Positions 1 through 53,790 of a stretch of 53,790 bases of DNA are shown in pieces. How positions within the stretch are numbered: the first letter of the stretch is position 1; the number at the start of each line of letters is the position of its first letter. Made by a program: the position numbers and the translations under genes. The notes beneath the pieces were generated by a model. The model worked only from the letters and a program-made list of their open reading frames with translations. It did no database searches and was not told the origin of the DNA. This DNA is from Candidatus Omnitrophota bacterium (GTDB taxonomy: Bacteria > Omnitrophota > Gorgyraeia > Gygaellales > Profunditerraquicolaceae). The DNA is taken from contig JBDRMO010000030.1 of assembly GCA_043812095.1 (NCBI GenBank), positions 1-53,790 of the forward strand. Reading direction: 5' to 3'.

Positions 1-974
1 CCGTATTTGAGCATAGCGATACGCTCAACCCCCATCCCGAAAGCAAACCCGCTGTACTTTTTACTATCTATGCCCACATGCTTCAAGACATTAGGGTGGA
101 TTAACCCGGAGCCTAATATCTCAAGCCATCCTTTTCTTCCGCAAACAGAACAGCCCTTACCTTTACAAATAATACAAGAGATATCAACTTCCGCGGACGG
201 CTCGGTAAAAGGAAAGAAGTGCGGACGAAACCTCATTTTAATATCATTTGTAAAAACCGCCTTAGCAAAAACCTCTAGTATTCCCTTTAAGTCCGCAAAT
301 GTGATATTCCTATCTACCATAAATCCTTCAATCTGATGGAACATGAAAGAGTGGCTCGCATCGACTGCATCCGGTCTGTAAACCCTCCCCGGAACCACTA
401 CAGCTAGAGGCGGCTTCTCTTTTTTCATCACCCTAATCTGAACGGGTGAAGTATGGCTTCTTAATAACAGGTTCTGGGTTTTAGGTTCTAGGTTTTTAGT
501 CTTCAGATAAAATGTATCGAATACATCCCGGGAAGGATGTTCAAGAGGAATATTCAATCCGGTAAAATTATTGTATTCGGTCTCTATTTCAGGCCCCTCG
601 ATTACGGCAAAGCCCATTTTTTTAAATATGCCGCAAATCTCATTACGGATTTGAGTTAAAGGATGTAGAGAACCTAGCTCCCGGGCAATGCCGGGCATAC
701 CTATATCGCATGCTTTGCGACGTAACTCTCCGGAACCTGAGGCGATCGAACGCTGCTTCTGCTCAATCAGAGCCAAGGCCTTATTTTTTAAAGCATTGAC
801 CTCCTGACCAAATGCACCGCGCTCTTGAGGAGGAAGATCAGGGATGGAACTGGTAAGCTGCGCAATAATCCCCTTTCTCCCCAGAAACTGCACCCTGAAT
901 GCCTCCAGAGACCTGATGGAATCTACGCTTTCTATTTCAGCGTCTATCTGCGTTTTAATAGCATCAATATCCAT
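1..974 (-). CDS. pheS: phenylalanine--tRNA ligase alpha subunit (C-terminus runs off the window)
   Basis: Absent from the ORF track because no stop lies in the window. Reverse translation from ATG 974-972 gives MDIDAIKTQIDAEIE. Internal MRFRPHFFPFTEPSAEVD is class II motif 2. GFAFGMGVERIAMLKY sits at the window edge. Confidence 0.9.
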   Translation of the reverse strand, partial: MDIDAIKTQIDAEIESVDSIRSLEAFRVQFLGRKGIIAQLTSSIPDLPPQERGAFGQEVNALKNKALALIEQKQRSIASGSGELRRKACDIGMPGIARELGSLHPLTQIRNEICGIFKKMGFAVIEGPEIETEYNNFTGLNIPLEHPSRDVFDTFYLKTKNLEPKTQNLLLRSHTSPVQIRVMKKEKPPLAVVVPGRVYRPDAVDASHSFMFHQIEGFMVDRNITFADLKGILEVFAKAVFTNDIKMRFRPHFFPFTEPSAEVDISCIICKGKGCSVCGRKGWLEILGSGLIHPNVLKHVGIDSKKYSGFAFGMGVERIAMLKY

Positions 975-1465
975 ACTAAGCACATTACCCCCGATAGCAT
1001 AATCACCAGATTTCTTTTAGCGATAACCAATCTCTCTTTAATAACCTGGCCGCGGATGAGTTTTTTTATAGATTTGGCGTGTATATCCAGCTCACCGCCG
1101 TGCTCTATGCAGGCACGATTAAAAAAACCCGATACCTCTATCCAGTCTCCTTTAGATTTATAAGCTCCCGTAAATTCAATCTCCTTGACTAAACCGCCAT
1201 CTGCCCAAACACCAAGCGCTTTCCTGCCGTCATTAACATTAAGCCAGACAAAATCACCGCGCCTCATTATATCACCGATAACCTCTCCTTCATAGGTTAG
1301 CAGTTTCCCGTCATACTCTTTGGCATTGTTGATTAATTCGGTACTCGTAACCGACTGGGCAAGACAGAAAGTGAACGTAAAGTGTAAAATGAAAAACGAA
1401 AAACTAAAATTTAAAGCTAAAAATTTTAAGTTTTGAATTATGATTTTACGATTTAATTTTTGCAT
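944..1465 (-). CDS. hypothetical exported/membrane-anchored protein, possibly OB-fold
   Basis: 173-aa ORF with a hydrophobic N-terminal signal-like segment, a soluble core and a C-terminal hydrophobic helix followed by KRR. It overlaps the pheS start by 31 nt. No family recognised with certainty. Confidence 0.45.
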   Translation of the reverse strand: MQKLNRKIIIQNLKFLALNFSFSFFILHFTFTFCLAQSVTSTELINNAKEYDGKLLTYEGEVIGDIMRRGDFVWLNVNDGRKALGVWADGGLVKEIEFTGAYKSKGDWIEVSGFFNRACIEHGGELDIHAKSIKKLIRGQVIKERLVIAKRNLVIMLSGVMCLVWILMLLKRR

Positions 1466-1479
1466 TTTACGCTATTCTA

Positions 1480-2985
1480 TTATTTACCTTTAATTGTTGC
1501 TACAAAAAACCCGACCAGGGCAAATATAGACATGAATTCCAGGCGGCCTGCCCACATCTGCAGGATATATGTGATCTTCAGTGCGCTTGCCATACTCACG
1601 TTAGTAATCCCGCAGGATAAACCAACGTTAGCCCCTGCCGAGGTAGATTCAAACAGGGCGTCCAAAAAAGGATACCCTAATATCATTCCGACAATTGCCC
1701 CTATTCCATAAAGCGCTAAATAGATTACCGTGATCAAGAGTGCTGAACGTGCCAATTTATCGGTTAAGAAAATGTCCTGGATATGATGAAGCTTTTGAAT
1801 CACCACGCTTTTTTCCGGCAGCATAATCCTTTTAACTTCTTCAATCAGGGTCTTAAAAATTATGCCTACGCGCAGGTTCTTGATCGCTCCGGTGGTAGAA
1901 CAAACAGCGCCGCCCAAAGCCATAGCACAGAGTACGCCGATCAAAGCTAAATGGTTCCACTCGGTAATAAACTGTGGGGCATATATCGACTGATAACCTG
2001 TGCCTGTATGAGCGGAGACGAGCTGGTAAAATCCTTTACGAAATAACATCAGTGCCTTAGGATAAATGCCTGCCTGAGTAAGGCCGACAGCAGTAAGCGT
2101 AAATAAAACCATAATGCTGATAAACAGGGTTACCGTCTCAATATTACGCCATATTTCCCGGCGGTTCCCTGTCCAAAGGTGATAATGTAATTTAAAATTA
2201 AGCGCCCCCAGGATCATGATGATAATCGTAAGCACCTCAAACAACAGACTGTGGTAATACATTATATTCTGAGACTGCGGAGCAAACCCCCCGGTGTCAA
2301 AGGCTGCCATGAAGAGACAGGCGCCGTGAAAAAAAGCATTCGCCGGCTTAAGGCCGCTAAATATTCCCGCCAGGCCAAGGACAAGAGTCCCAAGGATAAA
2401 ATAGACGATGCTCACCAACCAGATAAATCTTGCGGTATGTATGACGTTAGGGAGGATCTTTTCATCGCGCGCCTCCCCGATATACATTTTAAAAGCGCCT
2501 GAGAATCCCCTGATGAAAAAGGAGAGAGCAACAATCGCAATGCCCTGACCTCCGATAAACATGATCAAATGCCTCCAGAAATTATGCGTGCGCGAGAGAT
2601 GGTCGAGATCCTGCACTAAAATCAGTCCGGTCGTAGCAAATCCTGACATAGAATCAAAGCACGCATCCAAATAGCTTACCCAGTGGCCGCTTAAATATAA
2701 AGGTATCGCCCCTAATATCATCGCCACCAGCCATGAGAGGCTGACGATAATCATCCCCTGCATCCAGTTAGGATTCTTTTCTGTATAACATACCCTATTC
2801 AGGATCAACCCAAAGATCGCCGCGATCTCCATCGCGACCAGAAAATCTAAAACCGGATTAACCTCGCGGAATCCCAACCCCACAAAAATAGGAATAAGCA
2901 TGGTAAAGGCAAGACCGAGCATAATCTTGCCTAAATAAAAACCGCTAATTTTAAGATTGTCTAACAGGTTGAGTTTTAATATCAT
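1480..2985 (-). CDS. trkH: TrkH/KtrB-family potassium transporter membrane subunit
   Basis: 501-aa polytopic protein with repeated pore-loop-like segments (GFATTGL, TGTGYQS, SAGANVG). Lies directly downstream of two trkA genes. Confidence 0.85.
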   Translation of the reverse strand: MILKLNLLDNLKISGFYLGKIMLGLAFTMLIPIFVGLGFREVNPVLDFLVAMEIAAIFGLILNRVCYTEKNPNWMQGMIIVSLSWLVAMILGAIPLYLSGHWVSYLDACFDSMSGFATTGLILVQDLDHLSRTHNFWRHLIMFIGGQGIAIVALSFFIRGFSGAFKMYIGEARDEKILPNVIHTARFIWLVSIVYFILGTLVLGLAGIFSGLKPANAFFHGACLFMAAFDTGGFAPQSQNIMYYHSLLFEVLTIIIMILGALNFKLHYHLWTGNRREIWRNIETVTLFISIMVLFTLTAVGLTQAGIYPKALMLFRKGFYQLVSAHTGTGYQSIYAPQFITEWNHLALIGVLCAMALGGAVCSTTGAIKNLRVGIIFKTLIEEVKRIMLPEKSVVIQKLHHIQDIFLTDKLARSALLITVIYLALYGIGAIVGMILGYPFLDALFESTSAGANVGLSCGITNVSMASALKITYILQMWAGRLEFMSIFALVGFFVATIKGK

Positions 2986-3101
2986 ATCCGGACGGATAGA
3001 ATAAGACAGATTAAGAATGCTGCTATAATAACCGAGAGGGCGAATAAGACTTCGGTTGCAATGCCTAAACCTGCTATCAGAGAGAACTTAAGCTTGATCA
3101 T
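2982..3101 (-). CDS. 39-aa hydrophobic peptide, translationally coupled between trkA and trkH
   Basis: Not in the ORF track (too short). Sequence is MIKLKFSLIAGLGIATEVLFALSVIIAAFLICLILSVRI. Its ATG overlaps the trkA TGA (ATGA) and its TGA overlaps the trkH ATG (ATGA). AGGAAA lies 5-6 nt upstream. Confidence 0.45.
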   Translation of the reverse strand: MIKLKFSLIAGLGIATEVLFALSVIIAAFLICLILSVRI

Positions 3102-3763
3102 ATTTTTCCTACCAAGGCGCTCAATAACAACTGCTCGTTGCCGGTTAAGGTCAAGGCGATAACATCATCCCCCGGCTTAAACATAGTATCACCTTTCGGG
3201 ACGACAACCTCTTCGCCTCTTAATATAGAAACTAATACCGAATCAGTTGGCAGTTTGATGTCTTTCACTGCCTTATTAATAACGGGTGATTCTTCCGGAA
3301 GATCCACGCGTACGATCGAAAGCTTGCCCCGTTTGAAGCTCATCAAATTCACTATATCCGAAAACGACGTCTCCTCTTCAATAATCTTAGCGATGATCTT
3401 TGTAGAATCAATCGGCACATCCACACCCAATTCATTAAAAGTGCGTTCATTGTCAGGATTATTCATTCTTCCGACGGTACGGCCGACGTTAAACCGCTTC
3501 TTGGCTAGCTGACAGATAATCAGATTGTCTTCGTCATCTCCGGTAACCGCAGCCAGGACGTCTGCGCGCTCAATACCTGCTTCGGTAAGGATCAATGGAT
3601 CACAGGCATCGCCGTTAATCACCAGAGCCTGCTCTAAGTCCTTGGCGATCTCTTCACAAATCGTTTTATCTCTATCTACGATACTAACAACGTGCTTGCT
3701 GACAATAAGCCGCTTTGCTAAAAAATACCCCACTTTTCCTGCGCCGACAATTACTATATACAT
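3098..3763 (-). CDS. trkA: Trk/Ktr system NAD-binding (RCK) subunit
   Basis: N-terminal Rossmann motif MYIVIVGAGKVG followed by a C-terminal RCK_C-like half; 221 aa. Confidence 0.85.
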   Translation of the reverse strand: MYIVIVGAGKVGYFLAKRLIVSKHVVSIVDRDKTICEEIAKDLEQALVINGDACDPLILTEAGIERADVLAAVTGDDEDNLIICQLAKKRFNVGRTVGRMNNPDNERTFNELGVDVPIDSTKIIAKIIEEETSFSDIVNLMSFKRGKLSIVRVDLPEESPVINKAVKDIKLPTDSVLVSILRGEEVVVPKGDTMFKPGDDVIALTLTGNEQLLLSALVGKI

Positions 3764-3771
3764 AGCTCACC

Positions 3772-4422
3772 TCACACTTCTACACCTAATAAGTGTTTGA
3801 CCTTCTTCAGGCTGGATACTCTTACCACCGCCATCAAACTATCTTTCTCCTGCACAACGGTGTGGGAATCAGGGATGATGATCTCGTTAATCCTCTTTAT
3901 CGCTGCCACCAACAATTCACCCGGAACATTAATTTCCAATACACTCTTACCGATTAACTTATCTTTCACCTCTATCTCAATGATACTTAAATCCTTGGTC
4001 TCAATCAAGTAGCTGGAAAAGCGGCTCTCGATAATCTTATCCCTTAACATCGAAGCAAAAAGAACAGTCCCGCTGATAATATCCAGCCCCAAAGCAGAAT
4101 ATATATGGGCACGTTGCGGATCATATACGCGCGTGAGCACTTTGGGAATCTTAAAGATTGTCTTGGCAACCTGCGCACAAATTAAATTTGTATTGTCTCC
4201 ATTAGTCACCGCACAGAATGCGTCAGCTTTTTCAGCGCCGACCTGCTTCAATAATTCCAGATCAAAACCATTCCCCACAGAAGTCAAGCCATTAAAGGTG
4301 TTACCTAGACGATCAAAAGCAGAGCGATTTTTATCCACTACCACGACATTGTGGCCTTCGCTAGATAATAACTGTGCCAGTTCCGCCCCGACTCTACCGC
4401 ATCCTACTATTATCACATACAT
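3772..4422 (-). CDS. trkA: second Trk/Ktr NAD-binding (RCK) subunit
   Basis: MYVIIVGCGRVGAEL Rossmann motif. I prefer ATG 4422 (AAAGGAG 7 nt upstream) over the TTG at 4443 used by the ORF track. Confidence 0.8.
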   Translation of the reverse strand: MYVIIVGCGRVGAELAQLLSSEGHNVVVVDKNRSAFDRLGNTFNGLTSVGNGFDLELLKQVGAEKADAFCAVTNGDNTNLICAQVAKTIFKIPKVLTRVYDPQRAHIYSALGLDIISGTVLFASMLRDKIIESRFSSYLIETKDLSIIEIEVKDKLIGKSVLEINVPGELLVAAIKRINEIIIPDSHTVVQEKDSLMAVVRVSSLKKVKHLLGVEV

Positions 4423-4486
4423 ATTCACTCCTTTAAATTCCAAACCTCAACTCCCAAATTTGTATTTGGTGCTTGGAACTTGGAAT

Positions 4487-4837
4487 TTATCCTTTCTTCG
4501 CTATCTCTACCAGCTTCTTGAATGCCTGGCTATCCTTTACTGCCAGATCAGCCAAAACCTTTCTGTCCAAATTAATCTTCGCTTTCTTCAAGCCGCTGAT
4601 AAACCTGCTGTACTGTATCCCTGAAACGCGGCAGGCTGCGTTAATGCGCGTGATCCAGAGCTTGCGGAATTCCCTCTTCTTCACGCGTCGGTCACGATAG
4701 GCATATACCAAAGCATGCATCAAGGTCCGGCGTGCCTGTTGGTACTGCTTACTCCTATCCCCCCAGTAACCTTTTGCCTTCTTTAATACTTTCTTCTTTC
4801 TCTTGCGACTTGCTACGCTATGTTTCACCTTAGCCAT
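4487..4837 (-). CDS. rplT: 50S ribosomal protein L20
   Basis: 116 aa, [31 protein letters not shown]; sits in the canonical infC-rpmI-rplT order. Confidence 0.95.
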
Positions 4838-4849
4838 TGTATCGCTCCT

Positions 4850-5050
4850 TTACCCGTACGGTAACATTCGTTTGATATATTTCTTTTCTTGGGTTCCCTC
4901 GAGAACAGCCTGACCTCTTAGTTTGCGTTTTCTACTCTTGCGTTTGCTGGATAATAGGTGACGCTTGCCCTCTTTGGAATACATAATCTTTCCCCTTTTA
5001 GTCAACCTGAATCTTTTTGCTACTCCTTTTTTAGTTTTTAATTTTGGCAT
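4850..5050 (-). CDS. rpmI: 50S ribosomal protein L35
   Basis: 66 aa, MPKLKTKKGVAKRFRLTKRGK. Confidence 0.95.
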   Translation of the reverse strand: MPKLKTKKGVAKRFRLTKRGKIMYSKEGKRHLLSSKRKSRKRKLRGQAVLEGTQEKKYIKRMLPYG

Positions 5051-5067
5051 CTCGAACTCCTCCGTCG

Positions 5068-5583
5068 CTAGATTTGTTTGGGACTAATCACAAAAGACAT
5101 AATCCGCCCTTCCAAGGTAGGCGGCTTCTCAACCTGTCCTTCGTTTTGTGTGTCGGTAATAAATTTATCTAAAACCTTTCTGCCCAGATCAAGATGCTCC
5201 ATCTGCCTGCCGCGGAAGAAAAGGCTCACCTTCACCTTATCTTTCTTATGCAGAAACAAGATCGCGTGTTTAACTTTGGTCTGAAAATCATGCTCGTCAA
5301 TATTGGGCCTCAGGCGTATCTCTTTAAGTTTCCCTTGCTGTTGATGCTTCTTGGCCTCGCGCTCCTTCTTCTCCTGATCATATTTGAATTTGCTGAAGTC
5401 AATGATCCTGCACACCGGCGGCTTTGCAGTAGGCGCAACTTCCACGAGGTCTAATTCGTATTGACTAGCCAAGCCGAGTGCTTGTTGTGTCGGCATTACT
5501 CCTAGCTGATCCCCTTGCGGGCCAATAACCCTCACTTGCGGTATGCGAATCTTTTCATTAACACGGATAAACTGTTTTATAAT
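5068..5583 (-). CDS. infC: translation initiation factor IF-3, probable ATT (or ATA) start
   Basis: IKQFIRVNEKIRIPQVRVIGPQGDQLGV matches the IF-3 N-domain and the C-domain is present. The GTG at 5589 overlaps the GGAGG Shine-Dalgarno. ATT 5583-5581 lies 5 nt after it. Confidence 0.85.
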   Translation of the reverse strand: MIKQFIRVNEKIRIPQVRVIGPQGDQLGVMPTQQALGLASQYELDLVEVAPTAKPPVCRIIDFSKFKYDQEKKEREAKKHQQQGKLKEIRLRPNIDEHDFQTKVKHAILFLHKKDKVKVSLFFRGRQMEHLDLGRKVLDKFITDTQNEGQVEKPPTLEGRIMSFVISPKQI

Positions 5584-5610
5584 AACCACCTCCCCTTTCT
5601 TAAGGCCGCC

Positions 5611-7332
5611 TTATACGACCTTTCCTTCTATCTCTTTTTTGATCTTGTTGATAAATTCCTCTAACGCTACTACGCCGGTATCGCCTTTGCCTTTTTTCCT
5701 CACCGAGACCTTGCCTGTTTGTGCTTCGCGCTCTCCTACGATTAAGCAATAGGGTATCTTATTGACTTCGGCATTACGTATTCTTTTGTCCAGGGTCTCA
5801 TTGCGATTATCGACTTCTACCCTCACCGCATTATCCAGAAGCGCCTCTTTGACTTTCAACCCATATGCCTGCAGCGCTTCCTTAATCGGAATGACCAACA
5901 CCTGGGTCGGCGCAAGCCACAAAGGAAGCTCTCCGTTATAATGCTCAATCAAGGCGCCGATGAAACGCTCGAGGCTGCCTAATAAAACCCGATGAATCAT
6001 GATCGGCTGTTGCTCTTGCCCGCCAGAATCAACATAGGTAAGAGCAAATCTTTTCGGTATGGCAAAATCGCATTGAATAGTGGCGCACTGCCAGGATCTT
6101 TTCAGGGCATCCTTTAACTTGATGTCAATCTTCGGCCCGTAAAATGCGCCCTCTCCCTGATTAACATCATATCTTAATCCTTTTTCCTTTAAAGCACCCT
6201 CTAGGGCATCGGTTGCGCTCTTCCAATCATCATCTGAGCCGATATATTTCTCCGGGCGGGTGCTCAATTCAATGCCCACGTCAGTAAAACCAAAAACCTT
6301 CATTGTATCAAAAACAAAATCGATGACTGATTTTATCTCGCTGCGTAATTGCTCCGGCATGCAGAAAATGTGCGCATCGTCCTGGGTAAAACCGCGCACA
6401 CGCAACAGCCCATGCAATACACCGGCTTTTTCATGACGGTAAACCGTGCCTAATTCAAAGAGGCGCAGCGGTAAATCCCTGTAACTGCGGATCTTTGACT
6501 TATATATCAGCATATGCCCCGGGCAATTCATCGGCTTTAAGACAAACTCCTTATCCTCTATCTTAAAGGTATACATATTCTCCCGGTAATAGTCATAGTG
6601 ACCGGAGGTCTTCCAGAGCGCTGATTGCATAATATGCGGGGTGATGACGATTTGATAACCGCGCTTTAAATGCTCCTCTTTTTCGTAATTTTCGATCAGC
6701 GTACGAACTAACGCCCCCTTAGGATGATAAAATACTAAACCCGGTCCCGCTTCTTCATGATAAATATCAAAGAATTCTAAAGCAGGCCCTAATTTTCTGT
6801 GATCGCGCTTTTTCTGTTCTTGAAGATTGTCTAAATATTCCTTTACTTCTTTTTCTGTTTCAAAACAGGTCCCGTAGATTCGCTGCAGCATCGGATTCGT
6901 CTCGATGCCATGCCAATATGCACCGGCTACGGATAATAATTTAAAAGCCCTGACTTGACCCGCTGCTTCAACGTGCGGGCCTCGGCACAAGTCCAGAAAA
7001 TTTTTACCGGTGTGATAAATCGAAACTGTGTCTTCGGGAATTCTATTGATCAACTCAATCTTATAATCTTCCTTGAGCTTCTCAAATAATACCAGGGCAT
7101 CCTTCTTAGAGAGCTCTTCGCGGATAAATTGCTCATTCTTGCCGATAATCTCCCGCATTTTCTTCTCTATGCTCACTAAATCATCATCAGTAAACGGCTC
7201 CTCCTTATCAAAGTCATAGTAAAAGCCGTCTTCAATAGAGGGACCAATGCCTAATTTGACCTTTGGCCATAATTCTTTTACGGCCTTAGCCATAATGTGC
7301 GAACAGGAATGTCGTAACGTTTCTAAATCCAT
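5611..7332 (-). CDS. thrS: threonine--tRNA ligase lacking the N-terminal TGS domain
   Basis: 573 aa. Starts directly at the editing-domain motif LRHSCSHIMAKAVKELWP. Also has DHRKLG, MNCPGH and FTQDDAHIF. Confidence 0.93.
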   Translation of the reverse strand: MDLETLRHSCSHIMAKAVKELWPKVKLGIGPSIEDGFYYDFDKEEPFTDDDLVSIEKKMREIIGKNEQFIREELSKKDALVLFEKLKEDYKIELINRIPEDTVSIYHTGKNFLDLCRGPHVEAAGQVRAFKLLSVAGAYWHGIETNPMLQRIYGTCFETEKEVKEYLDNLQEQKKRDHRKLGPALEFFDIYHEEAGPGLVFYHPKGALVRTLIENYEKEEHLKRGYQIVITPHIMQSALWKTSGHYDYYRENMYTFKIEDKEFVLKPMNCPGHMLIYKSKIRSYRDLPLRLFELGTVYRHEKAGVLHGLLRVRGFTQDDAHIFCMPEQLRSEIKSVIDFVFDTMKVFGFTDVGIELSTRPEKYIGSDDDWKSATDALEGALKEKGLRYDVNQGEGAFYGPKIDIKLKDALKRSWQCATIQCDFAIPKRFALTYVDSGGQEQQPIMIHRVLLGSLERFIGALIEHYNGELPLWLAPTQVLVIPIKEALQAYGLKVKEALLDNAVRVEVDNRNETLDKRIRNAEVNKIPYCLIVGEREAQTGKVSVRKKGKGDTGVVALEEFINKIKKEIEGKVV

Positions 7333-7425
7333 AGTTTTCTGGTCCCCTCACTTACTAATAACTTTGACAACGGAAGTTCGGGATCATCCCGAGCAACTTT
7401 AGTGTTATTTCAGGTTGCGTAGGGA

Positions 7426-7502
7426 TGGTGGGCGGTACAGGACTCGAACCTGTGACCCTCACGATGTCAACGTGATACTCTAACCAACTGAGCTAACCGC
7501 CC
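7426..7502 (-). tRNA. tRNA-Val (GAC), CCA encoded
   Basis: Cloverleaf by hand: GGGCGGT/ACCGCCC acceptor, GCTC..GAGT D arm, anticodon loop TTGACAT, T arm ACAGG-TTCGAGT-CCTGT, then ACCA. Confidence 0.9.
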
Positions 7503-7512
7503 ATATATAACA

Positions 7513-7595
7513 TGGGCAAGGAGGGAGTCGAACCCTCACGGCCTTGCGACCAATGGATTTTAAGTCCATCGTGTATGCCATTCCACCACTTGCCC
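7513..7595 (-). tRNA. tRNA-Leu (UAA), type II with long variable arm
   Basis: Acceptor GGGCAAG/CTTGCCC, anticodon stem ATGGA/TCCAT with loop CTTAAAA, long variable arm, T arm GAGGG-TTCGACT-CCCTC. No CCA encoded. Confidence 0.88.
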
Positions 7596-7604
7596 GCAAG
7601 CTTA

Positions 7605-7676
7605 AGGCGACGAGCGGATTCGAACCGCTGAATAGCTCTTTTGCAGAGAGCTGCCTTGCCGCTTGGCTACGTCGCC
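7605..7676 (-). tRNA. tRNA-Cys (GCA)
   Basis: Acceptor GGCGACG/CGTCGCC, anticodon stem GCTCT/AGAGC with loop CTGCAAA, T arm AGCGG-TTCGAAT-CCGCT. No CCA encoded. Confidence 0.88.
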
Positions 7677-7736
7677 ATCTATCAAAGAATCTTTTTGTCC
7701 CTCGGCACATTGCCTCGGGATCAAAAAACACCTGCA

Positions 7737-8279
7737 TTAATGCAGATATTTCTTGACCTCTTGAACTATTGATTCCACTTCTGCCAAGCAGCCAATACCG
7801 GTTTTGCCGCAAGCAAGCTTCCCCTTCCTTGGCTCAACAAATCTATATCTCAAAGATTTCAATTTTACGATATTCGCCTGCACGATCTTATTCCTATACA
7901 TGCCTTCATTCATCGCCGGGCAGATCAAAACCGGCGCTTTTGTAGCACAGATAATACAAGTTAATAAATCGTCGCAGATCCCGCTTGCAACCTTACCAAT
8001 GATATTCGCCGTTGCCGGCGCAACTAAAACTAAATCCGCCTTTTCTGCCAAAGAAATATGTTCTGTGCCCCAGACTTCAGGGGCCTCGAATAAATCCTGA
8101 TGAACTTTATTCCCGGAGAGACTCTGAAAGACTACCGGACGAATCAATTCCTCGGCCTCGCGAGTCTCAACCACAGTGACTGAATATCCCGCATCCTGCA
8201 ATCTACGTATTATCTCGCAGGCCTTGTATATTGCAATGCTTGCGGTTACGCCTAAAATAATATCCCTACCCTTTGCCAT
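7737..8279 (-). CDS. coaC: phosphopantothenoylcysteine decarboxylase (stand-alone CoaC flavoprotein, no CoaB half)
   Basis: 180 aa with ILGVTASIAIYKA, APATANIIGK, PAMN and LACGKTGIG motifs. Ends 60 nt before tRNA-Cys. Confidence 0.8.
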   Translation of the reverse strand: MAKGRDIILGVTASIAIYKACEIIRRLQDAGYSVTVVETREAEELIRPVVFQSLSGNKVHQDLFEAPEVWGTEHISLAEKADLVLVAPATANIIGKVASGICDDLLTCIICATKAPVLICPAMNEGMYRNKIVQANIVKLKSLRYRFVEPRKGKLACGKTGIGCLAEVESIVQEVKKYLH

Positions 8280-8283
8280 CTTG

Positions 8284-8496
8284 TTATTCTTTAGATTTCG
8301 TCTTCTGGGCTGTTACTTTACCGGCGGAGATCTCACGCAGTGCAAGCGTCGAAGGCTTAGTGACTGAATCTCCCTCAACTAATTTAGGCTGACCCTCGGC
8401 GATCTCCAGAGCCCTTCTAGAGGCTAAAATTACCAGCTTATAAATTGAATTGTTGGTTTTATCAAGAAGGCTTTCTACGGAAATACTATATGCCAT
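8284..8496 (-). CDS. rpoZ: DNA-directed RNA polymerase subunit omega
   Basis: 70 aa, NSIYKLVILASRRALEIAEG; gmk-rpoZ order is conserved. Confidence 0.85.
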   Translation of the reverse strand: MAYSISVESLLDKTNNSIYKLVILASRRALEIAEGQPKLVEGDSVTKPSTLALREISAGKVTAQKTKSKE

Positions 8497-8511
8497 ATTT
8501 ATACCTCTCTG

Positions 8512-9081
8512 TTAGTTAGCGCTTTTTTCCTTTAATATGATCTTCTTTAACTCTGTTACTGCTTGAGCTAAATTTCTATTCACTACGCGATAATCATAAA
8601 TATCGCAGGACGCAACCTCCTTCTTGGCCACTGCCAGCCGCTTACGGATCTCATCCTCATCTGCTTTAGAGCGGCCGACAATCCTCTTGCGTAACTCCTT
8701 GATCGAAGGGGGGACAATGAAAACGTTGATCGCGCTGTGCGGATAGATTCTTTTTATCTTTAGAGCGCCCTTGAGGTCCAAGCAAAGCACAATACTCTTG
8801 CATCTCTCCAACTGCCCCTCTACACAATCTCTAGGAGTGCCGTAATGATATCCTAAATATTTCGTCCATTCAAGAATTTTTTTTCCTTTTAGCTTACGCT
8901 TGAATTGTTCTTCGCTGATAAAACGGTAATCTTTCTTATCGCGCTCTCCCTCTCTGCGCGGGCGCGTGGTCAGAGATACACATTTAGTCAACCCTCCCCT
9001 GATCAACTCTTTATCCTTGAGCAATTTATCGCGTAATGTTGTTTTGCCTGATCCCGAAGGACCGGAAATCACAAATATCAT
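8512..9081 (-). CDS. gmk: guanylate kinase
   Basis: MIFVISGPSGSGKTTL P-loop, TTRPRREGE, and YHYGTP. Confidence 0.92.
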   Translation of the reverse strand: MIFVISGPSGSGKTTLRDKLLKDKELIRGGLTKCVSLTTRPRREGERDKKDYRFISEEQFKRKLKGKKILEWTKYLGYHYGTPRDCVEGQLERCKSIVLCLDLKGALKIKRIYPHSAINVFIVPPSIKELRKRIVGRSKADEDEIRKRLAVAKKEVASCDIYDYRVVNRNLAQAVTELKKIILKEKSAN

Positions 9082-9083
9082 CC

Positions 9084-9907
9084 TTACTCTATATTCTGAA
9101 CCTGCTCACGTATCTTCTCAATCTGGCTCTTTATCTGTATTGCTTTAGCGGAGATCTTGGTATCAATAGATTTAGCTCCTAATGTATTGGCTTCCCGCTG
9201 CATCTCCTGGGCGATAAAATCTAATTCCTTCCCGATAGGGCCGATTTTCGCAATCTTATTTTTAAAATTCTTGATGTGAAAACTCAACCTCTCTATCTCT
9301 TCGGTAATGTCTGCATCTTTCAGGAAACTAGATCTTTCTTCATCGGTATTAATCAGCTTTACTTTATCCTTAATTACCTTTTTGAATCTTGCCTTAATAA
9401 TTCCCAGGCTTCCATTCTGAATCTCAACCCTCTTCCTCAAATAGCCGCCAATGGCCTTGCCTTCTTTCTGACGGGCCTTCGCCAACTCAAGTAGTGCTGA
9501 GTTTAATAATAGCCTGAGCTTAGGCCAAACTTTAAAATAGGAAATTTTGCTTTCTCTCAAAGAGATGACCCCGGGCAAATGTATCAATGTATTGATGCTG
9601 ATCTCGTCGTTGATGTGCAGTTGCTGCTTCATCTTTTTTAGCATCCGCAGGTAGCTTGAAAGCAACGGCTGATTAATGAAGGCGCCGGATGAATTCGCGC
9701 CCACGAAAGTAACTACGCAAACTACCCGCCCGCGCTTTACCTCAGAGGAAACCGCCCTCTTAATCTTCTCCTCCAAAGATAATAGCCCTTCCGGAAGATG
9801 GAATACCGTCTCCAAAATTTATGGTTAGTACTGCGCAGCTCAACGCAGATTTTACCGAATGGAGCAACAACAGCCTCTTTGCTCCCAAAACCAGTCATGC
9901 TCTTCAT
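9084..9907 (-). pseudogene. yicC: YicC-family protein interrupted by a 1-nt frameshift
   Basis: ATG 9907 gives MKSMTGFGSKEAVVAPFGKICVELRSTNHKF. The family then continues in another frame as LETVFHLPEGLLSLEEKIKR... (track ORF 9084-9815). The junction is AAATTTTGG on the minus strand (plus-strand A4 at 9814-9817). Confidence 0.8.
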
Positions 9908-9912
9908 AGAAA

Positions 9913-10422
9913 TTATGCCCAGACTTTCTTTTGTTCCGTTTTTTCTTCGGTTTCTTCTTTGGTAGGATACAGATCAACGATAATCTCCTCGGGGCAGAAC
10001 CAAAGCTTAATCTCCCTCTCTGCCTCTGTCCTGTCAGAAGAAACATGGATCACATTTTCGTAGACTCCTAACGTTGTAATCCTGCCGTAAGAGCCTCTAA
10101 TTGATGTGGACTCTGCCTTCTCCGGATTTGTAGCGCCTGCTAATTCTCTACATTTTTGTATGGCGAGCTTACCCCAATAGACCAGCGCCATAACCTTGCG
10201 CCGATCATGATACTCCCCGCGTATATATCGTATCAGGTCTTTGAAAAAAGGCTCCTTCTTTAAATGTTTGTAATGTTCATTAGCTAGCTCTTCGGAGACG
10301 CGCACCATCTTCGCAGCTACGATCTCCATCTTAGTTTCCGATAAACGAGTTAAAATATTCCCGGTCAAAGACTTTTTCAACCCATCTGGCTTAATCAGTA
10401 TTAAAACCGCTTCATTATCCAT
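9913..10422 (-). CDS. ndk: nucleoside-diphosphate kinase (divergent, with a charged C-terminal tail)
   Basis: VLILIKPDG, NEHYKHLKKEPFF, GATNP and NVIHVSSD (catalytic His retained), plus EREIKLWF. Confidence 0.75.
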   Translation of the reverse strand: MDNEAVLILIKPDGLKKSLTGNILTRLSETKMEIVAAKMVRVSEELANEHYKHLKKEPFFKDLIRYIRGEYHDRRKVMALVYWGKLAIQKCRELAGATNPEKAESTSIRGSYGRITTLGVYENVIHVSSDRTEAEREIKLWFCPEEIIVDLYPTKEETEEKTEQKKVWA

Positions 10423-10425
10423 TGT

Positions 10426-11268
10426 TTACCTCTTTATAGAGTTGACGATTCTGTTTAAGTCCTCATCAGAATAAAATTCAATAACAACCTGTCCGCGCTT
10501 TTTATTTTTTGTAATTCTCACCTTGGTCGATAGGGCATGCTGCAATTGATCCTCTAAAACTTTTATATAGGGCTCCTGGGCCGATAGCCTCATACGTCGT
10601 TTAGCTCCAACAGGCCTGCGTAGCTTGATCAAGGTCTCCAGCTCTCTTACCGATAGACCTTTGCTGATCACGGCCTGAGCTAAGCGGCGCTGTAAGGCCA
10701 TATCCGGTAATTCTAATAATGCCCTACCGTGTGCAAACGAAATGCGGCCTTTCTTGATTTCAGCCTGTATATCCTGAGGCAATTTCAACAAACGTAAAAT
10801 ATTAGAAACAGAAACGTGAGACTTTCCTAAAACTGCGCCGATCTTCTCCTGAGTAACCTGAAACTTCTCTATGAGATATTGAAAAGCATGTGCCTCTTCT
10901 ATAGCATTGAGTTCCTGGCGCTGGATATTCTCAATTAAAGCTAATTGCAATGAGTCTTGGTCATGGACATCCTTAACTATTATTGGTAACTCATTGAGGC
11001 TCAATAGTTTAGAGGCGCGTAAACGTCGCTCGCCGGCAATTAATTCAAAATTATCCCCCTTCCGCCTTACTAACAGTGGTTGTATAATGCCTTTCTCTTT
11101 GATTGACTGGGCTAGCTCTTCAATATGCTGATCATTAAAGTCTTCGCGTGGTTGAAAAGGGTTTGGCTTAATGCGGTCAGATTGGACATAAATAATCTCA
11201 TCTTTACGGCCAACTTCCCTTTCTGGTATTAACGCGCTTATTCCTTTACCCAAGGCTTTTCTCTCCAT
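10426..11268 (-). CDS. parB: chromosome partitioning protein ParB
   Basis: 280 aa with IQPLLVRR and LIAGERRLRAS motifs; directly downstream of parA. Confidence 0.9.
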   Translation of the reverse strand: MERKALGKGISALIPEREVGRKDEIIYVQSDRIKPNPFQPREDFNDQHIEELAQSIKEKGIIQPLLVRRKGDNFELIAGERRLRASKLLSLNELPIIVKDVHDQDSLQLALIENIQRQELNAIEEAHAFQYLIEKFQVTQEKIGAVLGKSHVSVSNILRLLKLPQDIQAEIKKGRISFAHGRALLELPDMALQRRLAQAVISKGLSVRELETLIKLRRPVGAKRRMRLSAQEPYIKVLEDQLQHALSTKVRITKNKKRGQVVIEFYSDEDLNRIVNSIKR

Positions 11269-12062
11269 TATGCTTCTCCTTCTGATAACGTTGGGCTTAA
11301 CGCACTATTTTCCAAGAGCTCCTTGGTCAATTCTTCGTATTTCTGTGCGCCCACCGAATCTTTATCATACAATGCAATCGGCTTCCCAAAACTGGGAGCC
11401 TCTGTTAACCGTATATTCCTGGGGATAACTGAATTAAAAACCTTTCCTTTAAAATGATTTCTTGCCTCCTGAATCACCTCTTTGGTCAGATTAGTCCGGA
11501 AGTCAGCCATAGTAAGAATGACACCTTCGATCTCTAAATTTGAGTTAAGATTTTCTCTCACAAGCCTAATGGTATTATCGAGTTGCGTTAATCCTTCTAA
11601 AGCGTAATATTCGCATTGCACAGGAATTAACACGGAATTTGCAGCATCTAGAGCATTTATGGTTAGCAAACCTAAGGACGGAGGCGAATCAATAATCATA
11701 TAATCAAAATTATCCTTTTCTTTATCCAGGGCCCTCTTTAATCTGTGCTCTCGGCCTAGAGCACCGACTAACTCGACTTCAGCCCCGGTCAGGTCCAGAT
11801 TGGACGGAGCAAGCATCAAATTAGAGATTGCTGTAGGGTGTAAAATATCCTTTAGCTCTGCTTCCTCCAAGAGAACATGATAGGTACTTTTTGTGACATT
11901 ATGCTTATTAATACCTATGCCGCTGGTAGTGTTAGCCTGAGGGTCAAGGTCGATTAATAGCACCTTTTTGCCGGCTAATGCTAGGTAGGTGGATATGTTA
12001 ATCGCAGAGGTAGTTTTACCTGTACCACCCTTCTGATTACAGATAGCGATAATTTTACCCAT
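11268..12062 (-). CDS. parA: chromosome partitioning ATPase ParA/Soj
   Basis: Deviant Walker A NQKGGTGKTT, DLDPQAN and IIDSPPSLG. Confidence 0.92.
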   Translation of the reverse strand: MGKIIAICNQKGGTGKTTSAINISTYLALAGKKVLLIDLDPQANTTSGIGINKHNVTKSTYHVLLEEAELKDILHPTAISNLMLAPSNLDLTGAEVELVGALGREHRLKRALDKEKDNFDYMIIDSPPSLGLLTINALDAANSVLIPVQCEYYALEGLTQLDNTIRLVRENLNSNLEIEGVILTMADFRTNLTKEVIQEARNHFKGKVFNSVIPRNIRLTEAPSFGKPIALYDKDSVGAQKYEELTKELLENSALSPTLSEGEA

Positions 12063-12076
12063 TGGTATTTATAAAG

Positions 12077-12108
12077 TTAGGGAAGTTTCCACGCGGAAAC
12101 TTCCTTAA
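12077..12108 (-). terminator. hairpin after jag, possible terminator
   Basis: Perfect 10-bp stem GGAAGTTTCC / GGAAACTTCC (12081-12090 and 12095-12104), 4-nt loop, 3-4 flanking pairs. Only a weak T-rich tail on the minus strand. Confidence 0.4.
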
Positions 12109-12147
12109 GGTTCAATACTATTATCTGAAAATTCCTAGTTTTGTCAA

Positions 12148-12351
12148 CTATTTTTTACAATTATTTATACTCACTCGCACCTTGGCCGGCTTCTCGCCCT
12201 CCATACCAAATAATCCCCGCACTTCCTCGGCGAGCACTTCGACCCTTACCTCTTCGCGAGGCGCTTTCAGCTCCTTAAGGGCCTTCCTTATTGCCGCCTC
12301 AACCGTGCTACCCTCAACTTCAATAGAAGATATTTCTCTGCGATTTTTCAT
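12148..12351 (-). CDS. jag: Jag/KhpB N-terminal domain protein (KH and R3H domains absent)
   Basis: 67 aa, IEVEGSTVEAAIRKALKELKAPREEVRVEVLAEEVRGLFGMEGEKPAKVRV. ATGA overlap with the yidC stop. Confidence 0.65.
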   Translation of the reverse strand: MKNRREISSIEVEGSTVEAAIRKALKELKAPREEVRVEVLAEEVRGLFGMEGEKPAKVRVSINNCKK

Positions 12352-13865
12352 TGCTGCTGCTTAATACGGATTTGATTTACCAACATCAGCGTGCTATTAA
12401 TAAACCAATATAAAACTAACCCGGACGGCATATGATAAAAAATAAACGTAAAGATAATCGGTAAAAAGATCATCATAAACTTCTGTTGTTCAGCCGATCC
12501 ACTGGCTGCAGTAGCCATGGACATTCTTTGCTGAAAAAACATGCCAATACCCATAACGATCGGCAACAGGTTAATTTCATTGCCAATTACTGGTAATGTG
12601 CTAGGCAAAACAAATAAGCGATCTGGTCCTGACAAGTCTTTTATCCAAAGAAAATTAGCTCCGCGTAACACAACTGAGCGCATTAAAGCCTGATATAAGG
12701 ATACAAATATAGGCATCTGCAACAACAACGGCAAACATCCTCCTAGGGGGTTAACTTTATGCTCACGGTACAACTCCATAATCTCCTTATTTAATTTCTG
12801 CGGATTATCCTTATGAAGCTTACGCAGCTCCTCAATATGCGGTTGTAATGCCTGCATCTCCTTCATAGAGCGCATTTGCTTTAAGGACAGCGGATAGAGA
12901 AACCCGTAAACTAAAATGCTTAAGATTACTATTGACCAGCCCCAGTTGTGTACTACGCTATGCAAGAACCCTAGTAATTGCAAAAGGATCTGTGAAATAA
13001 AATCAAAAAAGCCATAATTTACTATCCCAGCCCATTCCGGATGAACACTATTTAACAATTTTAAGTCCTGTGGCCCCAAATAGATATAAAATTTCTCCAC
13101 GAGCCTATCTCCGACCTGCAACCTGGCTTCAATAGGAGATAAGCCAATTTGAGTTGATTGCGAATCTAGCTTAGTAATCATGCCAACGTACTGCGAATCA
13201 ATGGGTTCAATGATTGCTGTAAAGTACCTCTCTCGCAACGCTAAGAAACGTATATCTGGCTGAATTGAACTTTTGTGAGCATTGATTTGTTTGACCTTGC
13301 CATCTCTGCCTACTGCAGCATTGAGATATCTGGACATCATCCGGTCAGCAGCAAAATCAAGAACTCCCAGCGATAAAGGCAAGTTAACATCCAGGGGCTC
13401 GTTAGACAAGTTTTCAATTTCAATTTCTAACTCTATGTTGTACAAACTCTTAGAGAAAATAAAGGCTTTGCTAATCTTTTTCTCTTGGTCAGAATGGACA
13501 AAGGTGATCCTATCCGAGCTGCTTTGAGCTTTTTTAAAGACTAAAGAATTGTCATCTAAGAAAAATGCAGGTGCTAACTTAAAGCGATAGTCTTTATATT
13601 TTTTGAAATTTATTTCCTGAATCGCGGCCTGTGGTTCGATGAAAACTAAATCGAATTCTTCGCGGGTATGATTTATCAGCGCTGAGGAGGGAATTGATTT
13701 TTCAAGGGCTAATGCAGGTGCGGGCGTAGAAACTCCCTGCTTCTGAGGGGGGGATTCTAACGCAACATCTTGATTATCAACAAGTTGCGTCTTAGAAACT
13801 AGGGCCTGCCAACTGAGTAAAATCAACAGGGACAAAGCAATCGCTACAACTAGACGTTTTTCCAT
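12348..13865 (-). CDS. yidC: membrane protein insertase YidC
   Basis: 505 aa with an N-terminal anchor and large periplasmic domain. C-terminal core has QMRSMKEMQALQP, NPLGGCLPLLLQMPIF and LVLYW. Confidence 0.92.
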   Translation of the reverse strand: MEKRLVVAIALSLLILLSWQALVSKTQLVDNQDVALESPPQKQGVSTPAPALALEKSIPSSALINHTREEFDLVFIEPQAAIQEINFKKYKDYRFKLAPAFFLDDNSLVFKKAQSSSDRITFVHSDQEKKISKAFIFSKSLYNIELEIEIENLSNEPLDVNLPLSLGVLDFAADRMMSRYLNAAVGRDGKVKQINAHKSSIQPDIRFLALRERYFTAIIEPIDSQYVGMITKLDSQSTQIGLSPIEARLQVGDRLVEKFYIYLGPQDLKLLNSVHPEWAGIVNYGFFDFISQILLQLLGFLHSVVHNWGWSIVILSILVYGFLYPLSLKQMRSMKEMQALQPHIEELRKLHKDNPQKLNKEIMELYREHKVNPLGGCLPLLLQMPIFVSLYQALMRSVVLRGANFLWIKDLSGPDRLFVLPSTLPVIGNEINLLPIVMGIGMFFQQRMSMATAASGSAEQQKFMMIFLPIIFTFIFYHMPSGLVLYWFINSTLMLVNQIRIKQQQ

Positions 13866-13869
13866 AAAT

Positions 13870-14085
13870 TTAGATTAGTGGATCGAAACCGCTCTTCCCG
13901 GAAAGAGGGTGACAAATCGCTATCCTCTTTAACCCCTTAAGCCCGCCTTTAAAGAAACCGTATTTGAGTATCGCCTGTTTGGTGTACTGCGAACAGCTGG
14001 GCGAAAACCGGCAAGCAGAGGGGAGAACTATTCGTAGGGTTTGTTGGTAGATACTTATGAGCTTACAAATAATCTTAACCAGCAT
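13870..14085 (-). CDS. yidD: membrane protein insertion efficiency factor YidD
   Basis: CRFSPSCSQYTKQAILKYG and HPLSGKSGFDP. The ATG at 14085 overlaps the rpmH TGA (TGATG). Confidence 0.88.
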   Translation of the reverse strand: MLVKIICKLISIYQQTLRIVLPSACRFSPSCSQYTKQAILKYGFFKGGLKGLKRIAICHPLSGKSGFDPLI

Positions 14086-14222
14086 CAACGGCTAATTATT
14101 TTTCTGCCCTTTTTTCTCCGACGCGCCAGTAACTTTCTTCCCGCACGCGTAGCCATTCTCCGTCGGAAACCATGGGTGCGTTTACCTACGATATTGGTTG
14201 GTGTCTTAAGGTTTTTCTTCAT
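14085..14222 (-). CDS. rpmH: 50S ribosomal protein L34
   Basis: The track ORF is over-extended. From ATG 14222 the product is [45 protein letters not shown] (45 aa), the classic L34 sequence. Confidence 0.92.
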
Positions 14223-14382
14223 CTTTTTAAATGCTCCTAATTGTGCATGAGTGGTAATTATAACATAAAAGTGTTTTAAGTCAATCTTTAAAAAAGAATT
14301 GTAACACATAAACCTTCCGGCGTCAAGTCAAGGAAATTCCAACAGGCATAAAACCTCTTGTGCCGCAACAAATTCTTTTGTA

Positions 14383-14410
14383 TTGACGCAAAAAAAAATT
14401 ATTATATAAT
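14383..14410 (+). promoter_or_regulatory. candidate sigma70-type promoter for dnaA
   Basis: TTGACG (14383-14388), 16-nt A/T spacer, TATAAT (14405-14410). Lies in the AT-rich rpmH/dnaA spacer. Confidence 0.5.
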
Positions 14411-14470
14411 ATTAACCGTCTGCTGTTTTATTTTTTTTCTTGTTAAGGACGCAAGAATGTGGTAATCTAC

Positions 14471-14512
14471 TTATCCACAGATTTATTCAAGGTGTGAATA
14501 AGCTGTGAATAG
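14471..14512 (+). promoter_or_regulatory. cluster of three DnaA boxes (dnaA autoregulation and/or oriC)
   Basis: TTATCCACA is a perfect consensus box (14471-14479). TGTGAATAA (14493-14501) and TGTGAATAG (14504-14512) are reverse-orientation TTATTCACA / CTATTCACA. All lie within 50 nt of the dnaA ATG. Confidence 0.7.
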
Positions 14513-14520
14513 CGAAGGTT

Positions 14521-15870
14521 ATGGGCATTATGACTAAACTAACTGCCGTATGGCAACAAGTACAAAGCAGTCTTAAGGATAAGCTCGGCGAGACTGTCTT
14601 TGAAACCTGGATCGCGCCTCTTAGGCTCAAGAGCGACAATAAAGGTTCTCTAATGCTTGAGGCGCCGGATAATTTTTTTAAAGATTGGGTGGAAAGACAT
14701 TACCGGCACCTCATAGAAGAGGAGCTACGTATTAATTCAGTAGGCCGGTCGATTACATTAAGCATCGGCGTTGGCTCAGCACCCCGGGAACTTTCGCCTG
14801 CACAATTACCAGAGAGTTTGCAAGCACAATCTAGAGAGCCAATATCGGCTACCAGCCTAAACCCAAGATATACCTTTGAAAATTTCGTCGTTGGTTCATC
14901 TAACCGCCATGCACACGCTTATTCATTAGCGGTTGCAGACGCACCGGCAAAAGCCTACAATCCTTTATTTATCTACGGGGGGGTAGGCCTGGGCAAGACC
15001 CATCTGATGCAGGCGATCTGTCATTTCATTCTAAAAAAATCTGCCCACAAGGCGACAATATGTTATCTGCCTTCGGAGCGATTCACCAATGAATTAATCG
15101 AAGGCATACAACACCATGCCACGGCTGCCTTCAGGCAAAAATATAGGAACGCCGACGTGCTGGTGATCGACGACATCCATTTTATTGCCGGTAAAGAATC
15201 AACGCAGGAAGAATTTTTTCACACTTTTAATACTCTCTACGATGCACACAAACAGATCATTATCTGCTCGGATCGCCCGCCTAAAGAAATAGCAAACCTG
15301 CAGGAGAGGCTAGTATCCAGGTTCGGCTGGGGGCTCACCACTGATATCCAGCCTCCTGATCTGGAAACCCGCGTAGCGATCTTGAAGAAAAAGTTAGAGA
15401 GAGAATCAGTGGTCGTGCCTGATGATGTAATCTTTTTTATCGCCCAGCTGATCAAGACCAATATCAGAGAACTTGAGGGGGCGCTGATCCGCACCATTGC
15501 CTATTCGCTATTAGAGGAGAAAGCAATCACGCTGACCTTAACCAAAGAGGTGTTAAGGGATTTGTTGAAAGAGCCCAAGAGGTTAATCACGGTTGATTTC
15601 GTACAGCGCTGCGCGGCAGAAGAATTCGGGGTCTCTCTGCAGGATCTAAAAACCAAGCGCAGACACAAAAACATAGTGTTGCCCAGGCAGGTTGCAATGT
15701 ATTTAAGCCGGGAGTTAACCGACCTTTCTTTACCAGAGATAGGAGGATTTTTCGGAGGCAAAGACCATACTACGGTTTTGCATTCATATAATAAGATCAA
15801 GCATGCTTTAAATTCCGATGCGGCCTTAAAAGATAAGGTAGAGAGAATTATCCACATTATTAAACAATGA
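14521..15870 (+). CDS. dnaA: chromosomal replication initiator DnaA
   Basis: 449 aa with NPLFIYGGVGLGKTHL Walker A, VLVIDDIHF, and a C-terminal DNA-binding domain (GGKDHTTVLHSYNKI). Confidence 0.97.
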   Translation: MGIMTKLTAVWQQVQSSLKDKLGETVFETWIAPLRLKSDNKGSLMLEAPDNFFKDWVERHYRHLIEEELRINSVGRSITLSIGVGSAPRELSPAQLPESLQAQSREPISATSLNPRYTFENFVVGSSNRHAHAYSLAVADAPAKAYNPLFIYGGVGLGKTHLMQAICHFILKKSAHKATICYLPSERFTNELIEGIQHHATAAFRQKYRNADVLVIDDIHFIAGKESTQEEFFHTFNTLYDAHKQIIICSDRPPKEIANLQERLVSRFGWGLTTDIQPPDLETRVAILKKKLERESVVVPDDVIFFIAQLIKTNIRELEGALIRTIAYSLLEEKAITLTLTKEVLRDLLKEPKRLITVDFVQRCAAEEFGVSLQDLKTKRRHKNIVLPRQVAMYLSRELTDLSLPEIGGFFGGKDHTTVLHSYNKIKHALNSDAALKDKVERIIHIIKQ

Positions 15871-16010
15871 ATCAACAGGTTAATACAAGGTTATGATTTT
15901 GCTAACTGTTGGGCTGAGGGAAGATTAAATCACTTTTACACAGAAATAAAAGTTATTACTATTACTACTGTTTTAATCAAACATAATAATATCTTAGAAG
16001 GAGAATAAAA

Positions 16011-17102
16011 ATGAGGTGTAAGAGCAGTAAGGAAACTTTATTAAAAGCTATTCAGTCCGTAAATAATATTATTACCACAAGATCAACGCTACCTATACTT
16101 TCTAACATCTTGATTGAAGTACAGGACAACTCTATGCGTTTAACTGCCACTGATTTAGATGTAGGTATAAGCTGTGTAATCCCTGTGGATAATCAGGAAC
16201 CCGGAGCAATTACTGTTCCGGCAAAAAGATTCAGCGATATTATTAAGGAGTTACCGAGTGAAGATGTGCAAATTAACGCAAAAAAGAACAATTCAGTTGT
16301 GATTGATACTGATGCTTGTCAGTTTAAAATTATGGGTCTACCTCGGGAAGAATTTCCTAAACTACCGGATTTTAAAGATAAGGAAGTTATTAAACTGGAA
16401 CAGGGGGCATTGAAACAATTATTAAGCCTTACTTCTTTTGCGGTTTCGTCAGATGAAACCCGGTATATTTTAAACGGCATACTCATAAGAATTAATAAAA
16501 ACACGATGACATTAGTTGCCACGGACGGCAAAAGATTGGCCATTGCGGAGAAAAAATTAAACCAGACCGTCAATAAGGATGTTCGGGTAATCGTACCGAT
16601 AAAGGCAATACGCGAACTGGACCGTAACCTCCAAGAAGAAGGAGAGTTGTCCTTGGTTCTAGGCGCCAATCAGATAATGTTTGAATTGGACAACGTAACG
16701 ATTGTATCGCGTTTGATCGAAGGGGAATTTCCGGACTACCGGCAAGTGATACCGCCGCCGTCAGAAAATAAGATTAAAATCGACCGCGCGCAGCTCCTTT
16801 TGGCTACAAAGCGCTCTGCGTTGTTATCTACCCCGGATTATCAAGCGGTTAAATTCGAGCTCTTTAAAAATAAATTGGTCATTTCTAAGTCCACTCCGGA
16901 TGTGGGCGAATCCAGGGAAGAGGTTGCGGTTGAGTATCAAGGCAAAGAATTAGTGATTGGCTTCAACCCTGTTTATTTAACCGATGTTTTACGTAACCTA
17001 AGCGATCAGTATGTAGAGCTTGAAGTTACTGATGCGGAGAAGCCCGGGGTAATGCGTATCGACGGCTATGTTTACATAGTCTTACCGATGCGCTTAAGTT
17101 AA
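16011..17102 (+). CDS. dnaN: DNA polymerase III beta sliding clamp
   Basis: 363 aa; conserved position after dnaA; LTATDLDV, VATDGKRLA and PMRL C-terminus. Confidence 0.95.
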   Translation: MRCKSSKETLLKAIQSVNNIITTRSTLPILSNILIEVQDNSMRLTATDLDVGISCVIPVDNQEPGAITVPAKRFSDIIKELPSEDVQINAKKNNSVVIDTDACQFKIMGLPREEFPKLPDFKDKEVIKLEQGALKQLLSLTSFAVSSDETRYILNGILIRINKNTMTLVATDGKRLAIAEKKLNQTVNKDVRVIVPIKAIRELDRNLQEEGELSLVLGANQIMFELDNVTIVSRLIEGEFPDYRQVIPPPSENKIKIDRAQLLLATKRSALLSTPDYQAVKFELFKNKLVISKSTPDVGESREEVAVEYQGKELVIGFNPVYLTDVLRNLSDQYVELEVTDAEKPGVMRIDGYVYIVLPMRLS

Positions 17103-17114
17103 GCGGGGGCTGCA

Positions 17115-19879
<2,765 letters not shown>

Positions 19880-19902
19880 GTGAGTCCCGCATTCTGCGTG
19901 AC

Positions 19903-20025
19903 GAACTTACCCAAGCACTAATTTTTGTATTTGTACCTGAATGCAAATTAGTGCAGGGTTAAATTCGCAGACGCTACAACCAATAATTGGAGGGCTATAA
20001 CTTACGTTATGAAAACGTAAGCTAT
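19903..20025 (+). repeat. bipartite hairpin element, AACTTAC family, copy 1
   Basis: GAACTTACCC, then a roughly 17-bp hairpin (GCACTAATTT..AAATTAGTGC), then GGGTTAAATTCGC. A spacer follows, then ATAACTTACGTT-ATGAA-AACGTAAGCTAT (19997-20025), 12 nt before the gyrA ATG. Confidence 0.6.
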
Positions 20026-20036
20026 CTGCTCATTAA

Positions 20037-22352
20037 ATGTATACTAGAAATGAAAAGATAATTCCGGTTTATATCGAAGAGGAAGTAAAAGATTCTTATT
20101 TGAATTACGCGATGAGCGTAATCGTCGGTCGCGCGCTTCCCGATGTACGTGACGGCCTCAAGCCAGTGCATAGGCGCATACTCTTTGCGATGCAGGAGCT
20201 GAGCCTGAACCATAGCAAGCCTTATAAAAAATGCGCACGTATTACAGGTGAGGTTCTGGGTAAATACCATCCGCACGGAGATACTGCGGTTTACGATACT
20301 CTGGTGAGGATGGCGCAGAGTTTTTCTCTACGCTATCCATTAGTTGAGGGGCAGGGCAACTTCGGATCAGTCGACGGAGATGCGCCTGCCGCGATGCGCT
20401 ACACCGAGGCGCGTTTAGCCGCAATCTCTGATGAGATGTTGGCGGATATTGAAAAGAATACCGTGCGCTTCGGGCCTAATTTTGACTCATCCTTAGAGGA
20501 ACCACTTTTATTGCCGGCTGCCCTGCCCAATCTCTTAGTAAACGGCTCAAGCGGCATAGCTGTGGGAATGGCGACTAATATTCCGCCGCATAATTTAAGA
20601 GAAGTGGCAGATGGGATTGTCTATCTTCTGGATCATCCGCAAGCAGAGATCAAAGACCTGATGAGACATATAACAGGACCGGACTTTCCGACCGGCGGGA
20701 TTATCTGCGGCAAGGGAGGGATCAAAGATGCATATACAACCGGTAGAGGCAAGCTGGAGGTGCGTGCCAGGGCGACTGTGGAGCGTCAAAAAGGCGGTAA
20801 GGACTTAATAATTATTACTGAGATCCCTTATCAGGTGCAGAAAGCAGGGTTGATTGAAACCATGGCCGGGCTGGTAGAGGATAAAAAGATAGAGGGTATC
20901 TCTGATATCCGTGATGAATCCGATAAAGACGGCATGCGTATTGTAGTTGAGCTGAAGCGGGACGTCGAGGCTCAGATTATCCTGAATCAGCTCTTTAAGC
21001 ACACCAGCTTAAAGACTACCTTTGGCGTGATTATGTTGGCTTTAGTAGATAATCGTCCTCGGGTGTTGAATTTACGCCAGGTGCTTGAGTGTTATATTGA
21101 GCATCGTAAGGTGATCATTCGTCGGCGTACCCAGTTTGAATTAGAGAAGGCAGAGAAGCGTGCGCATATTTTAGAGGGATTAAAAATTGCCCTCAAATAT
21201 ATAGACCGGATAGTCAAAACCATCAAGACCTCTAAGTCCACGGAGATTGCCCGCGAACGCCTGGTAAAACAATTCAAGCTTTCCGAGATTCAGGCTCAGG
21301 CAATTTTAGAGATGCAGCTTCAGCGCTTGACTGCGCTTGAGAGAGATAAGATTGATGCCGAATATGCAGAGTTACTCAAAAAAATCGAGCTCTGTAAGAG
21401 TATTCTTGCATCTGAGAAAAAAATCGAAGGCATTATTAAAGAAGAGCTGGAGACTTTAAAGAAAAAATACGGTGACGAGCGCAGGACTGACCTCGTAGGG
21501 GATGTGGAAGAACTGGAGATAGAGGATTTGATTGCCGAAGAGGATGTGGTGGTTACCATAAGCCATGGCGGGTATATTAAACGCCTGCCGGTAAGTGCTT
21601 ACCGTAAGCAAAAGCGCGGTGGCACAGGGTCGACGGGTGCGGGAGTCAAGGAGGAGGATTTTGTCGAACACCTCTTTATCGCTTCGACAAAAGATTATCT
21701 ACTAATTTTTACCAATCAAGGTCAGGTGCATTGGTTAAAAGTGTACGAGATCCCGCAGGCCGGACGCGTTTCTAAAGGGAAGGCAATAGTCAACCTGATA
21801 CAATTGGCATCCGGGGCTAACGTTAGCTCGACTATTCCGGTCAAGGAATTTTCCGCAGATAAATTGTTAGTTATGGTTACCAGGCAGGGGATGGTGAAGA
21901 AGACCCGGCTGGATGCCTATAGTAATCCGCGCAAAGGCGGGATTATCGGGATTACCTTAGACAAGGGCGATGAGCTGATTGGAGTGAATCTATCCGATGG
22001 AAAGCAGGAATTACTCATCGGTACTCGAGAAGGTAAATCTATAAGGTTCCTGGAGACCAAGGTCAGGGATATGGGGAGAACCGCACGCGGCGTACGAGGT
22101 ATTGCTTTAGCCAAGACGGATCGTGTAATCGGTATGGTTTTGGCTGAAAAAGATTCCGCAGTCTTGACAGTGACAGAATTAGGTTTTGCCAAGCGCACGC
22201 CGGTTAAGGAGTATCGTCTCACCAGCCGCGGAGGCAAGGGAGTGATTAACATCAAGGTGACTGATAAGAACGGTGAGGCAATAAGCTTGAAGATGGTAAA
22301 TGATCAAGACGAATTAATGGTGATCACTCAGCACGGCATGTTCCTACGCTGA
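20037..22352 (+). CDS. gyrA: DNA gyrase subunit A, ORF as it stands up to an in-frame TGA
   Basis: 771 aa with [45 protein letters not shown] (catalytic Tyr) and C-terminal pinwheel blades. Confidence 0.95.
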
Positions 22353-22466
22353 GCGATAAAAGATATCCGCACCACTGGACGTTCGGTCCAGGGTGTGAGG
22401 TTGATAAAGCTAGCTGCTAAAGATAAGGTTTCTTCAGTTGCCCACGTCGTTCAAGAAGAAGATTAG
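22353..22466 (+). other. gyrA: in-frame continuation of gyrA (last pinwheel blade) beyond the TGA
   Basis: The same frame reads AIKDIRTTGRSVQGVRLIKLAAKDKVSSVAHVVQEED then TAG 22464-22466. Confidence 0.8.
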
Positions 22467-22470
22467 AATA

Positions 22471-22544
22471 GTCCCCATCGTCTAGCCTGGTTAGGACAAG
22501 AGCTTTTCAAGCTCTCGACACCGGTTCAAATCCGGTTGGGGACA
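22471..22544 (+). tRNA. tRNA-Glu (UUC)
   Basis: Acceptor GTCCCCA/TGGGGAC, anticodon stem AGAGC/GCTCT with loop TTTTCAA, T arm ACCGG-TTCAAAT-CCGGT. Followed by TTTTT; no CCA encoded. Confidence 0.88.
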
Positions 22545-22567
22545 TTTTTATTAACCCGCCTACTATC

Positions 22568-24055
22568 ATGCAAGCAAAAGTTTTTCAAGCCGCAACAATC
22601 CTATTATGCGTTATTCTGATTGTGGCAGCGCAGTTTGCTATTCCCACGATTTTCGGAGCCGACGGTTATCTACACATCAGAATGGCCCAACTCATGCGGG
22701 ACGATGGGGTAATCCGGGATTTTGATTGGGCGCGCTATTCTACATTTGCCGAACATTTTTCCGATAAGGATTTTCTCTATCATCTCATACTGATACCTTT
22801 TACGTTTTTTGCTGATATATTTTTCGGGGCCAAAGTTGCCGCAGCCCTCTTTGCGCTAGTTTTATTTTTGGCCTTTGCTTATATGCTCCGGCGTTACTGT
22901 TCGGTGCAGGCGCTCGTCCCATTTTTCCTTGTAATGTTTCTTTGCTCATCCCATTTTTTACAGGCGATCAACCGCCCGCGGAACATGGTTTTTATTATCG
23001 CCCTCAGTTTACTTTTTGTACACTTTTTGATTCAAAAAAAACAACTGTTTTTATGTTTGATCGCGGTGGTTTATACCTTAAGTCATGTCTCCGGGCCGTT
23101 CCTCTTTGTTATTGCTTTAGCGGCGGAGACTGTGCGATTTATTTATAACCGCCAATTTTTCTGGAAATCTCTTAGGGCAGTGGCGTTTGGTATATTATTG
23201 GGGCTTTTGATCCATCCAAACTTCCCAAACAATATATTGGTATTTTATTTAAACGGCATACTAGTGCCGCTTTATTCCTTTAAATGGGGGCTGGAGCTAG
23301 GCGCTGAATTTTTCCCTGCCGATACCAGGAGCTTGGTTTTAGGTTACCCTGCTGTCTGGGTTAGTTTATTTTTATTCATAGCTTTAGGAATGAGCAAGGG
23401 CAACAAGATGGGGATTGCGACTCGCATATGGATGTGTGTGGCCGGGCTCTTTTTTGCTCTATCGCTCTTCTCTCAGCGTTACATCATTCACAGCTACCCG
23501 ATGATATTAGTGGCCGGGGCCTCTTATATCTCTGATTGGTGGGCAAGCGGAGTGCGCTTAGGGGCTGTCAGGCAGAATAGAAATCTGAGGAATATTATGC
23601 TGGGGGTTGCTGCGGGACTAGTGTTATTTACCGGTTTTTATGTTTACAGGGATTTTCGCAGCGACGCCTTCCGAATCAAGGAGTACAATCAGCACTATGA
23701 ACGCGCAGCAGGATGGATATCCAAATATGTTCCTAAGGGGGAGATCGTGTTTCATGCCAATTGGTCAGACTCGCAGTATTTTATCGGGCTGGCACCTGAA
23801 TATATTTATTTTGTTACGCTCGACCCGATCTATATGTATTATTGGAACCCCAGAAAATATAATCTTTACCGGGACATAGCCTTTGGCAGGGCCAAAGACC
23901 CTTACGTTTTACTAAAAGACGAGTTCGCTAGCTGGTACGGTTATGTAGGTAAAAACTATTTTTCCGGGCTGATCCAGCAGATCAGGGCTGATCAGCGTTT
24001 TAAGATCCTGGCAGAGGATAGGTTGGGACTGTTGTTCCGTTTAATGCCGGGTTGA
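22568..24055 (+). CDS. polytopic membrane protein, possibly a GT-C-type glycosyltransferase
   Basis: 495 aa with about 10-12 hydrophobic helices and a soluble C-terminal region. Assignment rests on overall architecture only. Confidence 0.3.
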   Translation: MQAKVFQAATILLCVILIVAAQFAIPTIFGADGYLHIRMAQLMRDDGVIRDFDWARYSTFAEHFSDKDFLYHLILIPFTFFADIFFGAKVAAALFALVLFLAFAYMLRRYCSVQALVPFFLVMFLCSSHFLQAINRPRNMVFIIALSLLFVHFLIQKKQLFLCLIAVVYTLSHVSGPFLFVIALAAETVRFIYNRQFFWKSLRAVAFGILLGLLIHPNFPNNILVFYLNGILVPLYSFKWGLELGAEFFPADTRSLVLGYPAVWVSLFLFIALGMSKGNKMGIATRIWMCVAGLFFALSLFSQRYIIHSYPMILVAGASYISDWWASGVRLGAVRQNRNLRNIMLGVAAGLVLFTGFYVYRDFRSDAFRIKEYNQHYERAAGWISKYVPKGEIVFHANWSDSQYFIGLAPEYIYFVTLDPIYMYYWNPRKYNLYRDIAFGRAKDPYVLLKDEFASWYGYVGKNYFSGLIQQIRADQRFKILAEDRLGLLFRLMPG

Positions 24056-24089
24056 CAGCAAGGGGAATTTATACTATGATTTATATGCT

Positions 24090-25928
24090 ATGTGCGGGAT
24101 AATCGGATATATCGGAGAGAAGGAGGCGCAGCCCATATTACTCAATGGGTTGAAACGCCTGGAGTATCGCGGCTATGATTCAAGCGGTATGGCCCTGATG
24201 CTTTCCGATAAGCATAAGATTTCATTGAGAAAGGCCGCAGGGAAAATCAGTGCCCTCGAACACCTGCTGCACAAAAAGCCCCTTGCCGGCATGTTAGGTA
24301 TAGCCCATACCAGATGGGCAACGCACGGCGCCCCTAATCAGACCAACGCCCATCCTCATGCAGATTGCAGCGAAGAGCTTGCTTTAGTACATAACGGTAT
24401 TATTGAAAATTATGAATCTTTAAAGGAAGGCCTGATTAAAGAGAAGCATAGGTTTCATAGTCAGACGGATACAGAGGTAATCGTGCATCTGATTGAAAAA
24501 TTCTATAATAATGTTTTGCTCGAGGATGCGGTGCGTAAAGCCCTGAAGTTGCTGAGGGGTTCTTTTGCGATTGCCGTTGTTTCTACGAGGGAGCCGGATA
24601 AATTAATCGGTGCGCGCCTCGGGAGCCCTTTAATTGTCGGCCTGGGTAAAAATGAAAATTTTCTCGCCTCCGATGCTCCGGCAGTTCTGGAATACACCAA
24701 AGAGATCGTGTTTCTGGGAGAGGGCGAGATGGCGATTCTGACCAAGGACAGCTATAAAATCACCGACTTAAGCGGTAAGGAGCTTACTAAGCAGCCTACC
24801 CGGATCAGCTGGGATATTGAGCAGGCCCAGAAGCAGGGGTATAAGCATTTTATGCTCAAGGAGATTAACGAGCAGCCCGGGATCACCGAGAAACTGCTTA
24901 ATCTTTTTGTCGATAAAAAGACTAACAAAATTACCTTTCAAGAGCAGAATATCCCTGAGGAGAAGTTGAGAAGTATTAAGAATATTGCTATTGTGGCTTG
25001 CGGCACGGCTTATCATGCCGGGCTGGTAGGGAAATATATTTTAGAATCCGTATGCGCTGTGCCCACGATGGTGGATGTTTCTAGTGAATTCCGGTATAGG
25101 GATTTATTGCTTGACCAGGATACTTTAGTTGTTGCGGTGAGCCAGTCAGGTGAGACTGCGGATACTTTAGCCGGCGTAAGGGAGGCAAAGAAGCGTCAGG
25201 CAAAGGTACTTTCTATCTGTAATGTTTTAGGTTCGACCTTGACTCGCGAGTCCGATGGTGTAATTTACACCCATGCCGGACCTGAGATCGGCGTTGCTTC
25301 GACTAAAGCATATACCGCGCAGTTGATTGATTTCTACCTGTTGGCATTTTATTTAGCCAAGATACGAGGCGTCCTTGCGCAGCCCAAGATTGATAAATAT
25401 TTGTCCGGGCTGGGAAAGATTGCTAAAGTGCAGGAGGAGGTTTTAAAGGATCAGGAGGATATTGCTAAGCTTGCCCGGAGACATTCGCACTTTGGCTCAT
25501 TCCTTTTCTTGGGCAGAAATATTAATTATCCCTCTGCTCTCGAGGGCGCATTAAAACTAAAAGAGATTTCTTATATACCGGCTGAGGGTTATGCAGCGGG
25601 GGAGATGAAGCATGGGCCGATTGCTTTAATCGATGAATATCGCGCAGTAGTCTGCATTACTCCGGAATCTAAGGTTTATGATAAGATGATCTCTAATATC
25701 CAGGAGATACACAGCAGGCGCGCTAATATTATTGCGATTGCAACAGAGGGGGATAGCACAATCAAAGAACTTACCCGGGAAGTAATCTATGTTCCTAGAA
25801 TCGATGAATTTTTTTCGCCCTTAGTCGTTGCTTTGCCCCTGCAGTTGTTAGCATATCATATTGCCCTTAAGCGAGGTTGTGATGTGGACCAGCCGCGTAA
25901 TCTTGCAAAGTCCGTCACTGTAGAGTAA
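24090..25928 (+). CDS. glmS: glutamine--fructose-6-phosphate aminotransferase
   Basis: 612 aa, MCGIIGYIG N-terminal nucleophile, two SIS domains, C-terminal LAKSVTVE. Confidence 0.97.
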   Translation: MCGIIGYIGEKEAQPILLNGLKRLEYRGYDSSGMALMLSDKHKISLRKAAGKISALEHLLHKKPLAGMLGIAHTRWATHGAPNQTNAHPHADCSEELALVHNGIIENYESLKEGLIKEKHRFHSQTDTEVIVHLIEKFYNNVLLEDAVRKALKLLRGSFAIAVVSTREPDKLIGARLGSPLIVGLGKNENFLASDAPAVLEYTKEIVFLGEGEMAILTKDSYKITDLSGKELTKQPTRISWDIEQAQKQGYKHFMLKEINEQPGITEKLLNLFVDKKTNKITFQEQNIPEEKLRSIKNIAIVACGTAYHAGLVGKYILESVCAVPTMVDVSSEFRYRDLLLDQDTLVVAVSQSGETADTLAGVREAKKRQAKVLSICNVLGSTLTRESDGVIYTHAGPEIGVASTKAYTAQLIDFYLLAFYLAKIRGVLAQPKIDKYLSGLGKIAKVQEEVLKDQEDIAKLARRHSHFGSFLFLGRNINYPSALEGALKLKEISYIPAEGYAAGEMKHGPIALIDEYRAVVCITPESKVYDKMISNIQEIHSRRANIIAIATEGDSTIKELTREVIYVPRIDEFFSPLVVALPLQLLAYHIALKRGCDVDQPRNLAKSVTVE

Positions 25929-26076
25929 AATAACAAATGACAAAGCACAAAATTCCTGTCTGCCGACAGGCAGGCAAAATAAATTAAAATGCCAAAATCT
26001 CAATCACAAAACATCTGTTTTGGTATTTAAATTTTAGATTTATTTTGTTATTTGAATTTTGTCATTTGACATTAAT

Positions 26077-26730
26077 ATGTTATATATAGTTGCTACGCCC
26101 ATAGGTAATCTTAAAGATATCACCTTGCGCGCTTTGGAAGTTTTAAAAAGCGTGAATTTGATCGCCTGCGAAGATACCCGTCGTACTAAGATTTTGCTCC
26201 AACACTATAATATCGCAACCCCCACCACAAGCTATTTTCAACACAATCGTTTTACAAAGGGAAGGTATCTGCTTGAGGTGTTGAAAGAGGGAAGATCGAT
26301 AGCTTTAGTTTCAGACGCAGGGACGCCTGGTATACTCGACCCGGGCTACCATATCATCAACCTGGCGATTAAGAATCAGATCGCAATTACTGCTGTTCCC
26401 GGACCGAGTGCGTTAATCGACGCCTTAGTACTCTCCGGAAAGCCGGCACATGAAGTTATTTTCGCCGGATTTCTGCCGAATCGGACCGTAGCCAGAAAGA
26501 ATAAGTTACGCAAACTCGCAGAAGCCAGGCTCACACTTATTTTTTTCGAATCCTGCCACAGGATCCTGGCTACTCTGGCAGACGTACAGGAAGTCTTTGG
26601 GGATAAAGAAGTTGTGGTGGCCAGAGAACTTACGAAAAAGTTCGAAGAGATAAAGCGGGGGAGCGCGGAAGAGATTTTAAGGGACCTGCAGAGCAAAAAA
26701 GTACTGGGTGAATTTGTGGTAGTGGTCTAA
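26077..26730 (+). CDS. rsmI: 16S rRNA (cytidine1402-2'-O)-methyltransferase
   Basis: MLYIVATPIGNLKDITLRALEVL..CEDTR..SDAGTPGILDPG. ATG 26077 is preferred over the TTG at 26059. Confidence 0.88.
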   Translation: MLYIVATPIGNLKDITLRALEVLKSVNLIACEDTRRTKILLQHYNIATPTTSYFQHNRFTKGRYLLEVLKEGRSIALVSDAGTPGILDPGYHIINLAIKNQIAITAVPGPSALIDALVLSGKPAHEVIFAGFLPNRTVARKNKLRKLAEARLTLIFFESCHRILATLADVQEVFGDKEVVVARELTKKFEEIKRGSAEEILRDLQSKKVLGEFVVVV

Positions 26731-26784
26731 ATCTCCCCTTGACAACAAGCGGTTAAAATGGTATATTTATTCAAATATTTGGAA

Positions 26785-26815
26785 CCTTTAACCTGGCTCT
26801 GAGAAGCCAGGAAGG
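26785..26815 (+). promoter_or_regulatory. candidate PyrR-binding (anti-antiterminator) hairpin
   Basis: CCTT-taa-CCTGGCT-ctgaga-AGCCAGG-AAGG. It has an outer 4-bp stem, a 5' bulge, an inner 7-bp stem and a purine-rich hexaloop, like Bacillus pyr binding loops. Located upstream of pyrR. Confidence 0.5.
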
Positions 26816-26855
26816 TGAGAAAAATGAAATACAAAACAGATAAAAACACAATTAG

Positions 26856-26887
26856 CCCAACCCCAAACTTAAGGAGTTGGGTTTTTT
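26856..26887 (+). terminator. intrinsic terminator of the pyr leader (attenuator)
   Basis: CCCAACCCC / GGAGTTGGG stem with one mismatch, 8-nt loop, followed by TTTTTT (26882-26887). Confidence 0.7.
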
Positions 26888-26896
26888 ATTGAGCGC

Positions 26897-26937
26897 ATAA
26901 CTTACGCAGCACAAAGTGCGCAGTAAGTTATCTGCGC
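26897..26937 (+). repeat. AACTTAC-family hairpin, copy in the pyrR leader
   Basis: ATAACTTAC (26897-26905) pairs with GTAAGTTAT (26923-26931). An alternative pairing is GCGCAG (26918-26923) with CTGCGC (26932-26937). Confidence 0.55.
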
Positions 26938-27029
26938 GAAATAATCCTGAGCTATCAGCTATAGCTATGAGTAGTGAGGGATGAATTGGAGCCAAGGAGC
27001 ATCCCTGGCAACCGATACCTAATTGATAG

Positions 27030-27574
<545 letters not shown>

Positions 27575-27575
<1 letters not shown>

Positions 27576-28531
27576 TGAATATGGATAGGTTGTGGACGAA
27601 GAAAGATTTATTGGGGCTGGAAGACTTAAGCAAAGAAGAGATTGAGCTTATTTTAAATACCGCGGATTCATTTAAAGAGGTCTCGAGCCGGGAGATTAAA
27701 AAAGTTCCTGCCTTACGCGGCAAGACCGTGGTGAATATGTTTTATGAACCGTCAACACGGACCAGAGTTTCCTTTGAGATCGCAGCCAAGAGGTTGTCCG
27801 CAGACGTGATTAATATTACCTCTGAAACCTCAAGTGTTAGGAAAGGGGAGACGCTAATTGATACCGGCAGGAATATCGAAGCACTGAAAGTCGATATTAT
27901 CGTGATGCGGCATAATTATTCCGGAGCAGCTACAACCTTAGCCAGCCATCTTCGGGCAAGCGTAGTGAATGCCGGGGATGGATGGCATGAGCATCCTACG
28001 CAGGCACTTTTGGATATTTTTACACTGAAAGAGAAGCTGGGAAAAATTAAAGGATTAAACGTAAGCATCATCGGCGATATCGCTCACTCCCGGGTGGCGC
28101 GCTCTAATATCTGGGGTTTGACTAAGCTAGGCGCAAAGGTAATGGTCTGCGCTCCTAAGCTACTTATCCCCGTCGGCATTGAAGAGATGGGAGCGGAAGT
28201 GACCGATGATATAGATAAAGCACTACATAATGCAGATGCGATTAATGTTTTAAGGATGCAGTTTGAGCGCGATGAGAAAGCGGCTTTCCCGACGCAGTTA
28301 GAATATTTTAAGGCTTTTGGTATTACCGGGGAGAGGCTGGAAAAAGCGAAGAAGGATATAGTGGTAATGCATCCCGGGCCGATTAACCGCGGAGTTGAGA
28401 TGTCTAGCGAAGTCGCTGATGGAGCGAACTCTGTGATTTTGGAGCAGGTGACAAACGGCATTGCGGTAAGGATGGCGGTATTATTTCTGGTTGCCCAGGC
28501 CAATGAAAGCATAAGCAAGGACGTAAACTGA
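27575..28531 (+). CDS. pyrB: aspartate carbamoyltransferase catalytic subunit
   Basis: FYEPSTRTRVSFE, HEHPTQALLD and HPGPINRG. TAATG overlap with pyrR. Confidence 0.95.
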
Positions 28532-29820
28532 TGACTTATCTGAAACTGTTGATTAAGAACGGACGCCTAGTGGATCCGTCGAACAATATTGACGAGGTGT
28601 GTGATCTTTTGCTGGAGAACGGCAAAGTATCCAAAGTAGCGCAGCAGATCGATACAAACTCAACCCAAGTTATAGACGCCAAGGATAAAATAGTAATGCC
28701 CGGCATCGTAGATATGCATGTACATTTAAGAGAGCCGGGGAGGGAAGATAAAGAGACAGTCTCAACCGGTACGCTGGCAGCTCTCAAGGGCGGGGTCACT
28801 AGCGTCCTGGCTATGCCTAATACTATGCCAGCGATAGATTCTCCGGAGAATCTTCAGTTGCTCAAAGGGATTATTAAGAAGACAGCTCATGCCAATGTGT
28901 TTATCGCAGGTGCGATTACGCAGGGAAGGAGCGGTAAAGAATTGGTAGATATCAGCGGATTAAAGAAGGAGGGCGCGGTAGCTATTTCGGATGATGGTGC
29001 TTCCGTAGATTCTGATCAGGTAATGTTTGAGGCGCTGAAGATCGCCAAGAAAGAAAAAATTCTCGTGATTTGCCACAGTGAGGATAAGGCGCTTTCAGAC
29101 CGTGGAGCAGTCAATTTAGGGATTACCTCAACGCGTATGGGCTTACGGGGCATTTCTAAGGAATCCGAATATAAAAGAATAGCCAGAGATATTAAGCTTG
29201 CCAAGGAATCTAATGCTGCGGTGCACATTGCACATGTCAGCTGCCGTGAGTCGTTAGCAATTATTGCTCAGGCTAAGAAGAGCGGGGTTAAGGTAACTGC
29301 TGATACTGCTCCGCACTATTTTGCTTTGAGCGAAGAAGCGGTTTGGTCTTTTAACCCTAACCAAAAGATGAATCCGCCCTTAAGGGGTAAGGATGATTTA
29401 GAGGCTATCAGAGAAGGGCTGAAGAATGGCACGATAGATGCAATCGCCTCAGACCATGCCCCGCATACGGAGAATGAAAAAGATATAGAATTCGAGCGTG
29501 CAGAATTCGGGACAATCGGCTTAGAGACGGCATTAGCGGTCAGCATCACAAAACTTGTGCACTCGGGATTGTTGACCTGGAAGGAGCTAGTAGCTAAATT
29601 AACTCTGCATCCGGCTAATATTCTGGGGATAGAGAAAGGTAGGTTAGCAATAGGCTGCGATGCGGATCTGATCGTTGTCGATCCGGATAAGCAATGGATC
29701 GTAGAAAAGCAGGAGTTTCTTTCTAAGTCTAAAAATTCTGCATTCATCAAAGAGGTTTTAAAAGGAGTGGTGGAGTATACAATTTGCAAAGGTAAAATCG
29801 TTTATCAAAGGAGAGCGTAG
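28531..29820 (+). CDS. pyrC: dihydroorotase
   Basis: 429 aa with DMHVHLREPG, HIAHVS and SDHAPH. Confidence 0.93.
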   Translation: MTYLKLLIKNGRLVDPSNNIDEVCDLLLENGKVSKVAQQIDTNSTQVIDAKDKIVMPGIVDMHVHLREPGREDKETVSTGTLAALKGGVTSVLAMPNTMPAIDSPENLQLLKGIIKKTAHANVFIAGAITQGRSGKELVDISGLKKEGAVAISDDGASVDSDQVMFEALKIAKKEKILVICHSEDKALSDRGAVNLGITSTRMGLRGISKESEYKRIARDIKLAKESNAAVHIAHVSCRESLAIIAQAKKSGVKVTADTAPHYFALSEEAVWSFNPNQKMNPPLRGKDDLEAIREGLKNGTIDAIASDHAPHTENEKDIEFERAEFGTIGLETALAVSITKLVHSGLLTWKELVAKLTLHPANILGIEKGRLAIGCDADLIVVDPDKQWIVEKQEFLSKSKNSAFIKEVLKGVVEYTICKGKIVYQRRA

Positions 29821-29824
29821 CGCG

Positions 29825-39095: not shown

Positions 39096-40024
39096 AGACA
39101 AATAATATAGGTAAGCTGAAATTAAAGAATCCGCTGATGGTAGCTTCCGGCACCTTTGGTTACGCCGAGGAGTTTAAGGATTTTATTAATCTAAAGAAAC
39201 TGGGCGCCATCGTCACGAAAACCATAACTTTAGAGCCAAGGCGCGGTAATCAGCCTCCGCGCACCTGCGAGACTCCGGCGGGGATGCTTAATTCTATCGG
39301 CCTGGAGAACCCGGGGATTGAAGTTTTTCTGAAAGAAAAATTACCGACCTTATTTAAGATCGGCCCGCCGGTGATTGTCAGCATTTCTTCAGTAAAAAAC
39401 CCAAGAGAATTCATCGTGCTTGCTCGGCGATTAGATAAAATAAAAGAGGTGAGCGCAATCGAGATCAATATTTCTTGCCCAAACGTTAAAGACCTAAAAT
39501 CTAGAAACTATAACCTAGCACCTAGATTGATCTCTCAGGACGCAAGAGCCACCTATAATGTAGTGCGATCAGTGCGTAAGGTTACTAAAAAAACACTGAT
39601 CACTAAATTATCCCCCAATGTCACGGATATAATTGAGATTGCCAAAGCTGCGAAGCGCGCAGGTAGTGATGCGCTAGCTTTAATCAATACATTAAGCGGA
39701 ATGAGTATAGATGTAGATGCGCGCAAGGCGAAGCTCGCAGCAGTAAGCGGAGGTTTAAGCGGCCCGGCGATCCGGCCGGTAGCGGTAAAGATGGTTTGGG
39801 AAGTCTACAGCAAAGTTAAAATACCGATTATCGGCATGGGTGGGATCATGGATGTGGAGAGCGCTCTTGAATTTTTTATTGCCGGAGCGACTGCGATCAG
39901 CATCGGCACGGCGAATTTCATTAACCCCAAGGTGAGCATAGAGATTGCCGCAGGCATAAAACAATATTTAACGAAGAATAAAATTAAAAATATGCAGAAT
40001 CTCATTGGGAGCCTGAAAACATGA
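39092..40024 (+). CDS. pyrD: dihydroorotate dehydrogenase, class 1B catalytic subunit
   Basis: 310 aa with NPLMVASGTFG, EINISCPN and GGLSGPAIRPVA. Adjacent to pyrK. Confidence 0.93.
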   Translation: MKTNNIGKLKLKNPLMVASGTFGYAEEFKDFINLKKLGAIVTKTITLEPRRGNQPPRTCETPAGMLNSIGLENPGIEVFLKEKLPTLFKIGPPVIVSISSVKNPREFIVLARRLDKIKEVSAIEINISCPNVKDLKSRNYNLAPRLISQDARATYNVVRSVRKVTKKTLITKLSPNVTDIIEIAKAAKRAGSDALALINTLSGMSIDVDARKAKLAAVSGGLSGPAIRPVAVKMVWEVYSKVKIPIIGMGGIMDVESALEFFIAGATAISIGTANFINPKVSIEIAAGIKQYLTKNKIKNMQNLIGSLKT

Positions 40025-40770
40025 ACCCAAAACCTCAAATTATTCTCGCTTTAGATGTACCTACTTTAAAGGATGCAAAACGCATTGTTGATATCCTTTA
40101 TCCAATGGTAGAATTGTTTAAAATAGGTAGCCAGCTATTTACTGCTTCTGGGCAAGAAGCGATCAAAATGGTTGGAGAAAAAGGAGCGAAGGTATTCTTG
40201 GATTTAAAATTTCATGATATTCCTAATACTGTATATGGCGCAGTGGCGTCTGGCACCTCGAGTAGTATCGCGGTTACTCCAATTTCCACTGGGTCAGATA
40301 ATATAAGAGCTGAAGATCAAGTACAAGCCCCTGTTTTTATGATGACATTACATACGATCGGTGGTTTAGAGATGTTGAAGGCGGCCGTAAGAGGAGCATC
40401 AGATAAAGCGGCCAATTTAAAAATAAAAAAACCTTATCTCGTCGGTGTGACTGTATTAACAAGTGAGATCCCCAATAGTATCACTTCGGAGACAGTTTTA
40501 AAACGGGCCTCTTTGGCAAAAGACGCTGGATTGGATGGAGTAGTTTGTGCGGTATCTGAAGCAGAGATGATAAGGAAGAAGTTCGGCGAAGAGTTTCTTA
40601 TTGTTACCCCTGGCATAAGGCTTAAGGGAGATAGAAAAGGTGATCAGAAAAGGGTATCTACAGTCCAAGAAGCAATTAAGGCAGGGAGTGATTATTTAGT
40701 CATCGGCAGGCCGATATTGCAGGCCAAAGATCCTTTAATAGCAGCACAAGAAATACTAAAATCTGTATGA
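40021..40770 (+). CDS. pyrF: orotidine 5'-phosphate decarboxylase
   Basis: ILALDV, FLDLKFHDIPNTV, and IGRPI near the C-terminus. Confidence 0.9.
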   Translation: MNPKPQIILALDVPTLKDAKRIVDILYPMVELFKIGSQLFTASGQEAIKMVGEKGAKVFLDLKFHDIPNTVYGAVASGTSSSIAVTPISTGSDNIRAEDQVQAPVFMMTLHTIGGLEMLKAAVRGASDKAANLKIKKPYLVGVTVLTSEIPNSITSETVLKRASLAKDAGLDGVVCAVSEAEMIRKKFGEEFLIVTPGIRLKGDRKGDQKRVSTVQEAIKAGSDYLVIGRPILQAKDPLIAAQEILKSV

Positions 40771-40843
40771 TTTAGCGGGTGGCTTGGGCTGATTCCGAGC
40801 CGCGTGGTGCGGCGAGGAACAGGCCAAGACAGGACCCGCTAAA
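40771..40843 (+). other. 73-nt GC-rich rod-like hairpin directly after pyrF
   Basis: TTTAGCGGGT...ACCCGCTAAA perfect 10-bp closing stem. Nested inside are CTTGG/CCAAG, CTG/CAG, TTCC/GGAA and GCCGC-GTGGT-GCGGC. No T tract on either side. Confidence 0.6.
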
Positions 40844-40858
40844 TATGGATGAAAAGAT

Positions 40859-40886
40859 TTGAATTTATAGATAAATAGCTTATAAT
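40859..40886 (+). promoter_or_regulatory. candidate promoter of the V-ATPase operon
   Basis: TTGAAT (40859-40864), 16-nt spacer, TATAAT (40881-40886). Confidence 0.4.
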
Positions 40887-40912
40887 AAATATATTATAAA
40901 TATAAAGGACAG

Positions 40913-41518
40913 GTGATAGATATGGCAGAGCAGATTAAAGATTTGATCGAGAAGATTCAGCAGGAAGGCCTTAAGGTAGCTGAGGATAATGCCCGGGTAA
41001 TAGAACAGCAGGCCAGGCATCAGGCGGATGAGATCATTAAAAGGGCAAAAAAAGAGGCAGAGAAGATTGTTGCCGATGGTAAGGGTACGGTAGCGAGGAT
41101 GGAGCAAAGCACCCAGGCTGCGCTGCAGCAGGCAGGACGGGATCTGATACTAAGCTTAAAGAAAGAGATCAATGCCATGCTTGATAAGCTGATTGCATCA
41201 AGCGTCCATGAAACGCTTAGCTCCGGAGAATTGCTCAAGATCATCACAACGCTAATCAATAATTATAAGGGTAAAGACAAAGAAAATATTATTATTTCAC
41301 TGAAGAAAGAAGACCTGAAGAAGCTAGAGAAGGATTTATTAGCTGCGCTCGGCCGATCTGCTCAAAAGGGGGTTAGCCTTAAAGCTGAGGATGATATCCG
41401 CGGCGGCTTTATCATCAGTTATGATGCGGGAAAATCGCATTTTGACTTTACGGATAAGGCTTTAAGCGAATACATCGCTACATCACTTAAGCCGCAATTA
41501 AAAGATATATTGAAATAA
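40913..41518 (+). CDS. atpE: V-type ATPase subunit E
   Basis: About 200-aa coiled-coil protein (AEQIKDLIEKIQQEG...EAEKIV). First gene of the operon. The start may be ATG 40922 rather than GTG 40913. Confidence 0.75.
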   Translation: MIDMAEQIKDLIEKIQQEGLKVAEDNARVIEQQARHQADEIIKRAKKEAEKIVADGKGTVARMEQSTQAALQQAGRDLILSLKKEINAMLDKLIASSVHETLSSGELLKIITTLINNYKGKDKENIIISLKKEDLKKLEKDLLAALGRSAQKGVSLKAEDDIRGGFIISYDAGKSHFDFTDKALSEYIATSLKPQLKDILK

Positions 41519-42036
41519 TGCCTGCTTTTTATACCTATTTAATCTCGAGTCTCCCAATGCTGCAATTCGGGACAAAACAGCCCTTTGGATTTGATAAATT
41601 CCTCGAGATCTGCCAAGATAAAATCTCTCAAGATGAAATTGATATTATTAAGCAGCTTGCTGCGGAGTTCGATTATCAAGGTACTCAGCCCACCTTAGAG
41701 AAATGGCGTGCTTTTGATACCGCCTTAAGAAATGAATTAGTTAAAATCAGAGCAATTCATCAACATCTAGATCCTTTGAAATATATTCGTAAAGAGGAAG
41801 CCTTTTCGTCGTATATTGCGCATATTGCGATTAACGCACAGAGAAATCCCTCGGTTTTAGAGGCCGAGAAAATGCTCGATCAGGAAAGATGGAATAAATT
41901 AGAGGAATTAGCTTTGGGCCATTATTTTGACCTGGATGCTTTAATCATCTATGCGCTGAAACTGCAGATCTTGGAACGTTGGGAGAGGATTTATAGCACA
42001 GATAAGGCTCAATTGATTAGCGGGGTATTGAATTAA
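41518..42036 (+). CDS. DUF2764-like V-ATPase-associated protein
   Basis: 172 aa, MPAFYTYLISSLPML. Occupies the slot between E and A, as in Bacteroidetes/Chlamydia-type V-ATPase operons. Confidence 0.55.
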   Translation: MPAFYTYLISSLPMLQFGTKQPFGFDKFLEICQDKISQDEIDIIKQLAAEFDYQGTQPTLEKWRAFDTALRNELVKIRAIHQHLDPLKYIRKEEAFSSYIAHIAINAQRNPSVLEAEKMLDQERWNKLEELALGHYFDLDALIIYALKLQILERWERIYSTDKAQLISGVLN

Positions 42037-42037
42037 A

Positions 42038-43774
42038 ATGGCGACAAAGAGAAGAGGGCGTATAGTTAAGGTTAGCGGCAATATGGTGACGGTGGAGACT
42101 AATGATTTCATCGTTCAGAATGAAGTCGCCTATATCCTGCATGGCCAAGAGCGTCTTAAATCTGAGGTTATTCGCGTAAGAGGCAATAGGGCAGAGACTC
42201 AGGTCTTTGAAAATACCGCAAGCCTGCACATCGGAGAAGCAGTGGAATTTACCGATGAGCTTTTGTCGGTCGAGCTCGGCCCAGGGCTCTTAGGCCAGAT
42301 CTTTGATGGTTTGCAAAATCCTCTTCCCGAAGTAGCCAAAATTTGTGGTTTCTTTTTAAAGCGCGGGGTTTATTTAGAAGCCCTGCCTGATGGAGCAGAG
42401 TGGAAATTTACCCCGACTGTAAAAGTTAAAGAGAAGTTACGCGCCGGAGGAAAGCTGGGGTTTGTTCCGGAGAAAATATTTAAACACTACATTATGGTCC
42501 CTTTTGCGCTGCAGGGCGTTTTGGAAGTTGTCAGCATCGCCGGGCCTGGAAAATATAATCTAAAACAGCCGATCGCTAAACTAAAAGATCAAAATGGTAA
42601 AGTGCATGAAGCATTCCTGCAGCAGATCTGGCCGATAAAAGTTCCGATTAGAGCGTATGCCGAGAAATTGAAACCGATAGATACCTTAGTAACGAAGATG
42701 CGTTTGATTGATTCACTCTTTCCGGTTGCCCGCGGCGGTACGTATTGTATCCCCGGTCCGTTCGGCTCAGGGAAAACCGTTTTACAGCAATTAACCAGCC
42801 GCCATGCCGAGGTCGATATAGTGATTATTGCTGCCTGCGGTGAGCGCGCAGGTGAAGCAGTCGAGACGCTTAAAACATTCCCTGAATTAATCGATCCTCG
42901 TACAGGAAAGCCGCTGCTTGACCGTACAGTAATTATGGTTAATACCAGTGCGATGCCGGTAGCATCCAGAGAATCGGGTGTTTATACTGCGGTGACGATC
43001 GCAGAATATTACCGCCAGATGGGGTTGCATGTTCTGTTATTGGCGGATTCAACTTCCCGATGGGCACAGGCAATGAGAGAGATGTCCGGCAGGCTGGAGG
43101 AGATCCCCGGCGAAGAGGCATTCCCCGCATATCTTGAGTCGCGCATTGCTTCATTCTATGAAAGAGCGGGCATAGTAAGATTACATGATAGTTCATTAGG
43201 CTCTGTGACTATCGGCGGTACGATCAGTCCTGCCGGAGGAAACTTTGAAGAACCGGTAACTCAGGCGACCTTAAAAGTAGTAGGGGCATTCCATGGGTTA
43301 TCCCGCGAGCGTTCTGATTCCCGTCGCTACCCGGCGATCGATCCCTTAATCAGTTGGAGCAAATATCCAAGTTTCATTGATCAAGCGCAGATGCAGCGGG
43401 GCCATCAGATTTTGCATAAGAGTAATGAGGTTGCACAAATGATGAAGGTGATCGGAGAAGAGGGCACGGCACTGGGAGATTTTATCACCTATCTTAAAGG
43501 TGATTTTTTTGATTTTATATATTTACAGCAGAATGCCTATGACGCGGTAGATGAGTCAAGCAGTGCCCAGAGGCAAAAATACGTCTTTAATTTTATTTAT
43601 CAGATATTAGAAGCTAATTTTGGTTTTGAAAACAAAGATAAAGCGCGCTATTTCTTCCAGCGTTTAAGACAACAGTTCCACGGATGGAATTCTGCTGCTT
43701 GGGATTCTAAAGAGTTTAAAGAAATCGAAATTGAGATGAAAGCTACGATAGAAGAGAGCAAGATTAAAATTTAA
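42038..43774 (+). CDS. atpA: V-type ATPase catalytic subunit A
   Basis: 578 aa, Walker A GPFGSGKTV, LLADSTSRWAQAMRE, and the non-homologous insert typical of A subunits. Confidence 0.95.
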   Translation: MATKRRGRIVKVSGNMVTVETNDFIVQNEVAYILHGQERLKSEVIRVRGNRAETQVFENTASLHIGEAVEFTDELLSVELGPGLLGQIFDGLQNPLPEVAKICGFFLKRGVYLEALPDGAEWKFTPTVKVKEKLRAGGKLGFVPEKIFKHYIMVPFALQGVLEVVSIAGPGKYNLKQPIAKLKDQNGKVHEAFLQQIWPIKVPIRAYAEKLKPIDTLVTKMRLIDSLFPVARGGTYCIPGPFGSGKTVLQQLTSRHAEVDIVIIAACGERAGEAVETLKTFPELIDPRTGKPLLDRTVIMVNTSAMPVASRESGVYTAVTIAEYYRQMGLHVLLLADSTSRWAQAMREMSGRLEEIPGEEAFPAYLESRIASFYERAGIVRLHDSSLGSVTIGGTISPAGGNFEEPVTQATLKVVGAFHGLSRERSDSRRYPAIDPLISWSKYPSFIDQAQMQRGHQILHKSNEVAQMMKVIGEEGTALGDFITYLKGDFFDFIYLQQNAYDAVDESSSAQRQKYVFNFIYQILEANFGFENKDKARYFFQRLRQQFHGWNSAAWDSKEFKEIEIEMKATIEESKIKI

Positions 43775-45079
43775 ATGCGTAAAGTCTATACTAATATTAT
43801 TCAGATTGCCGGAGATGTGATCACCGTTGAAGCCGAAGGCATCGGCTATATGGATATTGCCGAGATTACAACTAGGCAGGGGGTTTCTTTGGCCCAGGTT
43901 ATACGCCTAGATGGTAAGAGAGCGTCGCTGCAGGTTTTTGCCGGAAGCCGGGGGATCTCTACAAAAGATCAGGTGCGTTTCTTAGGGCACCCGATGCGCA
44001 TCGCAAGCGGAGATGATCTTTTAGGCAGGATCTTTAACGGCAGCGGTCAGCCTTTAGACAAAGGGCCGAGCTTGTCACAAAATATGATCGATATCGGCGG
44101 CCCGCCGGTTAATCCGGTAAAAAGAATCATCCCCAATAAAATGGTGCACACCGGAATACCGATGATCGATGTCTTTAATTCATTGGTGGAATCGCAGAAA
44201 CTACCGGTATTCTCCGTCGCCGGGGAACCTTACAATGAATTATTAGCCCGGATTGCTATCCAGGCAGAAATAGATATTATTATCTTGGGTGGAATGGGCT
44301 TAAAATATGATGACTACCTATTTTTTAAAGAGACGTTGGAGAAGCACGGCGCAATATCGCGTTCGGTATTCTTTATTCATACTGCTTCTGATCCGACGGT
44401 AGAGTGCCTTTTGGTTCCTGACATCAGCTTGGCTGCGGCAGAGGAGTTTGCCTTAAGAGGAAAACGCGTTTTAGTCCTGCTAAGCGATATGACTAACTTC
44501 GCCGATGCCTTAAAGGAGATATCGATTACCATGGAGCAAGTGCCCTCTAACCGCGGATACCCCGGGGATCTTTATACACAGTTGGCCCAGCGTTATGAAA
44601 AAGCAGTTGATTTTGATACTGCCGGTTCAATAACCATATTGGCGGCAACCACGATGCCAGGAGATGATGTTACTCATCCGGTTCCGGATAATACCGGCTA
44701 TATTACTGAAGGACAGTTCTATCTTAAGGGAAAAGTCATCGAGCCATTCGGCTCGCTGAGCCGTTTAAAACAACAGGTCAACGGCAATACCCGTGCGGAT
44801 CATCGTGCGATCATGAATACGATGATACAGTTGTTTGCCAGTTACCGCGAGACTCTGGAAAAACAATCAATGGGTTTTCAAATGAGCTCCTGGGATGAGA
44901 AGCTCCTAAAATACGGAAAGGCCTTTGAAGAAGAGATGATGTCTCTGGAGGTTAATATTCCACTGGAGAAGGCGCTGGATTTAGGCTGGCAGATCTTAGC
45001 TGATTGCTTTACTCCCGAGGAGACGGGGATTAAGAAAGCATTAATCGAAGAATATTGGCCTAAGACCAGTAACTTGTAA
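43775..45079 (+). CDS. atpB: V-type ATPase subunit B
   Basis: 434 aa with [28 protein letters not shown] and [12 protein letters not shown]. Confidence 0.95.
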
Positions 45080-45103
45080 CTAGTAATTCGTAACTCGTAA
45101 TAT
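45069..45103 (+). repeat. heptanucleotide tandem repeat (GTAACTN x5) spanning the atpB stop
   Basis: GTAACTT GTAACTA GTAATTC GTAACTC GTAATAT. The atpB TAA (45077-45079) lies in unit 2. Confidence 0.85.
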
Positions 45104-45116
45104 TTAGGAAAATATT

Positions 45117-45734
45117 TTGGCAAAAATCAAACTGACTAAAGGGGAATTAAAGAGGCAGCGTGATGCCTTGGCGCAATATCAACGCTATCTGCCTACATTA
45201 CAGCTTAAGAAACAACAGTTACAGATAGAGATTTTGCAGCAATCGCAGATCTTGGGGAGCGCAAAACAAAAAGAAGCAGCCAAAAGAAATGAAATTACAC
45301 GCTGGGCAGGATTGCTCTCTGATCAGGGGGTTGATCTTAAGCCATGGGTTAAGCCGCAAGAGATATTTACCGGAGTAAGAAATATCGCCGGAGTGGATCT
45401 GCCTGTTTTTCAGCGCCTGGATTTTAAAGTTGCGGAATACGACCTATTTATTATGCCTTTATGGGTGGATCGGGGCCTGGATGCATTGCAGGCATTAATC
45501 AGTATCCTGGAAGAAAGAAAGGTTATTGAAAAAGGAATCATAATTTTAAGGCAGGAGTTACGGATTACTACTCAGAGGGTTAATTTATTCGAAAAAGTTA
45601 AAATCCCGGAGGCCCGGGAAGCAATACGTTTGATCAAGATCTATATCGGCGATCAGATGACTAATGCCGTAGGCAGAAGCAAGATGGCAAAGAGGAAGAT
45701 CGAGGCTTTAGAGTTAAGTGAAGCCATAGCTTAG
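45117..45734 (+). CDS. atpD: V-type ATPase subunit D
   Basis: 205 aa with a TTG start, AKIKLTKGELKRQRDALAQYQRYLPTLQLKKQQL. Position after B. Confidence 0.85.
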   Translation: MAKIKLTKGELKRQRDALAQYQRYLPTLQLKKQQLQIEILQQSQILGSAKQKEAAKRNEITRWAGLLSDQGVDLKPWVKPQEIFTGVRNIAGVDLPVFQRLDFKVAEYDLFIMPLWVDRGLDALQALISILEERKVIEKGIIILRQELRITTQRVNLFEKVKIPEAREAIRLIKIYIGDQMTNAVGRSKMAKRKIEALELSEAIA

Positions 45735-45871
45735 CGAACGATAGTGAAGCTAAGCTATTCGGCTGAACTTACCCCCACACCAATTGGGAATTCAAGCTTC
45801 GCTATTGACCAATTGGTGTGGGGGTCAAAATCGCCCAAACAACTTACGTTCATTATCATTCCGTAAGTTGT
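45726..45871 (+). repeat. three consecutive perfect hairpins between atpD and atpI, including AACTTAC-family copy 2
   Basis: H1 is ATAGCTTAGC/GCTAAGCTAT (45726-45758, encloses the atpD TAG). GAACTTACCC precedes H2, a 16-bp stem CCCCCACACCAATTGG/CCAATTGGTGTGGGGG (45772-45824), followed by GGGTCAAAATCGC. H3 is ACAACTTACG/CGTAAGTTGT (45839-45871). Confidence 0.8.
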
Positions 45872-45893
45872 GGGCTCATTTGAGGCAGTTTAT

Positions 45894-47672
45894 ATGATCG
45901 TTCCAATGAAAAAAATTACCGTACTTGTTCAGCCTAAGGATGCAGCCTCCTCAATTGCCAAACTGCGCTCTCTGGGAGTATTGCACATAGAGCATCAGCA
46001 GCCGCCTCTAAGTCATGATCTCAGCGAGCTTCAGGATGATCTTGCTTTAATCGATTCTGCCTTAGGAGTGCTCTTGGAAGCAGGCAACTCTCAAGAGCCA
46101 AAGGATTGGAAATTTACTGCCCGCCACATTATTGATCTTAGAAAAAGGGTTGAGCAATTAGAGGAGTATTCCCGAACACTGAAGAGCAAGATCAGCCAAT
46201 GGAGAGATTGGGGGGATTTTGACCCGCAAGCAATAGAGAAGTTTACTGAAAAGAAGATATATGCGAAACTCTATCAGATCCCCGCTAAAGAGATCAAGAA
46301 GCTTGAGGCGAATTTGATTGTAAAGAAGATTGCGATAACAAGAGGGATTGCGCATTGCTTAGTTATCTCGTGTGAGAATTTCCAGATCCCCTATAAAGAA
46401 TTATCCTTACCCAAGATGGGATTAAAGATGATGCAGGATAGGCTTGCTGAGGATATAAAAGTAGTTGCGTCCCTAAAGCAGGCTATTCTTCAGCACCGCT
46501 GTTTTTATCAAAGTCTTCTCAAGGAGAAAAGATCAAAAGTTTCAGAGTTAGAATTTCAGCAAGCGTTAAGCGGAATGGGTCAGAGCGGCGATATCTCTTA
46601 CTTAAGCGGATATACTCCCTTTGATACTGTAGATAGCTTAGAAGAGACTGCACGTCGGGAAAAGTGGGGGATGGTGGTAAGCGAGCCATCAGATGAAGAT
46701 AGGGTTCCGACTTTAATTCGTAATCCGCGCTGGGTTTCCATTATCAGCCCGATCTTTAAAGTGATTGAAGTGGTTCCGGGGTATAAAGAGTTGGATATCA
46801 GCTTATGGTTTCTGATCTTCTTCTCTATCTTTTTTGGCATGTTGATCGGAGATGCGGCTTATGGATTTATATTTTTGCTGTTTACTTTCTTAGCTCAGAT
46901 GAAATGGGGGAGGAAGCTTAAAGAAAAATCTGTTTTTAATCTCTTTTATATTCTAAGTAGTTGTGCGATTATCTGGGGGGTGCTCTCAGGAACATTCTTT
47001 GGGCAGGAGTGGTTGCCTCAATGGGTAAGGCCGGTTGTCCCTGCCCTACGCAGTGATAAAAATATTCAAACCCTCTGCTTTTTGCTCGGTGCGACACATT
47101 TAAGCATTGCCCATCTATGGCGCGGGGTTATAAAATACCCCTCTCTTAAAGCATTATCTGAAGTTGGCTGGGTGCTTATCATCTGGGCAGCGTTCTTCCT
47201 GGCGAAACTATTGATTCTAGGAGATGCTTTCCCAGGATTTATGAAATGGTTTTTGATTACCGGAGCAGGCTTAGTATTGCTTTTTACCAATCCCAGGAAG
47301 AATATTCTCAAAGGTCTGGGTGCGGGGTTAGGGAATCTGCTTTTAAACTTAGTGAATAACTTTACCGATGTAGTTTCTTACATTCGTTTATTCGCTGTGG
47401 GTTTGGCTACGGTTGCCGTGGCTGATTCTTTTAATAAAATGGCTTTAGGCGTGGGATTTAGTAGTATTTCTACAGGGATACTTACGGCTTTTATTCTTTT
47501 ATTAGGGCATACTTTGAATATTCTGCTTGGCCCGATGTCGATTTTAGTGCATGGCGTCAGGCTGAATGTTTTGGAATTTTGTAATCATCTGGATATTAAG
47601 TGGAGCGGGTTTGCTTATAAACCATTAAAAGAAGGAGATAGCTATGCCGACGGGAACATTATTTCAGTTTAG
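45894..47672 (+). CDS. atpI: V-type ATPase subunit I (a-subunit, membrane stator)
   Basis: Soluble N-terminal half plus a multi-helix C-terminal half (RLFAVGLA, HGVRLNVLEF). ATG 45894 (GAGG 8 nt upstream) is preferred to the track's GTG 45870, which lies inside hairpin H3. Confidence 0.88.
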   Translation: MIVPMKKITVLVQPKDAASSIAKLRSLGVLHIEHQQPPLSHDLSELQDDLALIDSALGVLLEAGNSQEPKDWKFTARHIIDLRKRVEQLEEYSRTLKSKISQWRDWGDFDPQAIEKFTEKKIYAKLYQIPAKEIKKLEANLIVKKIAITRGIAHCLVISCENFQIPYKELSLPKMGLKMMQDRLAEDIKVVASLKQAILQHRCFYQSLLKEKRSKVSELEFQQALSGMGQSGDISYLSGYTPFDTVDSLEETARREKWGMVVSEPSDEDRVPTLIRNPRWVSIISPIFKVIEVVPGYKELDISLWFLIFFSIFFGMLIGDAAYGFIFLLFTFLAQMKWGRKLKEKSVFNLFYILSSCAIIWGVLSGTFFGQEWLPQWVRPVVPALRSDKNIQTLCFLLGATHLSIAHLWRGVIKYPSLKALSEVGWVLIIWAAFFLAKLLILGDAFPGFMKWFLITGAGLVLLFTNPRKNILKGLGAGLGNLLLNLVNNFTDVVSYIRLFAVGLATVAVADSFNKMALGVGFSSISTGILTAFILLLGHTLNILLGPMSILVHGVRLNVLEFCNHLDIKWSGFAYKPLKEGDSYADGNIISV

Positions 47673-48093
47673 GGATTTGGGAGTTGGAGCAATATTAGCC
47701 TTTGCTGCGATGGGCTCAGCTTTTGGTACCGGGATTGCCGGTATGGCTGCAGTGGGGGCATGGAAGAAGGCGTTTAGCCAAAATAAGGCAGCCTCATTTT
47801 TGATCATTGCCTTTGTCGGTGCGCCCCTGACACAAACGATTTATGGTATGATCATCATGAACAGGATGGCTGAGCTTGCAATCAAAGGCATCTACTTATG
47901 GGGTGTCGGGGTATTAGGCGGCATTGCTATTGGTGCTTCAGCGCTGATGCAGGGAAAGGCCGGAGCAGTTGCCTGCGATGCTATGGGGGAAACCGGTAAA
48001 GGTTTCGGTAATTATATCGTGGTTTTAGGGATCATTGAAACGGTTGCGCTCTTTGTGATGGCTTTTATTATGGGTTTACTTGGTAAATTCTAA
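47644..48093 (+). CDS. atpK: V-type ATPase proteolipid subunit K (4-TM c subunit)
   Basis: 149 aa with two hairpin repeats and IETVALF carboxylate in the last helix. GGAG lies 7 nt upstream. Overlaps atpI by 29 nt. Confidence 0.9.
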   Translation: MPTGTLFQFRDLGVGAILAFAAMGSAFGTGIAGMAAVGAWKKAFSQNKAASFLIIAFVGAPLTQTIYGMIIMNRMAELAIKGIYLWGVGVLGGIAIGASALMQGKAGAVACDAMGETGKGFGNYIVVLGIIETVALFVMAFIMGLLGKF

Positions 48094-48108
48094 TGTTGTT
48101 TTTCCTCT

Positions 48109-48137
48109 TTGACAAAATCGAACTTCTATATTATTAT
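48109..48137 (+). promoter_or_regulatory. candidate promoter for the HTH/LAGLIDADG-like gene
   Basis: TTGACA (48109-48114), 17-nt spacer, TATTAT (48132-48137). GGAGG lies at 48156-48160. Confidence 0.45.
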
Positions 48138-48167
48138 ATATTTATATAATAACCTGGAGGTTCGTAA

Positions 48168-48848
48168 ATGAAAGCAGAGAAGATAAGGGAAGCGAAAGAG
48201 TTAAGAAGGCGTGGCTGGTCTGTTAGGGCTATTGCGCAGCAAATACATTGCTCTAAGAGCTCAGTTAGTATTTGGGTGAGAGATATACCTCTTACCACTC
48301 AACAGATAGAGAGGCTCAAAGTAGCCCAAGATAGAGGAAGGGCAAGGGCCGCAAATCACCCAAATAGTTCAAAATACAGATGGGAAAGAATCCGCCAAGA
48401 GATAATTAATACTACGAAGGCGGAGATTCCCAAAGAATACTCCTTAGAGAACTTAAAATGTATAGGCGCTTCTTTGTATTGGGCTGAAGGTTATAACGCT
48501 TCTATAAATTCATTCGTATTTGCCAATAGCGATAGTGTTATGATAAGATTAATGATGAAGTTCCTTAGAGAAATATGTAGTATTCCTTCAGGTAAATTAC
48601 GAGGTCGAGTTAATATACATCCACATTTAGATATTAAAAAATCTGAAAAATACTGGTCAGAGATTAGCGGGATTCCTTTATCGCAATTTCATAAGCCCCT
48701 TTTATCGATAAGCAAGGCTAGCAAGCAAAAGAGGAAGACGTTGCCACATGGAACTTTTCGGATAGTCATTTCGGATGTTCATTTATGCAGTAGAATCAAG
48801 GGGTGGATTCAGGGGTTGAAAGATTGGGCGATTGGCTCAGTTGGTTAG
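48168..48848 (+). CDS. HTH plus LAGLIDADG-like (homing-endonuclease-like) protein
   Basis: N-terminal helix-turn-helix RRGWSVRAIAQQIHCSKSSVSIWV. A central GASLYWAEGYNA...FVFANSDSVMIRLMMKFL resembles a LAGLIDADG core with Glu. The last 23 nt lie inside tRNA-Val. Confidence 0.4.
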   Translation: MKAEKIREAKELRRRGWSVRAIAQQIHCSKSSVSIWVRDIPLTTQQIERLKVAQDRGRARAANHPNSSKYRWERIRQEIINTTKAEIPKEYSLENLKCIGASLYWAEGYNASINSFVFANSDSVMIRLMMKFLREICSIPSGKLRGRVNIHPHLDIKKSEKYWSEISGIPLSQFHKPLLSISKASKQKRKTLPHGTFRIVISDVHLCSRIKGWIQGLKDWAIGSVG

Positions 48849-48902
48849 AGCGTTGCGCTTACATCGCAAAGGTCACAGGTTCGAATCCTGTATCGCCCAC
48901 CA
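48826..48902 (+). tRNA. tRNA-Val (UAC), CCA encoded
   Basis: Acceptor GGGCGAT/ATCGCCC, anticodon stem TTGCG/CGCAA with loop CTTACAT, T arm ACAGG-TTCGAAT-CCTGT, then ACCA. Confidence 0.9.
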
Positions 48903-48958
48903 TAAATTTTTATTGCAACGCCCAATATTTTAGGGTACAATTTACATCTTATCTTTCT

Positions 48959-49036
48959 GGGCCCGTGGTGTAGTCTGGTTAACATGTCAGATTGTCGATC
49001 TGAAGATCGCGAGTTCAAATCTCGTCGGGCCCGCCA
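48959..49036 (+). tRNA. tRNA-Asp (GUC), CCA encoded
   Basis: Acceptor GGGCCCG/CGGGCCC, anticodon stem TCAGA/TCTGA with loop TTGTCGA, T arm GCGAG-TTCAAAT-CTCGT, then GCCA. Confidence 0.9.
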
Positions 49037-49411
49037 GTCTTCGCTCAGCACTTAACGTGCAGAGCTTCGCCTGGCTTACGCCAAAATATGCATTGCGTAT
49101 ATATTCTCACCAGCAAAAAAGACAAAAGAAAATTTTATGTAGGTTATACTAATAATCTTCAAAGGCGTCTAGTAGATCACAAAAATCCACCGAAAAATTC
49201 TTACACACATAGATACGGCCCTTGGGCATTAGAGACATATAGTGTATTTTCTGAGAGAAGATTAGCGAAAGCATTTGAGGTATATCTCAAGAGTCATTCT
49301 GGCAGAGCCTTTTTGAGGCGGAGACTAGCAGTTGTATCGTAGAAATCCGGCGTAGCCGTCAGAACTTTTTTGTTTATTATAAGGCGCAGCCGGATCGTCG
49401 GGCCCGCCAGT
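49022..49411 (+). mobile_element. about 0.37-kb insertion at the tRNA-Asp 3' end, bounded by 17-bp direct repeats, carrying a GIY-YIG gene
   Basis: TCGTCGGGCCCGCCAGT occurs at 49022-49038 (the 3' end of tRNA-Asp plus GT) and again at 49395-49411. No integrase is present. Confidence 0.6.
49088..49342 (+). CDS. GIY-YIG nuclease-family protein (small, UPF0213-like)
   Basis: 84 aa, VYILTSKKDKRKFYVGYTNNLQRRLVDH, which gives the GIY..YIG and Arg motif spacing. Confidence 0.75.
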   Translation: MHCVYILTSKKDKRKFYVGYTNNLQRRLVDHKNPPKNSYTHRYGPWALETYSVFSERRLAKAFEVYLKSHSGRAFLRRRLAVVS

Positions 49412-49418
49412 TAATCCC

Positions 49419-49447
49419 TTGACGGCTTAATATTTTATTGTTAAAAT
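49419..49447 (+). promoter_or_regulatory. candidate promoter of the lipoprotein/desulfurase/radical-SAM cluster
   Basis: TTGACG (49419-49424), 17-nt spacer, TAAAAT (49442-49447). AAGGAGG precedes ATG 49498. Confidence 0.45.
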
Positions 49448-49497
49448 AATTAATTCGTTAAAATAAACTATTTTATTAAAAGAAAAGGAGGTGCTCT

Positions 49498-50115
49498 ATG
49501 AGCAAGAAGCAGATTTGTCTTCTTTTGGGAGTATTTATGCTGAGCAGTTTGTTCTCGGGCTGTACCTATTTAAAGAATAGGGGTAATGACGCTATGGATA
49601 TGTTTGACACAGGGATTATCCTTACCTCAAAACCAAACTTTGCCCTTTATACAGATCTAGGCATGGTGCTTCCGATGGGCTTTAGCCATATTGATGGAAA
49701 ATTAATAGGAATCGGCAGGAGTAATTTTGGAGTACATGATTTTCGGCTGAATGGATATGGTTATGTAATCGGTGGGAAAATGCAGCGGGGAGTTGATAAT
49801 TACAATCCTGATGATCCTAATGATCCTCCGACCTATCCTGTCGGTATCCCAGCCCTTATGGACGGAACACACATGGCCAGTATTGACCCTGGCAGATATG
49901 AAGAGCGCCCTAAGACAAGATATACTTGCCCAAAGGTAATTCATTTAGGCTGGATAGGTTTTGATTTCGGATGTAAGCTTTGGGATATGCTTGATTTCAT
50001 ATTAGGGTGGACTACGCTTGATATCGGCGAAGATGATGTTGCTGGAGTCCAGGCGCACGCAAGCTCTGAATATTCGATTAAAGAACCGATGGATGACGCA
50101 TCTGTAATGAAGTAG
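49498..50115 (+). CDS. lipoprotein, function unknown
   Basis: Signal peptide with lipobox LFSGC (MSKKQICLLLGVFMLSSLFSGC); 205 aa. Confidence 0.6.
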   Translation: MSKKQICLLLGVFMLSSLFSGCTYLKNRGNDAMDMFDTGIILTSKPNFALYTDLGMVLPMGFSHIDGKLIGIGRSNFGVHDFRLNGYGYVIGGKMQRGVDNYNPDDPNDPPTYPVGIPALMDGTHMASIDPGRYEERPKTRYTCPKVIHLGWIGFDFGCKLWDMLDFILGWTTLDIGEDDVAGVQAHASSEYSIKEPMDDASVMK

Positions 50116-50119
50116 GATT

Positions 50120-51538
50120 ATGCAGCTATCGAATGCCCCTAGAATATCAATTGAACAGATTCGCAGTAAAATCACAGGGCTGGAAAAAGAAGTTCCTCTG
50201 ATTACCGGTGGATCGCGTCCCTACATTAACTTCGATAACGCCGCCACTACGCCCTCTTTCAAATCAGTGATTGAAAAAATTACGCAGTTTAGTGAATGGT
50301 ATGCCAGCGTGCATCGGGGAACCGGTTTTAAGTCTCAGCTATCCACGCATATATATGAAAATTGCCGCAAAAAAGTTATGCAGTTTGTGGGCGCAGACAG
50401 CAAAGACCACGTAGCGATCTTTACCAGTAATACCACCTGCGCAATAAATAACGTCTGTCAGCATATCGAATTAAAGGATAACGAAGTAATCCTGGTTACG
50501 ATAGTAGAGCACCATTCGAACATGTTGCCCTGGAGGGTGAACTGTCCTGTCGAATACGTTGACATGTTTGATGCTGAAGGCAATTTTAGCAGCAATAAGC
50601 TCGAAGAGAAATTACGCAGCAGTAAGAAGAAGGTCCGTCTGGTAGCGATAACCGGAGCTTCCAATGTAACGGGGTGCATACCGCCGATTAAAGAGGTCTC
50701 CGGCATAGTGCATAAGTACGGGGCAGAGCTTTTGCTAGATGCAGCGCAATTGATTGCCTGCCGGCCCGTAGAGATGCTTTCATTGGATAGCCCAGAGAGA
50801 ATAGATTATCTTGTATTCAGTGCTCATAAAATGTATGCGCCATTCGGCGTAGGGGTAATTATCGGTCCGCGCAAGACTTTTATCTCCGGCCGGCCTTATA
50901 TCGTCGGAGGAGGTACGGTAGATTTAGTTACATTGGATGATATAGAATGGACAGATGCTCCTGAGCGGGATGAGCCGGGAACGCCGAATCTTATCGGAGT
51001 AGTGGCATTAGCCGAGGCAATAGCAGGATTGGGTAAGATCGGCTGGGATTTTATTGTCAGGCATAACCGTTTTTTAACCAAGAAGTTGCTGGAGGAATTA
51101 AGAAAGCTGTCTGGGATCACCATCTATGGTAAGTGTGATCCGGATTGCCCGGTTGATCGGGCGGGAGTGGTTACATTTAATGCCCAGGGTATTTCGCATG
51201 CCCTGCTGGCAGCAGTCTTAGGATATGAATGGGGCATCGGTGTGCGTAACGGCTGTTTTTGCGCGCAGCCTTATGTAACAAAACTATTGGGATTAGATCA
51301 GGTAGCAGTGGCAAATTATGCAGAGCAGATTAGGAAGGGCAATTGGAGTAAGGTTCCCGGTATGGTGAGGGCGAGTTTTGGGATCTATAATACCGAGGAG
51401 GAGATAGATTATTTTATCCAAGCGCTTACTTCGATATTGGAGAAAGGTGCCCAAGCTTCATATACGATGAATCCTCAGACAGGAGAGTATTCTCCGGAGG
51501 AAAGAGCGTCGGATTTTGATCAGTACTTTTCTGTTTAA
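50120..51538 (+). CDS. class V aminotransferase, SufS/CsdA-like cysteine desulfurase
   Basis: 472 aa with NFDNAATT, HHSN, SAHKMYAPFG (PLP lysine), and RNGCFCAQPY resembling the SufS active-site loop R.GHHCA.P. Confidence 0.7.
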   Translation: MQLSNAPRISIEQIRSKITGLEKEVPLITGGSRPYINFDNAATTPSFKSVIEKITQFSEWYASVHRGTGFKSQLSTHIYENCRKKVMQFVGADSKDHVAIFTSNTTCAINNVCQHIELKDNEVILVTIVEHHSNMLPWRVNCPVEYVDMFDAEGNFSSNKLEEKLRSSKKKVRLVAITGASNVTGCIPPIKEVSGIVHKYGAELLLDAAQLIACRPVEMLSLDSPERIDYLVFSAHKMYAPFGVGVIIGPRKTFISGRPYIVGGGTVDLVTLDDIEWTDAPERDEPGTPNLIGVVALAEAIAGLGKIGWDFIVRHNRFLTKKLLEELRKLSGITIYGKCDPDCPVDRAGVVTFNAQGISHALLAAVLGYEWGIGVRNGCFCAQPYVTKLLGLDQVAVANYAEQIRKGNWSKVPGMVRASFGIYNTEEEIDYFIQALTSILEKGAQASYTMNPQTGEYSPEERASDFDQYFSV

Positions 51539-51552
51539 ATACAATAAAAGTT

Positions 51553-53082
51553 ATGGCTAATTTAGGCGTATGTAACAAGTGTAAAAAATCAGTTCCGGTA
51601 AAACATTTTCAGAAGGACGGTAAAGAGTATCTGGAAAAACTCTGTCCTGATTGCGGAACTGTGTCTTCATTGATTTCCAATGATGCCAAGCAGTATAATC
51701 GCAAAAGAGACTTTATGGCTGACCGGCATTATCCTGGATGCCATATGGATTGCCTTAGTAATTGCACTCATAGAGACCCCAACATTATTTTTATCGAGAC
51801 CACCAACCGCTGCAATATGAATTGTCCGATCTGTATTACTAATGTCCCATCAATGGGCTTTCAGTTTGAGCCGCGCCTGGAGTTTTTTGAGCGGATATTC
51901 AGCCATTACGCAAAATTCGAGCGGCCGCCTTCCGTACAACTGTTCGGCGGAGAACCCACGATGAGAGAAGACCTTCTGGATATTATTAAGCTCGCCAAAT
52001 CCTATGGGCTCTCGATACGCCTGGTGACCAACGGATTAAAGCTCTCTGATAAGGCCTACGCAGAGAAGATTATGGCCAGCGGCGCTGCGATATTGATTGC
52101 TTTTGACGGCCTAAAAAGAGAGATGTACCAGAAGTTAAGAAACTTTCCTGAGTCATTAGATATAAAATTAAAGGCGTTAGAGAATCTTACCCATCATAAG
52201 CGCAGGAAGGTTGTGCTGATGACCGTTGTTGATAAAAACATAAATGGCGATGATATGCCGAACTTTCTCGATTACTGTTTAAAGAACCGGCATATCCGTG
52301 GAATATTCCTTATGCCTTTGACTCAGGTATGGTCAGACGAGAGGCTAGAGTATAAACCCGAGAGGACCACGCAAGAGGATGTAGAAAATATCGTCAAGAA
52401 TGCAATCGGAGGCAAGACAGAGTTTGTTCCTTTGGGTTCATGGGAATTTCAGAATATAGCAAAAGTCTTTAAGCAAACCTTGATGCCCTTTACCGGAGTG
52501 CATCCGAATTGCGAAAGCTTCACTTATCTTATCCCGCGCGGGAATAAATATGTTTCCATATCCGATTATTTGAAGTTCGGCTTATTCTCGCTAGTTGCTG
52601 ATCTAAGAGCGATGGATAAAAAGATAGAACCCTATACCTTAAAAGGCGGTATCGGCAAATGGCATAAATTCAAAGTGCAACTGGCGTTAGTAACAATGCT
52701 GTTTAAACATATAGATTTAACTGCTGTGATCGGTAAAAGAGGGTTACCTGCGCTCATCGCATGGATACGTTTTTTTGGGAAACTTCTCTGTGGCCGGAAA
52801 TTTATTGAGGTTCTTAGTGCAGAGACTACCTTAACAGATATCAGAGGGGCATTACAGATTTTATTACTGCCTTTTGAAGATGATGATATCCTGGAGAGTT
52901 CCCGCTTAGAGAAATGCGCTTCCTGTTTTGCCTATATTGACGTAAAGAGCGGTTTGGTGAAATCTATACCTTTTTGTATCTGGGAAAAATATAAAAAACC
53001 GATTATGAAAGAGATTGCCGAAGAATATAATAAAGAGGGCTACACCAAGGGATTATCATCAAAGAAAGCAGCTTGTTCATGA
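51553..53082 (+). CDS. radical SAM protein with N-terminal rubredoxin-like CxxC..CxxC module (Tes/GDGT-MAS-like architecture)
   Basis: 509 aa. Cysteines are C7-x2-C10...C31-x2-C34, then C63-x3-C67-x3-C71. Radical SAM motif is TTNRCNMNCPIC (C87-x3-C91-x2-C94). C-terminal cysteines are CASC...C. Confidence 0.7.
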   Translation: MANLGVCNKCKKSVPVKHFQKDGKEYLEKLCPDCGTVSSLISNDAKQYNRKRDFMADRHYPGCHMDCLSNCTHRDPNIIFIETTNRCNMNCPICITNVPSMGFQFEPRLEFFERIFSHYAKFERPPSVQLFGGEPTMREDLLDIIKLAKSYGLSIRLVTNGLKLSDKAYAEKIMASGAAILIAFDGLKREMYQKLRNFPESLDIKLKALENLTHHKRRKVVLMTVVDKNINGDDMPNFLDYCLKNRHIRGIFLMPLTQVWSDERLEYKPERTTQEDVENIVKNAIGGKTEFVPLGSWEFQNIAKVFKQTLMPFTGVHPNCESFTYLIPRGNKYVSISDYLKFGLFSLVADLRAMDKKIEPYTLKGGIGKWHKFKVQLALVTMLFKHIDLTAVIGKRGLPALIAWIRFFGKLLCGRKFIEVLSAETTLTDIRGALQILLLPFEDDDILESSRLEKCASCFAYIDVKSGLVKSIPFCIWEKYKKPIMKEIAEEYNKEGYTKGLSSKKAACS

Positions 53083-53098
53083 GCAGAGGGGAGAAAAG

Positions 53099-53790
53099 AT
53101 GACAATGAATATGGGGATGTGTGATAGATGCAGAAAAGTCGTGCCTGTCACTCACCACCAAAAAGACAACAAAGAGTATTTACATAAGCATTGCCCTGAT
53201 TGCGGCAAGGTAGAGACACTGGTTTCTAACGACGCAACTAAATACCGAAGCAAAAGAGAGTTTCTCTCTGAGCATAAATATCAGGGATGCCATATGTCAT
53301 GTCTTGACTGTATGCATAAGGTGCCAAACATCGTTTTTGTCGAAACCACCAACCGCTGCAATATGAATTGTCCGATCTGTATTACCAATGGTCCCTCAAT
53401 GGGTTTTCAGTTTGAGCCGCGCCTGGAGTTTTTTGACCGGATATTTAAGTATTGTTCCCAGCTTGAGCATCCTCCTTCAATCCAGTTGTTCGGAGGTGAG
53501 CCCACAGTGCGTGAGGATATGTTTGAGATTATCGAGCTTGCAAAATCCTACGGCCTGATTGTACGTATTGCCACTAATGGCTTGAAAATGGCGGATAAGG
53601 CGTACGCTCAAAAGGTAATCGATAGCGGAGCCACTGTGCTGATCGCCTTCGATGGCTTTAAAAAAGAGATGTATGCCGAGTTACGCGCGCATCCGGAGGC
53701 ACTGGGATTCAAGCTCAAAGCATTAGAAAATCTTTCTGGGCATCAGAATGGAAAAGTAGTGTTGATGTCCGTAATTGATAAGCAGATTAA
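53099..53790 (+). CDS. second, tandem radical SAM paralogue (3' end runs off the window)
   Basis: Not in the track because no stop lies in the window. ATG 53099 follows GAGGGGAG. Product reads MTMNMGMCDRCRKV...CPDCG...TTNRCNMNCPICITN...LFGGEPTVRED, collinear with the upstream paralogue. Confidence 0.8.
   Translation, partial: MTMNMGMCDRCRKVVPVTHHQKDNKEYLHKHCPDCGKVETLVSNDATKYRSKREFLSEHKYQGCHMSCLDCMHKVPNIVFVETTNRCNMNCPICITNGPSMGFQFEPRLEFFDRIFKYCSQLEHPPSIQLFGGEPTVREDMFEIIELAKSYGLIVRIATNGLKMADKAYAQKVIDSGATVLIAFDGFKKEMYAELRAHPEALGFKLKALENLSGHQNGKVVLMSVIDKQI

What the first reader, a model, noticed from the sequence alone, without database searches (positions are those of the whole stretch)
19903..20025. 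Bipartite hairpin element with conserved ends and a variable stem (AACTTAC family) between gyrB and gyrA
After the gyrB stop comes GAACTTACCC. Next is a roughly 17-bp hairpin (GCACTAATTT TTGTATT / AATGCAA AAATTAGTGC, loop TGTACCTG), then GGGTTAAATTCGC. After a spacer holding the palindrome CCAATAATTGG lies a second hairpin, ATAACTTACGTT-ATGAA-AACGTAAGCTAT, ending 12 nt before the gyrA ATG, which has no obvious Shine-Dalgarno. The atpD/atpI spacer has the same layout: GAACTTACCC, hairpin, GGGTCAAAATCGC, then ACAACTTACG-loop-CGTAAGTTGT. There the central stem has a completely different sequence. Conserved termini around a stem that keeps pairing but not sequence suggest a structured RNA/DNA element or a small mobile hairpin repeat (REP/MITE-like). 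I do not recognise it as a known family.
Basis: seen in the sequence. Interest (0 to 1): 0.6.

Follow-up and report, generated by a model that had tools for sequence, protein, structure and literature searches.

The report
Three-hairpin selfish repeat between gyrB and gyrA
The hairpins between gyrB and gyrA are one gene-less copy of a three-hairpin mobile DNA repeat that fills stop-to-start gaps throughout uncultured Omnitrophota bacteria; intact relatives carry a tiny GIY-YIG nuclease gene in the middle hairpin, so this is selfish DNA and not a gyrase control signal.

Summary
The element is larger than described: 160 nt (window 19877-20036), running from the first base of the gyrB stop codon to the base before the gyrA ATG. 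It consists of three abutting hairpins: a left arm, a core and a right arm.

The 0.92-Mb assembly holds about 19 loci of the family, three of them in the window. The exact right-arm motif occurs in at least 105 contigs, most of them labelled Omnitrophota MAGs.

Relatives mostly have an empty gyrB-TAA-N-ATG-gyrA junction, or an overlapping ATGA at atpD/atpI. Congeners carry different cores, or only remnants, at the same sites. The element therefore comes and goes.

In other genomes the same three-hairpin unit encloses an 85-88-aa single-domain GIY-YIG nuclease gene in the core loop.

The closest published system is the Ssn nuclease with its SRM hairpin repeats (PMC11893778). Sequence membership in that family is unproven.

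Nothing indicates a gyrase-specific regulatory RNA: there is no Rfam match, no terminator or promoter, and both strands fold equally well.

This scan had already noted the same family in other Omnitrophota genomes. I found no paper describing it.

The parts
19877..19909 (+). Copy 1, left-arm hairpin (TAAGT-GA-GTC..GAC-GA-ACTTA). Its first three bases, TAA, are the gyrB stop codon. The interior hairpin present in the G001 orthologue is deleted here.
   Evidence: Sequence; fold; alignment with G001; arm rules from 147 arms.
19910..19958 (+). Copy 1, core hairpin (CCC-AA-GCACTAATT..AATTAGTGC-A-GGG). This is stem class A and is gene-less. It corresponds to the inverted-repeat pair that encloses a GIY-YIG ORF in intact relatives.
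   Evidence: The same class occurs in G000 C10 and C18 and in other MAGs.
19959..20036 (+). Copy 1, right-arm hairpin (TTAAAT-TC-GC..; a lineage-specific 28-nt insert at 19969-19996 with CCAATAATTGG; inner hairpin ATAACTTACGTT-ATGAA-AACGTAAGCTAT at 19997-20025; tail CTGCTC-ATTAA). It ends directly at the gyrA ATG (20037).
   Evidence: right-arm covariation and boundary; the 28-nt insert is shared with G001.
45715..45771 (+). Copy 2 (atpD/atpI), left-arm hairpin with an intact inner hairpin (ATAGCTTAGCG..GCTAAGCTAT). The atpD reading frame runs through the head and stops at a TAG inside it (45732-45734).
45772..45824 (+). Copy 2, core hairpin (CCCCCACACCAATTGG / CCAATTGGTGTGGGGG), stem class B. 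This is the same class as the inverted repeats around GIY-YIG ORFs in G001 (L047) and G000 C27.
45825..45883 (+). Copy 2, right-arm hairpin (TCAAAA-TC-GCCC..ACAACTTACG-loop-CGTAAGTTGT..GGGC-TC-ATTTGA). Its last bases form part of the GAGG upstream of the atpI ATG (45894).
26886..26944 (-). Copy 3, a right-arm unit only (TTATT-TC-GCGC..AACTTAC..GTAAGTT..GCGC-TC-AATAA) with a decayed left part. It abuts a terminator-like hairpin of the convergent gene.

Best explanation
The gyrB/gyrA spacer is a non-autonomous (gene-less) copy of a phylum-wide, insertion-prone mosaic element of Omnitrophota. The element consists of three abutting DNA hairpins.

The two outer hairpins ('arms') are inverted copies of one roughly 60-75-nt unit. 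Each arm has:
- a 5-bp A/T basal helix;
- a conserved unpaired GA/GA internal loop (TC/TC on the other strand);
- a GCRC/GYGC helix;
- an AACTTAYG hairpin.

The middle hairpin is the terminal inverted-repeat pair of a mini-element. In intact copies its loop encodes an 85-88-aa single-domain GIY-YIG nuclease.

The element occupies gene junctions where stop and start were originally 0-3 nt apart or overlapping. Its first bases supply stop codons in two frames (TAAGTGA). Its last base lies 0-25 nt before the next gene's ATG or Shine-Dalgarno sequence. The operon therefore survives the insertion.

The gyrB/gyrA copy was present in the common ancestor of G000 and G001. Since then it has lost the interior of its left arm and changed its core class.

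What is shown: the anatomy, the copy number, filled versus empty sites, module exchange between congeners, the ORF-bearing relatives and the orientation bias.

What is inferred: mobilisation and copy-to-copy conversion are driven by the GIY-YIG nuclease acting on the hairpins as single-stranded DNA, as Ssn nucleases act on SRM hairpins. Because the arms are inverted, the same recognisable strand form (GA/GA) lies on the top strand at the left end and on the bottom strand at the right end. A nuclease that cuts a few bases 5' of its hairpin would then cut at both outer boundaries.

The element is most likely carried passively in the gyrBA transcript.
For: Copies:
- About 19 loci in G000.
- 12 of 41 relatives have the exact right-arm pattern, against 0 for the reversed control.
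- At least 105 contigs, most labelled Omnitrophota MAGs.

Insertion polymorphism:
- gyrB-gyrA is 'TAA-N-ATG' in at least 9 relatives. It is filled only in G000, G001 and G012.
- atpD/atpI is an ATGA overlap in relatives and filled only in G000 and G001.
- At the C16 locus G001 keeps only a 17-nt head remnant.
- At the C47 and C10 loci three congeners carry different cores, inner hairpins or another palindrome.
- The G000 and G001 gyrBA copies share a unique 28-nt insert but differ in core class.

Hairpin constraint:
- GCRC/GYGC helix: 69 of 72 Watson-Crick pairs in two states.
- The basal helix covaries, and complementarity stops after pair 5.

GIY-YIG link:
- An ORF lies inside the core loop of full three-hairpin elements in L047 (G001), L102 (G002), L050/L106 (G032), L097 (G156) and L118 (G046).
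- 9 of 55 small GIY-YIG loci are bracketed by inverted repeats of at least 16 nt, against a shuffle maximum of 13.
- The ORFs are PF01541-only proteins.

Orientation:
- 55 of 80 right arms are followed within 45 nt by a same-strand ORF, against 7 of 80 in the control.

Published analogue: Ssn/SRM.
Against: - No nuclease activity, transposition intermediate or target-site duplication is demonstrated. The TAA at both ends turned out to be part of the arm helices.
- Only about 1 in 10-80 copies carries the ORF. G000 has just two small GIY-YIG ORFs, and neither sits in a full three-hairpin element.
- The arms could be an independent repeat into which GIY-YIG cores nest, so the nuclease need not recognise them.
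- The strong sense-orientation bias and the exact stop-to-start fit would also suit a function at the RNA level.
- Membership of the ORFs in the Ssn clade (cd10448) could not be tested, and the published NTS/dRS3 core is absent.
Confidence: 0.75

Rival explanations
1. Operon-punctuation RNA. The three hairpins function in the mRNA as a processing, stabilising or translation-coupling module. They would be kept because they hold the upstream stop and the downstream start together or protect the cistrons. This is compatible with a selfish origin.
For: - Sense-orientation bias: 55 of 80 against 7 of 80, and about 14 sense to 1 antisense among G000 copies between co-directional genes.
- The element spans exactly from stop codon to start codon.
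- 21 of the 55 right arms with a downstream ORF sit 0-6 nt before its start codon; none of the G000 examples of this kind shows a Shine-Dalgarno sequence.
- Strong fold, z = -5.5.
Against: - Most relatives manage the same junctions without it.
- It sits at unrelated genes.
- Sense and antisense strands fold equally well: 8 against 7 copies, with similar z on both strands.
- The GA/GA internal loop is conserved rather than compensated, which points to sequence-specific recognition.
- No Rfam family matches and there is no terminator or promoter.
- One antisense copy (C21) is tolerated between ribD-like and ribE-like genes.
Confidence: 0.12
2. REP/BIME or REPIN system mobilised by a RAYT (Y1, IS200-like) transposase.
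For: - Inverted doublets of a palindromic unit around a spacer hairpin, with mosaic, exchangeable modules.
- G000 encodes one RAYT-like 157-aa protein, and 30 of 41 relatives have PF01797 hits.
Against: - The G000 RAYT gene is flanked by its own, different inverted hairpins (GGGACGGTTCT..AGTGTCCC). These occur only there.
- None of six Y1 loci fetched contains an arm unit.
- The units carry no GTAG or CGTC tag.
Confidence: 0.05
3. A domesticated nuclease/hairpin system like NTS/SsnA of Neisseria. The dispersed hairpins would serve the host as marks that modulate recombination or uptake of single-stranded DNA, and would not act as a transposon.
For: - Same parts list as Ssn/SRM.
- Long persistence of the arm sequence across families of an order and across many MAGs.
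Against: - The copies sit at stop/start junctions of housekeeping operons, not around particular gene classes.
- The nuclease genes are multi-copy, variable in position and often missing.
- Rapid gain, loss and module exchange between congeners.
Confidence: 0.08

Closest known systems
Ssn nucleases with SRM/NTS hairpin repeats (Chenal et al., Nat Commun 2025, PMC11893778)
   Same: - A roughly 90-aa single-domain GIY-YIG protein.
- The gene is flanked on both sides by hairpin-forming repeats.
- The same hairpins are dispersed in many gene-less copies, mostly intergenic.
- The hairpins carry conserved non-palindromic features that give them an orientation.
- The authors themselves note an IS-like architecture.
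   Different: - The repeat sequence is unrelated: no ATTCCC-N8-GGGAAT core in G000.
- Here the ORF lies inside one hairpin loop that is itself flanked by two further hairpins.
- Copies sit exactly on stop/start junctions, and empty and filled orthologous sites are documented.
- The enzyme's activity and its cd10448 membership are untested here.
Bacterial MITEs such as Correia/NEMIS (Neisseria) and ERIC/IRU (enterobacteria)
   Same: - Roughly 100-200-bp imperfect palindromes without genes.
- Many copies in transcribed intergenic regions.
- Presence/absence variation between relatives.
- Strong hairpins when transcribed.
   Different: - No DDE-transposase parent is evident, and no clear target duplication.
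- Modular three-hairpin build with exchangeable core.
- The coding relatives carry a GIY-YIG nuclease.
REP / BIME / REPIN elements with RAYT transposases (PMC3116915, PMC2817692)
   Same: Inverted doublets of a short palindromic unit, mosaic clusters, persistence over long times, and recognition thought to be of ssDNA hairpins.
   Different: - No GTAG or CGTC tag.
- A/T-rich bases.
- The RAYT in this genome is flanked by other hairpins.
BOX elements of Streptococcus pneumoniae (boxA-boxB-boxC); recalled from my own knowledge, not checked here
   Same: Three-module intergenic repeat whose outer modules are complementary and whose middle module varies.
   Different: Unrelated sequence and phylum. 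No associated nuclease gene is known.
Free-standing GIY-YIG homing endonuclease genes of T4-like phages (Seg proteins; PMC2988022)
   Same: A GIY-YIG gene sitting between conserved genes with presence/absence polymorphism. Spread is thought to occur by cutting the empty allele.
   Different: Seg proteins have a DNA-binding domain and no hairpin shell. The Omnitrophota proteins are the catalytic domain only.

Membership tests
Ssn/SRM system (PMC11893778) | Single-domain GIY-YIG protein of about 94 aa | tested here: met
   The ORFs in L047, L050, L053 and window 49088-49342 are 84-88 aa. PF01541 scores 62-70 bits, with only weak overlapping hits to the related T5orf172 and MUG113 families. The window's hairpin copies themselves are gene-less.
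Ssn/SRM system (PMC11893778) | Protein falls in the CDD cd10448 clade | not testable with these tools
   No CDD library or SsnA sequence is on hand. The nearest solved structures are UPF0213 proteins 1ZG2 and 1YWL (E = 1e-7 and 4e-6), followed by SLX1. NCBIfam gives only weak hits.
Ssn/SRM system (PMC11893778) | Nuclease gene flanked on both sides by hairpin-forming repeats that are also dispersed in the genome | tested here: met
   Full arms plus core inverted repeats surround the ORF in L047, L102, L050/L106, L097 and L118. 9 of 55 loci have inverted repeats of at least 16 nt, against a shuffle maximum of 13. G000 holds about 19 dispersed loci.
Ssn/SRM system (PMC11893778) | Repeat matches the NTS/dRS3/SRM consensus | tested here: not met
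   ATTCCC-N8-GGGAAT gives 0 matches in G000. The looser TCCCGC..GCGGGA gives 1 unrelated match.
Ssn/SRM system (PMC11893778) | Strand-specific ssDNA binding and cleavage a few nt 5' of the hairpin | not testable with these tools
   This needs purified protein and oligonucleotides.
MITE | Short, non-coding, multi-copy, with presence/absence at orthologous sites | tested here: met
MITE | Terminal inverted repeats | tested here: met
   The left arm is the inverted counterpart of the right arm (GA/GA against TC/TC loops; TAAGT..ACTTA against TAAAT..ATTTA). Based on 147 arms.
MITE | Target-site duplication | tested here: inconclusive
   TAA flanks both ends in 10 of 11 complete G000 copies. However, these bases belong to the covarying basal helices of the arms. 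Empty sites are consistent with duplications of 0 to 3 nt.
MITE | Autonomous parent with the same ends encoding a transposase | tested here: inconclusive
   Coding versions with the same three hairpins exist. They encode a GIY-YIG nuclease, for which transposase activity is not established.
REP/REPIN-RAYT | RAYT gene flanked by the same repeats | tested here: not met
   The RAYT-like gene at G000 C23:3720-4193 is flanked by unrelated hairpins found only there. No arm unit occurs in six Y1 loci.
REP/REPIN-RAYT | GTAG or CGTC tag at the foot of the palindrome | tested here: not met
   Arm feet read T(A/T/C)A(A/G)T-GA or -TC.
Any Rfam RNA family | Covariance-model match | tested here: not met
   At gathering threshold only tRNAs match in the window. 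E-value mode on 19850-20060 gives only sub-threshold chance hits.
Free-standing GIY-YIG homing endonuclease (Seg type) | Nuclease domain joined to a DNA-binding domain | tested here: not met
   The proteins are 85-88 aa and consist of the catalytic domain only.

The most novel reading that the evidence does not exclude
The family is a new kind of transposon. A catalytic-domain-only GIY-YIG ssDNA nuclease would act as the mobilising enzyme. The two inverted arm hairpins place its strand-specific cut sites at both outer boundaries. The ends have evolved to rebuild a stop codon and a start context, so the element can live on the stop/start junctions of essential operons such as gyrBA without harm. 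It would be an 'operon-safe' hairpin transposon whose core cassettes spread between copies by homing.
Probability: 0.3. Interest if true: 0.85.

Novelty: new variant of a known kind. Interest (0 to 1): 0.5.

Why it matters
The finding explains a conspicuous, strongly folded 160-nt spacer inside an essential gyrase operon as selfish DNA. That prevents it being mis-annotated as a regulatory RNA.

More broadly, the family gives genomic evidence for something the Ssn paper could only suggest: that hairpin repeats tied to tiny GIY-YIG nucleases behave as mobile elements. The evidence consists of empty and filled sites, remnants, and module exchange between sister species.

If the nuclease proves to cut the arms, these pairs would add new sequence specificities to the ssDNA-nuclease toolbox. 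They would also define a transposition route that uses neither DDE nor tyrosine or serine enzymes.

The repeats also break assemblies. Several G000 contigs end in them, which matters for binning and finishing Omnitrophota genomes.

Tried and rejected
1. TSD = TAA. I first read the TAA at both ends as a 3-bp target duplication. Covariation of the arm basal helices showed these bases are part of the element, so the idea is withdrawn.
2. UUCG tetraloops as an RNA hallmark in the inner right-arm hairpins. In correct register they are TTC triloops closed by C-G (sequences), so the idea is withdrawn.
3. Strand asymmetry. Sense RNA is more stable in 8 copies and antisense in 7. Rare mismatches are 2 A-C against 1 G-T. 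There is no sign of a single functional strand.
4. RAYT link: rejected.
5. ORF remnants in long core loops (C10, L144, L007, L166). tblastn gave only tiny matches on inconsistent strands.
6. Rfam and the promoter/terminator scan found nothing.
7. Literature searches for Omnitrophota with GIY-YIG, palindromic, MITE or REPIN found no description of the family.
9. The Ssn paper holds no supplementary text here, so no SsnA sequence was available for a direct comparison.

Full report
**Observation**

- GAACTTACCC at 19903-19912.
- A hairpin of about 16 bp, GCACTAATTTTTGTATT / TGTACCTG / AATGCAAATTAGTGC.
- GGGTTAAATTCGC at 19956-19968.
- The palindrome CCAATAATTGG.
- A second hairpin, ATAACTTACGTT-ATGAA-AACGTAAGCTAT, at 19997-20025.
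- The gyrA ATG at 20037, with no Shine-Dalgarno sequence.

The atpD/atpI spacer has the same layout at 45765-45874.

AACTTACG occurs 6 times in the window against 0.97 expected, and 0 of 100 shuffles reach 6. The stretch 19877-20039 folds far better than shuffles on both strands, with z = -5.5 and -5.4.

**True extent and anatomy**

Comparing copies shows three abutting hairpins.

The left arm starts with the T of the upstream stop codon. Its order is:
- TAAGT, the 5' strand of a 5-bp basal helix;
- an unpaired GA;
- a 4-bp helix;
- AT;
- an inner AAGTTATGG...CATAACTT hairpin;
- the return strands, ending GA-ACTTA.

The core hairpin follows directly (CCC...GGG).

The right arm is the inverted counterpart of the left arm: TTAAT or TAAAT, then TC, then GCRC, AT, AACTTACG...CGTAAGTT, AT, GYGC, TC, and ATTAA or ATTTA.

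- GAACTTACCC = internal loop, plus the 3' strand of the left-arm base, plus the first bases of the core.
- GGGTTAAATTCGC = end of the core, plus the right-arm base, plus the internal loop.

Pair counts support this reading:
- In 147 arm units from G000 and many other genomes, basal-helix pairs 1-5 are complementary in 114-131 cases.
- Those pairs covary. Pair 2 is A:T in 93 and G:C in 29. Pair 4 is A:T in 64, T:A in 39, C:G in 7 and G:C in 4.
- Pairs 6-8 drop to 41, 21 and 19, which fixes the boundaries. The same holds for 73 right arms.
- The GCRC/GYGC helix is G:C in 47, A:T in 22 and mismatched in 3.
- The GA/GA (or TC/TC) loop is conserved and never compensated. That suggests sequence-specific recognition and not mere pairing.

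By these rules the window copies are:
- Copy 1: 19877-20036, 160 nt. It runs from the first base of the gyrB stop to the base before the gyrA ATG.
- Copy 2: 45715-45883.
- Copy 3: a right arm only, at 26886-26944 on the minus strand.

**Abundance and distribution**

- A profile of the right arm finds about 19 loci in the 917-kb, 85-contig assembly. Several sit at contig ends.
- The exact right-arm pattern occurs in 12 of 41 relatives, including four other families of the order. The reversed control gives none.
Most are labelled Candidatus Omnitrophota or Omnitrophica; about two dozen are auto-labelled Planctomycetia or Planctomycetales, a few are unclassified, and one is labelled Syntrophomonadaceae.

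**It comes and goes**

- *gyrB/gyrA.* Of 30 junctions fetched, at least nine read gyrB-TAA-(1-3 nt)-ATG-gyrA. Only three are filled: G000, its congener G001, and G012 of another genus, which has a divergent copy.
- *G000 against G001 at gyrBA.* The two copies share a unique 28-nt insert and the right arm, so they are orthologous. G000 has lost the interior of the left arm. The core stems differ: GCACTAATT/AATTAGTGC against ACACCAATT/AATTGGTGT. Both classes exist elsewhere in G000.
- *atpD/atpI.* In 14 of the 18 junctions from other genera the stop and start overlap (ATGA or TTGA); three others have longer spacers without the element and one has adjacent TAG-ATG. Only G000 and G001 carry the element. 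In those two the atpD C-terminus is rewritten by reading into the head.
- *C16 locus.* G001 keeps only the first 17 nt of the head, fused to a TTG start.
- *C47 locus.* G000, G001 and G002 have three different configurations.
- *C10 locus.* G001 has a different A/T-rich palindrome with the same termini, TAAGTAA...CTCATTTA.

I first took the TAA at both ends for a target duplication. The covariation above shows these bases belong to the arms. The target and any duplication remain unresolved.

**Context**

- In G000, about 14 copies lie in sense orientation between co-directional genes. One copy (C21) is antisense.
- The head, TAAGTGA, provides the actual stop of the upstream ORF as TAA in four cases and as TGA in two.
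- Across 80 loci from other MAGs, 55 right arms are followed within 45 nt by a same-strand ORF of at least 60 aa. The opposite-orientation control gives 7.
- Distances fall into two groups: 0-6 nt, where the G000 examples show ATG directly after the tail with no Shine-Dalgarno sequence, and 12-25 nt, where copies often carry one.

**Link to a nuclease**

I tested this.

- Small PF01541 ORFs are common in the group: 40 of 41 relatives have GIY-YIG (PF01541) hits (counting uvrC as well as the small ORFs), and 102 of 201 genomes of the order have homologues of the G000 protein.
- Five fetched loci hold the ORF inside the core loop of a complete three-hairpin element, in sense orientation. They are G001 (L047), G002 (L102), G032 (L050/L106), G156 (L097) and G046 (L118). 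They use core classes that also occur gene-less in G000.
- In G000 itself, C27 holds an ORF with core-class-B-like inverted repeats but no arms, between trpC-like and trpF-like genes.
- Other relatives are bare cores that split ATGA overlaps. The ORF then reads from the host ATG, and a GTG start is rebuilt for the downstream gene, for example nrdR.
- Nine of 55 distinct small GIY-YIG loci are bracketed by inverted repeats of at least 16 nt. The shuffle maximum is 13.
- The proteins are the catalytic domain only. The nearest solved structures are UPF0213 proteins, then SLX1.

**Comparison with what is known**

No Rfam family matches. The element contains no promoter-like or terminator-like site.

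The RAYT-like gene of G000 is flanked by unrelated hairpins that occur only there. No arm unit lies near six Y1 loci.

The closest published system is Ssn/SRM (PMC11893778). Its features are:
- a 94-aa single-domain GIY-YIG nuclease;
- binding of a hairpin repeat only as ssDNA and only on one strand;
- cleavage a few nt 5' of the hairpin;
- a gene usually flanked by the hairpins, an architecture the authors call IS-like.

The Omnitrophota repeats share that parts list but not the SRM sequence. Clade membership of the proteins could not be tested.

My searches found no paper describing the Omnitrophota family. This scan, however, has noted the family or closely related ones several times on other DNA.

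**Mechanism**

What is shown: a mosaic hairpin element that inserts at, is lost from, and exchanges modules at gene junctions. Its coding relatives carry a GIY-YIG nuclease.

What is inferred: the nuclease recognises the hairpins as ssDNA. Because the arms are inverted, the GA/GA form lies on the top strand at the left end and on the bottom strand at the right end. An Ssn-like cut 5' of each hairpin would therefore fall at both outer boundaries. Dispersed arms would also give the homology needed for core cassettes to move between copies.

The sense bias may come from three sources: the coding parent needs read-through expression, the ssDNA step may be strand-specific, or selection may act at the RNA level.

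Sense and antisense strands fold equally well, so I see no evidence for one functional RNA strand.

**Verdict**

The finding is real and correctly interpreted as a mobile hairpin repeat. It is not specific to gyrase. It is a new variant of the recently recognised nuclease-plus-hairpin-repeat kind, and this scan had already encountered it.

Noticed in passing
window 48959-49410: A second small GIY-YIG ORF (49088-49342, 84 aa, PF01541 at 62 bits) lies directly after a tRNA gene (48959-49033). The tRNA 3' end, tcgtcgggcccgccag, is repeated at 49393-49410, as if the cassette had inserted at the tRNA 3' end.
   Followed up: partly
L064-L066 (G024, G008, G016), downstream of gyrA; also L103, L108, L111, L113, L117, L119, L120, L123: GIY-YIG ORFs sit next to or inside tRNA genes, with half of the tRNA duplicated. 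In L064 and L065 (and in L119) the ORF ends inside the copied 5' half of the tRNA (...SPSSSLV* in L064/L065); in L066 the duplicated 5' half follows the ORF.
   Followed up: partly
G000 C23:3720-4193 (minus strand): A single RAYT-like Y1 transposase gene (157 aa, PF01797 at 75 bits) is flanked by its own inverted hairpins, GGGACGGTTCT..AGTGTCCC. These occur almost nowhere else in the assembly.
   Followed up: partly
G026:C9, G009:C1, G035:C27, G003:C97: gyrA open frames of 1137-1346 aa with split matches to the N-terminus, against about 815 aa in other relatives. This looks like an intein-type insertion.
   Followed up: no
window 20037-22352: The gyrA open frame here is 771 aa, against 809-837 aa in most relatives. 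A tRNA follows at 22471. The C-terminal end may be shortened.
   Followed up: no
G001:C36:9696-9829 (L245): At the orthologue of the G000 C10 site sits a different A/T-rich long palindrome (AGTAACTAGTAA repeats). It has the same outer termini, TAAGTAA...CTCATTTA, and a Shine-Dalgarno sequence follows it.
   Followed up: no
G000 C16:30512-30545: A mini-copy made only of head plus tail (TAAGTGAGGATATAAGTAAAGAGTTCATTTAAG) lies between a 139-aa ORF stop and the next gene's Shine-Dalgarno sequence. It is probably a deletion remnant.
   Followed up: no
Genome-contig loci L125, L130, L139 and others: About two dozen MAGs carrying the exact Omnitrophota right-arm motif are labelled 'uncultured Planctomycetia/Planctomycetales', a few are unclassified ('bacterium'), and one is labelled 'Syntrophomonadaceae'. 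These may be automated taxonomy labels or mis-binned contigs.
   Followed up: no

Follow-up and report, generated by a model that had tools for sequence, protein, structure and literature searches.

The in-frame TGA that interrupts gyrA in a contig of a Candidatus Omnitrophota MAG is probably a one-base lesion of a normal gene, and this lesion would be either an artefact or an unfixed deleterious allele. The whole contig, 53,790 bp in length, was analyzed and is called the window in this report. In the scenario we propose, the third base of the clade-invariant Cys772 codon would have changed from C to A, converting TGC to TGA in an otherwise ordinary gyrA. The TGA is confined to this assembled contig and, most likely, does not belong to the working gene of a viable population. 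Either an error of consensus, sequencing or assembly could have produced it, or the assembler could have taken up a deleterious allele that is minor or recent. The true protein would then be a normal 809-amino-acid GyrA with Cys at position 772. If the gene were instead translated as written, synthesis would halt at the UGA and yield a 771-amino-acid GyrA without most of blade 6. An evolved recoding signal would not be involved in either case. A preliminary description of this DNA had offered three explanations, namely a base-call error, a real nonsense allele and site-specific recoding. Our analysis favors the first two. Recoding is not supported, because the TGA is unique to this assembly, the hairpin downstream of it is unconserved and shows no covariation, 58 of 118 Cys-coding orthologues fit the SECIS consensus as this hairpin does, and selA and selD are nearly absent from the phylum.

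As assembled, the gyrA ORF extends from position 20037 to 22352 on the forward strand (771 codons plus TGA), and Pfam profiles identify a DNA_topoisoIV domain and five and a half C-terminal blades in its product. This product is identical to the deposited 771-amino-acid GyrA of the window (P0002, MFH1354930.1). The TGA, at positions 22350 to 22352 of the forward strand, follows ...ITQHGMFLR. Beyond it, the same frame continues as AIKDIRTTGRSVQGVRLIKLAAKDKVSSVAHVVQEED and ends with a TAG at 22464-22466, which a spacer of 4 nt separates from a tRNA-Glu(UUC) on the same strand (22471-22544; found by ARAGORN, with an Rfam tRNA match of 63.3 bits). The coordinates given in the preliminary description for the TGA, the extended frame and the TAG are exact.

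The 37 in-frame codons plus TAG on the forward strand (22353-22466) had been proposed to encode the missing last blade of GyrA, and both profile and structural comparisons agree with this proposal. Six DNA_gyraseA_C repeats are detected by Pfam only when the TGA is read through, and the sixth repeat straddles the TGA. Alignments to the solved GyrA C-terminal domains 5ztj, 1zi0 and 3l6v also cross the TGA and reach nearly to the C terminus, and the 37 codons therefore belong to the folded beta-pinwheel. Only the read-through product of 809 amino acids has the full-length GyrA architecture, that is, DNA_topoisoIV followed by six DNA_gyraseA_C blades. A total of 809 amino acids had been regarded as a normal GyrA length, and close relatives indeed measure 809-813 amino acids. 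In some Omnitrophota, gyrA carries an intein with Pfam Intein_splicing and LAGLIDADG-type domains, as in P0086 (1251 amino acids) and in positions 1-339 of ENA contig L122; the gyrA of the window has no intein.

The column at which the TGA occurs is Cys in all 119 best homologues, which are Candidatus Omnitrophota proteins with 82-96% identity and lengths of 809-813 amino acids. In these homologues the surrounding motif is G[MIV]FLR-C-[AS][IV]KD[IV]R. An examination of the residue that orthologues carry at this column had been suggested as a check, and it returned Cys throughout, with no relative ending GyrA there. The closest relative, P0001 (96% amino acid identity), is encoded on contig JBDRLC010000020 of assembly GCA_043813305.1 (hereafter L001). 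Its codon at this column is TGC, and the flanks are otherwise identical over 29 nt. Therefore, the window differs from L001 by a single C-to-A substitution at the third codon position. Among 118 orthologous loci, the codon is TGC in 78 and TGT in 40, and thus every relative carries TGY (Cys), which was among the ancestral codons that had been envisaged.

Outside this clade, the column is variable: T, S, F, Q, M, L, I and V are found in more distant GyrA fragments, and the best-matching solved C-terminal domain (5ztj) has Thr. This variability, together with the Thr of 5ztj, suggests a structural rather than a redox position. Judged from these alignments, the Cys appears to be clade-specific and to occupy a variable beta-strand position of blade 6 that is neither catalytic nor redox, with a presumably structural role. 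The blade-6 Cys is invariant across about 210 Omnitrophota-like GyrA sequences and variable in other lineages. Many relatives have a second Cys within '...VSCVAPV', where the window and L001 have Ser. The window and L001 also differ just downstream of gyrA (window 22467-22545, L001 12431-12900). L001 has an 89-amino-acid GIY-YIG ORF (12572-12841) between gyrA and tRNA-Glu, at the location of the 4-nt spacer of the window, and this ORF may be a small mobile or homing-endonuclease-like insertion.

Compared with L001, gyrA as a whole shows 96% protein identity and 90% DNA identity. The 37 downstream codons include 2 amino acid replacements and 5 purely synonymous codon differences, which is the same replacement/synonymous pattern as in the remainder of the gene. 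Since the downstream codons are under the same purifying pattern, the stop is very recent, is still translated through, or is not real. Moreover, the TGA is the sole private deviation of the window GyrA at otherwise invariant columns; other sequences in the set have 0-4 such deviations. The contig is therefore not generally error-ridden, and this cleanness of the rest of GyrA argues against general error as the source of the TGA.

Searches of other genomes and metagenomes returned the Cys codon and not the TGA. A degenerate DNA motif of the peptide with TGA fixed at the column had 0 matches in 185,579 GTDB species genomes and 0 matches in JGI metagenome contigs. As a positive control, the same motif with TGY matched at least 120 genomes, and nearly all of the matches listed were Omnitrophota. 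We also looked for independent assemblies of the same population. An exact look-up of the 771-amino-acid protein gave no match, a search with the GyrA C-terminal fragment gave nothing above 82% identity, and JGI metagenomes, scanned for the exact 29-nt sequence with N in place of the variable base, gave no match. Both protein clusters are singletons.

Within the preferred reading of a one-base lesion, an error and a real minor allele carry roughly similar weight, with the error slightly ahead. Seen from reverse reads, the TGA comes 16 nt after the strongest inverted repeat of the window, and this is a partial non-biological link that is suggestive only. The geometry fits a model of Illumina sequence-specific errors (PMC3141275). 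However, typical lagging errors of Illumina match the preceding bases, whereas the base in question is unlike the one or two that precede it, which counts against an error, and there is no GGC within 10 nt. This model is plausible, not specifically supported. That the sequencing was by short reads is a guess, as accessions adjacent to this one belong to MEGAHIT-named MAGs. If the assembly is of the MEGAHIT type, at least two reads would have to stand behind an erroneous base, which also counts against an error.

Two other origins of the base were considered and rejected. A Nanopore error at a methylation motif (the putative CTGCGCG contains GCGC) was dropped, because related accessions suggest a MEGAHIT short-read assembly and only one frame change occurs in 47 long ORFs. 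Template switching at a quasi-palindrome was rejected, because a single switch would also alter A22390 and thereby remove the bulge of the hairpin, which is not observed. The C-to-A (G-to-T) transversion in gyrA belongs to the class produced by oxidative damage, and this is the sole relevance of an Fpg/MutM gene, encoding 8-oxoguanine glycosylase, at positions 36544-37344 of the window.

Of the 47 long ORFs inspected, two are disrupted, gyrA and pyrK, with only one frame change across 54 kb; the other genes shared with L001 match in length. The gene pyrK encodes the electron-transfer subunit of dihydroorotate dehydrogenase. Its first piece is an ORF at 37951-38565 (204 amino acids, deposited as hypothetical protein ABIH19_02205) that corresponds to positions 4-178 of NF000798. 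The second piece, at 38546-38725 in the +1 frame, corresponds to positions 186-244. Homologues of pyrK are all intact, with lengths of 248-303 amino acids and 4-6 additional residues at the junction. This junction adjoins an ACTTAC...ACTTAC direct repeat at about 38504-38516, and the pyr operon outside pyrK is intact. The pyrK lesion resembles an out-of-frame deletion beside the direct repeat and could be a real mutation. We therefore rejected the split of pyrK as proof of sequencing error, because the loss at the junction near the repeat may be a real deletion. As a second ORF-disrupting lesion on the same contig, it counts for the lesion reading and lends weak support to the error model, and, if it is a real mutation, it makes a real gyrA allele somewhat more plausible.

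Two further ORFs of the window were noted during this inspection. An ORF of 119 amino acids at 38736-39095, located between pyrK and pyrD, is preceded by a good ribosome-binding site and overlaps the start of pyrD at an ATGA; its match to the TauE/SafE profile is confined to the C-terminal half (129-237 of 237). An ORF of 226 amino acids at 48168-48848 matches HTH_23 weakly and shares 23 nt with the beginning of tRNA-Val(UAC) (48826-48902); the ORF or its end may be spurious.

Broken gyrA genes in other metagenome assemblies also count for the lesion reading. In the unrelated ENA contig L122, gyrA is shattered into at least six ORFs, which illustrates the commonness of assembly lesions in this gene. 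The window resembles interrupted essential genes of metagenome assemblies in that a housekeeping gene whose conservation is otherwise perfect is broken by one change, on a MAG contig that also has a split pyrK. It differs in that the change is a single substitution in a clean gene, beside an unusually strong inverted repeat.

This inverted repeat corresponds to a stem-loop to which the preliminary description had drawn attention, 16 nt after the TGA, and it is indeed a real and unusually stable fold. The hairpin occupies positions 22368-22397 of the forward strand (CGCACC-A-CUGGAC / GUUCG / GUCCAG-GGUGUG), with 6 + 6 bp, one bulged A, the loop GUUCG and a predicted energy of -21.3 kcal/mol; as it starts 16 nt past the TGA, the spacer is 15 nt. 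It is encoded by the codons of RTTGRSVQGV. No 36-nt fold on the forward strand is more stable among the 17,918 segments of this size that were tested across the whole window, and the second most stable (-20.5 kcal/mol) is in gyrB. A 76-nt segment with the hairpin has z = -3.4 relative to dinucleotide shuffles. When IRTTGRSVQGVR was resampled synonymously according to the codon usage of the window, energies of -21.3 kcal/mol or lower were reached in 1.5e-4 of 20,000 trials. The corresponding L001 segment (-13.6 kcal/mol) lies at the 3.5% point of the same resampling. Among 119 orthologous segments, its own included, the window has the most stable hairpin, although the TGT-bearing locus L099 is at -20.8 kcal/mol. 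The window gains one base pair over L001 at each of two synonymous differences, ACT/ACC and GGT/GGC. Since ACC is the clade consensus, at least the change to ACT is probably derived in the window lineage.

Comparative evidence does not indicate that this hairpin is conserved. In 116 distinct orthologous sequences, 53.5% of cells are paired versus 53.9 +/- 0.4% after shuffling, and the score for covariation is the same as the mean of the shuffles. CGC-ACN and GTG-CGN are the codon pairs behind the lower stem, and GGA-CGT and TCG-GTC those behind the upper one. The hairpin is codon-derived and specific to this lineage, a by-product of G+C-rich codons in the conserved TGRSVQGVR motif. Other strong hairpins in coding regions, with -18.5 to -20.5 kcal/mol per 36 nt, are present in gyrB (18604-18645), in the 5' part of gyrA (20305-20345) and in carB (35407-35450). 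Folds at 12070-12115 and 40771-40830 lie just beyond gene ends, the latter after the pyrF stop, and may be candidate terminators.

An unlikely alternative is that the nonsense allele is real and fixed, and that occasional readthrough of the UGA by near-cognate tRNA-Cys or tRNA-Trp maintains gyrase function through a share of full-length GyrA. The wild-type protein would be recovered whenever Cys is inserted, the hairpin might help, and the allele might be tolerated or weakly selected. UGA is generally the leakiest stop codon, and here it stands at a wild-type Cys codon 95% through the gene, ahead of an intact downstream frame and an exceptionally stable hairpin. Of the two synonymous differences by which the stem is perfected, at least ACT (the consensus being ACC) is probably derived in this lineage, and the possibly real pyrK lesion on the contig is consistent with a drift-prone, host-dependent lineage. 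However, the stop occurs in no other genome scanned, and direct evidence for the reality of the allele is lacking. With the UGA in the A site, the 15-nt spacer would keep the foot of the hairpin clear of the ribosomal mRNA entrance by several nucleotides, and it exceeds the 5-9 nt that are typical of known stimulatory structures. Moreover, bacteria usually read through stop codons at a background rate of 1% or less, a low yield for an enzyme that is essential. Programmed readthrough of UGA, as in the A1 coat extension of phage Qbeta, shares with gyrA of the window a UGA that is followed by functional, conserved in-frame codons. Known cases differ in that the stop is conserved and both products are used, whereas the relatives of this gyrA all have a sense Cys codon, the structure is unconserved and the short GyrA product would lack part of a folded domain.

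We regard it as quite unlikely that the UGA is real and is decoded site-specifically in this essential gyrase, either as Sec, with the hairpin newly recruited as a SECIS-like element, or, by hairpin-assisted readthrough, as Cys or Trp. Cys codons account for 4-5 of about 306 single-base routes to a stop in gyrA (roughly 1.5%), and the probability of so strong a hairpin arising less than 40 nt from any given site is roughly 1e-3. Under chance alone their combination is improbable, and this unexplained coincidence counts against the lesion reading. It is because the alignment with Cys and the strong hairpin coincide that we retain a small residual probability for recoding.

It is decidedly improbable that the allele is real and that the 771-amino-acid GyrA without most of blade 6 is functional enough, with the 37 codons left behind very recently as an untranslated remnant. 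The loss would amount to only 4.6% of the protein, and the catalytic N-terminal domain, a GyrA-box-like KQKRGGTG motif and five blades would be retained. Nevertheless, the missing residues are inside the folded beta-pinwheel in every solved GyrA C-terminal domain, they are kept in 119 of 119 relatives, and the putative remnant shows no relaxed constraint. In gyrases that have been studied, supercoiling is abolished when the integrity of the C-terminal domain is lost. Engineered, C-terminally truncated GyrA constructs are comparable in that the integrity of the DNA-wrapping beta-pinwheel needed for supercoiling is lost. They differ in that only the last 37 residues are gone from the GyrA of the window, and in that this truncation is natural or artefactual.

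A more specific proposal, which we consider very improbable, is that the UGA encodes selenocysteine through a very recent Cys-to-Sec conversion in GyrA. The hairpin, whose loop GUUCG lies 28 nt past the UGA, would serve as a SECIS for SelB, which would bind it and deliver Sec-tRNA. A UGA opposite an invariant Cys (119 of 119 homologues, with TGC or TGT at 118 loci) is the classic Sec/Cys pair by which selenoproteins are recognized, and the hairpin is far more stable than expected from these codons. The bacterial SECIS (bSECIS) consensus, as summarized in PMC13188914, calls for a loop of 3-9 nt, an upper stem of at least 4 bp, a G in the first two loop positions, a spacing of 16-37 nt and an MFE of -7.5 kcal/mol or lower, and we tested sequences with our own implementation of this summary. 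The hairpin of the window conforms to this bSECIS consensus in all four respects (5-nt loop, 6-bp upper stem, loop beginning with G-U, spacing of 28 nt; MFE of -22.2 kcal/mol). However, 58 of the 118 Cys-coding orthologues pass the same test, among them L001 with an identical loop and spacing, as do 16% of random codon positions in the window. The fit to the consensus as summarized is therefore weak evidence.

Other observations also count against selenocysteine. The UGA does not recur at this column in independent genomes and is a singleton in the genome and metagenome scans, and the position is variable and presumably structural rather than redox-active or catalytic. An Rfam search of the window at E-values up to 10 found only tRNA and noise, with no SECIS or other cis-element, and no tRNA-Sec, suppressor tRNA or sel genes were found in the 54-kb contig. 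We know of no gyrase selenoprotein. A term search of a selenoproteome review (PMC13188914) likewise found none. Among complete Omnitrophota genomes, selA and selD are each reported in 1 of 176 (bioRxiv 10.64898/2026.06.07.730766). Bacterial selenoprotein genes of the fdhF type, in which a Sec-UGA is followed by a SECIS hairpin within the coding region, share with the window an in-frame UGA at the Cys of homologues and an apical loop that starts with G-U, 28 nt downstream and thus inside the published 16-37 nt. They differ from the window, where the UGA is restricted to a single assembly, the hairpin is unconserved and has a fit to the consensus that half of the Cys-coding orthologues equal, the GyrA residue would be at a buried, variable beta-strand position with no redox center, and the phylum is almost entirely without selA and selD.

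Genome-wide reassignment of TGA to a sense codon (of the code 4 or code 25 type) has the in-frame gyrA TGA itself in its favor and nothing further, and its probability is negligible. TGA terminates 13 of the 47 long ORFs of the window, several through ATGA overlaps, and in yidC, dnaA, orf102 and orf495 (the last two of 102 and 495 amino acids) it follows identical C-terminal residues in both the window and L001; disuse of TGA as a terminator and widespread in-frame TGAs, which characterize alternative codes, are thus not observed. The preliminary description had already recognized TGA as a real stop elsewhere in the window, and these terminators indicate that it correctly regarded reassignment as refuted.

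If the TGA is a lesion, the deposited 771-amino-acid GyrA (MFH1354930.1) should be read as an 809-amino-acid protein with Cys772 or be flagged as disrupted. The case would then also show that selenocysteine is not needed for an in-frame TGA, aligned with Cys and followed by a SECIS-like hairpin, to turn up in a MAG. At this gyrA site, half of the ordinary Cys-coding orthologues conform to the bSECIS consensus as summarized. If recoding were nonetheless true, this would be, to our knowledge, the first recoded stop codon in a gyrase gene, as we know of no other. It would then offer a rare view of the earliest step in the evolution of Cys-to-Sec conversion or stop-codon recoding, with a Cys codon that has only just been converted.

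Follow-up and report, generated by a model that had tools for sequence, protein, structure and literature searches.

A compact GIY-YIG nuclease cassette at the 3' end of tRNA-Asp in Candidatus Omnitrophota: a candidate minimal mobile element

Introduction

A segment of 358 bp (49037-49394) directly behind the tRNA-Asp gene of a Candidatus Omnitrophota bacterium (assembly GCA_043812095.1) was found by sequence comparison to be a discrete cassette, inserted precisely at the tRNA-Asp 3' end. The comparisons with related genomes reveal exact junctions, presence and absence of the cassette at the same site, a horizontal signal in its distribution and selection acting on the encoded protein and on a terminal hairpin. 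We lean towards the reading that this is a minimal selfish mobile cassette built from a nuclease and hairpins, which targets tRNA 3' ends and belongs to a widespread family with the nuclease as its sole protein. The window analyzed here, i.e., the whole stretch of DNA, comprises 53,790 nucleotides (contig JBDRMO010000030.1, positions 1 to 53,790); the features of the locus are collected in Table 1.

Table 1. Features of the tRNA-Asp locus and of the inserted cassette (coordinates of the window).
Feature	Position	Strand	Basis
tRNA-Val(TAC), first of the conserved Val-Asp tRNA pair	48826..48902	+	ARAGORN, Rfam
Promoter-like site TTGCAA-17-TACAAT before tRNA-Asp	48913..48941	+	Consensus scan
tRNA-Asp(GTC), intact, CCA encoded	48959..49036	+	ARAGORN, Rfam
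Repeat copy 1, exact: tRNA-Asp positions 62-76 (49022-49036) and GT of the cassette start	49022..49038	+	
Cassette left end	49037..49087	+	DNA fold, five-cassette alignment
Single-domain GIY-YIG nuclease gene, intact, 84 aa	49088..49342	+	Pfam
Cassette right end	49343..49394	+	Sequence reading; comparison with L071, L072, L076, L156
Repeat copy 2, exact: displaced tRNA-Asp 3' end, positions 62-76 (49395-49409), and GT of the ancestral flank GTTAAT	49395..49411	+	
Promoter-like site TTGACG-17-TAAAAT	49419..49447	+	Consensus scan; 7 nt after repeat copy 2

The tRNA-Asp locus and the 17-bp repeat

The tRNA-Asp gene is the only one detected in the assembly and forms a pair with tRNA-Val, which genome comparison found to be kept in 17 relatives; apart from these two tRNAs, Rfam identified no RNA family between 48000 and 50000. 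The neighboring genes encode V-ATPase I and K, an HTH protein, a lipoprotein, an aminotransferase and radical-SAM proteins. In agreement with the first-pass annotation, no integrase is present among the annotated neighbors within several kb of the repeats. The promoter-like site upstream of tRNA-Asp is the likely source of a transcript covering both the tRNA and the nuclease gene. The 51 nt from tRNA-Asp to the ATG contain neither a promoter-like site nor a Shine-Dalgarno sequence, and the consensus scan recovered no terminator between tRNA-Asp and the open reading frame or 3' of it.

The first-pass annotation had noticed that the sequence TCGTCGGGCCCGCCAGT occurs on both sides of the nuclease gene. 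Both copies are exact, no further match was found in the window with up to two mismatches allowed (0.01 expected from shuffles), and the 85-contig, 917-kb assembly holds no copy elsewhere. The initial reading of copy 1 as the tRNA-Asp 3' end including CCA stands for tRNA positions 62-76, because the tRNA ends at 49036 with an encoded CCA; only 15 nt of the 17-nt repeat are tRNA-derived. The final GT, which the initial description had listed after the tRNA part of the copy, belongs to the cassette, being the first two bases of GTCTTCG, a motif that four homologous cassettes share. The ancestral flank begins with the same two bases, as seen in the empty site of the family relative G010, in which GCCA is followed directly by GTTAAT. 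The 17-bp repeat is best read as an insertion scar and not as an integrase att site or a regulatory element of the radical-SAM cluster. The promoter noted earlier close to the second repeat was recovered as well; it is part of the ancestral flank outside the cassette, where it would serve the downstream lipoprotein, aminotransferase and radical-SAM genes.

Architecture of the cassette

Between the 17-bp copies lie 356 nt and, in agreement with the initial description, a single open reading frame. The left end shows the order GTCTTCG, 9-bp hairpin, CTTCGCC and TGGCTT. The hairpin was located by DNA folding at 49043-49065 with the arms GCTCAGCAC and GTGCAGAGC and one A.A mismatch. Moreover, CTGGC (49071-49075) is able to pair with GCCAG (49033-49037), which includes the GCCA end of the tRNA. 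In the alignment of five cassettes, six of nine stem pairs are altered on both sides, a degree of covariation reached in 0/500 shuffles, and the signal collapses in slid registers of the alignment. This covariation shows that the left hairpin is under selection; the compensatory changes fit a DNA hairpin as well as an RNA hairpin in a tRNA-mRNA transcript and cannot tell the two apart.

The right end carries an inverted repeat, TCCGGC (49346-49351) and GCCGGA (49389-49394), enclosing two GGCG(T/C)AGCC motifs, and it closes with GCCGGA immediately followed by repeat copy 2. The same arrangement, TCCGGCG(A/T)AGCC ... AAGGCG(A/C)AGC(C/T)GGA, is found in the related loci L071, L072, L076 and L156. 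No long terminal inverted repeats are present in the cassette: an imperfect 9-nt pair, GGCTTACGCC/GGCGTAGCC, hugs the open reading frame and the other inverted pair is the TCCGGC/GCCGGA pair inside the right end. Furthermore, the cassette encodes no recognized transposase of the DDE, HUH or serine/tyrosine type, its only open reading frame being the GIY-YIG gene. Beyond chance 10-14-mers, no other copies of the cassette ends were found in the genome. The cassette is single-copy, its ends are unique and no sign of recent multiplication is seen in this genome.

The 84-residue protein is a bare GIY-YIG catalytic domain

The match to Pfam PF01541 (62.1 bits, cutoff 22.6, E 6e-17) covers residues 1-73, i.e., the whole protein corresponds to the catalytic domain and an extra DNA-binding domain is absent. 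Across 26 homologues sharing 54-76% identity, Y5, Y17, R27 and E64 do not vary. The AlphaFold2 model (pLDDT 91.7) predicts a GIY-YIG fold nearest to UPF0213, HIGLE and Slx1, in keeping with the three-stranded beta-sheet and flanking helices of the superfamily; every top fold match in the PDB is a GIY-YIG domain (1zg2, 7wme, Slx1, the UvrC N-terminal domain and I-TevI), and 4xm5 and 7cq2 are further best structural or sequence matches. The score for the group I intron endonuclease model TIGR01453 is 24.7 bits, below the cutoff of 56. Values of dN/dS between 0.08 and 0.19 indicate strong purifying selection on the protein. The only other GIY-YIG gene of this genome is of a different, TIR-bounded type.

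Empty and filled sites in Omnitrophota relatives

It had been proposed in the first-pass annotation that the duplicated tRNA end marks an insertion and that relatives should be inspected for an empty site. Such a site is present in G010, in which the CCA of tRNA-Asp is followed by GTTAAT..TTGAC with no insert. Moreover, 14 other relatives carry the tRNA-Val/tRNA-Asp pair without duplication, insert or GIY-YIG gene. The same cassette layout was found between unrelated flanks at six more tRNA-Asp loci of other Omnitrophota (L072, L071, L076, L156, L173 and L177), supporting an insertion event at this end of the tRNA as well as the earlier suggestion of a minimal nuclease-only cassette. At these loci the left cassette end lies directly against the CCA, reading GTCTTCG in L072, L071, L076 and L156 and TCAG[G/T]CTTCG in L173 and L177, then the hairpin follows, and the right cassette end is in all six followed by a copy of tRNA positions 61-76. 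The duplicated segment spans positions 61-76 (16 nt) in six of the seven complete tRNA-Asp cassettes, with 14 nt exact in L071, and positions 62-76 (15 nt) in the window. The spare copy matches the tRNA-Asp allele of its own host, reading CTCGTCGGGCCCGCCA in the window, L072 and L156, and CCCGTCGTCCCCGC(CA) in L071, L076 and L173.

The relatedness of the hosts does not predict that of the cassettes. The hosts of L072 and L071 have V-ATPase K proteins that are 97% identical and hairpin stems that are unlike at most pairs. For the window and L072, host identity is only 71%, yet the two hairpins have the same stem arms and differ in a single loop base, and the nucleases share 75% identity. These comparisons show a cassette tree in conflict with the host tree, as expected from horizontal transfer. 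The distribution is possibly in part vertical, because the divergence of cassettes and hosts is alike between distant hosts (75% vs. 71%).

An assembly of the same genus, G001, holds two further versions. In G001:C47, the left end is identical to that of the window in 76 of 77 positions, about 306 bp are deleted internally, which again speaks for the cassette as the unit, a different tRNA-Asp allele adjoins, and the same promoter-bearing flank follows as in the window. In G001:C19, an allele-A tRNA is followed by an 85-nt hairpin insert without an open reading frame and then by 22 nt that are identical to the 3' end of allele B. An interpretation of this second copy as one decayed by two mismatches was ruled out, as it is an exact copy of another tRNA-Asp allele. 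In G001:C19, a replacement of the resident tRNA appears to have taken place; its allele-A tRNA next to a leftover allele-B 3' end is consistent with co-conversion, yet in G001:C47 a window-like cassette is located beside allele B. A pure target-duplication model and a pure model of homing with co-conversion each leave one of the two G001 versions unexplained.

A tRNA-associated clade across many phyla

Members of the wider protein clade come from many phyla; at 65 of their 82 loci, the nuclease gene is located directly behind a co-oriented tRNA or tmRNA (tRNA counts are from per-sequence ARAGORN runs). The motif CT[TA]CG begins 2-5 nt after the tRNA/tmRNA end in 60 of these 65 loci compared to 4.8% of random windows. 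Downstream, 10 nt or more of the tRNA 3' end are duplicated in 16/63 clade loci vs. 4/451 controls, and at non-Asp tRNAs the duplication is 11-18 nt long. The duplication is no obligatory product, because it is recognizable in only about a quarter of the clade members. A pattern scan of IMG/VR for phage carriers returned no relative.

Proposed mechanism and alternative explanations

By analogy to related nucleases, the proteins of this family may be small Slx1/Ssn-like structure-specific nucleases, and the conserved hairpins may be their cis-acting sites. The nuclease gene would be transcribed from the tRNA promoter, and the nuclease would bind the hairpins of both ends while the DNA is single-stranded or extruded and place a nick few bases 5' of the GTC/CTTCG motif, i.e., within the last bases of the tRNA gene. 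We infer that the cut is made by the cassette's own nuclease. GIY-YIG enzymes are hydrolases and unable to join DNA, so that the reading presupposes a host pathway. The cassette would be copied into the broken tRNA gene by host repair or replication, with the 16-nt tRNA segment acting as downstream homology or overlap, whereby one complete tRNA would always survive. The insertion left an intact tRNA on the left and a spare copy of positions 61/62-76 on the right. A more far-reaching proposal, which we put forward tentatively and hold with less than even confidence, is that the cassettes constitute a distinct autonomous class of mobile DNA, possibly the smallest known (~0.36 kb), in which the nuclease, together with the end hairpins, would recognize and cut the folded 3' end of any tRNA or tmRNA gene on single-stranded DNA, host replication or repair would copy the element and a complete tRNA would be regenerated.

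Among the alternatives, the one that survives best regards the cassette as mobile and passive: a recombinase encoded elsewhere, such as a tRNA-specific tyrosine integrase, XerCD or a transposase, would use the 15-16-bp tRNA repeat as att core. The GIY-YIG protein would then travel as cargo and have another role, for instance in defense or, like Ssn proteins, in limiting transforming ssDNA. The direct repeat of the tRNA 3' end does resemble attL/attR sites made by integrases, as the first-pass annotation had put it, the ligation lies beyond GIY-YIG enzymes, and SsnA has a host-level role in transformation in Neisseria (PMC11893778). We nevertheless consider this explanation unlikely. The nuclease is the only gene common to all cassettes examined across phyla and no common recombinase adjoins them; beside the loci of relatives that were examined, as near the window locus, no integrase was found. 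Moreover, layout and target type track the nuclease tree, with 24 changes of layout type compared to 48 in shuffles (0/200 shuffles as low). Finally, the repeat spans tRNA 61-76 and follows the host allele instead of presenting a constant element-borne att sequence, which lends no support to a classical integrase-made pair of sites.

A further explanation, to which we assign a rather small probability, is that of a domesticated, vertically inherited nuclease, co-transcribed with tRNAs and now immobile, with the hairpins as signals for RNA processing or stability and the tRNA copy as relic of an old rearrangement. The strong purifying selection, the constant location of the gene on the tRNA strand without own promoter or Shine-Dalgarno sequence, its single copy in this genome and a divergence broadly like that of host proteins between distant hosts would all be expected for such a gene. 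However, most relatives lack it and a clean empty site exists, neither of the same-genus versions is like the window, as one lacks an open reading frame and the other is internally deleted, and the similarity of the hairpins is at odds with host relatedness. Furthermore, a non-functional relic of 16 nt would not be expected to keep matching the tRNA allele of each host.

The remnant of a larger tRNA-integrated genomic island with integrase and cargo deleted, the second option of the first-pass annotation, could leave a duplicated tRNA 3' end without integrase, but it is highly improbable, as the complete cassettes elsewhere are about as compact, with the repeats ~280-360 bp apart and the conserved ends lying right against them, and none of these cassettes contains an integrase or island genes.

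Relation to known systems

For the favored reading as a nuclease-plus-hairpin mobile cassette, several known systems offer partial parallels. Apart from fungal mitochondrial papers, the literature search on tRNA-targeting GIY-YIG cassettes led only to the work on SegB and on Ssn, and no published description of the cassette layout behind tRNA genes was found. The closest published relative is the Ssn family (cd10448; Chenal et al., 2025, PMC11893778), likewise composed of single-domain GIY-YIG proteins of ~85-95 aa with near-equal catalytic positions (SsnA: Y6, Y17, E64; cassette protein: Y5, Y17, E64). In both systems the gene is flanked by hairpin-forming repeats, here the left hairpin and the right inverted repeat (kept in five cassettes), and GTC is located just 5' of the hairpin; the Ssn authors remark on the IS-like repeat-gene-repeat layout (PMC11893778). 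On ssDNA, SsnA of Neisseria meningitidis (~94 aa, single-domain GIY-YIG) binds a flanking hairpin and makes its cut 3 nt upstream of a (C)GTC motif (PMC11893778); by analogy, a cut at the same distance would here fall within the final bases of the tRNA. There are also differences. The SRM consensus HGTCWYN(0-2)YYVSBRHN(0-5)WNVSBRGN(0-2)RNCYNB is unmatched at the cassette, where only the first six bases (AGTCTT) fit, and it occurs within 350 nt of 0/82 related loci. SRM-rich genomes hold hundreds of repeats, whereas no solo cassette ends exist in this genome. The Ssn description, in which tRNA has 0 occurrences (PMC11893778), does not extend to an insertion precisely at a tRNA 3' end that comes with a duplicate of positions 61-76.

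SegB is encoded by a GIY-YIG homing endonuclease gene in the tRNA cluster of phage T4; according to the abstract, it cuts the tRNA region of a relative lacking SegB and is inherited preferentially along with flanking tRNA DNA (PMC2330249). The cassette shares with it the GIY-YIG gene among tRNA genes, and the tRNA replacement in G001:C19 resembles SegB co-conversion as described there. In contrast, SegB is phage-borne and the cassette hosts are bacterial chromosomes, and hairpin ends or a partial tRNA duplication are not mentioned in that abstract (PMC2330249). Seg/I-Tev homing genes are likewise present or absent at one site, corresponding to the uninterrupted site in relatives without the cassette. 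Seg and I-TevI enzymes reach two to three times the length of the bare 84-aa catalytic domain of the cassette and possess a DNA-binding domain apart from the catalytic one.

Slx1, At-HIGLE and UPF0213 (YhbQ-like), which match the predicted fold best in structure and sequence, act, as far as the titles of the structure entries indicate, on branched or flapped DNA substrates and not on sequence alone. By analogy, such a substrate preference fits a recognition of hairpins and tRNA-like folds. They are enzymes of repair and resolution with partner domains or subunits, unlike the cassette protein. To our knowledge, they are not known in bounded cassettes or beside tRNA genes.

Integrase-borne tRNA islands and prophages also insert at tRNA 3' ends, keep the tRNA intact and have a direct repeat at both borders. 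However, they comprise several kb or more with an integrase compared to 0.36 kb without one, and the cassette repeat differs in that it begins at the T-loop/T-stem boundary, runs through to the CCA end and varies with the host allele. A very small size and subterminal hairpins in place of long terminal inverted repeats are features that the cassette has in common with IS200/IS605 elements and REP/RAYT systems. They are cleaved on one strand next to a hairpin, which is predicted for the cassette too, and form hairpin derivatives without open reading frame, as whose counterpart the G001:C19 insert can be regarded. IS200/IS605 elements use an HUH Y1 transposase instead of a hydrolytic GIY-YIG nuclease and, unlike the cassette, show no target duplication and no targeting of tRNA ends. 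Finally, insertion sequences and MITEs usually have several copies per genome, whereas the cassette ends are unique in this genome; the target duplication of constant length, typical for them, is seen in the tRNA-Asp cassettes (tRNA 61-76; 62-76 in the window).

Implications

If the reading as a mobile cassette is correct, an 84-residue nuclease and two hairpins would suffice for a site-specific element that colonizes tRNA and tmRNA genes across many bacterial phyla and is not lethal to the host. It would give a natural role to hairpin-associated small GIY-YIG nucleases of the Ssn-like type, would explain many annotations as 'GIY-YIG nuclease family protein' beside tRNAs, and very small structure- or hairpin-directed nucleases might be of use as tools. 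The more far-reaching proposal, if true, would define a tRNA-guided hybrid of homing and transposition that accounts for the natural biology of Ssn-like nucleases. For streamlined uncultured bacteria such as the one studied here, the cassettes would represent an added mechanism of tRNA-gene turnover and allele replacement.

The repeat and its empty site

The 17-mer TCGTCGGGCCCGCCAGT, which the first-pass annotation had described as bracketing a GIY-YIG gene, was confirmed as two exact copies (table), and neither a third copy with up to two mismatches in the window (0.01 expected) nor a further copy in the 917-kb, 85-contig assembly was found. Because tRNA-Asp ends at 49036 with its encoded CCA, copy 1 comprises tRNA positions 62-76 plus GT. 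Upstream of tRNA-Asp lie V-ATPase I and K, a 226-aa HTH protein and tRNA-Val(TAC), downstream a lipoprotein, a class-V aminotransferase and two radical-SAM genes; a promoter-like TTGACG-17-TAAAAT starts 7 nt past copy 2. Public names of close homologues assign the organism to Candidatus Omnitrophota. The integrase-type attL/attR reading of the repeats is not supported, as no recombinase gene was found among these neighbours.

The tRNA-Val/tRNA-Asp pair is conserved order-wide, and in 14 relatives it carries neither the duplication nor a GIY-YIG gene. The empty site that had been suggested as a check was found in G010, an assembly of the same family, which reads ...TCGTCGGGCCCGCCA|GTTAATAGAG...TTGAC, the tRNA end being joined directly to GTTAAT as after copy 2 in the window. 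This empty site identifies copy 2 and its flank as the ancestral junction and the GT of the 17-mer as a chance match between the flank and the first bases of the cassette.

Positions of the cassette, its surroundings and related loci
Feature	Sequence	Position	Strand	Remarks
tRNA-Asp(GTC)	window	48959-49036		CCA encoded
Repeat copy 1	window	49022-49038		17 bp
GIY-YIG ORF	window	49088-49342		84 aa, clear GIY-YIG domain; sole ORF between repeat copies
Repeat copy 2	window	49395-49411		17 bp
226-aa ORF	window	48168-48848	+	directly before tRNA-Val, 23-nt overlap with it; N-terminal HTH_23, weak IS630/IS21 transposase HTH matches, otherwise no Pfam match
Radical-SAM genes	window	51553-53082, 53015-53788	+	adjacent paralogues, N-terminal HMPTM-type zinc ribbon; downstream of class-V aminotransferase and lipoprotein
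tRNA-Val(GAC)	window	7340-7425	-	CTACG at +3
trpC-trpF GIY-YIG gene	window genome, contig C27	1915-2133		locus L002 = G000:C27:415-3633
tRNA-Asp/lipoprotein locus, C47 version	L070 (G001)	1-330		
tRNA-Asp/lipoprotein locus, C19 version	L023 (G001)	1640-1880		
Tandem cassettes	L174 with L173	L174:1-600		behind tRNA-Asp
Hairpin-rich spacer	L071	2222-2371		148 nt, before tRNA-Asp
Extra ~110 nt	L071	2830-2940		past spare tRNA copy
Three GIY-YIG cassettes	L004 (G020:C170)	419-2612		within 1.3 kb

The 226-aa ORF contains a stretch LYWAEGY that is LAGLIDADG-like by eye; it is kept in the same-genus assembly G001 and missing in locus L072, where the tRNAs directly follow V-ATPase K. Behind tRNA-Val(GAC), two small hairpins (GCAAC..GTTGC and TCGGGATGATCCCGA) precede an apparent threonyl-tRNA synthetase gene without a tRNA-end copy; this could be a hairpin module without an ORF, or simply a leader.

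Cassettes behind tRNA-Asp in other genomes

Tracing the closest protein homologues (63-76% identity) back to their contigs revealed a cassette behind tRNA-Asp at six more loci (L072, L071, L076, L156, L173 with L174 and L175, and L177). At all six, as in the window, the tRNA ends with GCCA and the cassette start follows, which is GTCTTCG, or TCAG(G/T)CTTCG in L173 and L177. A left hairpin of 7-9 bp is visible in L072, L071, L076 and L156, where CT(T/C)CGCC TG(G/A)C follows, and behind the ORF these four share with the window the right-end motif (A)TCCGGCG(A/T)AGCC ... AAGGCG(A/C)AGC(C/T)GGA; that of L173 and L177 is ...GCCGTG. After the right end, all six carry a copy of tRNA positions 61-76, spanning the T-loop/T-stem boundary to CCA (the window copy without the first C), and then an unrelated flank. 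Judged from these sequences, the cassette is a bounded unit with conserved ends placed exactly at the tRNA terminus.

The spare copy corresponds to the host's own allele, i.e., CTCGTCGGGCCCGCCA with a GGGCCCG acceptor stem (window, L072, L156) and CCCGTCGTCCCCGC(CA) with a GGGGACG acceptor stem (L071, L076, L173). Staggered cuts at 60|61 and after 76 followed by fill-in would account for the host allele in both copies, and this way of making the copy fits part of the data.

L174 and L173 contain tandem cassettes with tRNA-Asp 3'-end fragments in between (CCCGTCGTCCCCGCCA, three times within ~0.9 kb), and L173 has a second GIY-YIG gene upstream of the tRNA. Compared to its close relative L072, L071 has the hairpin-rich spacer and the extra ~110 nt, the latter with a GGCTTACGCTTATGGAGCGAAGCGACATAAGT-type hairpin that also flanks TIR-type GIY-YIG genes of other relatives.

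Signs of movement

In same-genus genomes the best protein match reaches 36-39% identity, and no close homologue was found there. G001 holds two versions of the tRNA-Asp locus, and this assembly (7% contamination) probably mixes two populations. On its contig C47, tRNA-Asp is a different allele (GGGGCCG...CCCGTCGGCCCCGCCA) and is followed by a left end identical to that of the window at 76 of 77 positions, a match that extends 26 nt into the ORF, before the sequence jumps to TGACGGCTT..., i.e., window 49420 onward; it is an internally deleted copy of the window's cassette beside another tRNA-Asp allele. On contig C19, tRNA-Asp is identical to that of the window but lacks CCA, and an 85-nt ORF-less insert follows, whose left arm is similar to the left end of a GIY-YIG cassette that the relative G018 carries behind tRNA-Gln; next come, without mismatch, the 3'-terminal 22 nt of the C47 allele. 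The resident tRNA was replaced here and its old 3' end left behind. Break-induced copying from a donor, in which tRNA positions 61-76 serve as short downstream homology, would account for this replacement and likewise fits part of the data.

Moreover, the hosts of L072 and L071 have a 97% identical V-ATPase K, yet their hairpin stems and tRNA-Asp alleles differ, while the window and L072 hosts are 71% identical, with identical hairpin stem arms (one loop base differs) and 75% identical nucleases. This conflict between host and cassette relationships is a signal indicating horizontal movement. Empty, filled, deleted and ORF-less states are all seen among relatives, and of the first-pass interpretation the "minimal nuclease-only mobile cassette" is supported and the "remnant of a larger island" is not.

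Conservation of the nuclease and the left hairpin

Y5, Y17, R27, E64 and the C-terminal motif YLKSHSGRAFL are kept in 26 homologues (54-76% identity), and dN/dS is 0.08-0.19 among five tRNA-Asp cassettes, indicating that the nuclease is under selection. AlphaFold2 predicts a confident GIY-YIG fold (pLDDT 91.7), whose best solved-structure matches are the structure-specific nucleases UPF0213 BH0048, At-HIGLE and Slx1, with the catalytic domains of UvrC and I-TevI ranking lower. No second domain was found in the 84-aa protein; the GIY-YIG enzyme SegB is larger, with a separate DNA-binding domain.

In the left hairpin, six of the nine stem pairs changed on both sides and 91% of cells pair, a level that none of 500 shuffles reached, and registers slid by 1-3 columns drop to 21-46% paired. 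This indicates selection that keeps the structure while the sequence changes. A 5-bp outer helix, in which tRNA GCCA+G pairs with cassette CTGGC in the DNA fold, is uninformative either way because it is invariant. The hairpin could have a role in a tRNA-mRNA transcript.

The wider GIY-YIG family

Of 41 genomes of the order, 24 contain small GIY-YIG genes, 51 in total; 24 of these genes adjoin a tRNA or tmRNA, all on its strand, and 15 are bracketed by a partial copy of a tRNA. Three layouts occur. In the first, that of the window, the gene follows an intact tRNA and is itself followed by a copy of the tRNA 3' end. In the second, it precedes an intact tRNA and follows a copy of the 5' part, which is split by a hairpin, e.g., CCTGCCTGCCGGCAGGCAGG at D-loop position 22/23 in tRNAs of different genera, among them Arg and Asn. 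In the third, it lies away from tRNAs, with 12-16-nt terminal inverted repeats and 3-6-nt duplications. On the protein tree, genes of like layout cluster (24 changes vs 48 in shuffles, 0/200 as low), in a set in which kin share labels and part was chosen by similarity.

The window's genome has just one other GIY-YIG gene, 38% identical, which shows the third layout. Located between trpC (IGPS) and trpF (PRAI), it is flanked by the 15-nt inverted repeats CCTCCGCACCAATTG / CAATTGGTGCGGGGG with TAAA on each side, a transposon-like arrangement unlike the tRNA type; in the relative G023 (L056), this intergenic site is occupied as well. The identical 20-nt palindrome CCTGCCTGCCGGCAGGCAGG was seen at the same D-loop position in L010, L014, L015, L044 and L047, from different genera, splitting upstream partial copies of Arg-TCT, Arg-CCT, Asn and one unidentified tRNA. 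In L004, two tandem cassettes stand before tRNA-Met, and in front of each is a copy of the tRNA-Met 5' end, 24-25 nt long. A third cassette follows tRNA-Asp and has a 3'-end copy of 15 nt and inverted ends of 19 nt (TAAACTTCGTTAGGGCTCG / CGAGCCCTAGCGAAGTTTA).

The clade of the window's protein comprises 82 loci from Omnitrophota, Planctomycetota, Verrucomicrobiota, Nitrospirota, Peregrinibacteria, Alphaproteobacteria, Desulfobacterota and others; at 65 of these loci, a tRNA or tmRNA in the same orientation lies immediately upstream. In 60 of these 65, CT[TA]CG starts 2, 4 or 5 nt past the tRNA/tmRNA 3' end (random windows 4.8%), and many members have, for the left end, an inverted partner (..CGAAG..TGG) that pairs with a segment including the tRNA CCA. 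A downstream tRNA 3'-end copy of at least 10 nt was found at 16 of 63 clade loci compared to 4 of 451 mismatched controls, so that duplication is frequent, not universal.

Mechanism and relation to known systems

Of the systems described so far, the Ssn family comes closest; its authors remarked on an IS-like repeat-gene-repeat layout and never mention tRNA (PMC11893778); the cassette does not match the published Ssn repeat consensus. SsnA, a 94-aa single-domain GIY-YIG protein, binds a hairpin flanking its gene, exclusively on ssDNA, and its cut lies 3 nt upstream of the (C)GTC in front of that hairpin (PMC11893778). By analogy, this spacing would place a cut in the last bases of tRNA-Asp, and the nuclease would act on tRNA genes as well as its own ends. 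The nearest functional analogue is SegB of T4, a GIY-YIG homing enzyme within a tRNA cluster, and the accessible part of that paper describes neither hairpin ends nor tRNA duplication (PMC2330249). A full-text literature search returned no description of tRNA-end-targeting GIY-YIG cassettes. We rate the cassette as a variant of the hairpin-associated Ssn-like nucleases and free-standing homing endonucleases.

Follow-up and report, generated by a model that had tools for sequence, protein, structure and literature searches.

Archaeal Tes, or GDGT-MAS (MJ0619, MA_1486; structures 7TOL/7TOM; NCBIfam NF045702), joins lipid tails by way of an intermediate in which a substrate carbon is bonded to a cluster sulfur (PMC9433317), and branched GDGTs have been suggested to come from bacterial homologues of it (PMC8941075, Zeng et al. 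2022; also a Black Sea MAG survey, 10.1101/2024.06.25.600576). According to that survey, Tes homologues are abundant in Planctomycetota (110 of 684 MAGs), in line with the many planctomycete paralogues recovered here; in the part of its text that was searched, Omnitrophota MAGs are named as carriers of Mss and ElbD homologues, not among the phyla given for Tes homologues. The known bacterial producers of membrane-spanning diabolic and iso-diabolic acids use Mss, mostly in genomes with no Tes homologue (PMC13159169). Identity to Tes is 40–42% for the best acidobacterial homologues (E 1e-139 to 1e-149) but only 28–31% for the radical-SAM (rSAM) family described below, which is far more distant. 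Since we know of no bacterial Tes homologue with an experimentally shown function, and since the known producers rely on Mss, lipid C–C coupling by such proteins is still an extrapolation from the archaeal enzyme.

Here, we describe a conserved partnership, shared across phyla, between a lipoprotein, a Tes-like rSAM protein and a SufS-type cysteine desulfurase. This partnership is new: a full-text literature search returned no description of a conserved desulfurase or lipoprotein partner of Tes, in agreement with an earlier note on this DNA, and a term search found no mention of a desulfurase in PMC8941075 or in the searched text of the Black Sea survey. The recurring trio offers a testable handle on the function of bacterial versions of Tes.

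Organization of the Omnitrophota Locus

The window analyzed is the whole of a 53,790-nt contig of a Candidatus Omnitrophota MAG. At its 3' end, downstream of a promoter-like site, four genes are tightly packed on the + strand with gaps of 4, 14, and 16 nt, and all the features that the earlier note had described there (the four genes, promoter-like site, Cys motifs, lipobox, and SufS-like loop) were recovered in place:

49419..49447, + strand: candidate sigma-70-like promoter, TTGACG-17 nt-TAAAAT with an extended -10 TG (10/12 matches)
49485..49491, + strand: Shine-Dalgarno AAGGAGG, 6 nt 5' of the lipoprotein ATG, read from sequence
49498..50115, + strand: lipoprotein, 205 aa, lipobox LFSG-C22
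50120..51538, + strand: SufS-type (class V, type II) PLP enzyme, 472 aa, assigned to a distinct 'GCFC' subfamily
51553..53082, + strand: rSAM-A, 509 aa, Tes/GDGT-MAS-like, with a predicted rubredoxin-like site and three predicted [4Fe-4S] sites
53099..53790, + strand: rSAM-B, paralogue of rSAM-A, N-terminal 230 codons readable up to the contig end

As the window is the entire contig, the truncation of rSAM-B is real. The single candidate promoter of the earlier note is indeed present as a sequence, but promoter-like matches are no commoner in the region than in shuffles (12 observed, 13.5 expected), so that its one support is where it lies, namely the single intergenic gap of appreciable size before the operon. 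Its -10 and most of its -35 are kept in the related locus L004, not in L001 or L002, whereas the GGAGG core and the lipoprotein ATG are kept in all three.

We propose that these four genes open a longer operon, which in the closest relatives comprises seven genes. In L001 and L004, the downstream genes encode a TPR protein resembling YbgF/BamD, a weakly AsmA-matching protein, and an Alginate_exp barrel; these lie outside the window and are seen downstream only in Omnitrophota loci. With the TPR protein secreted and the AsmA-like one large and anchored by its N-terminus, the set recalls AlgK/AlgE-type TPR and beta-barrel export pairs and AsmA-like lipid bridges, although the AsmA match is below threshold (18 bits, E 1.3e-3) and found no NCBIfam or PDB support.

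The Radical-SAM Proteins Are Homologues of Tes/GDGT-MAS

The earlier note had likened the two rSAM proteins to Tes/GDGT-MAS on architecture; they prove to be true homologues. Tes was the best of 56 NCBIfam matches to rSAM-A, with residues 5–488 aligned to positions 4–482 of the 486 of the model, and a phmmer search of the PDB returned GDGT-MAS at E 1.5e-40, followed by MoaA at 6e-11. An AlphaFold model of rSAM-A (pLDDT 81.6) aligned over approximately its full length with 7TOM/7TOL (Foldseek TM 0.74–0.76), the next match being MoaA (TM 0.34). The outcome that the note had set against its own proposal, namely a better match to SPASM peptide maturases and no similarity beyond the rSAM core, is not what was found, since Tes is the best match end to end; unrelated rSAM families score 40–75 bits on rSAM-A, and Pfam/NCBIfam profiles detected no SPASM, twitch, or RRE-type peptide-binding domain. 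The second-best profile, the radical SAM (seleno)protein TrsS (NF045646, 147 bits vs. a cut-off of 490), matches residues 6–282, which hold the shared zinc-ribbon/rubredoxin head, N-terminal cluster, and rSAM core, but the match ends at the core, the C-terminal domain is not shared, and rSAM-A has no selenocysteine codon.

Judging from profile scores, the bacterial proteins are nevertheless not Tes equivalogs: rSAM-A reaches 181 bits on the Tes model against a cut-off of 450 and an archaeal control of 622, and the seven bacterial family members tested (155–193 bits) all fall far under the cut-off. The readable part of rSAM-B, with Radical_SAM and Zn_ribbon_HMPTM Pfam domains, scores 131.5 bits. 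Thus, of the earlier view of the pair as Tes-like lipid couplers, the homology holds, whereas the coupling of lipids by C–C bonds is inferred.

The two families share a similar length, a four-domain fold, and the order of the metal sites. The Cys motifs of rSAM-A are C7xxC10-x20-C31xxC34, C63x3C67x3C71, C87NMNC91PIC94, and C455xxC458...C475, to which we add C320, an invariant Cys within HPNCES that the earlier note had overlooked; conversely, C458 in the C-terminal CxxC...C that it had reported is present but not conserved across the family. We therefore propose C7, C10, C31, and C34 as ligands of the rubredoxin-like site, C63, C67, and C71 for the N-terminal auxiliary cluster, C87, C91, and C94 (CX3CX2C) for the rSAM cluster, and C320, C455, and C475 for the C-terminal auxiliary cluster. 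When compared with the published ligand sets of GDGT-MAS (PMC9433317), the 13 Cys ligand positions of the four sites all align, and C7, C10, C31, C63, C67, C71, C87, C91, C94, H317 (which precedes the first C-terminal cluster Cys), C320, C455, and C475 show no variation in the bacterial family, an archaeal Tes, or GDGT-MAS. Residues 343–430, aligned to the amphipathic helices with which GDGT-MAS holds lipid tails, are 51% hydrophobic (41% for the whole protein), with a net charge of +7.

The differences concern the fourth rubredoxin ligand (Cys in rSAM-A, His in GDGT-MAS), an extra C-terminal tail of ~30 aa, and the labile Met439 ligand of GDGT-MAS, which is replaced by an invariant Leu in the bacterial family, where invariant Glu321 and Glu442 flank the C-terminal cluster site. 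Moreover, the rSAM genes form a tandem pair and have desulfurase and lipoprotein genes linked to them, neither of which is true of Tes. The paralogues are 66% identical over 228 aa, and rSAM-B carries C8, C11, C32, and C35, then C64x3C68x2C71, then C88, C92, and C95. The length of about 509 aa given earlier for both is exact for rSAM-A but unreadable in the window for rSAM-B, whose counterpart in L001, 95% identical over the shared 230 aa, has 521 aa and all metal ligands.

A SufS Subfamily and an Envelope Lipoprotein

The PLP enzyme matches Aminotran_5 (Pfam, 290.8 bits) and aligns over its full length with Bacillus subtilis SufS (5XT5, E 3e-60). Like SufS/CsdA (TIGR01979; 5XT5, 1JF9), it keeps HHSN, the PLP lysine (SAHK), EPGTP, and the catalytic Cys in an RxGxxCAQP loop, in line with the SufS-like RNGCFCAQPY noted earlier. 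However, its score on TIGR01979 (304 bits) is under the cut-off of 475, GHHC in the loop is replaced by GCFC, which adds a second, invariant Cys two residues before the catalytic one, and a ~21-aa insert (387–407) follows. The signature GIGVR(N/H)GCFCA(Q/H)PY and the insert were found in all trio loci in which the region is covered (18 of 20 aligned sequences), so that, on sequence grounds, the enzyme represents a distinct 'GCFC' SufS subfamily. In contrast to SufS/CsdA, it has no sufBCD, sufE, or sufU gene adjoining it in the loci inspected, and is linked to the lipoprotein and the Tes-like rSAM.

The lipobox assignment of the first gene is borne out by a positively charged N-terminus, a hydrophobic stretch, and LFSG-C22, with the G-C pair kept in 23 of 24 homologues. 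This lipoprotein, identical to ABIH19_02285, has no Pfam match, and its AF2 model (pLDDT 81.8), built of long beta hairpins, has no fold match in the PDB. The family alignment shows two conserved segments, GC-TYLxNRGNDAxDxFDxG and DFILGWTTLDIxxDD; near-invariant positions include Cys22, with the unusually conserved segment after it, Cys144, and several Asp, Cys, and His. In other proteins the domain is fused to LysM or DUF11/OMP6 repeats, which suggests that it acts as an envelope anchor. It is also distantly related to the Leptospira LIC13411 family (NF047817), a member of which fractionates with the outer membrane (PMC9354625): both are of ~200 aa with a C-terminal DFxLGW..D..DD motif, and sequences intermediate between the two score on either profile (P0384: 107 bits), although the window protein itself reaches 27 bits against a cut-off of 150, over its last 28 residues alone. 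The N-terminal GC-TYLxNRGNDA segment belongs to the present family only, and the adhesin role of LIC13411 cannot be carried over.

Linkage of the Three Genes across Phyla

In a scan of 79 loci anchored on the rSAM genes, at least 16 had the trio; they belong to Omnitrophota, Planctomycetota, Sumerlaeota, and Lentisphaerota (Lentisphaerae) MAGs and show two orders: lipoprotein-SufS-rSAM-rSAM and lipoprotein-rSAM-SufS. Called genes confirm the trio in L084 and L085, in which the lipoprotein and rSAM genes overlap stop-start; about 55 of the 79 loci have no such lipoprotein nearby. Reciprocally, among the 28 lipoprotein-anchored loci with at least 2.5 kb downstream, 18 have an rSAM and/or SufS-like gene and 10 have neither within 6 kb. 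Lipoprotein genes are often duplicated beside the rSAM gene (L036, L061, L073, and L085) and form arrays of 4–5 paralogues in L148 and L149, and a sister rSAM clade is paired with an exported thioredoxin-like lipoprotein. In L093 and L101, a lipoprotein-SufS pair occurs with no rSAM gene within 6 kb, which links the desulfurase with the lipoprotein and not with the rSAM; this tight and partly rSAM-independent link suggests a possible central role for sulfur chemistry or for the lipoprotein itself. Neither the window nor the recurrent neighborhood contains a lipid-biosynthesis gene.

Possible Functions of the Trio

The reading that we tentatively favor, as a possibility that falls somewhat short of even chances, is a three-part module carrying out Tes-type radical chemistry on lipid tails in the service of the envelope. 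One or two cytoplasmic rSAM enzymes, with the full Tes/GDGT-MAS build and a C-terminal cluster beside a hydrophobic, basic helical region, would remove a hydrogen from the terminus of a hydrocarbon tail in a membrane lipid, and the carbon radical would be caught on sulfur at the C-terminal auxiliary cluster, as in Tes, before a tail-to-tail (or tail-to-partner) bond ends the reaction. The host being a bacterium, archaeol-type isoprenoid diethers are not expected as substrates. The dedicated GCFC desulfurase would pass sulfur from cysteine to the building, repair, or re-supply of the rSAM clusters, and the modified lipid would be used in the cell envelope, where the exported lipoprotein with its anchor domain (in Omnitrophota also the TPR, AsmA-like, and AlgE-like barrel proteins) would reside. 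Yet archaeal Tes needs no dedicated desulfurase, so cluster supply alone fails to explain why one was recruited in this clade. The low scores on the Tes model, the lipoprotein-SufS pairs without an rSAM gene, and the lack of lipid-biosynthesis genes in the neighborhood likewise count against this reading. Both a C–C and a C–S bond, and both a partner and a substrate role for the lipoprotein, stand as alternatives.

In this regard, a C–S intermediate of the Tes type could itself be the end point, with the desulfurase replacing the sulfur consumed, a scenario that we consider rather unlikely. In one version, a lipid tail might receive cluster-derived sulfur and so gain a thiol or be bridged to another tail by a thioether. 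In the other, a lipid-tail carbon might bond to a Cys thiolate held by the C-terminal cluster at its open iron, so that the lipoprotein is lipidated through a thioether. Where a biosynthetic cluster has a desulfurase of its own, the sulfur usually finishes in the product, with precedents in DndA and in the sacrificial or re-sulfurated clusters of LipA, BioB, MiaB, and RimO. LipA, BioB, MiaB/RimO, and thioether-forming sactisynthases are analogous in mechanism, in that a carbon radical attacks the sulfur of an auxiliary [4Fe-4S] cluster and a source of sulfur is required, but their homology with the present proteins, which lack a SPASM domain, is limited to the rSAM core. The extra Cys of the SufS subfamily, the near-invariant Cys22 (with its conserved segment) and Cys144 of the lipoprotein, the stop-start overlap of its gene with the rSAM gene, and the thioredoxin-like partner of the sister clade, another candidate for thiol chemistry, all point the same way. 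So do the carbon–sulfur bond of the GDGT-MAS intermediate (PMC9433317) and the Leu in place of Met439 together with the invariant Glu321 and Glu442 flanking the site, but the M439A variant of GDGT-MAS is still active (PMC9433317), so the loss of Met alone does not change the chemistry. This evidence is contextual throughout. Type II desulfurases, furthermore, usually depend on SufE or SufU as acceptor, for which no gene lies nearby; to our knowledge, neither a sulfur-bridged or omega-thiol membrane lipid nor a tail-end thioether lipidation is known in bacteria.

It is unlikely, in our estimation, that the rSAM proteins act on the lipoprotein instead of on lipids, modifying a side chain or forming a cross-link in its precursor before Sec export, much as anSME acts on sulfatases or QhpD on QhpC. 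In many loci the lipoprotein gene lies directly upstream of the rSAM gene, with translational coupling between the two, its duplicates beside rSAM genes and its arrays are what substrates of a shared maturase would show, and the near-invariance of the segment after the lipobox Cys and of several Asp, Cys, and His would fit a modified protein. Against this, the whole Tes architecture is retained, including the hydrophobic helical region of the lipid pocket, with none of the peptide-binding domains searched for, and the two genes often occur apart (no such lipoprotein near ~55 of 79 rSAM loci; neither partner within 6 kb in 10 of 28 lipoprotein loci).

That a housekeeping Fe-S desulfurase and an unrelated envelope lipoprotein lie there by chance or co-regulation is very improbable and already disfavored: no catalytic residue of an ordinary type II desulfurase is missing from the SufS-like protein, the genomes of Omnitrophota are small, and a single contig is visible here, but four or more phyla share the trio with its genes reordered, it is exactly in these loci that the desulfurase makes up a signature subfamily of its own, and suf/isc scaffold genes are not adjacent.

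Finally, the identity suggested by the JGI names of several homologues and by the Pfam domain name Zn_ribbon_HMPTM, a 7,8-dihydro-6-hydroxymethylpterin dimethyltransferase (HMPTM), has a negligible chance of being correct and is effectively refuted by the literature on its founding member: the assignment of MJ0619 was not reproducible, the protein having been shown to be GDGT-MAS (PMC9433317). In addition, the hosts are not methanogens, and no methanopterin pathway genes lie nearby.

A four-gene operon at the end of the contig

As the earlier note had claimed, the Omnitrophota cluster opens with four tightly spaced genes, whose intergenic gaps of 4, 14, and 16 nt were confirmed. They encode a lipoprotein identical to ABIH19_02285 (Candidatus Omnitrophota), a SufS-type PLP enzyme, and two radical-SAM paralogues, rSAM-A and rSAM-B, which share 66% identity across 228 aa. 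Because the window is the entire NCBI MAG contig, the operon is truly cut at the window end.

Features of the operon in the window
49419-49447, forward strand: promoter candidate TTGACG-17-TAAAAT with extended -10 TG, plausible by position only
49498-50115, forward strand: lipoprotein gene, 205 aa
50120-51538, forward strand: SufS-type PLP enzyme gene, 472 aa
51553-53082, forward strand: rSAM-A, radical-SAM protein, 509 aa
53099 to window end, forward strand: rSAM-B, paralogue of rSAM-A, 230 codons readable

The single candidate promoter proposed previously is present, and AAGGAGG lies 6 nt upstream of the lipoprotein ATG, but promoter-type matches do not exceed chance (12 observed versus 13.5 expected from shuffled sequence), and the site is kept in only one of the three relatives compared. 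Rfam matched two tRNAs only and showed no riboswitch or leader RNA ahead of the operon, and no lipid-synthesis genes were found elsewhere in the window, the remainder of which is housekeeping.

An exact-sequence look-up of rSAM-A for contig extension gave no match, and the cluster end was read from a 93% relative (L001) and a 73% relative (L002). In L001 (GCA_043813305.1) and in L004, a second contig of the same bin, rSAM-A is followed by a 521-aa rSAM-B, a secreted 180-aa TPR protein with weak YbgF/BamD matches, a 662-aa N-terminally anchored protein, and lastly a 504-aa Alginate_exp-type beta-barrel (37.7 bits), beyond which lies a gap of about 375 nt; in L002, rSAM-B is adjoined directly by the beta-barrel gene. 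These relatives imply that the Omnitrophota operon comprises five to seven genes ending in envelope proteins. For the 662-aa protein, a sub-threshold AsmA match (18 bits, E 1.3e-3), to which NCBIfam and the PDB added nothing, makes an AsmA-like identity a weak lead. The two contigs with a complete seven-gene operon (L001/L003 and L004; JBDRLC010000019.1 and JBDRLC010000047.1) belong to one MAG bin, and their proteins are 87-93% identical both to those of the window and between the two contigs; the bin may mix strains, or the operon may be truly duplicated.

The radical-SAM proteins are divergent relatives of tetraether synthase

Pfam describes the rSAM proteins as a Radical_SAM domain with a Zn_ribbon_HMPTM head. 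The likeness to archaeal tetraether synthase (Tes/GDGT-MAS), proposed in the earlier note from architecture, proved to be homology once profile and structure comparisons were run, since the best NCBIfam, PDB sequence, and Foldseek matches all point to this enzyme. The best NCBIfam match of rSAM-A is the Tes family NF045702 (180.8 bits, residues 5-488 on model positions 4-482 of 486), followed by TrsS (146.7 bits, on the N-terminal 280 residues only), other families reaching at most 75 bits on the radical-SAM core only. Similarly, a PDB sequence search placed GDGT-MAS (7TOL, E 1.5e-40) well ahead of MoaA (6e-11). When an AlphaFold (AF2) model of rSAM-A built from 16 family members (pLDDT 81.6, pTM 0.83) was submitted to Foldseek, the top matches were 7TOM/7TOL (E 8e-30, TM 0.74/0.76, 515-536 aligned columns), with the next structure after GDGT-MAS at a TM of only 0.34. 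The enzyme is thus predicted to have the overall Tes/GDGT-MAS fold, including the C-terminal auxiliary-cluster/lipid-pocket domain. Membership among SPASM/twitch peptide maturases, the alternative that had been raised, finds little room here: rSAM-A has no SPASM Pfam match, maturase families score 35-62 bits on the radical-SAM core only, and the SkfB, SuiB, and PqqE structures match the model at TM 0.28-0.34, so the Tes reading stands.

We then compared metal ligands in a six-sequence alignment holding GDGT-MAS (its sequence rebuilt from a HMMER alignment), an archaeal Tes, both paralogue types, and two planctomycete/Sumerlaeota members. Invariant in all six are three of the four ligands of the rubredoxin-like site (C7, C10, C31), those of the N-terminal auxiliary [4Fe-4S] cluster (C63, C67, C71), of the CX3CX2C SAM cluster (C87, C91, C94), and of the C-terminal auxiliary cluster (H317, C320, C455, C475), which correspond to the ligand sets of GDGT-MAS (PMC9433317). 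On this alignment, the four metallocofactor sites are present in the rSAM family in the Tes order. All the cysteine motifs listed in the earlier note do exist, although C458 varies across the wider family, and the invariant C320 (HPNCES) has to be added.

Two features set the bacterial proteins apart. The fourth rubredoxin ligand, His36 in GDGT-MAS, is replaced by Cys34 in all bacterial sequences examined but that of locus L049, and Met439, the labile ligand of the C-terminal cluster, is a leucine in the four bacterial sequences of the alignment and invariantly so in the 16-member family alignment. Glu321 and Glu442 are conserved near this cluster, and the region aligned to the lipid-pocket helices of GDGT-MAS is 51% hydrophobic with a net charge of +7. 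Identity to GDGT-MAS is 28%, and the score of rSAM-A on NF045702 does not reach the equivalog cut-off of 450 bits, nor does that of the rSAM-B fragment (131.5); six other bacterial family members score 155-193 bits, versus 622 bits for an archaeal control from Methanofastidiosum (L082) in the same scan. On these scores, we regard the rSAM proteins as divergent Tes homologues rather than Tes equivalogs.

The family yielded 679 word-indexed matches, the best 120 of which are all at least 38% identical, in Omnitrophota, Planctomycetota, Sumerlaeota, Lentisphaerota, Auribacterota, Verrucomicrobiota, Desulfobacterota, and one acidobacterial MAG, and planctomycete genomes often carry several paralogues each. 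Another arrangement occurs at loci of other Omnitrophota, Auribacterota, and Verrucomicrobia MAGs (L010-L016, e.g., L010 10001-12900), where a 50%-identical rSAM is followed by a divergent second Tes-like rSAM (about 27%) that retains the archaeal-type Cys-Cys-Cys-His rubredoxin site, without lipoprotein or SufS-like gene.

A specialized cysteine desulfurase

The SufS-like protein aligns over its full length to Bacillus subtilis SufS (E 3e-60), and comparison with 5XT5/5J8Q finds HHSN, the PLP lysine in SAHK, and the catalytic Cys loop RNGCFCAQP all in place; these residues are kept at all loci with the three genes. It nonetheless falls below the cut-off of the SufS family TIGR01979 (304.3 versus 475 bits), and its loop, instead of the canonical GHHC, reads GCFC and so adds a second cysteine. 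This loop, GIGVR(N/H)GCFCA(Q/H)PY, recurs across all phyla in every locus with the three genes that covers the region (18 of 20 aligned sequences), and is followed by an insert of about 21-22 aa. Judging from these signatures, the protein belongs to a specialized subfamily of type II cysteine desulfurases. No sufE, sufU, or sufBCD was found in the window or adjacent to the operon in the annotated relatives L001, L002, L084, and L085. In planctomycete versions (L031, L036, L039, L073), the N-terminus is extended by about 15-25 aa rich in Cys (e.g., CQACC, CRAC), an extension that the Omnitrophota version lacks.

A lipoprotein domain family of the envelope

The lipoprotein begins with MSKKQICLLLGVFMLSSLFSG-C22, read as a signal peptide ending in a lipobox, whose G-C pair is kept in 23 of 24 homologues. 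It matched no Pfam family, and its homologues (178 clusters at 90% identity, or 90 representatives at E <=1e-30) are all unnamed and all from uncultured bacteria. Directly after the lipidated Cys, the family conserves TYLxNRGNDAxDxFDxG unusually well, and further on the near-invariant C144 and H149 and a C-terminal DFILGWTTLDIxxDD. The structural model (pLDDT 81.8) has long beta hairpins, and Foldseek found no PDB match for it at E <=0.001.

In longer relatives (P0253, P0291, P0306, P0313, P0322, P0345), the lipoprotein domain forms an N-terminal module, to which LysM peptidoglycan-binding domains are appended in five cases and DUF11/Chlamydia-OMP6/CARDB surface repeats in other proteins, which suggests that the domain may act as an outer-membrane-to-peptidoglycan or surface anchor. 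Its likeness to the Leptospira LIC13411 adhesin family (NF047817) is limited to 27.3 bits on the C-terminal 28 residues, short of the cut-off of 150, but intermediate sequences at 78-107 bits connect the two families, and LIC13411 fractionates with the outer membrane (PMC9354625). Tandem arrays of lipoprotein paralogues were also observed (five at L148 2396-6368, four at L149 2-3129), on short contigs with neither rSAM nor SufS-like gene.

Conservation of the three-gene partnership

Linkage was counted with tblastn using the window proteins and with the collection's called genes, longest-ORF calling being unusable on GC-rich planctomycete loci, where it picked antisense shadow ORFs. Of 79 distinct rSAM-anchored loci, sampled with one genome for each GTDB species, at least 16 carry the lipoprotein, rSAM, and SufS-like genes next to each other; these loci belong to Omnitrophota, Planctomycetota, Sumerlaeota, and Lentisphaerae MAGs. 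Omnitrophota show the order lipoprotein-SufS-rSAM-rSAM, the other groups lipoprotein-rSAM-SufS. A neighbour-joining tree places the linked rSAMs in three sub-branches, with unlinked paralogues scattered among them. Called genes on two independent contigs (L084, L085) confirmed the gene order, with a stop-start overlap of lipoprotein and rSAM; on the latter, a 266-kb metagenome contig, positions 2130-11651 hold a single SufS-like gene, two lipoprotein paralogues, and four genes for Tes-like rSAM enzymes, of which one was called as two separate fragments (248 + 249 aa).

The reciprocal, lipoprotein-anchored scan of metagenomes gave another 79 loci. An rSAM or SufS-like gene starts within 600 nt in 30 of the 58 with at least 400 nt downstream, and the 28 loci with at least 2.5 kb downstream show both partners (9), rSAM only (7), SufS only (2), or neither (10). 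Lipoprotein-SufS pairs also exist without a nearby rSAM, as in L093 (dprA, lipoprotein, SufS, nadB). All pairwise combinations therefore occur, as expected of a three-part module with a fluid operon structure.

Other neighbours were noted along the way. In another Tes-like clade (Phycisphaerae and Planctomycetia; L044, L048, L053, L056, L059, L060, L062, L069), which has neither the SufS-like gene nor this lipoprotein, a lipobox thioredoxin-like protein lies directly upstream of the rSAM, which again suggests recurrent partnerships with lipoproteins and thiol chemistry. A sulfatase-family gene near the three genes in three planctomycete loci only (L031 7469-9073, L039 4339-5679, L040 1-807) may be synteny, and DnaX, RecR, and a membrane protein were set aside as synteny of close relatives rather than functional partners. 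At one locus of a MAG labelled delta-proteobacterial (contig_2604, L081/L083), the three genes are fragmented or frameshifted, the SufS-like gene being split in two on the opposite strand and the rSAM in pieces with stops, as in a decaying locus or after long-read indel errors.

Proposed function and alternatives

From a broader perspective, existing catalogues of bacterial Tes homologues put them forward as synthases of branched GDGTs, which are widely used palaeoclimate proxies whose biological sources and biosynthesis are poorly known, and for which these homologues are the standing candidates (PMC8941075); a Black Sea survey mentions them especially in Planctomycetota and Chloroflexota (10.1101/2024.06.25.600576). 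The bacterial synthases of membrane-spanning lipids proven so far all come from another family (PMC13159169), Mss (Thermotoga type, two confirmed proteins), which is only remotely related to Tes (PMC13159169; review PMC13459092). The earlier note held that desulfurase and lipoprotein partners lie outside described Tes systems, and our full-text literature search indeed found no description of such a partnership; neither the module of three genes, nor the GCFC subfamily of desulfurases, nor the family of lipoprotein domains has been described. In anaerobic, mostly uncultured PVC-type lineages, a large divergent bacterial branch of the Tes family is not a lone enzyme but belongs to a conserved module, alongside a specialized cysteine desulfurase and a lipoprotein of envelope-anchor type. 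The vague "bacterial Tes homologue" becomes a defined set of three or four genes for co-expression, which may explain why a single gene, tested by itself, would fail, and the module ties a Tes-like enzyme to outer-envelope biology in phyla whose envelopes are poorly understood.

With a Tes-fold enzyme bearing four metal sites, a dedicated type II desulfurase, and an exported envelope lipoprotein established in conserved linkage, every functional reading draws on genomic context. The one that we favour, if only tentatively, is that the module performs Tes-type radical chemistry on membrane-lipid tails: a 5'-deoxyadenosyl radical would take a hydrogen from the hydrocarbon tail of a membrane lipid, the resulting carbon radical would be caught on a sulfur of the C-terminal cluster before bond formation, the desulfurase would provide the sulfur of the rSAM clusters, and the modified lipid would serve the cell envelope. 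The main weakness of this proposal is that archaeal Tes needs no private desulfurase. Moreover, the desulfurase follows the lipoprotein at least as closely as it follows the rSAM, and together these two points form a pattern that better fits readings in which sulfur is retained or the lipoprotein is matured.

The first of these readings, which we consider possible but rather doubtful, keeps sulfur in the product, either as a thiolated or thioether-bridged lipid or as a thioether lipidation of the lipoprotein Cys at the now-open iron site. Slightly less probable still, the rSAM could be a protein maturase with the lipoprotein precursor as its substrate; the linkage pattern suits it, and the lack of a SPASM domain speaks against it. 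An unlikely, though more far-reaching, idea is that the bacterial branch repurposed the Tes scaffold from carbon-carbon to carbon-sulfur chemistry, a lipid-tail radical being joined to sulfur; possible variants are the insertion of desulfurase sulfur into thiol- or thioether-bridged lipids, or a tail end thioether-linked to the lipoprotein Cys. If true, this last linkage would be a previously unknown protein lipidation, anchoring envelope proteins through the mid-membrane. That a housekeeping SufS was placed here by coincidence, as its full-length SufS alignment might allow, is disfavoured and highly improbable, the subfamily having its own loop and recurring beside the same partners. The pterin-methylase (HMPTM) annotation, echoed in the name of the Pfam head, was rejected on the literature (PMC9433317) and deserves next to no credence.

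Returning to the lipid-tail reading, an ordinary C-C coupled product would make the enzyme a useful new family member that comes with accessory factors; retention of sulfur, or a lipoprotein target, would amount to new biochemistry. Sulfur may take part in the rSAM chemistry, and the locus offers a concrete hypothesis on this point. Because some loci bear the label Brocadiia, a ladderane link was considered and rejected, the proposed ladderane enzyme being a B12-dependent rSAM beside fatty-acid synthesis genes.

Other features of the contig

The stretch that separates the cluster from the V-type ATPase operon (48168-49342) looks variable or mobile. It holds a gene for a 226-aa HTH_23 protein with weak IS630/IS21 transposase-N matches, the 3' end of which overlaps tRNA-Val, followed by tRNA-Asp and an 84-aa GIY-YIG nuclease, and in the 93% relative L001 it contains just a 53-aa HTH gene and a 99-aa ORF. 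Sizeable ORFs of the window without Pfam family lie at 22568-24055, 37349-38565, 40913-41518, and 944-1465, and among them are an ORF of 495 aa flanked by tRNA-Glu and glmS and, after fpg, two adjoining ORFs of about 200 aa; a 412-aa ORF at 29825-31063 has as its sole match the hypothetical family TIGR00375, under cut-off. Finally, positions 10426-22352 cover the chromosomal replication origin region, where the GC skew changes sign near 14 kb, between parB/parA/yidC on the reverse strand and dnaA, dnaN, gyrB, and gyrA on the forward strand.
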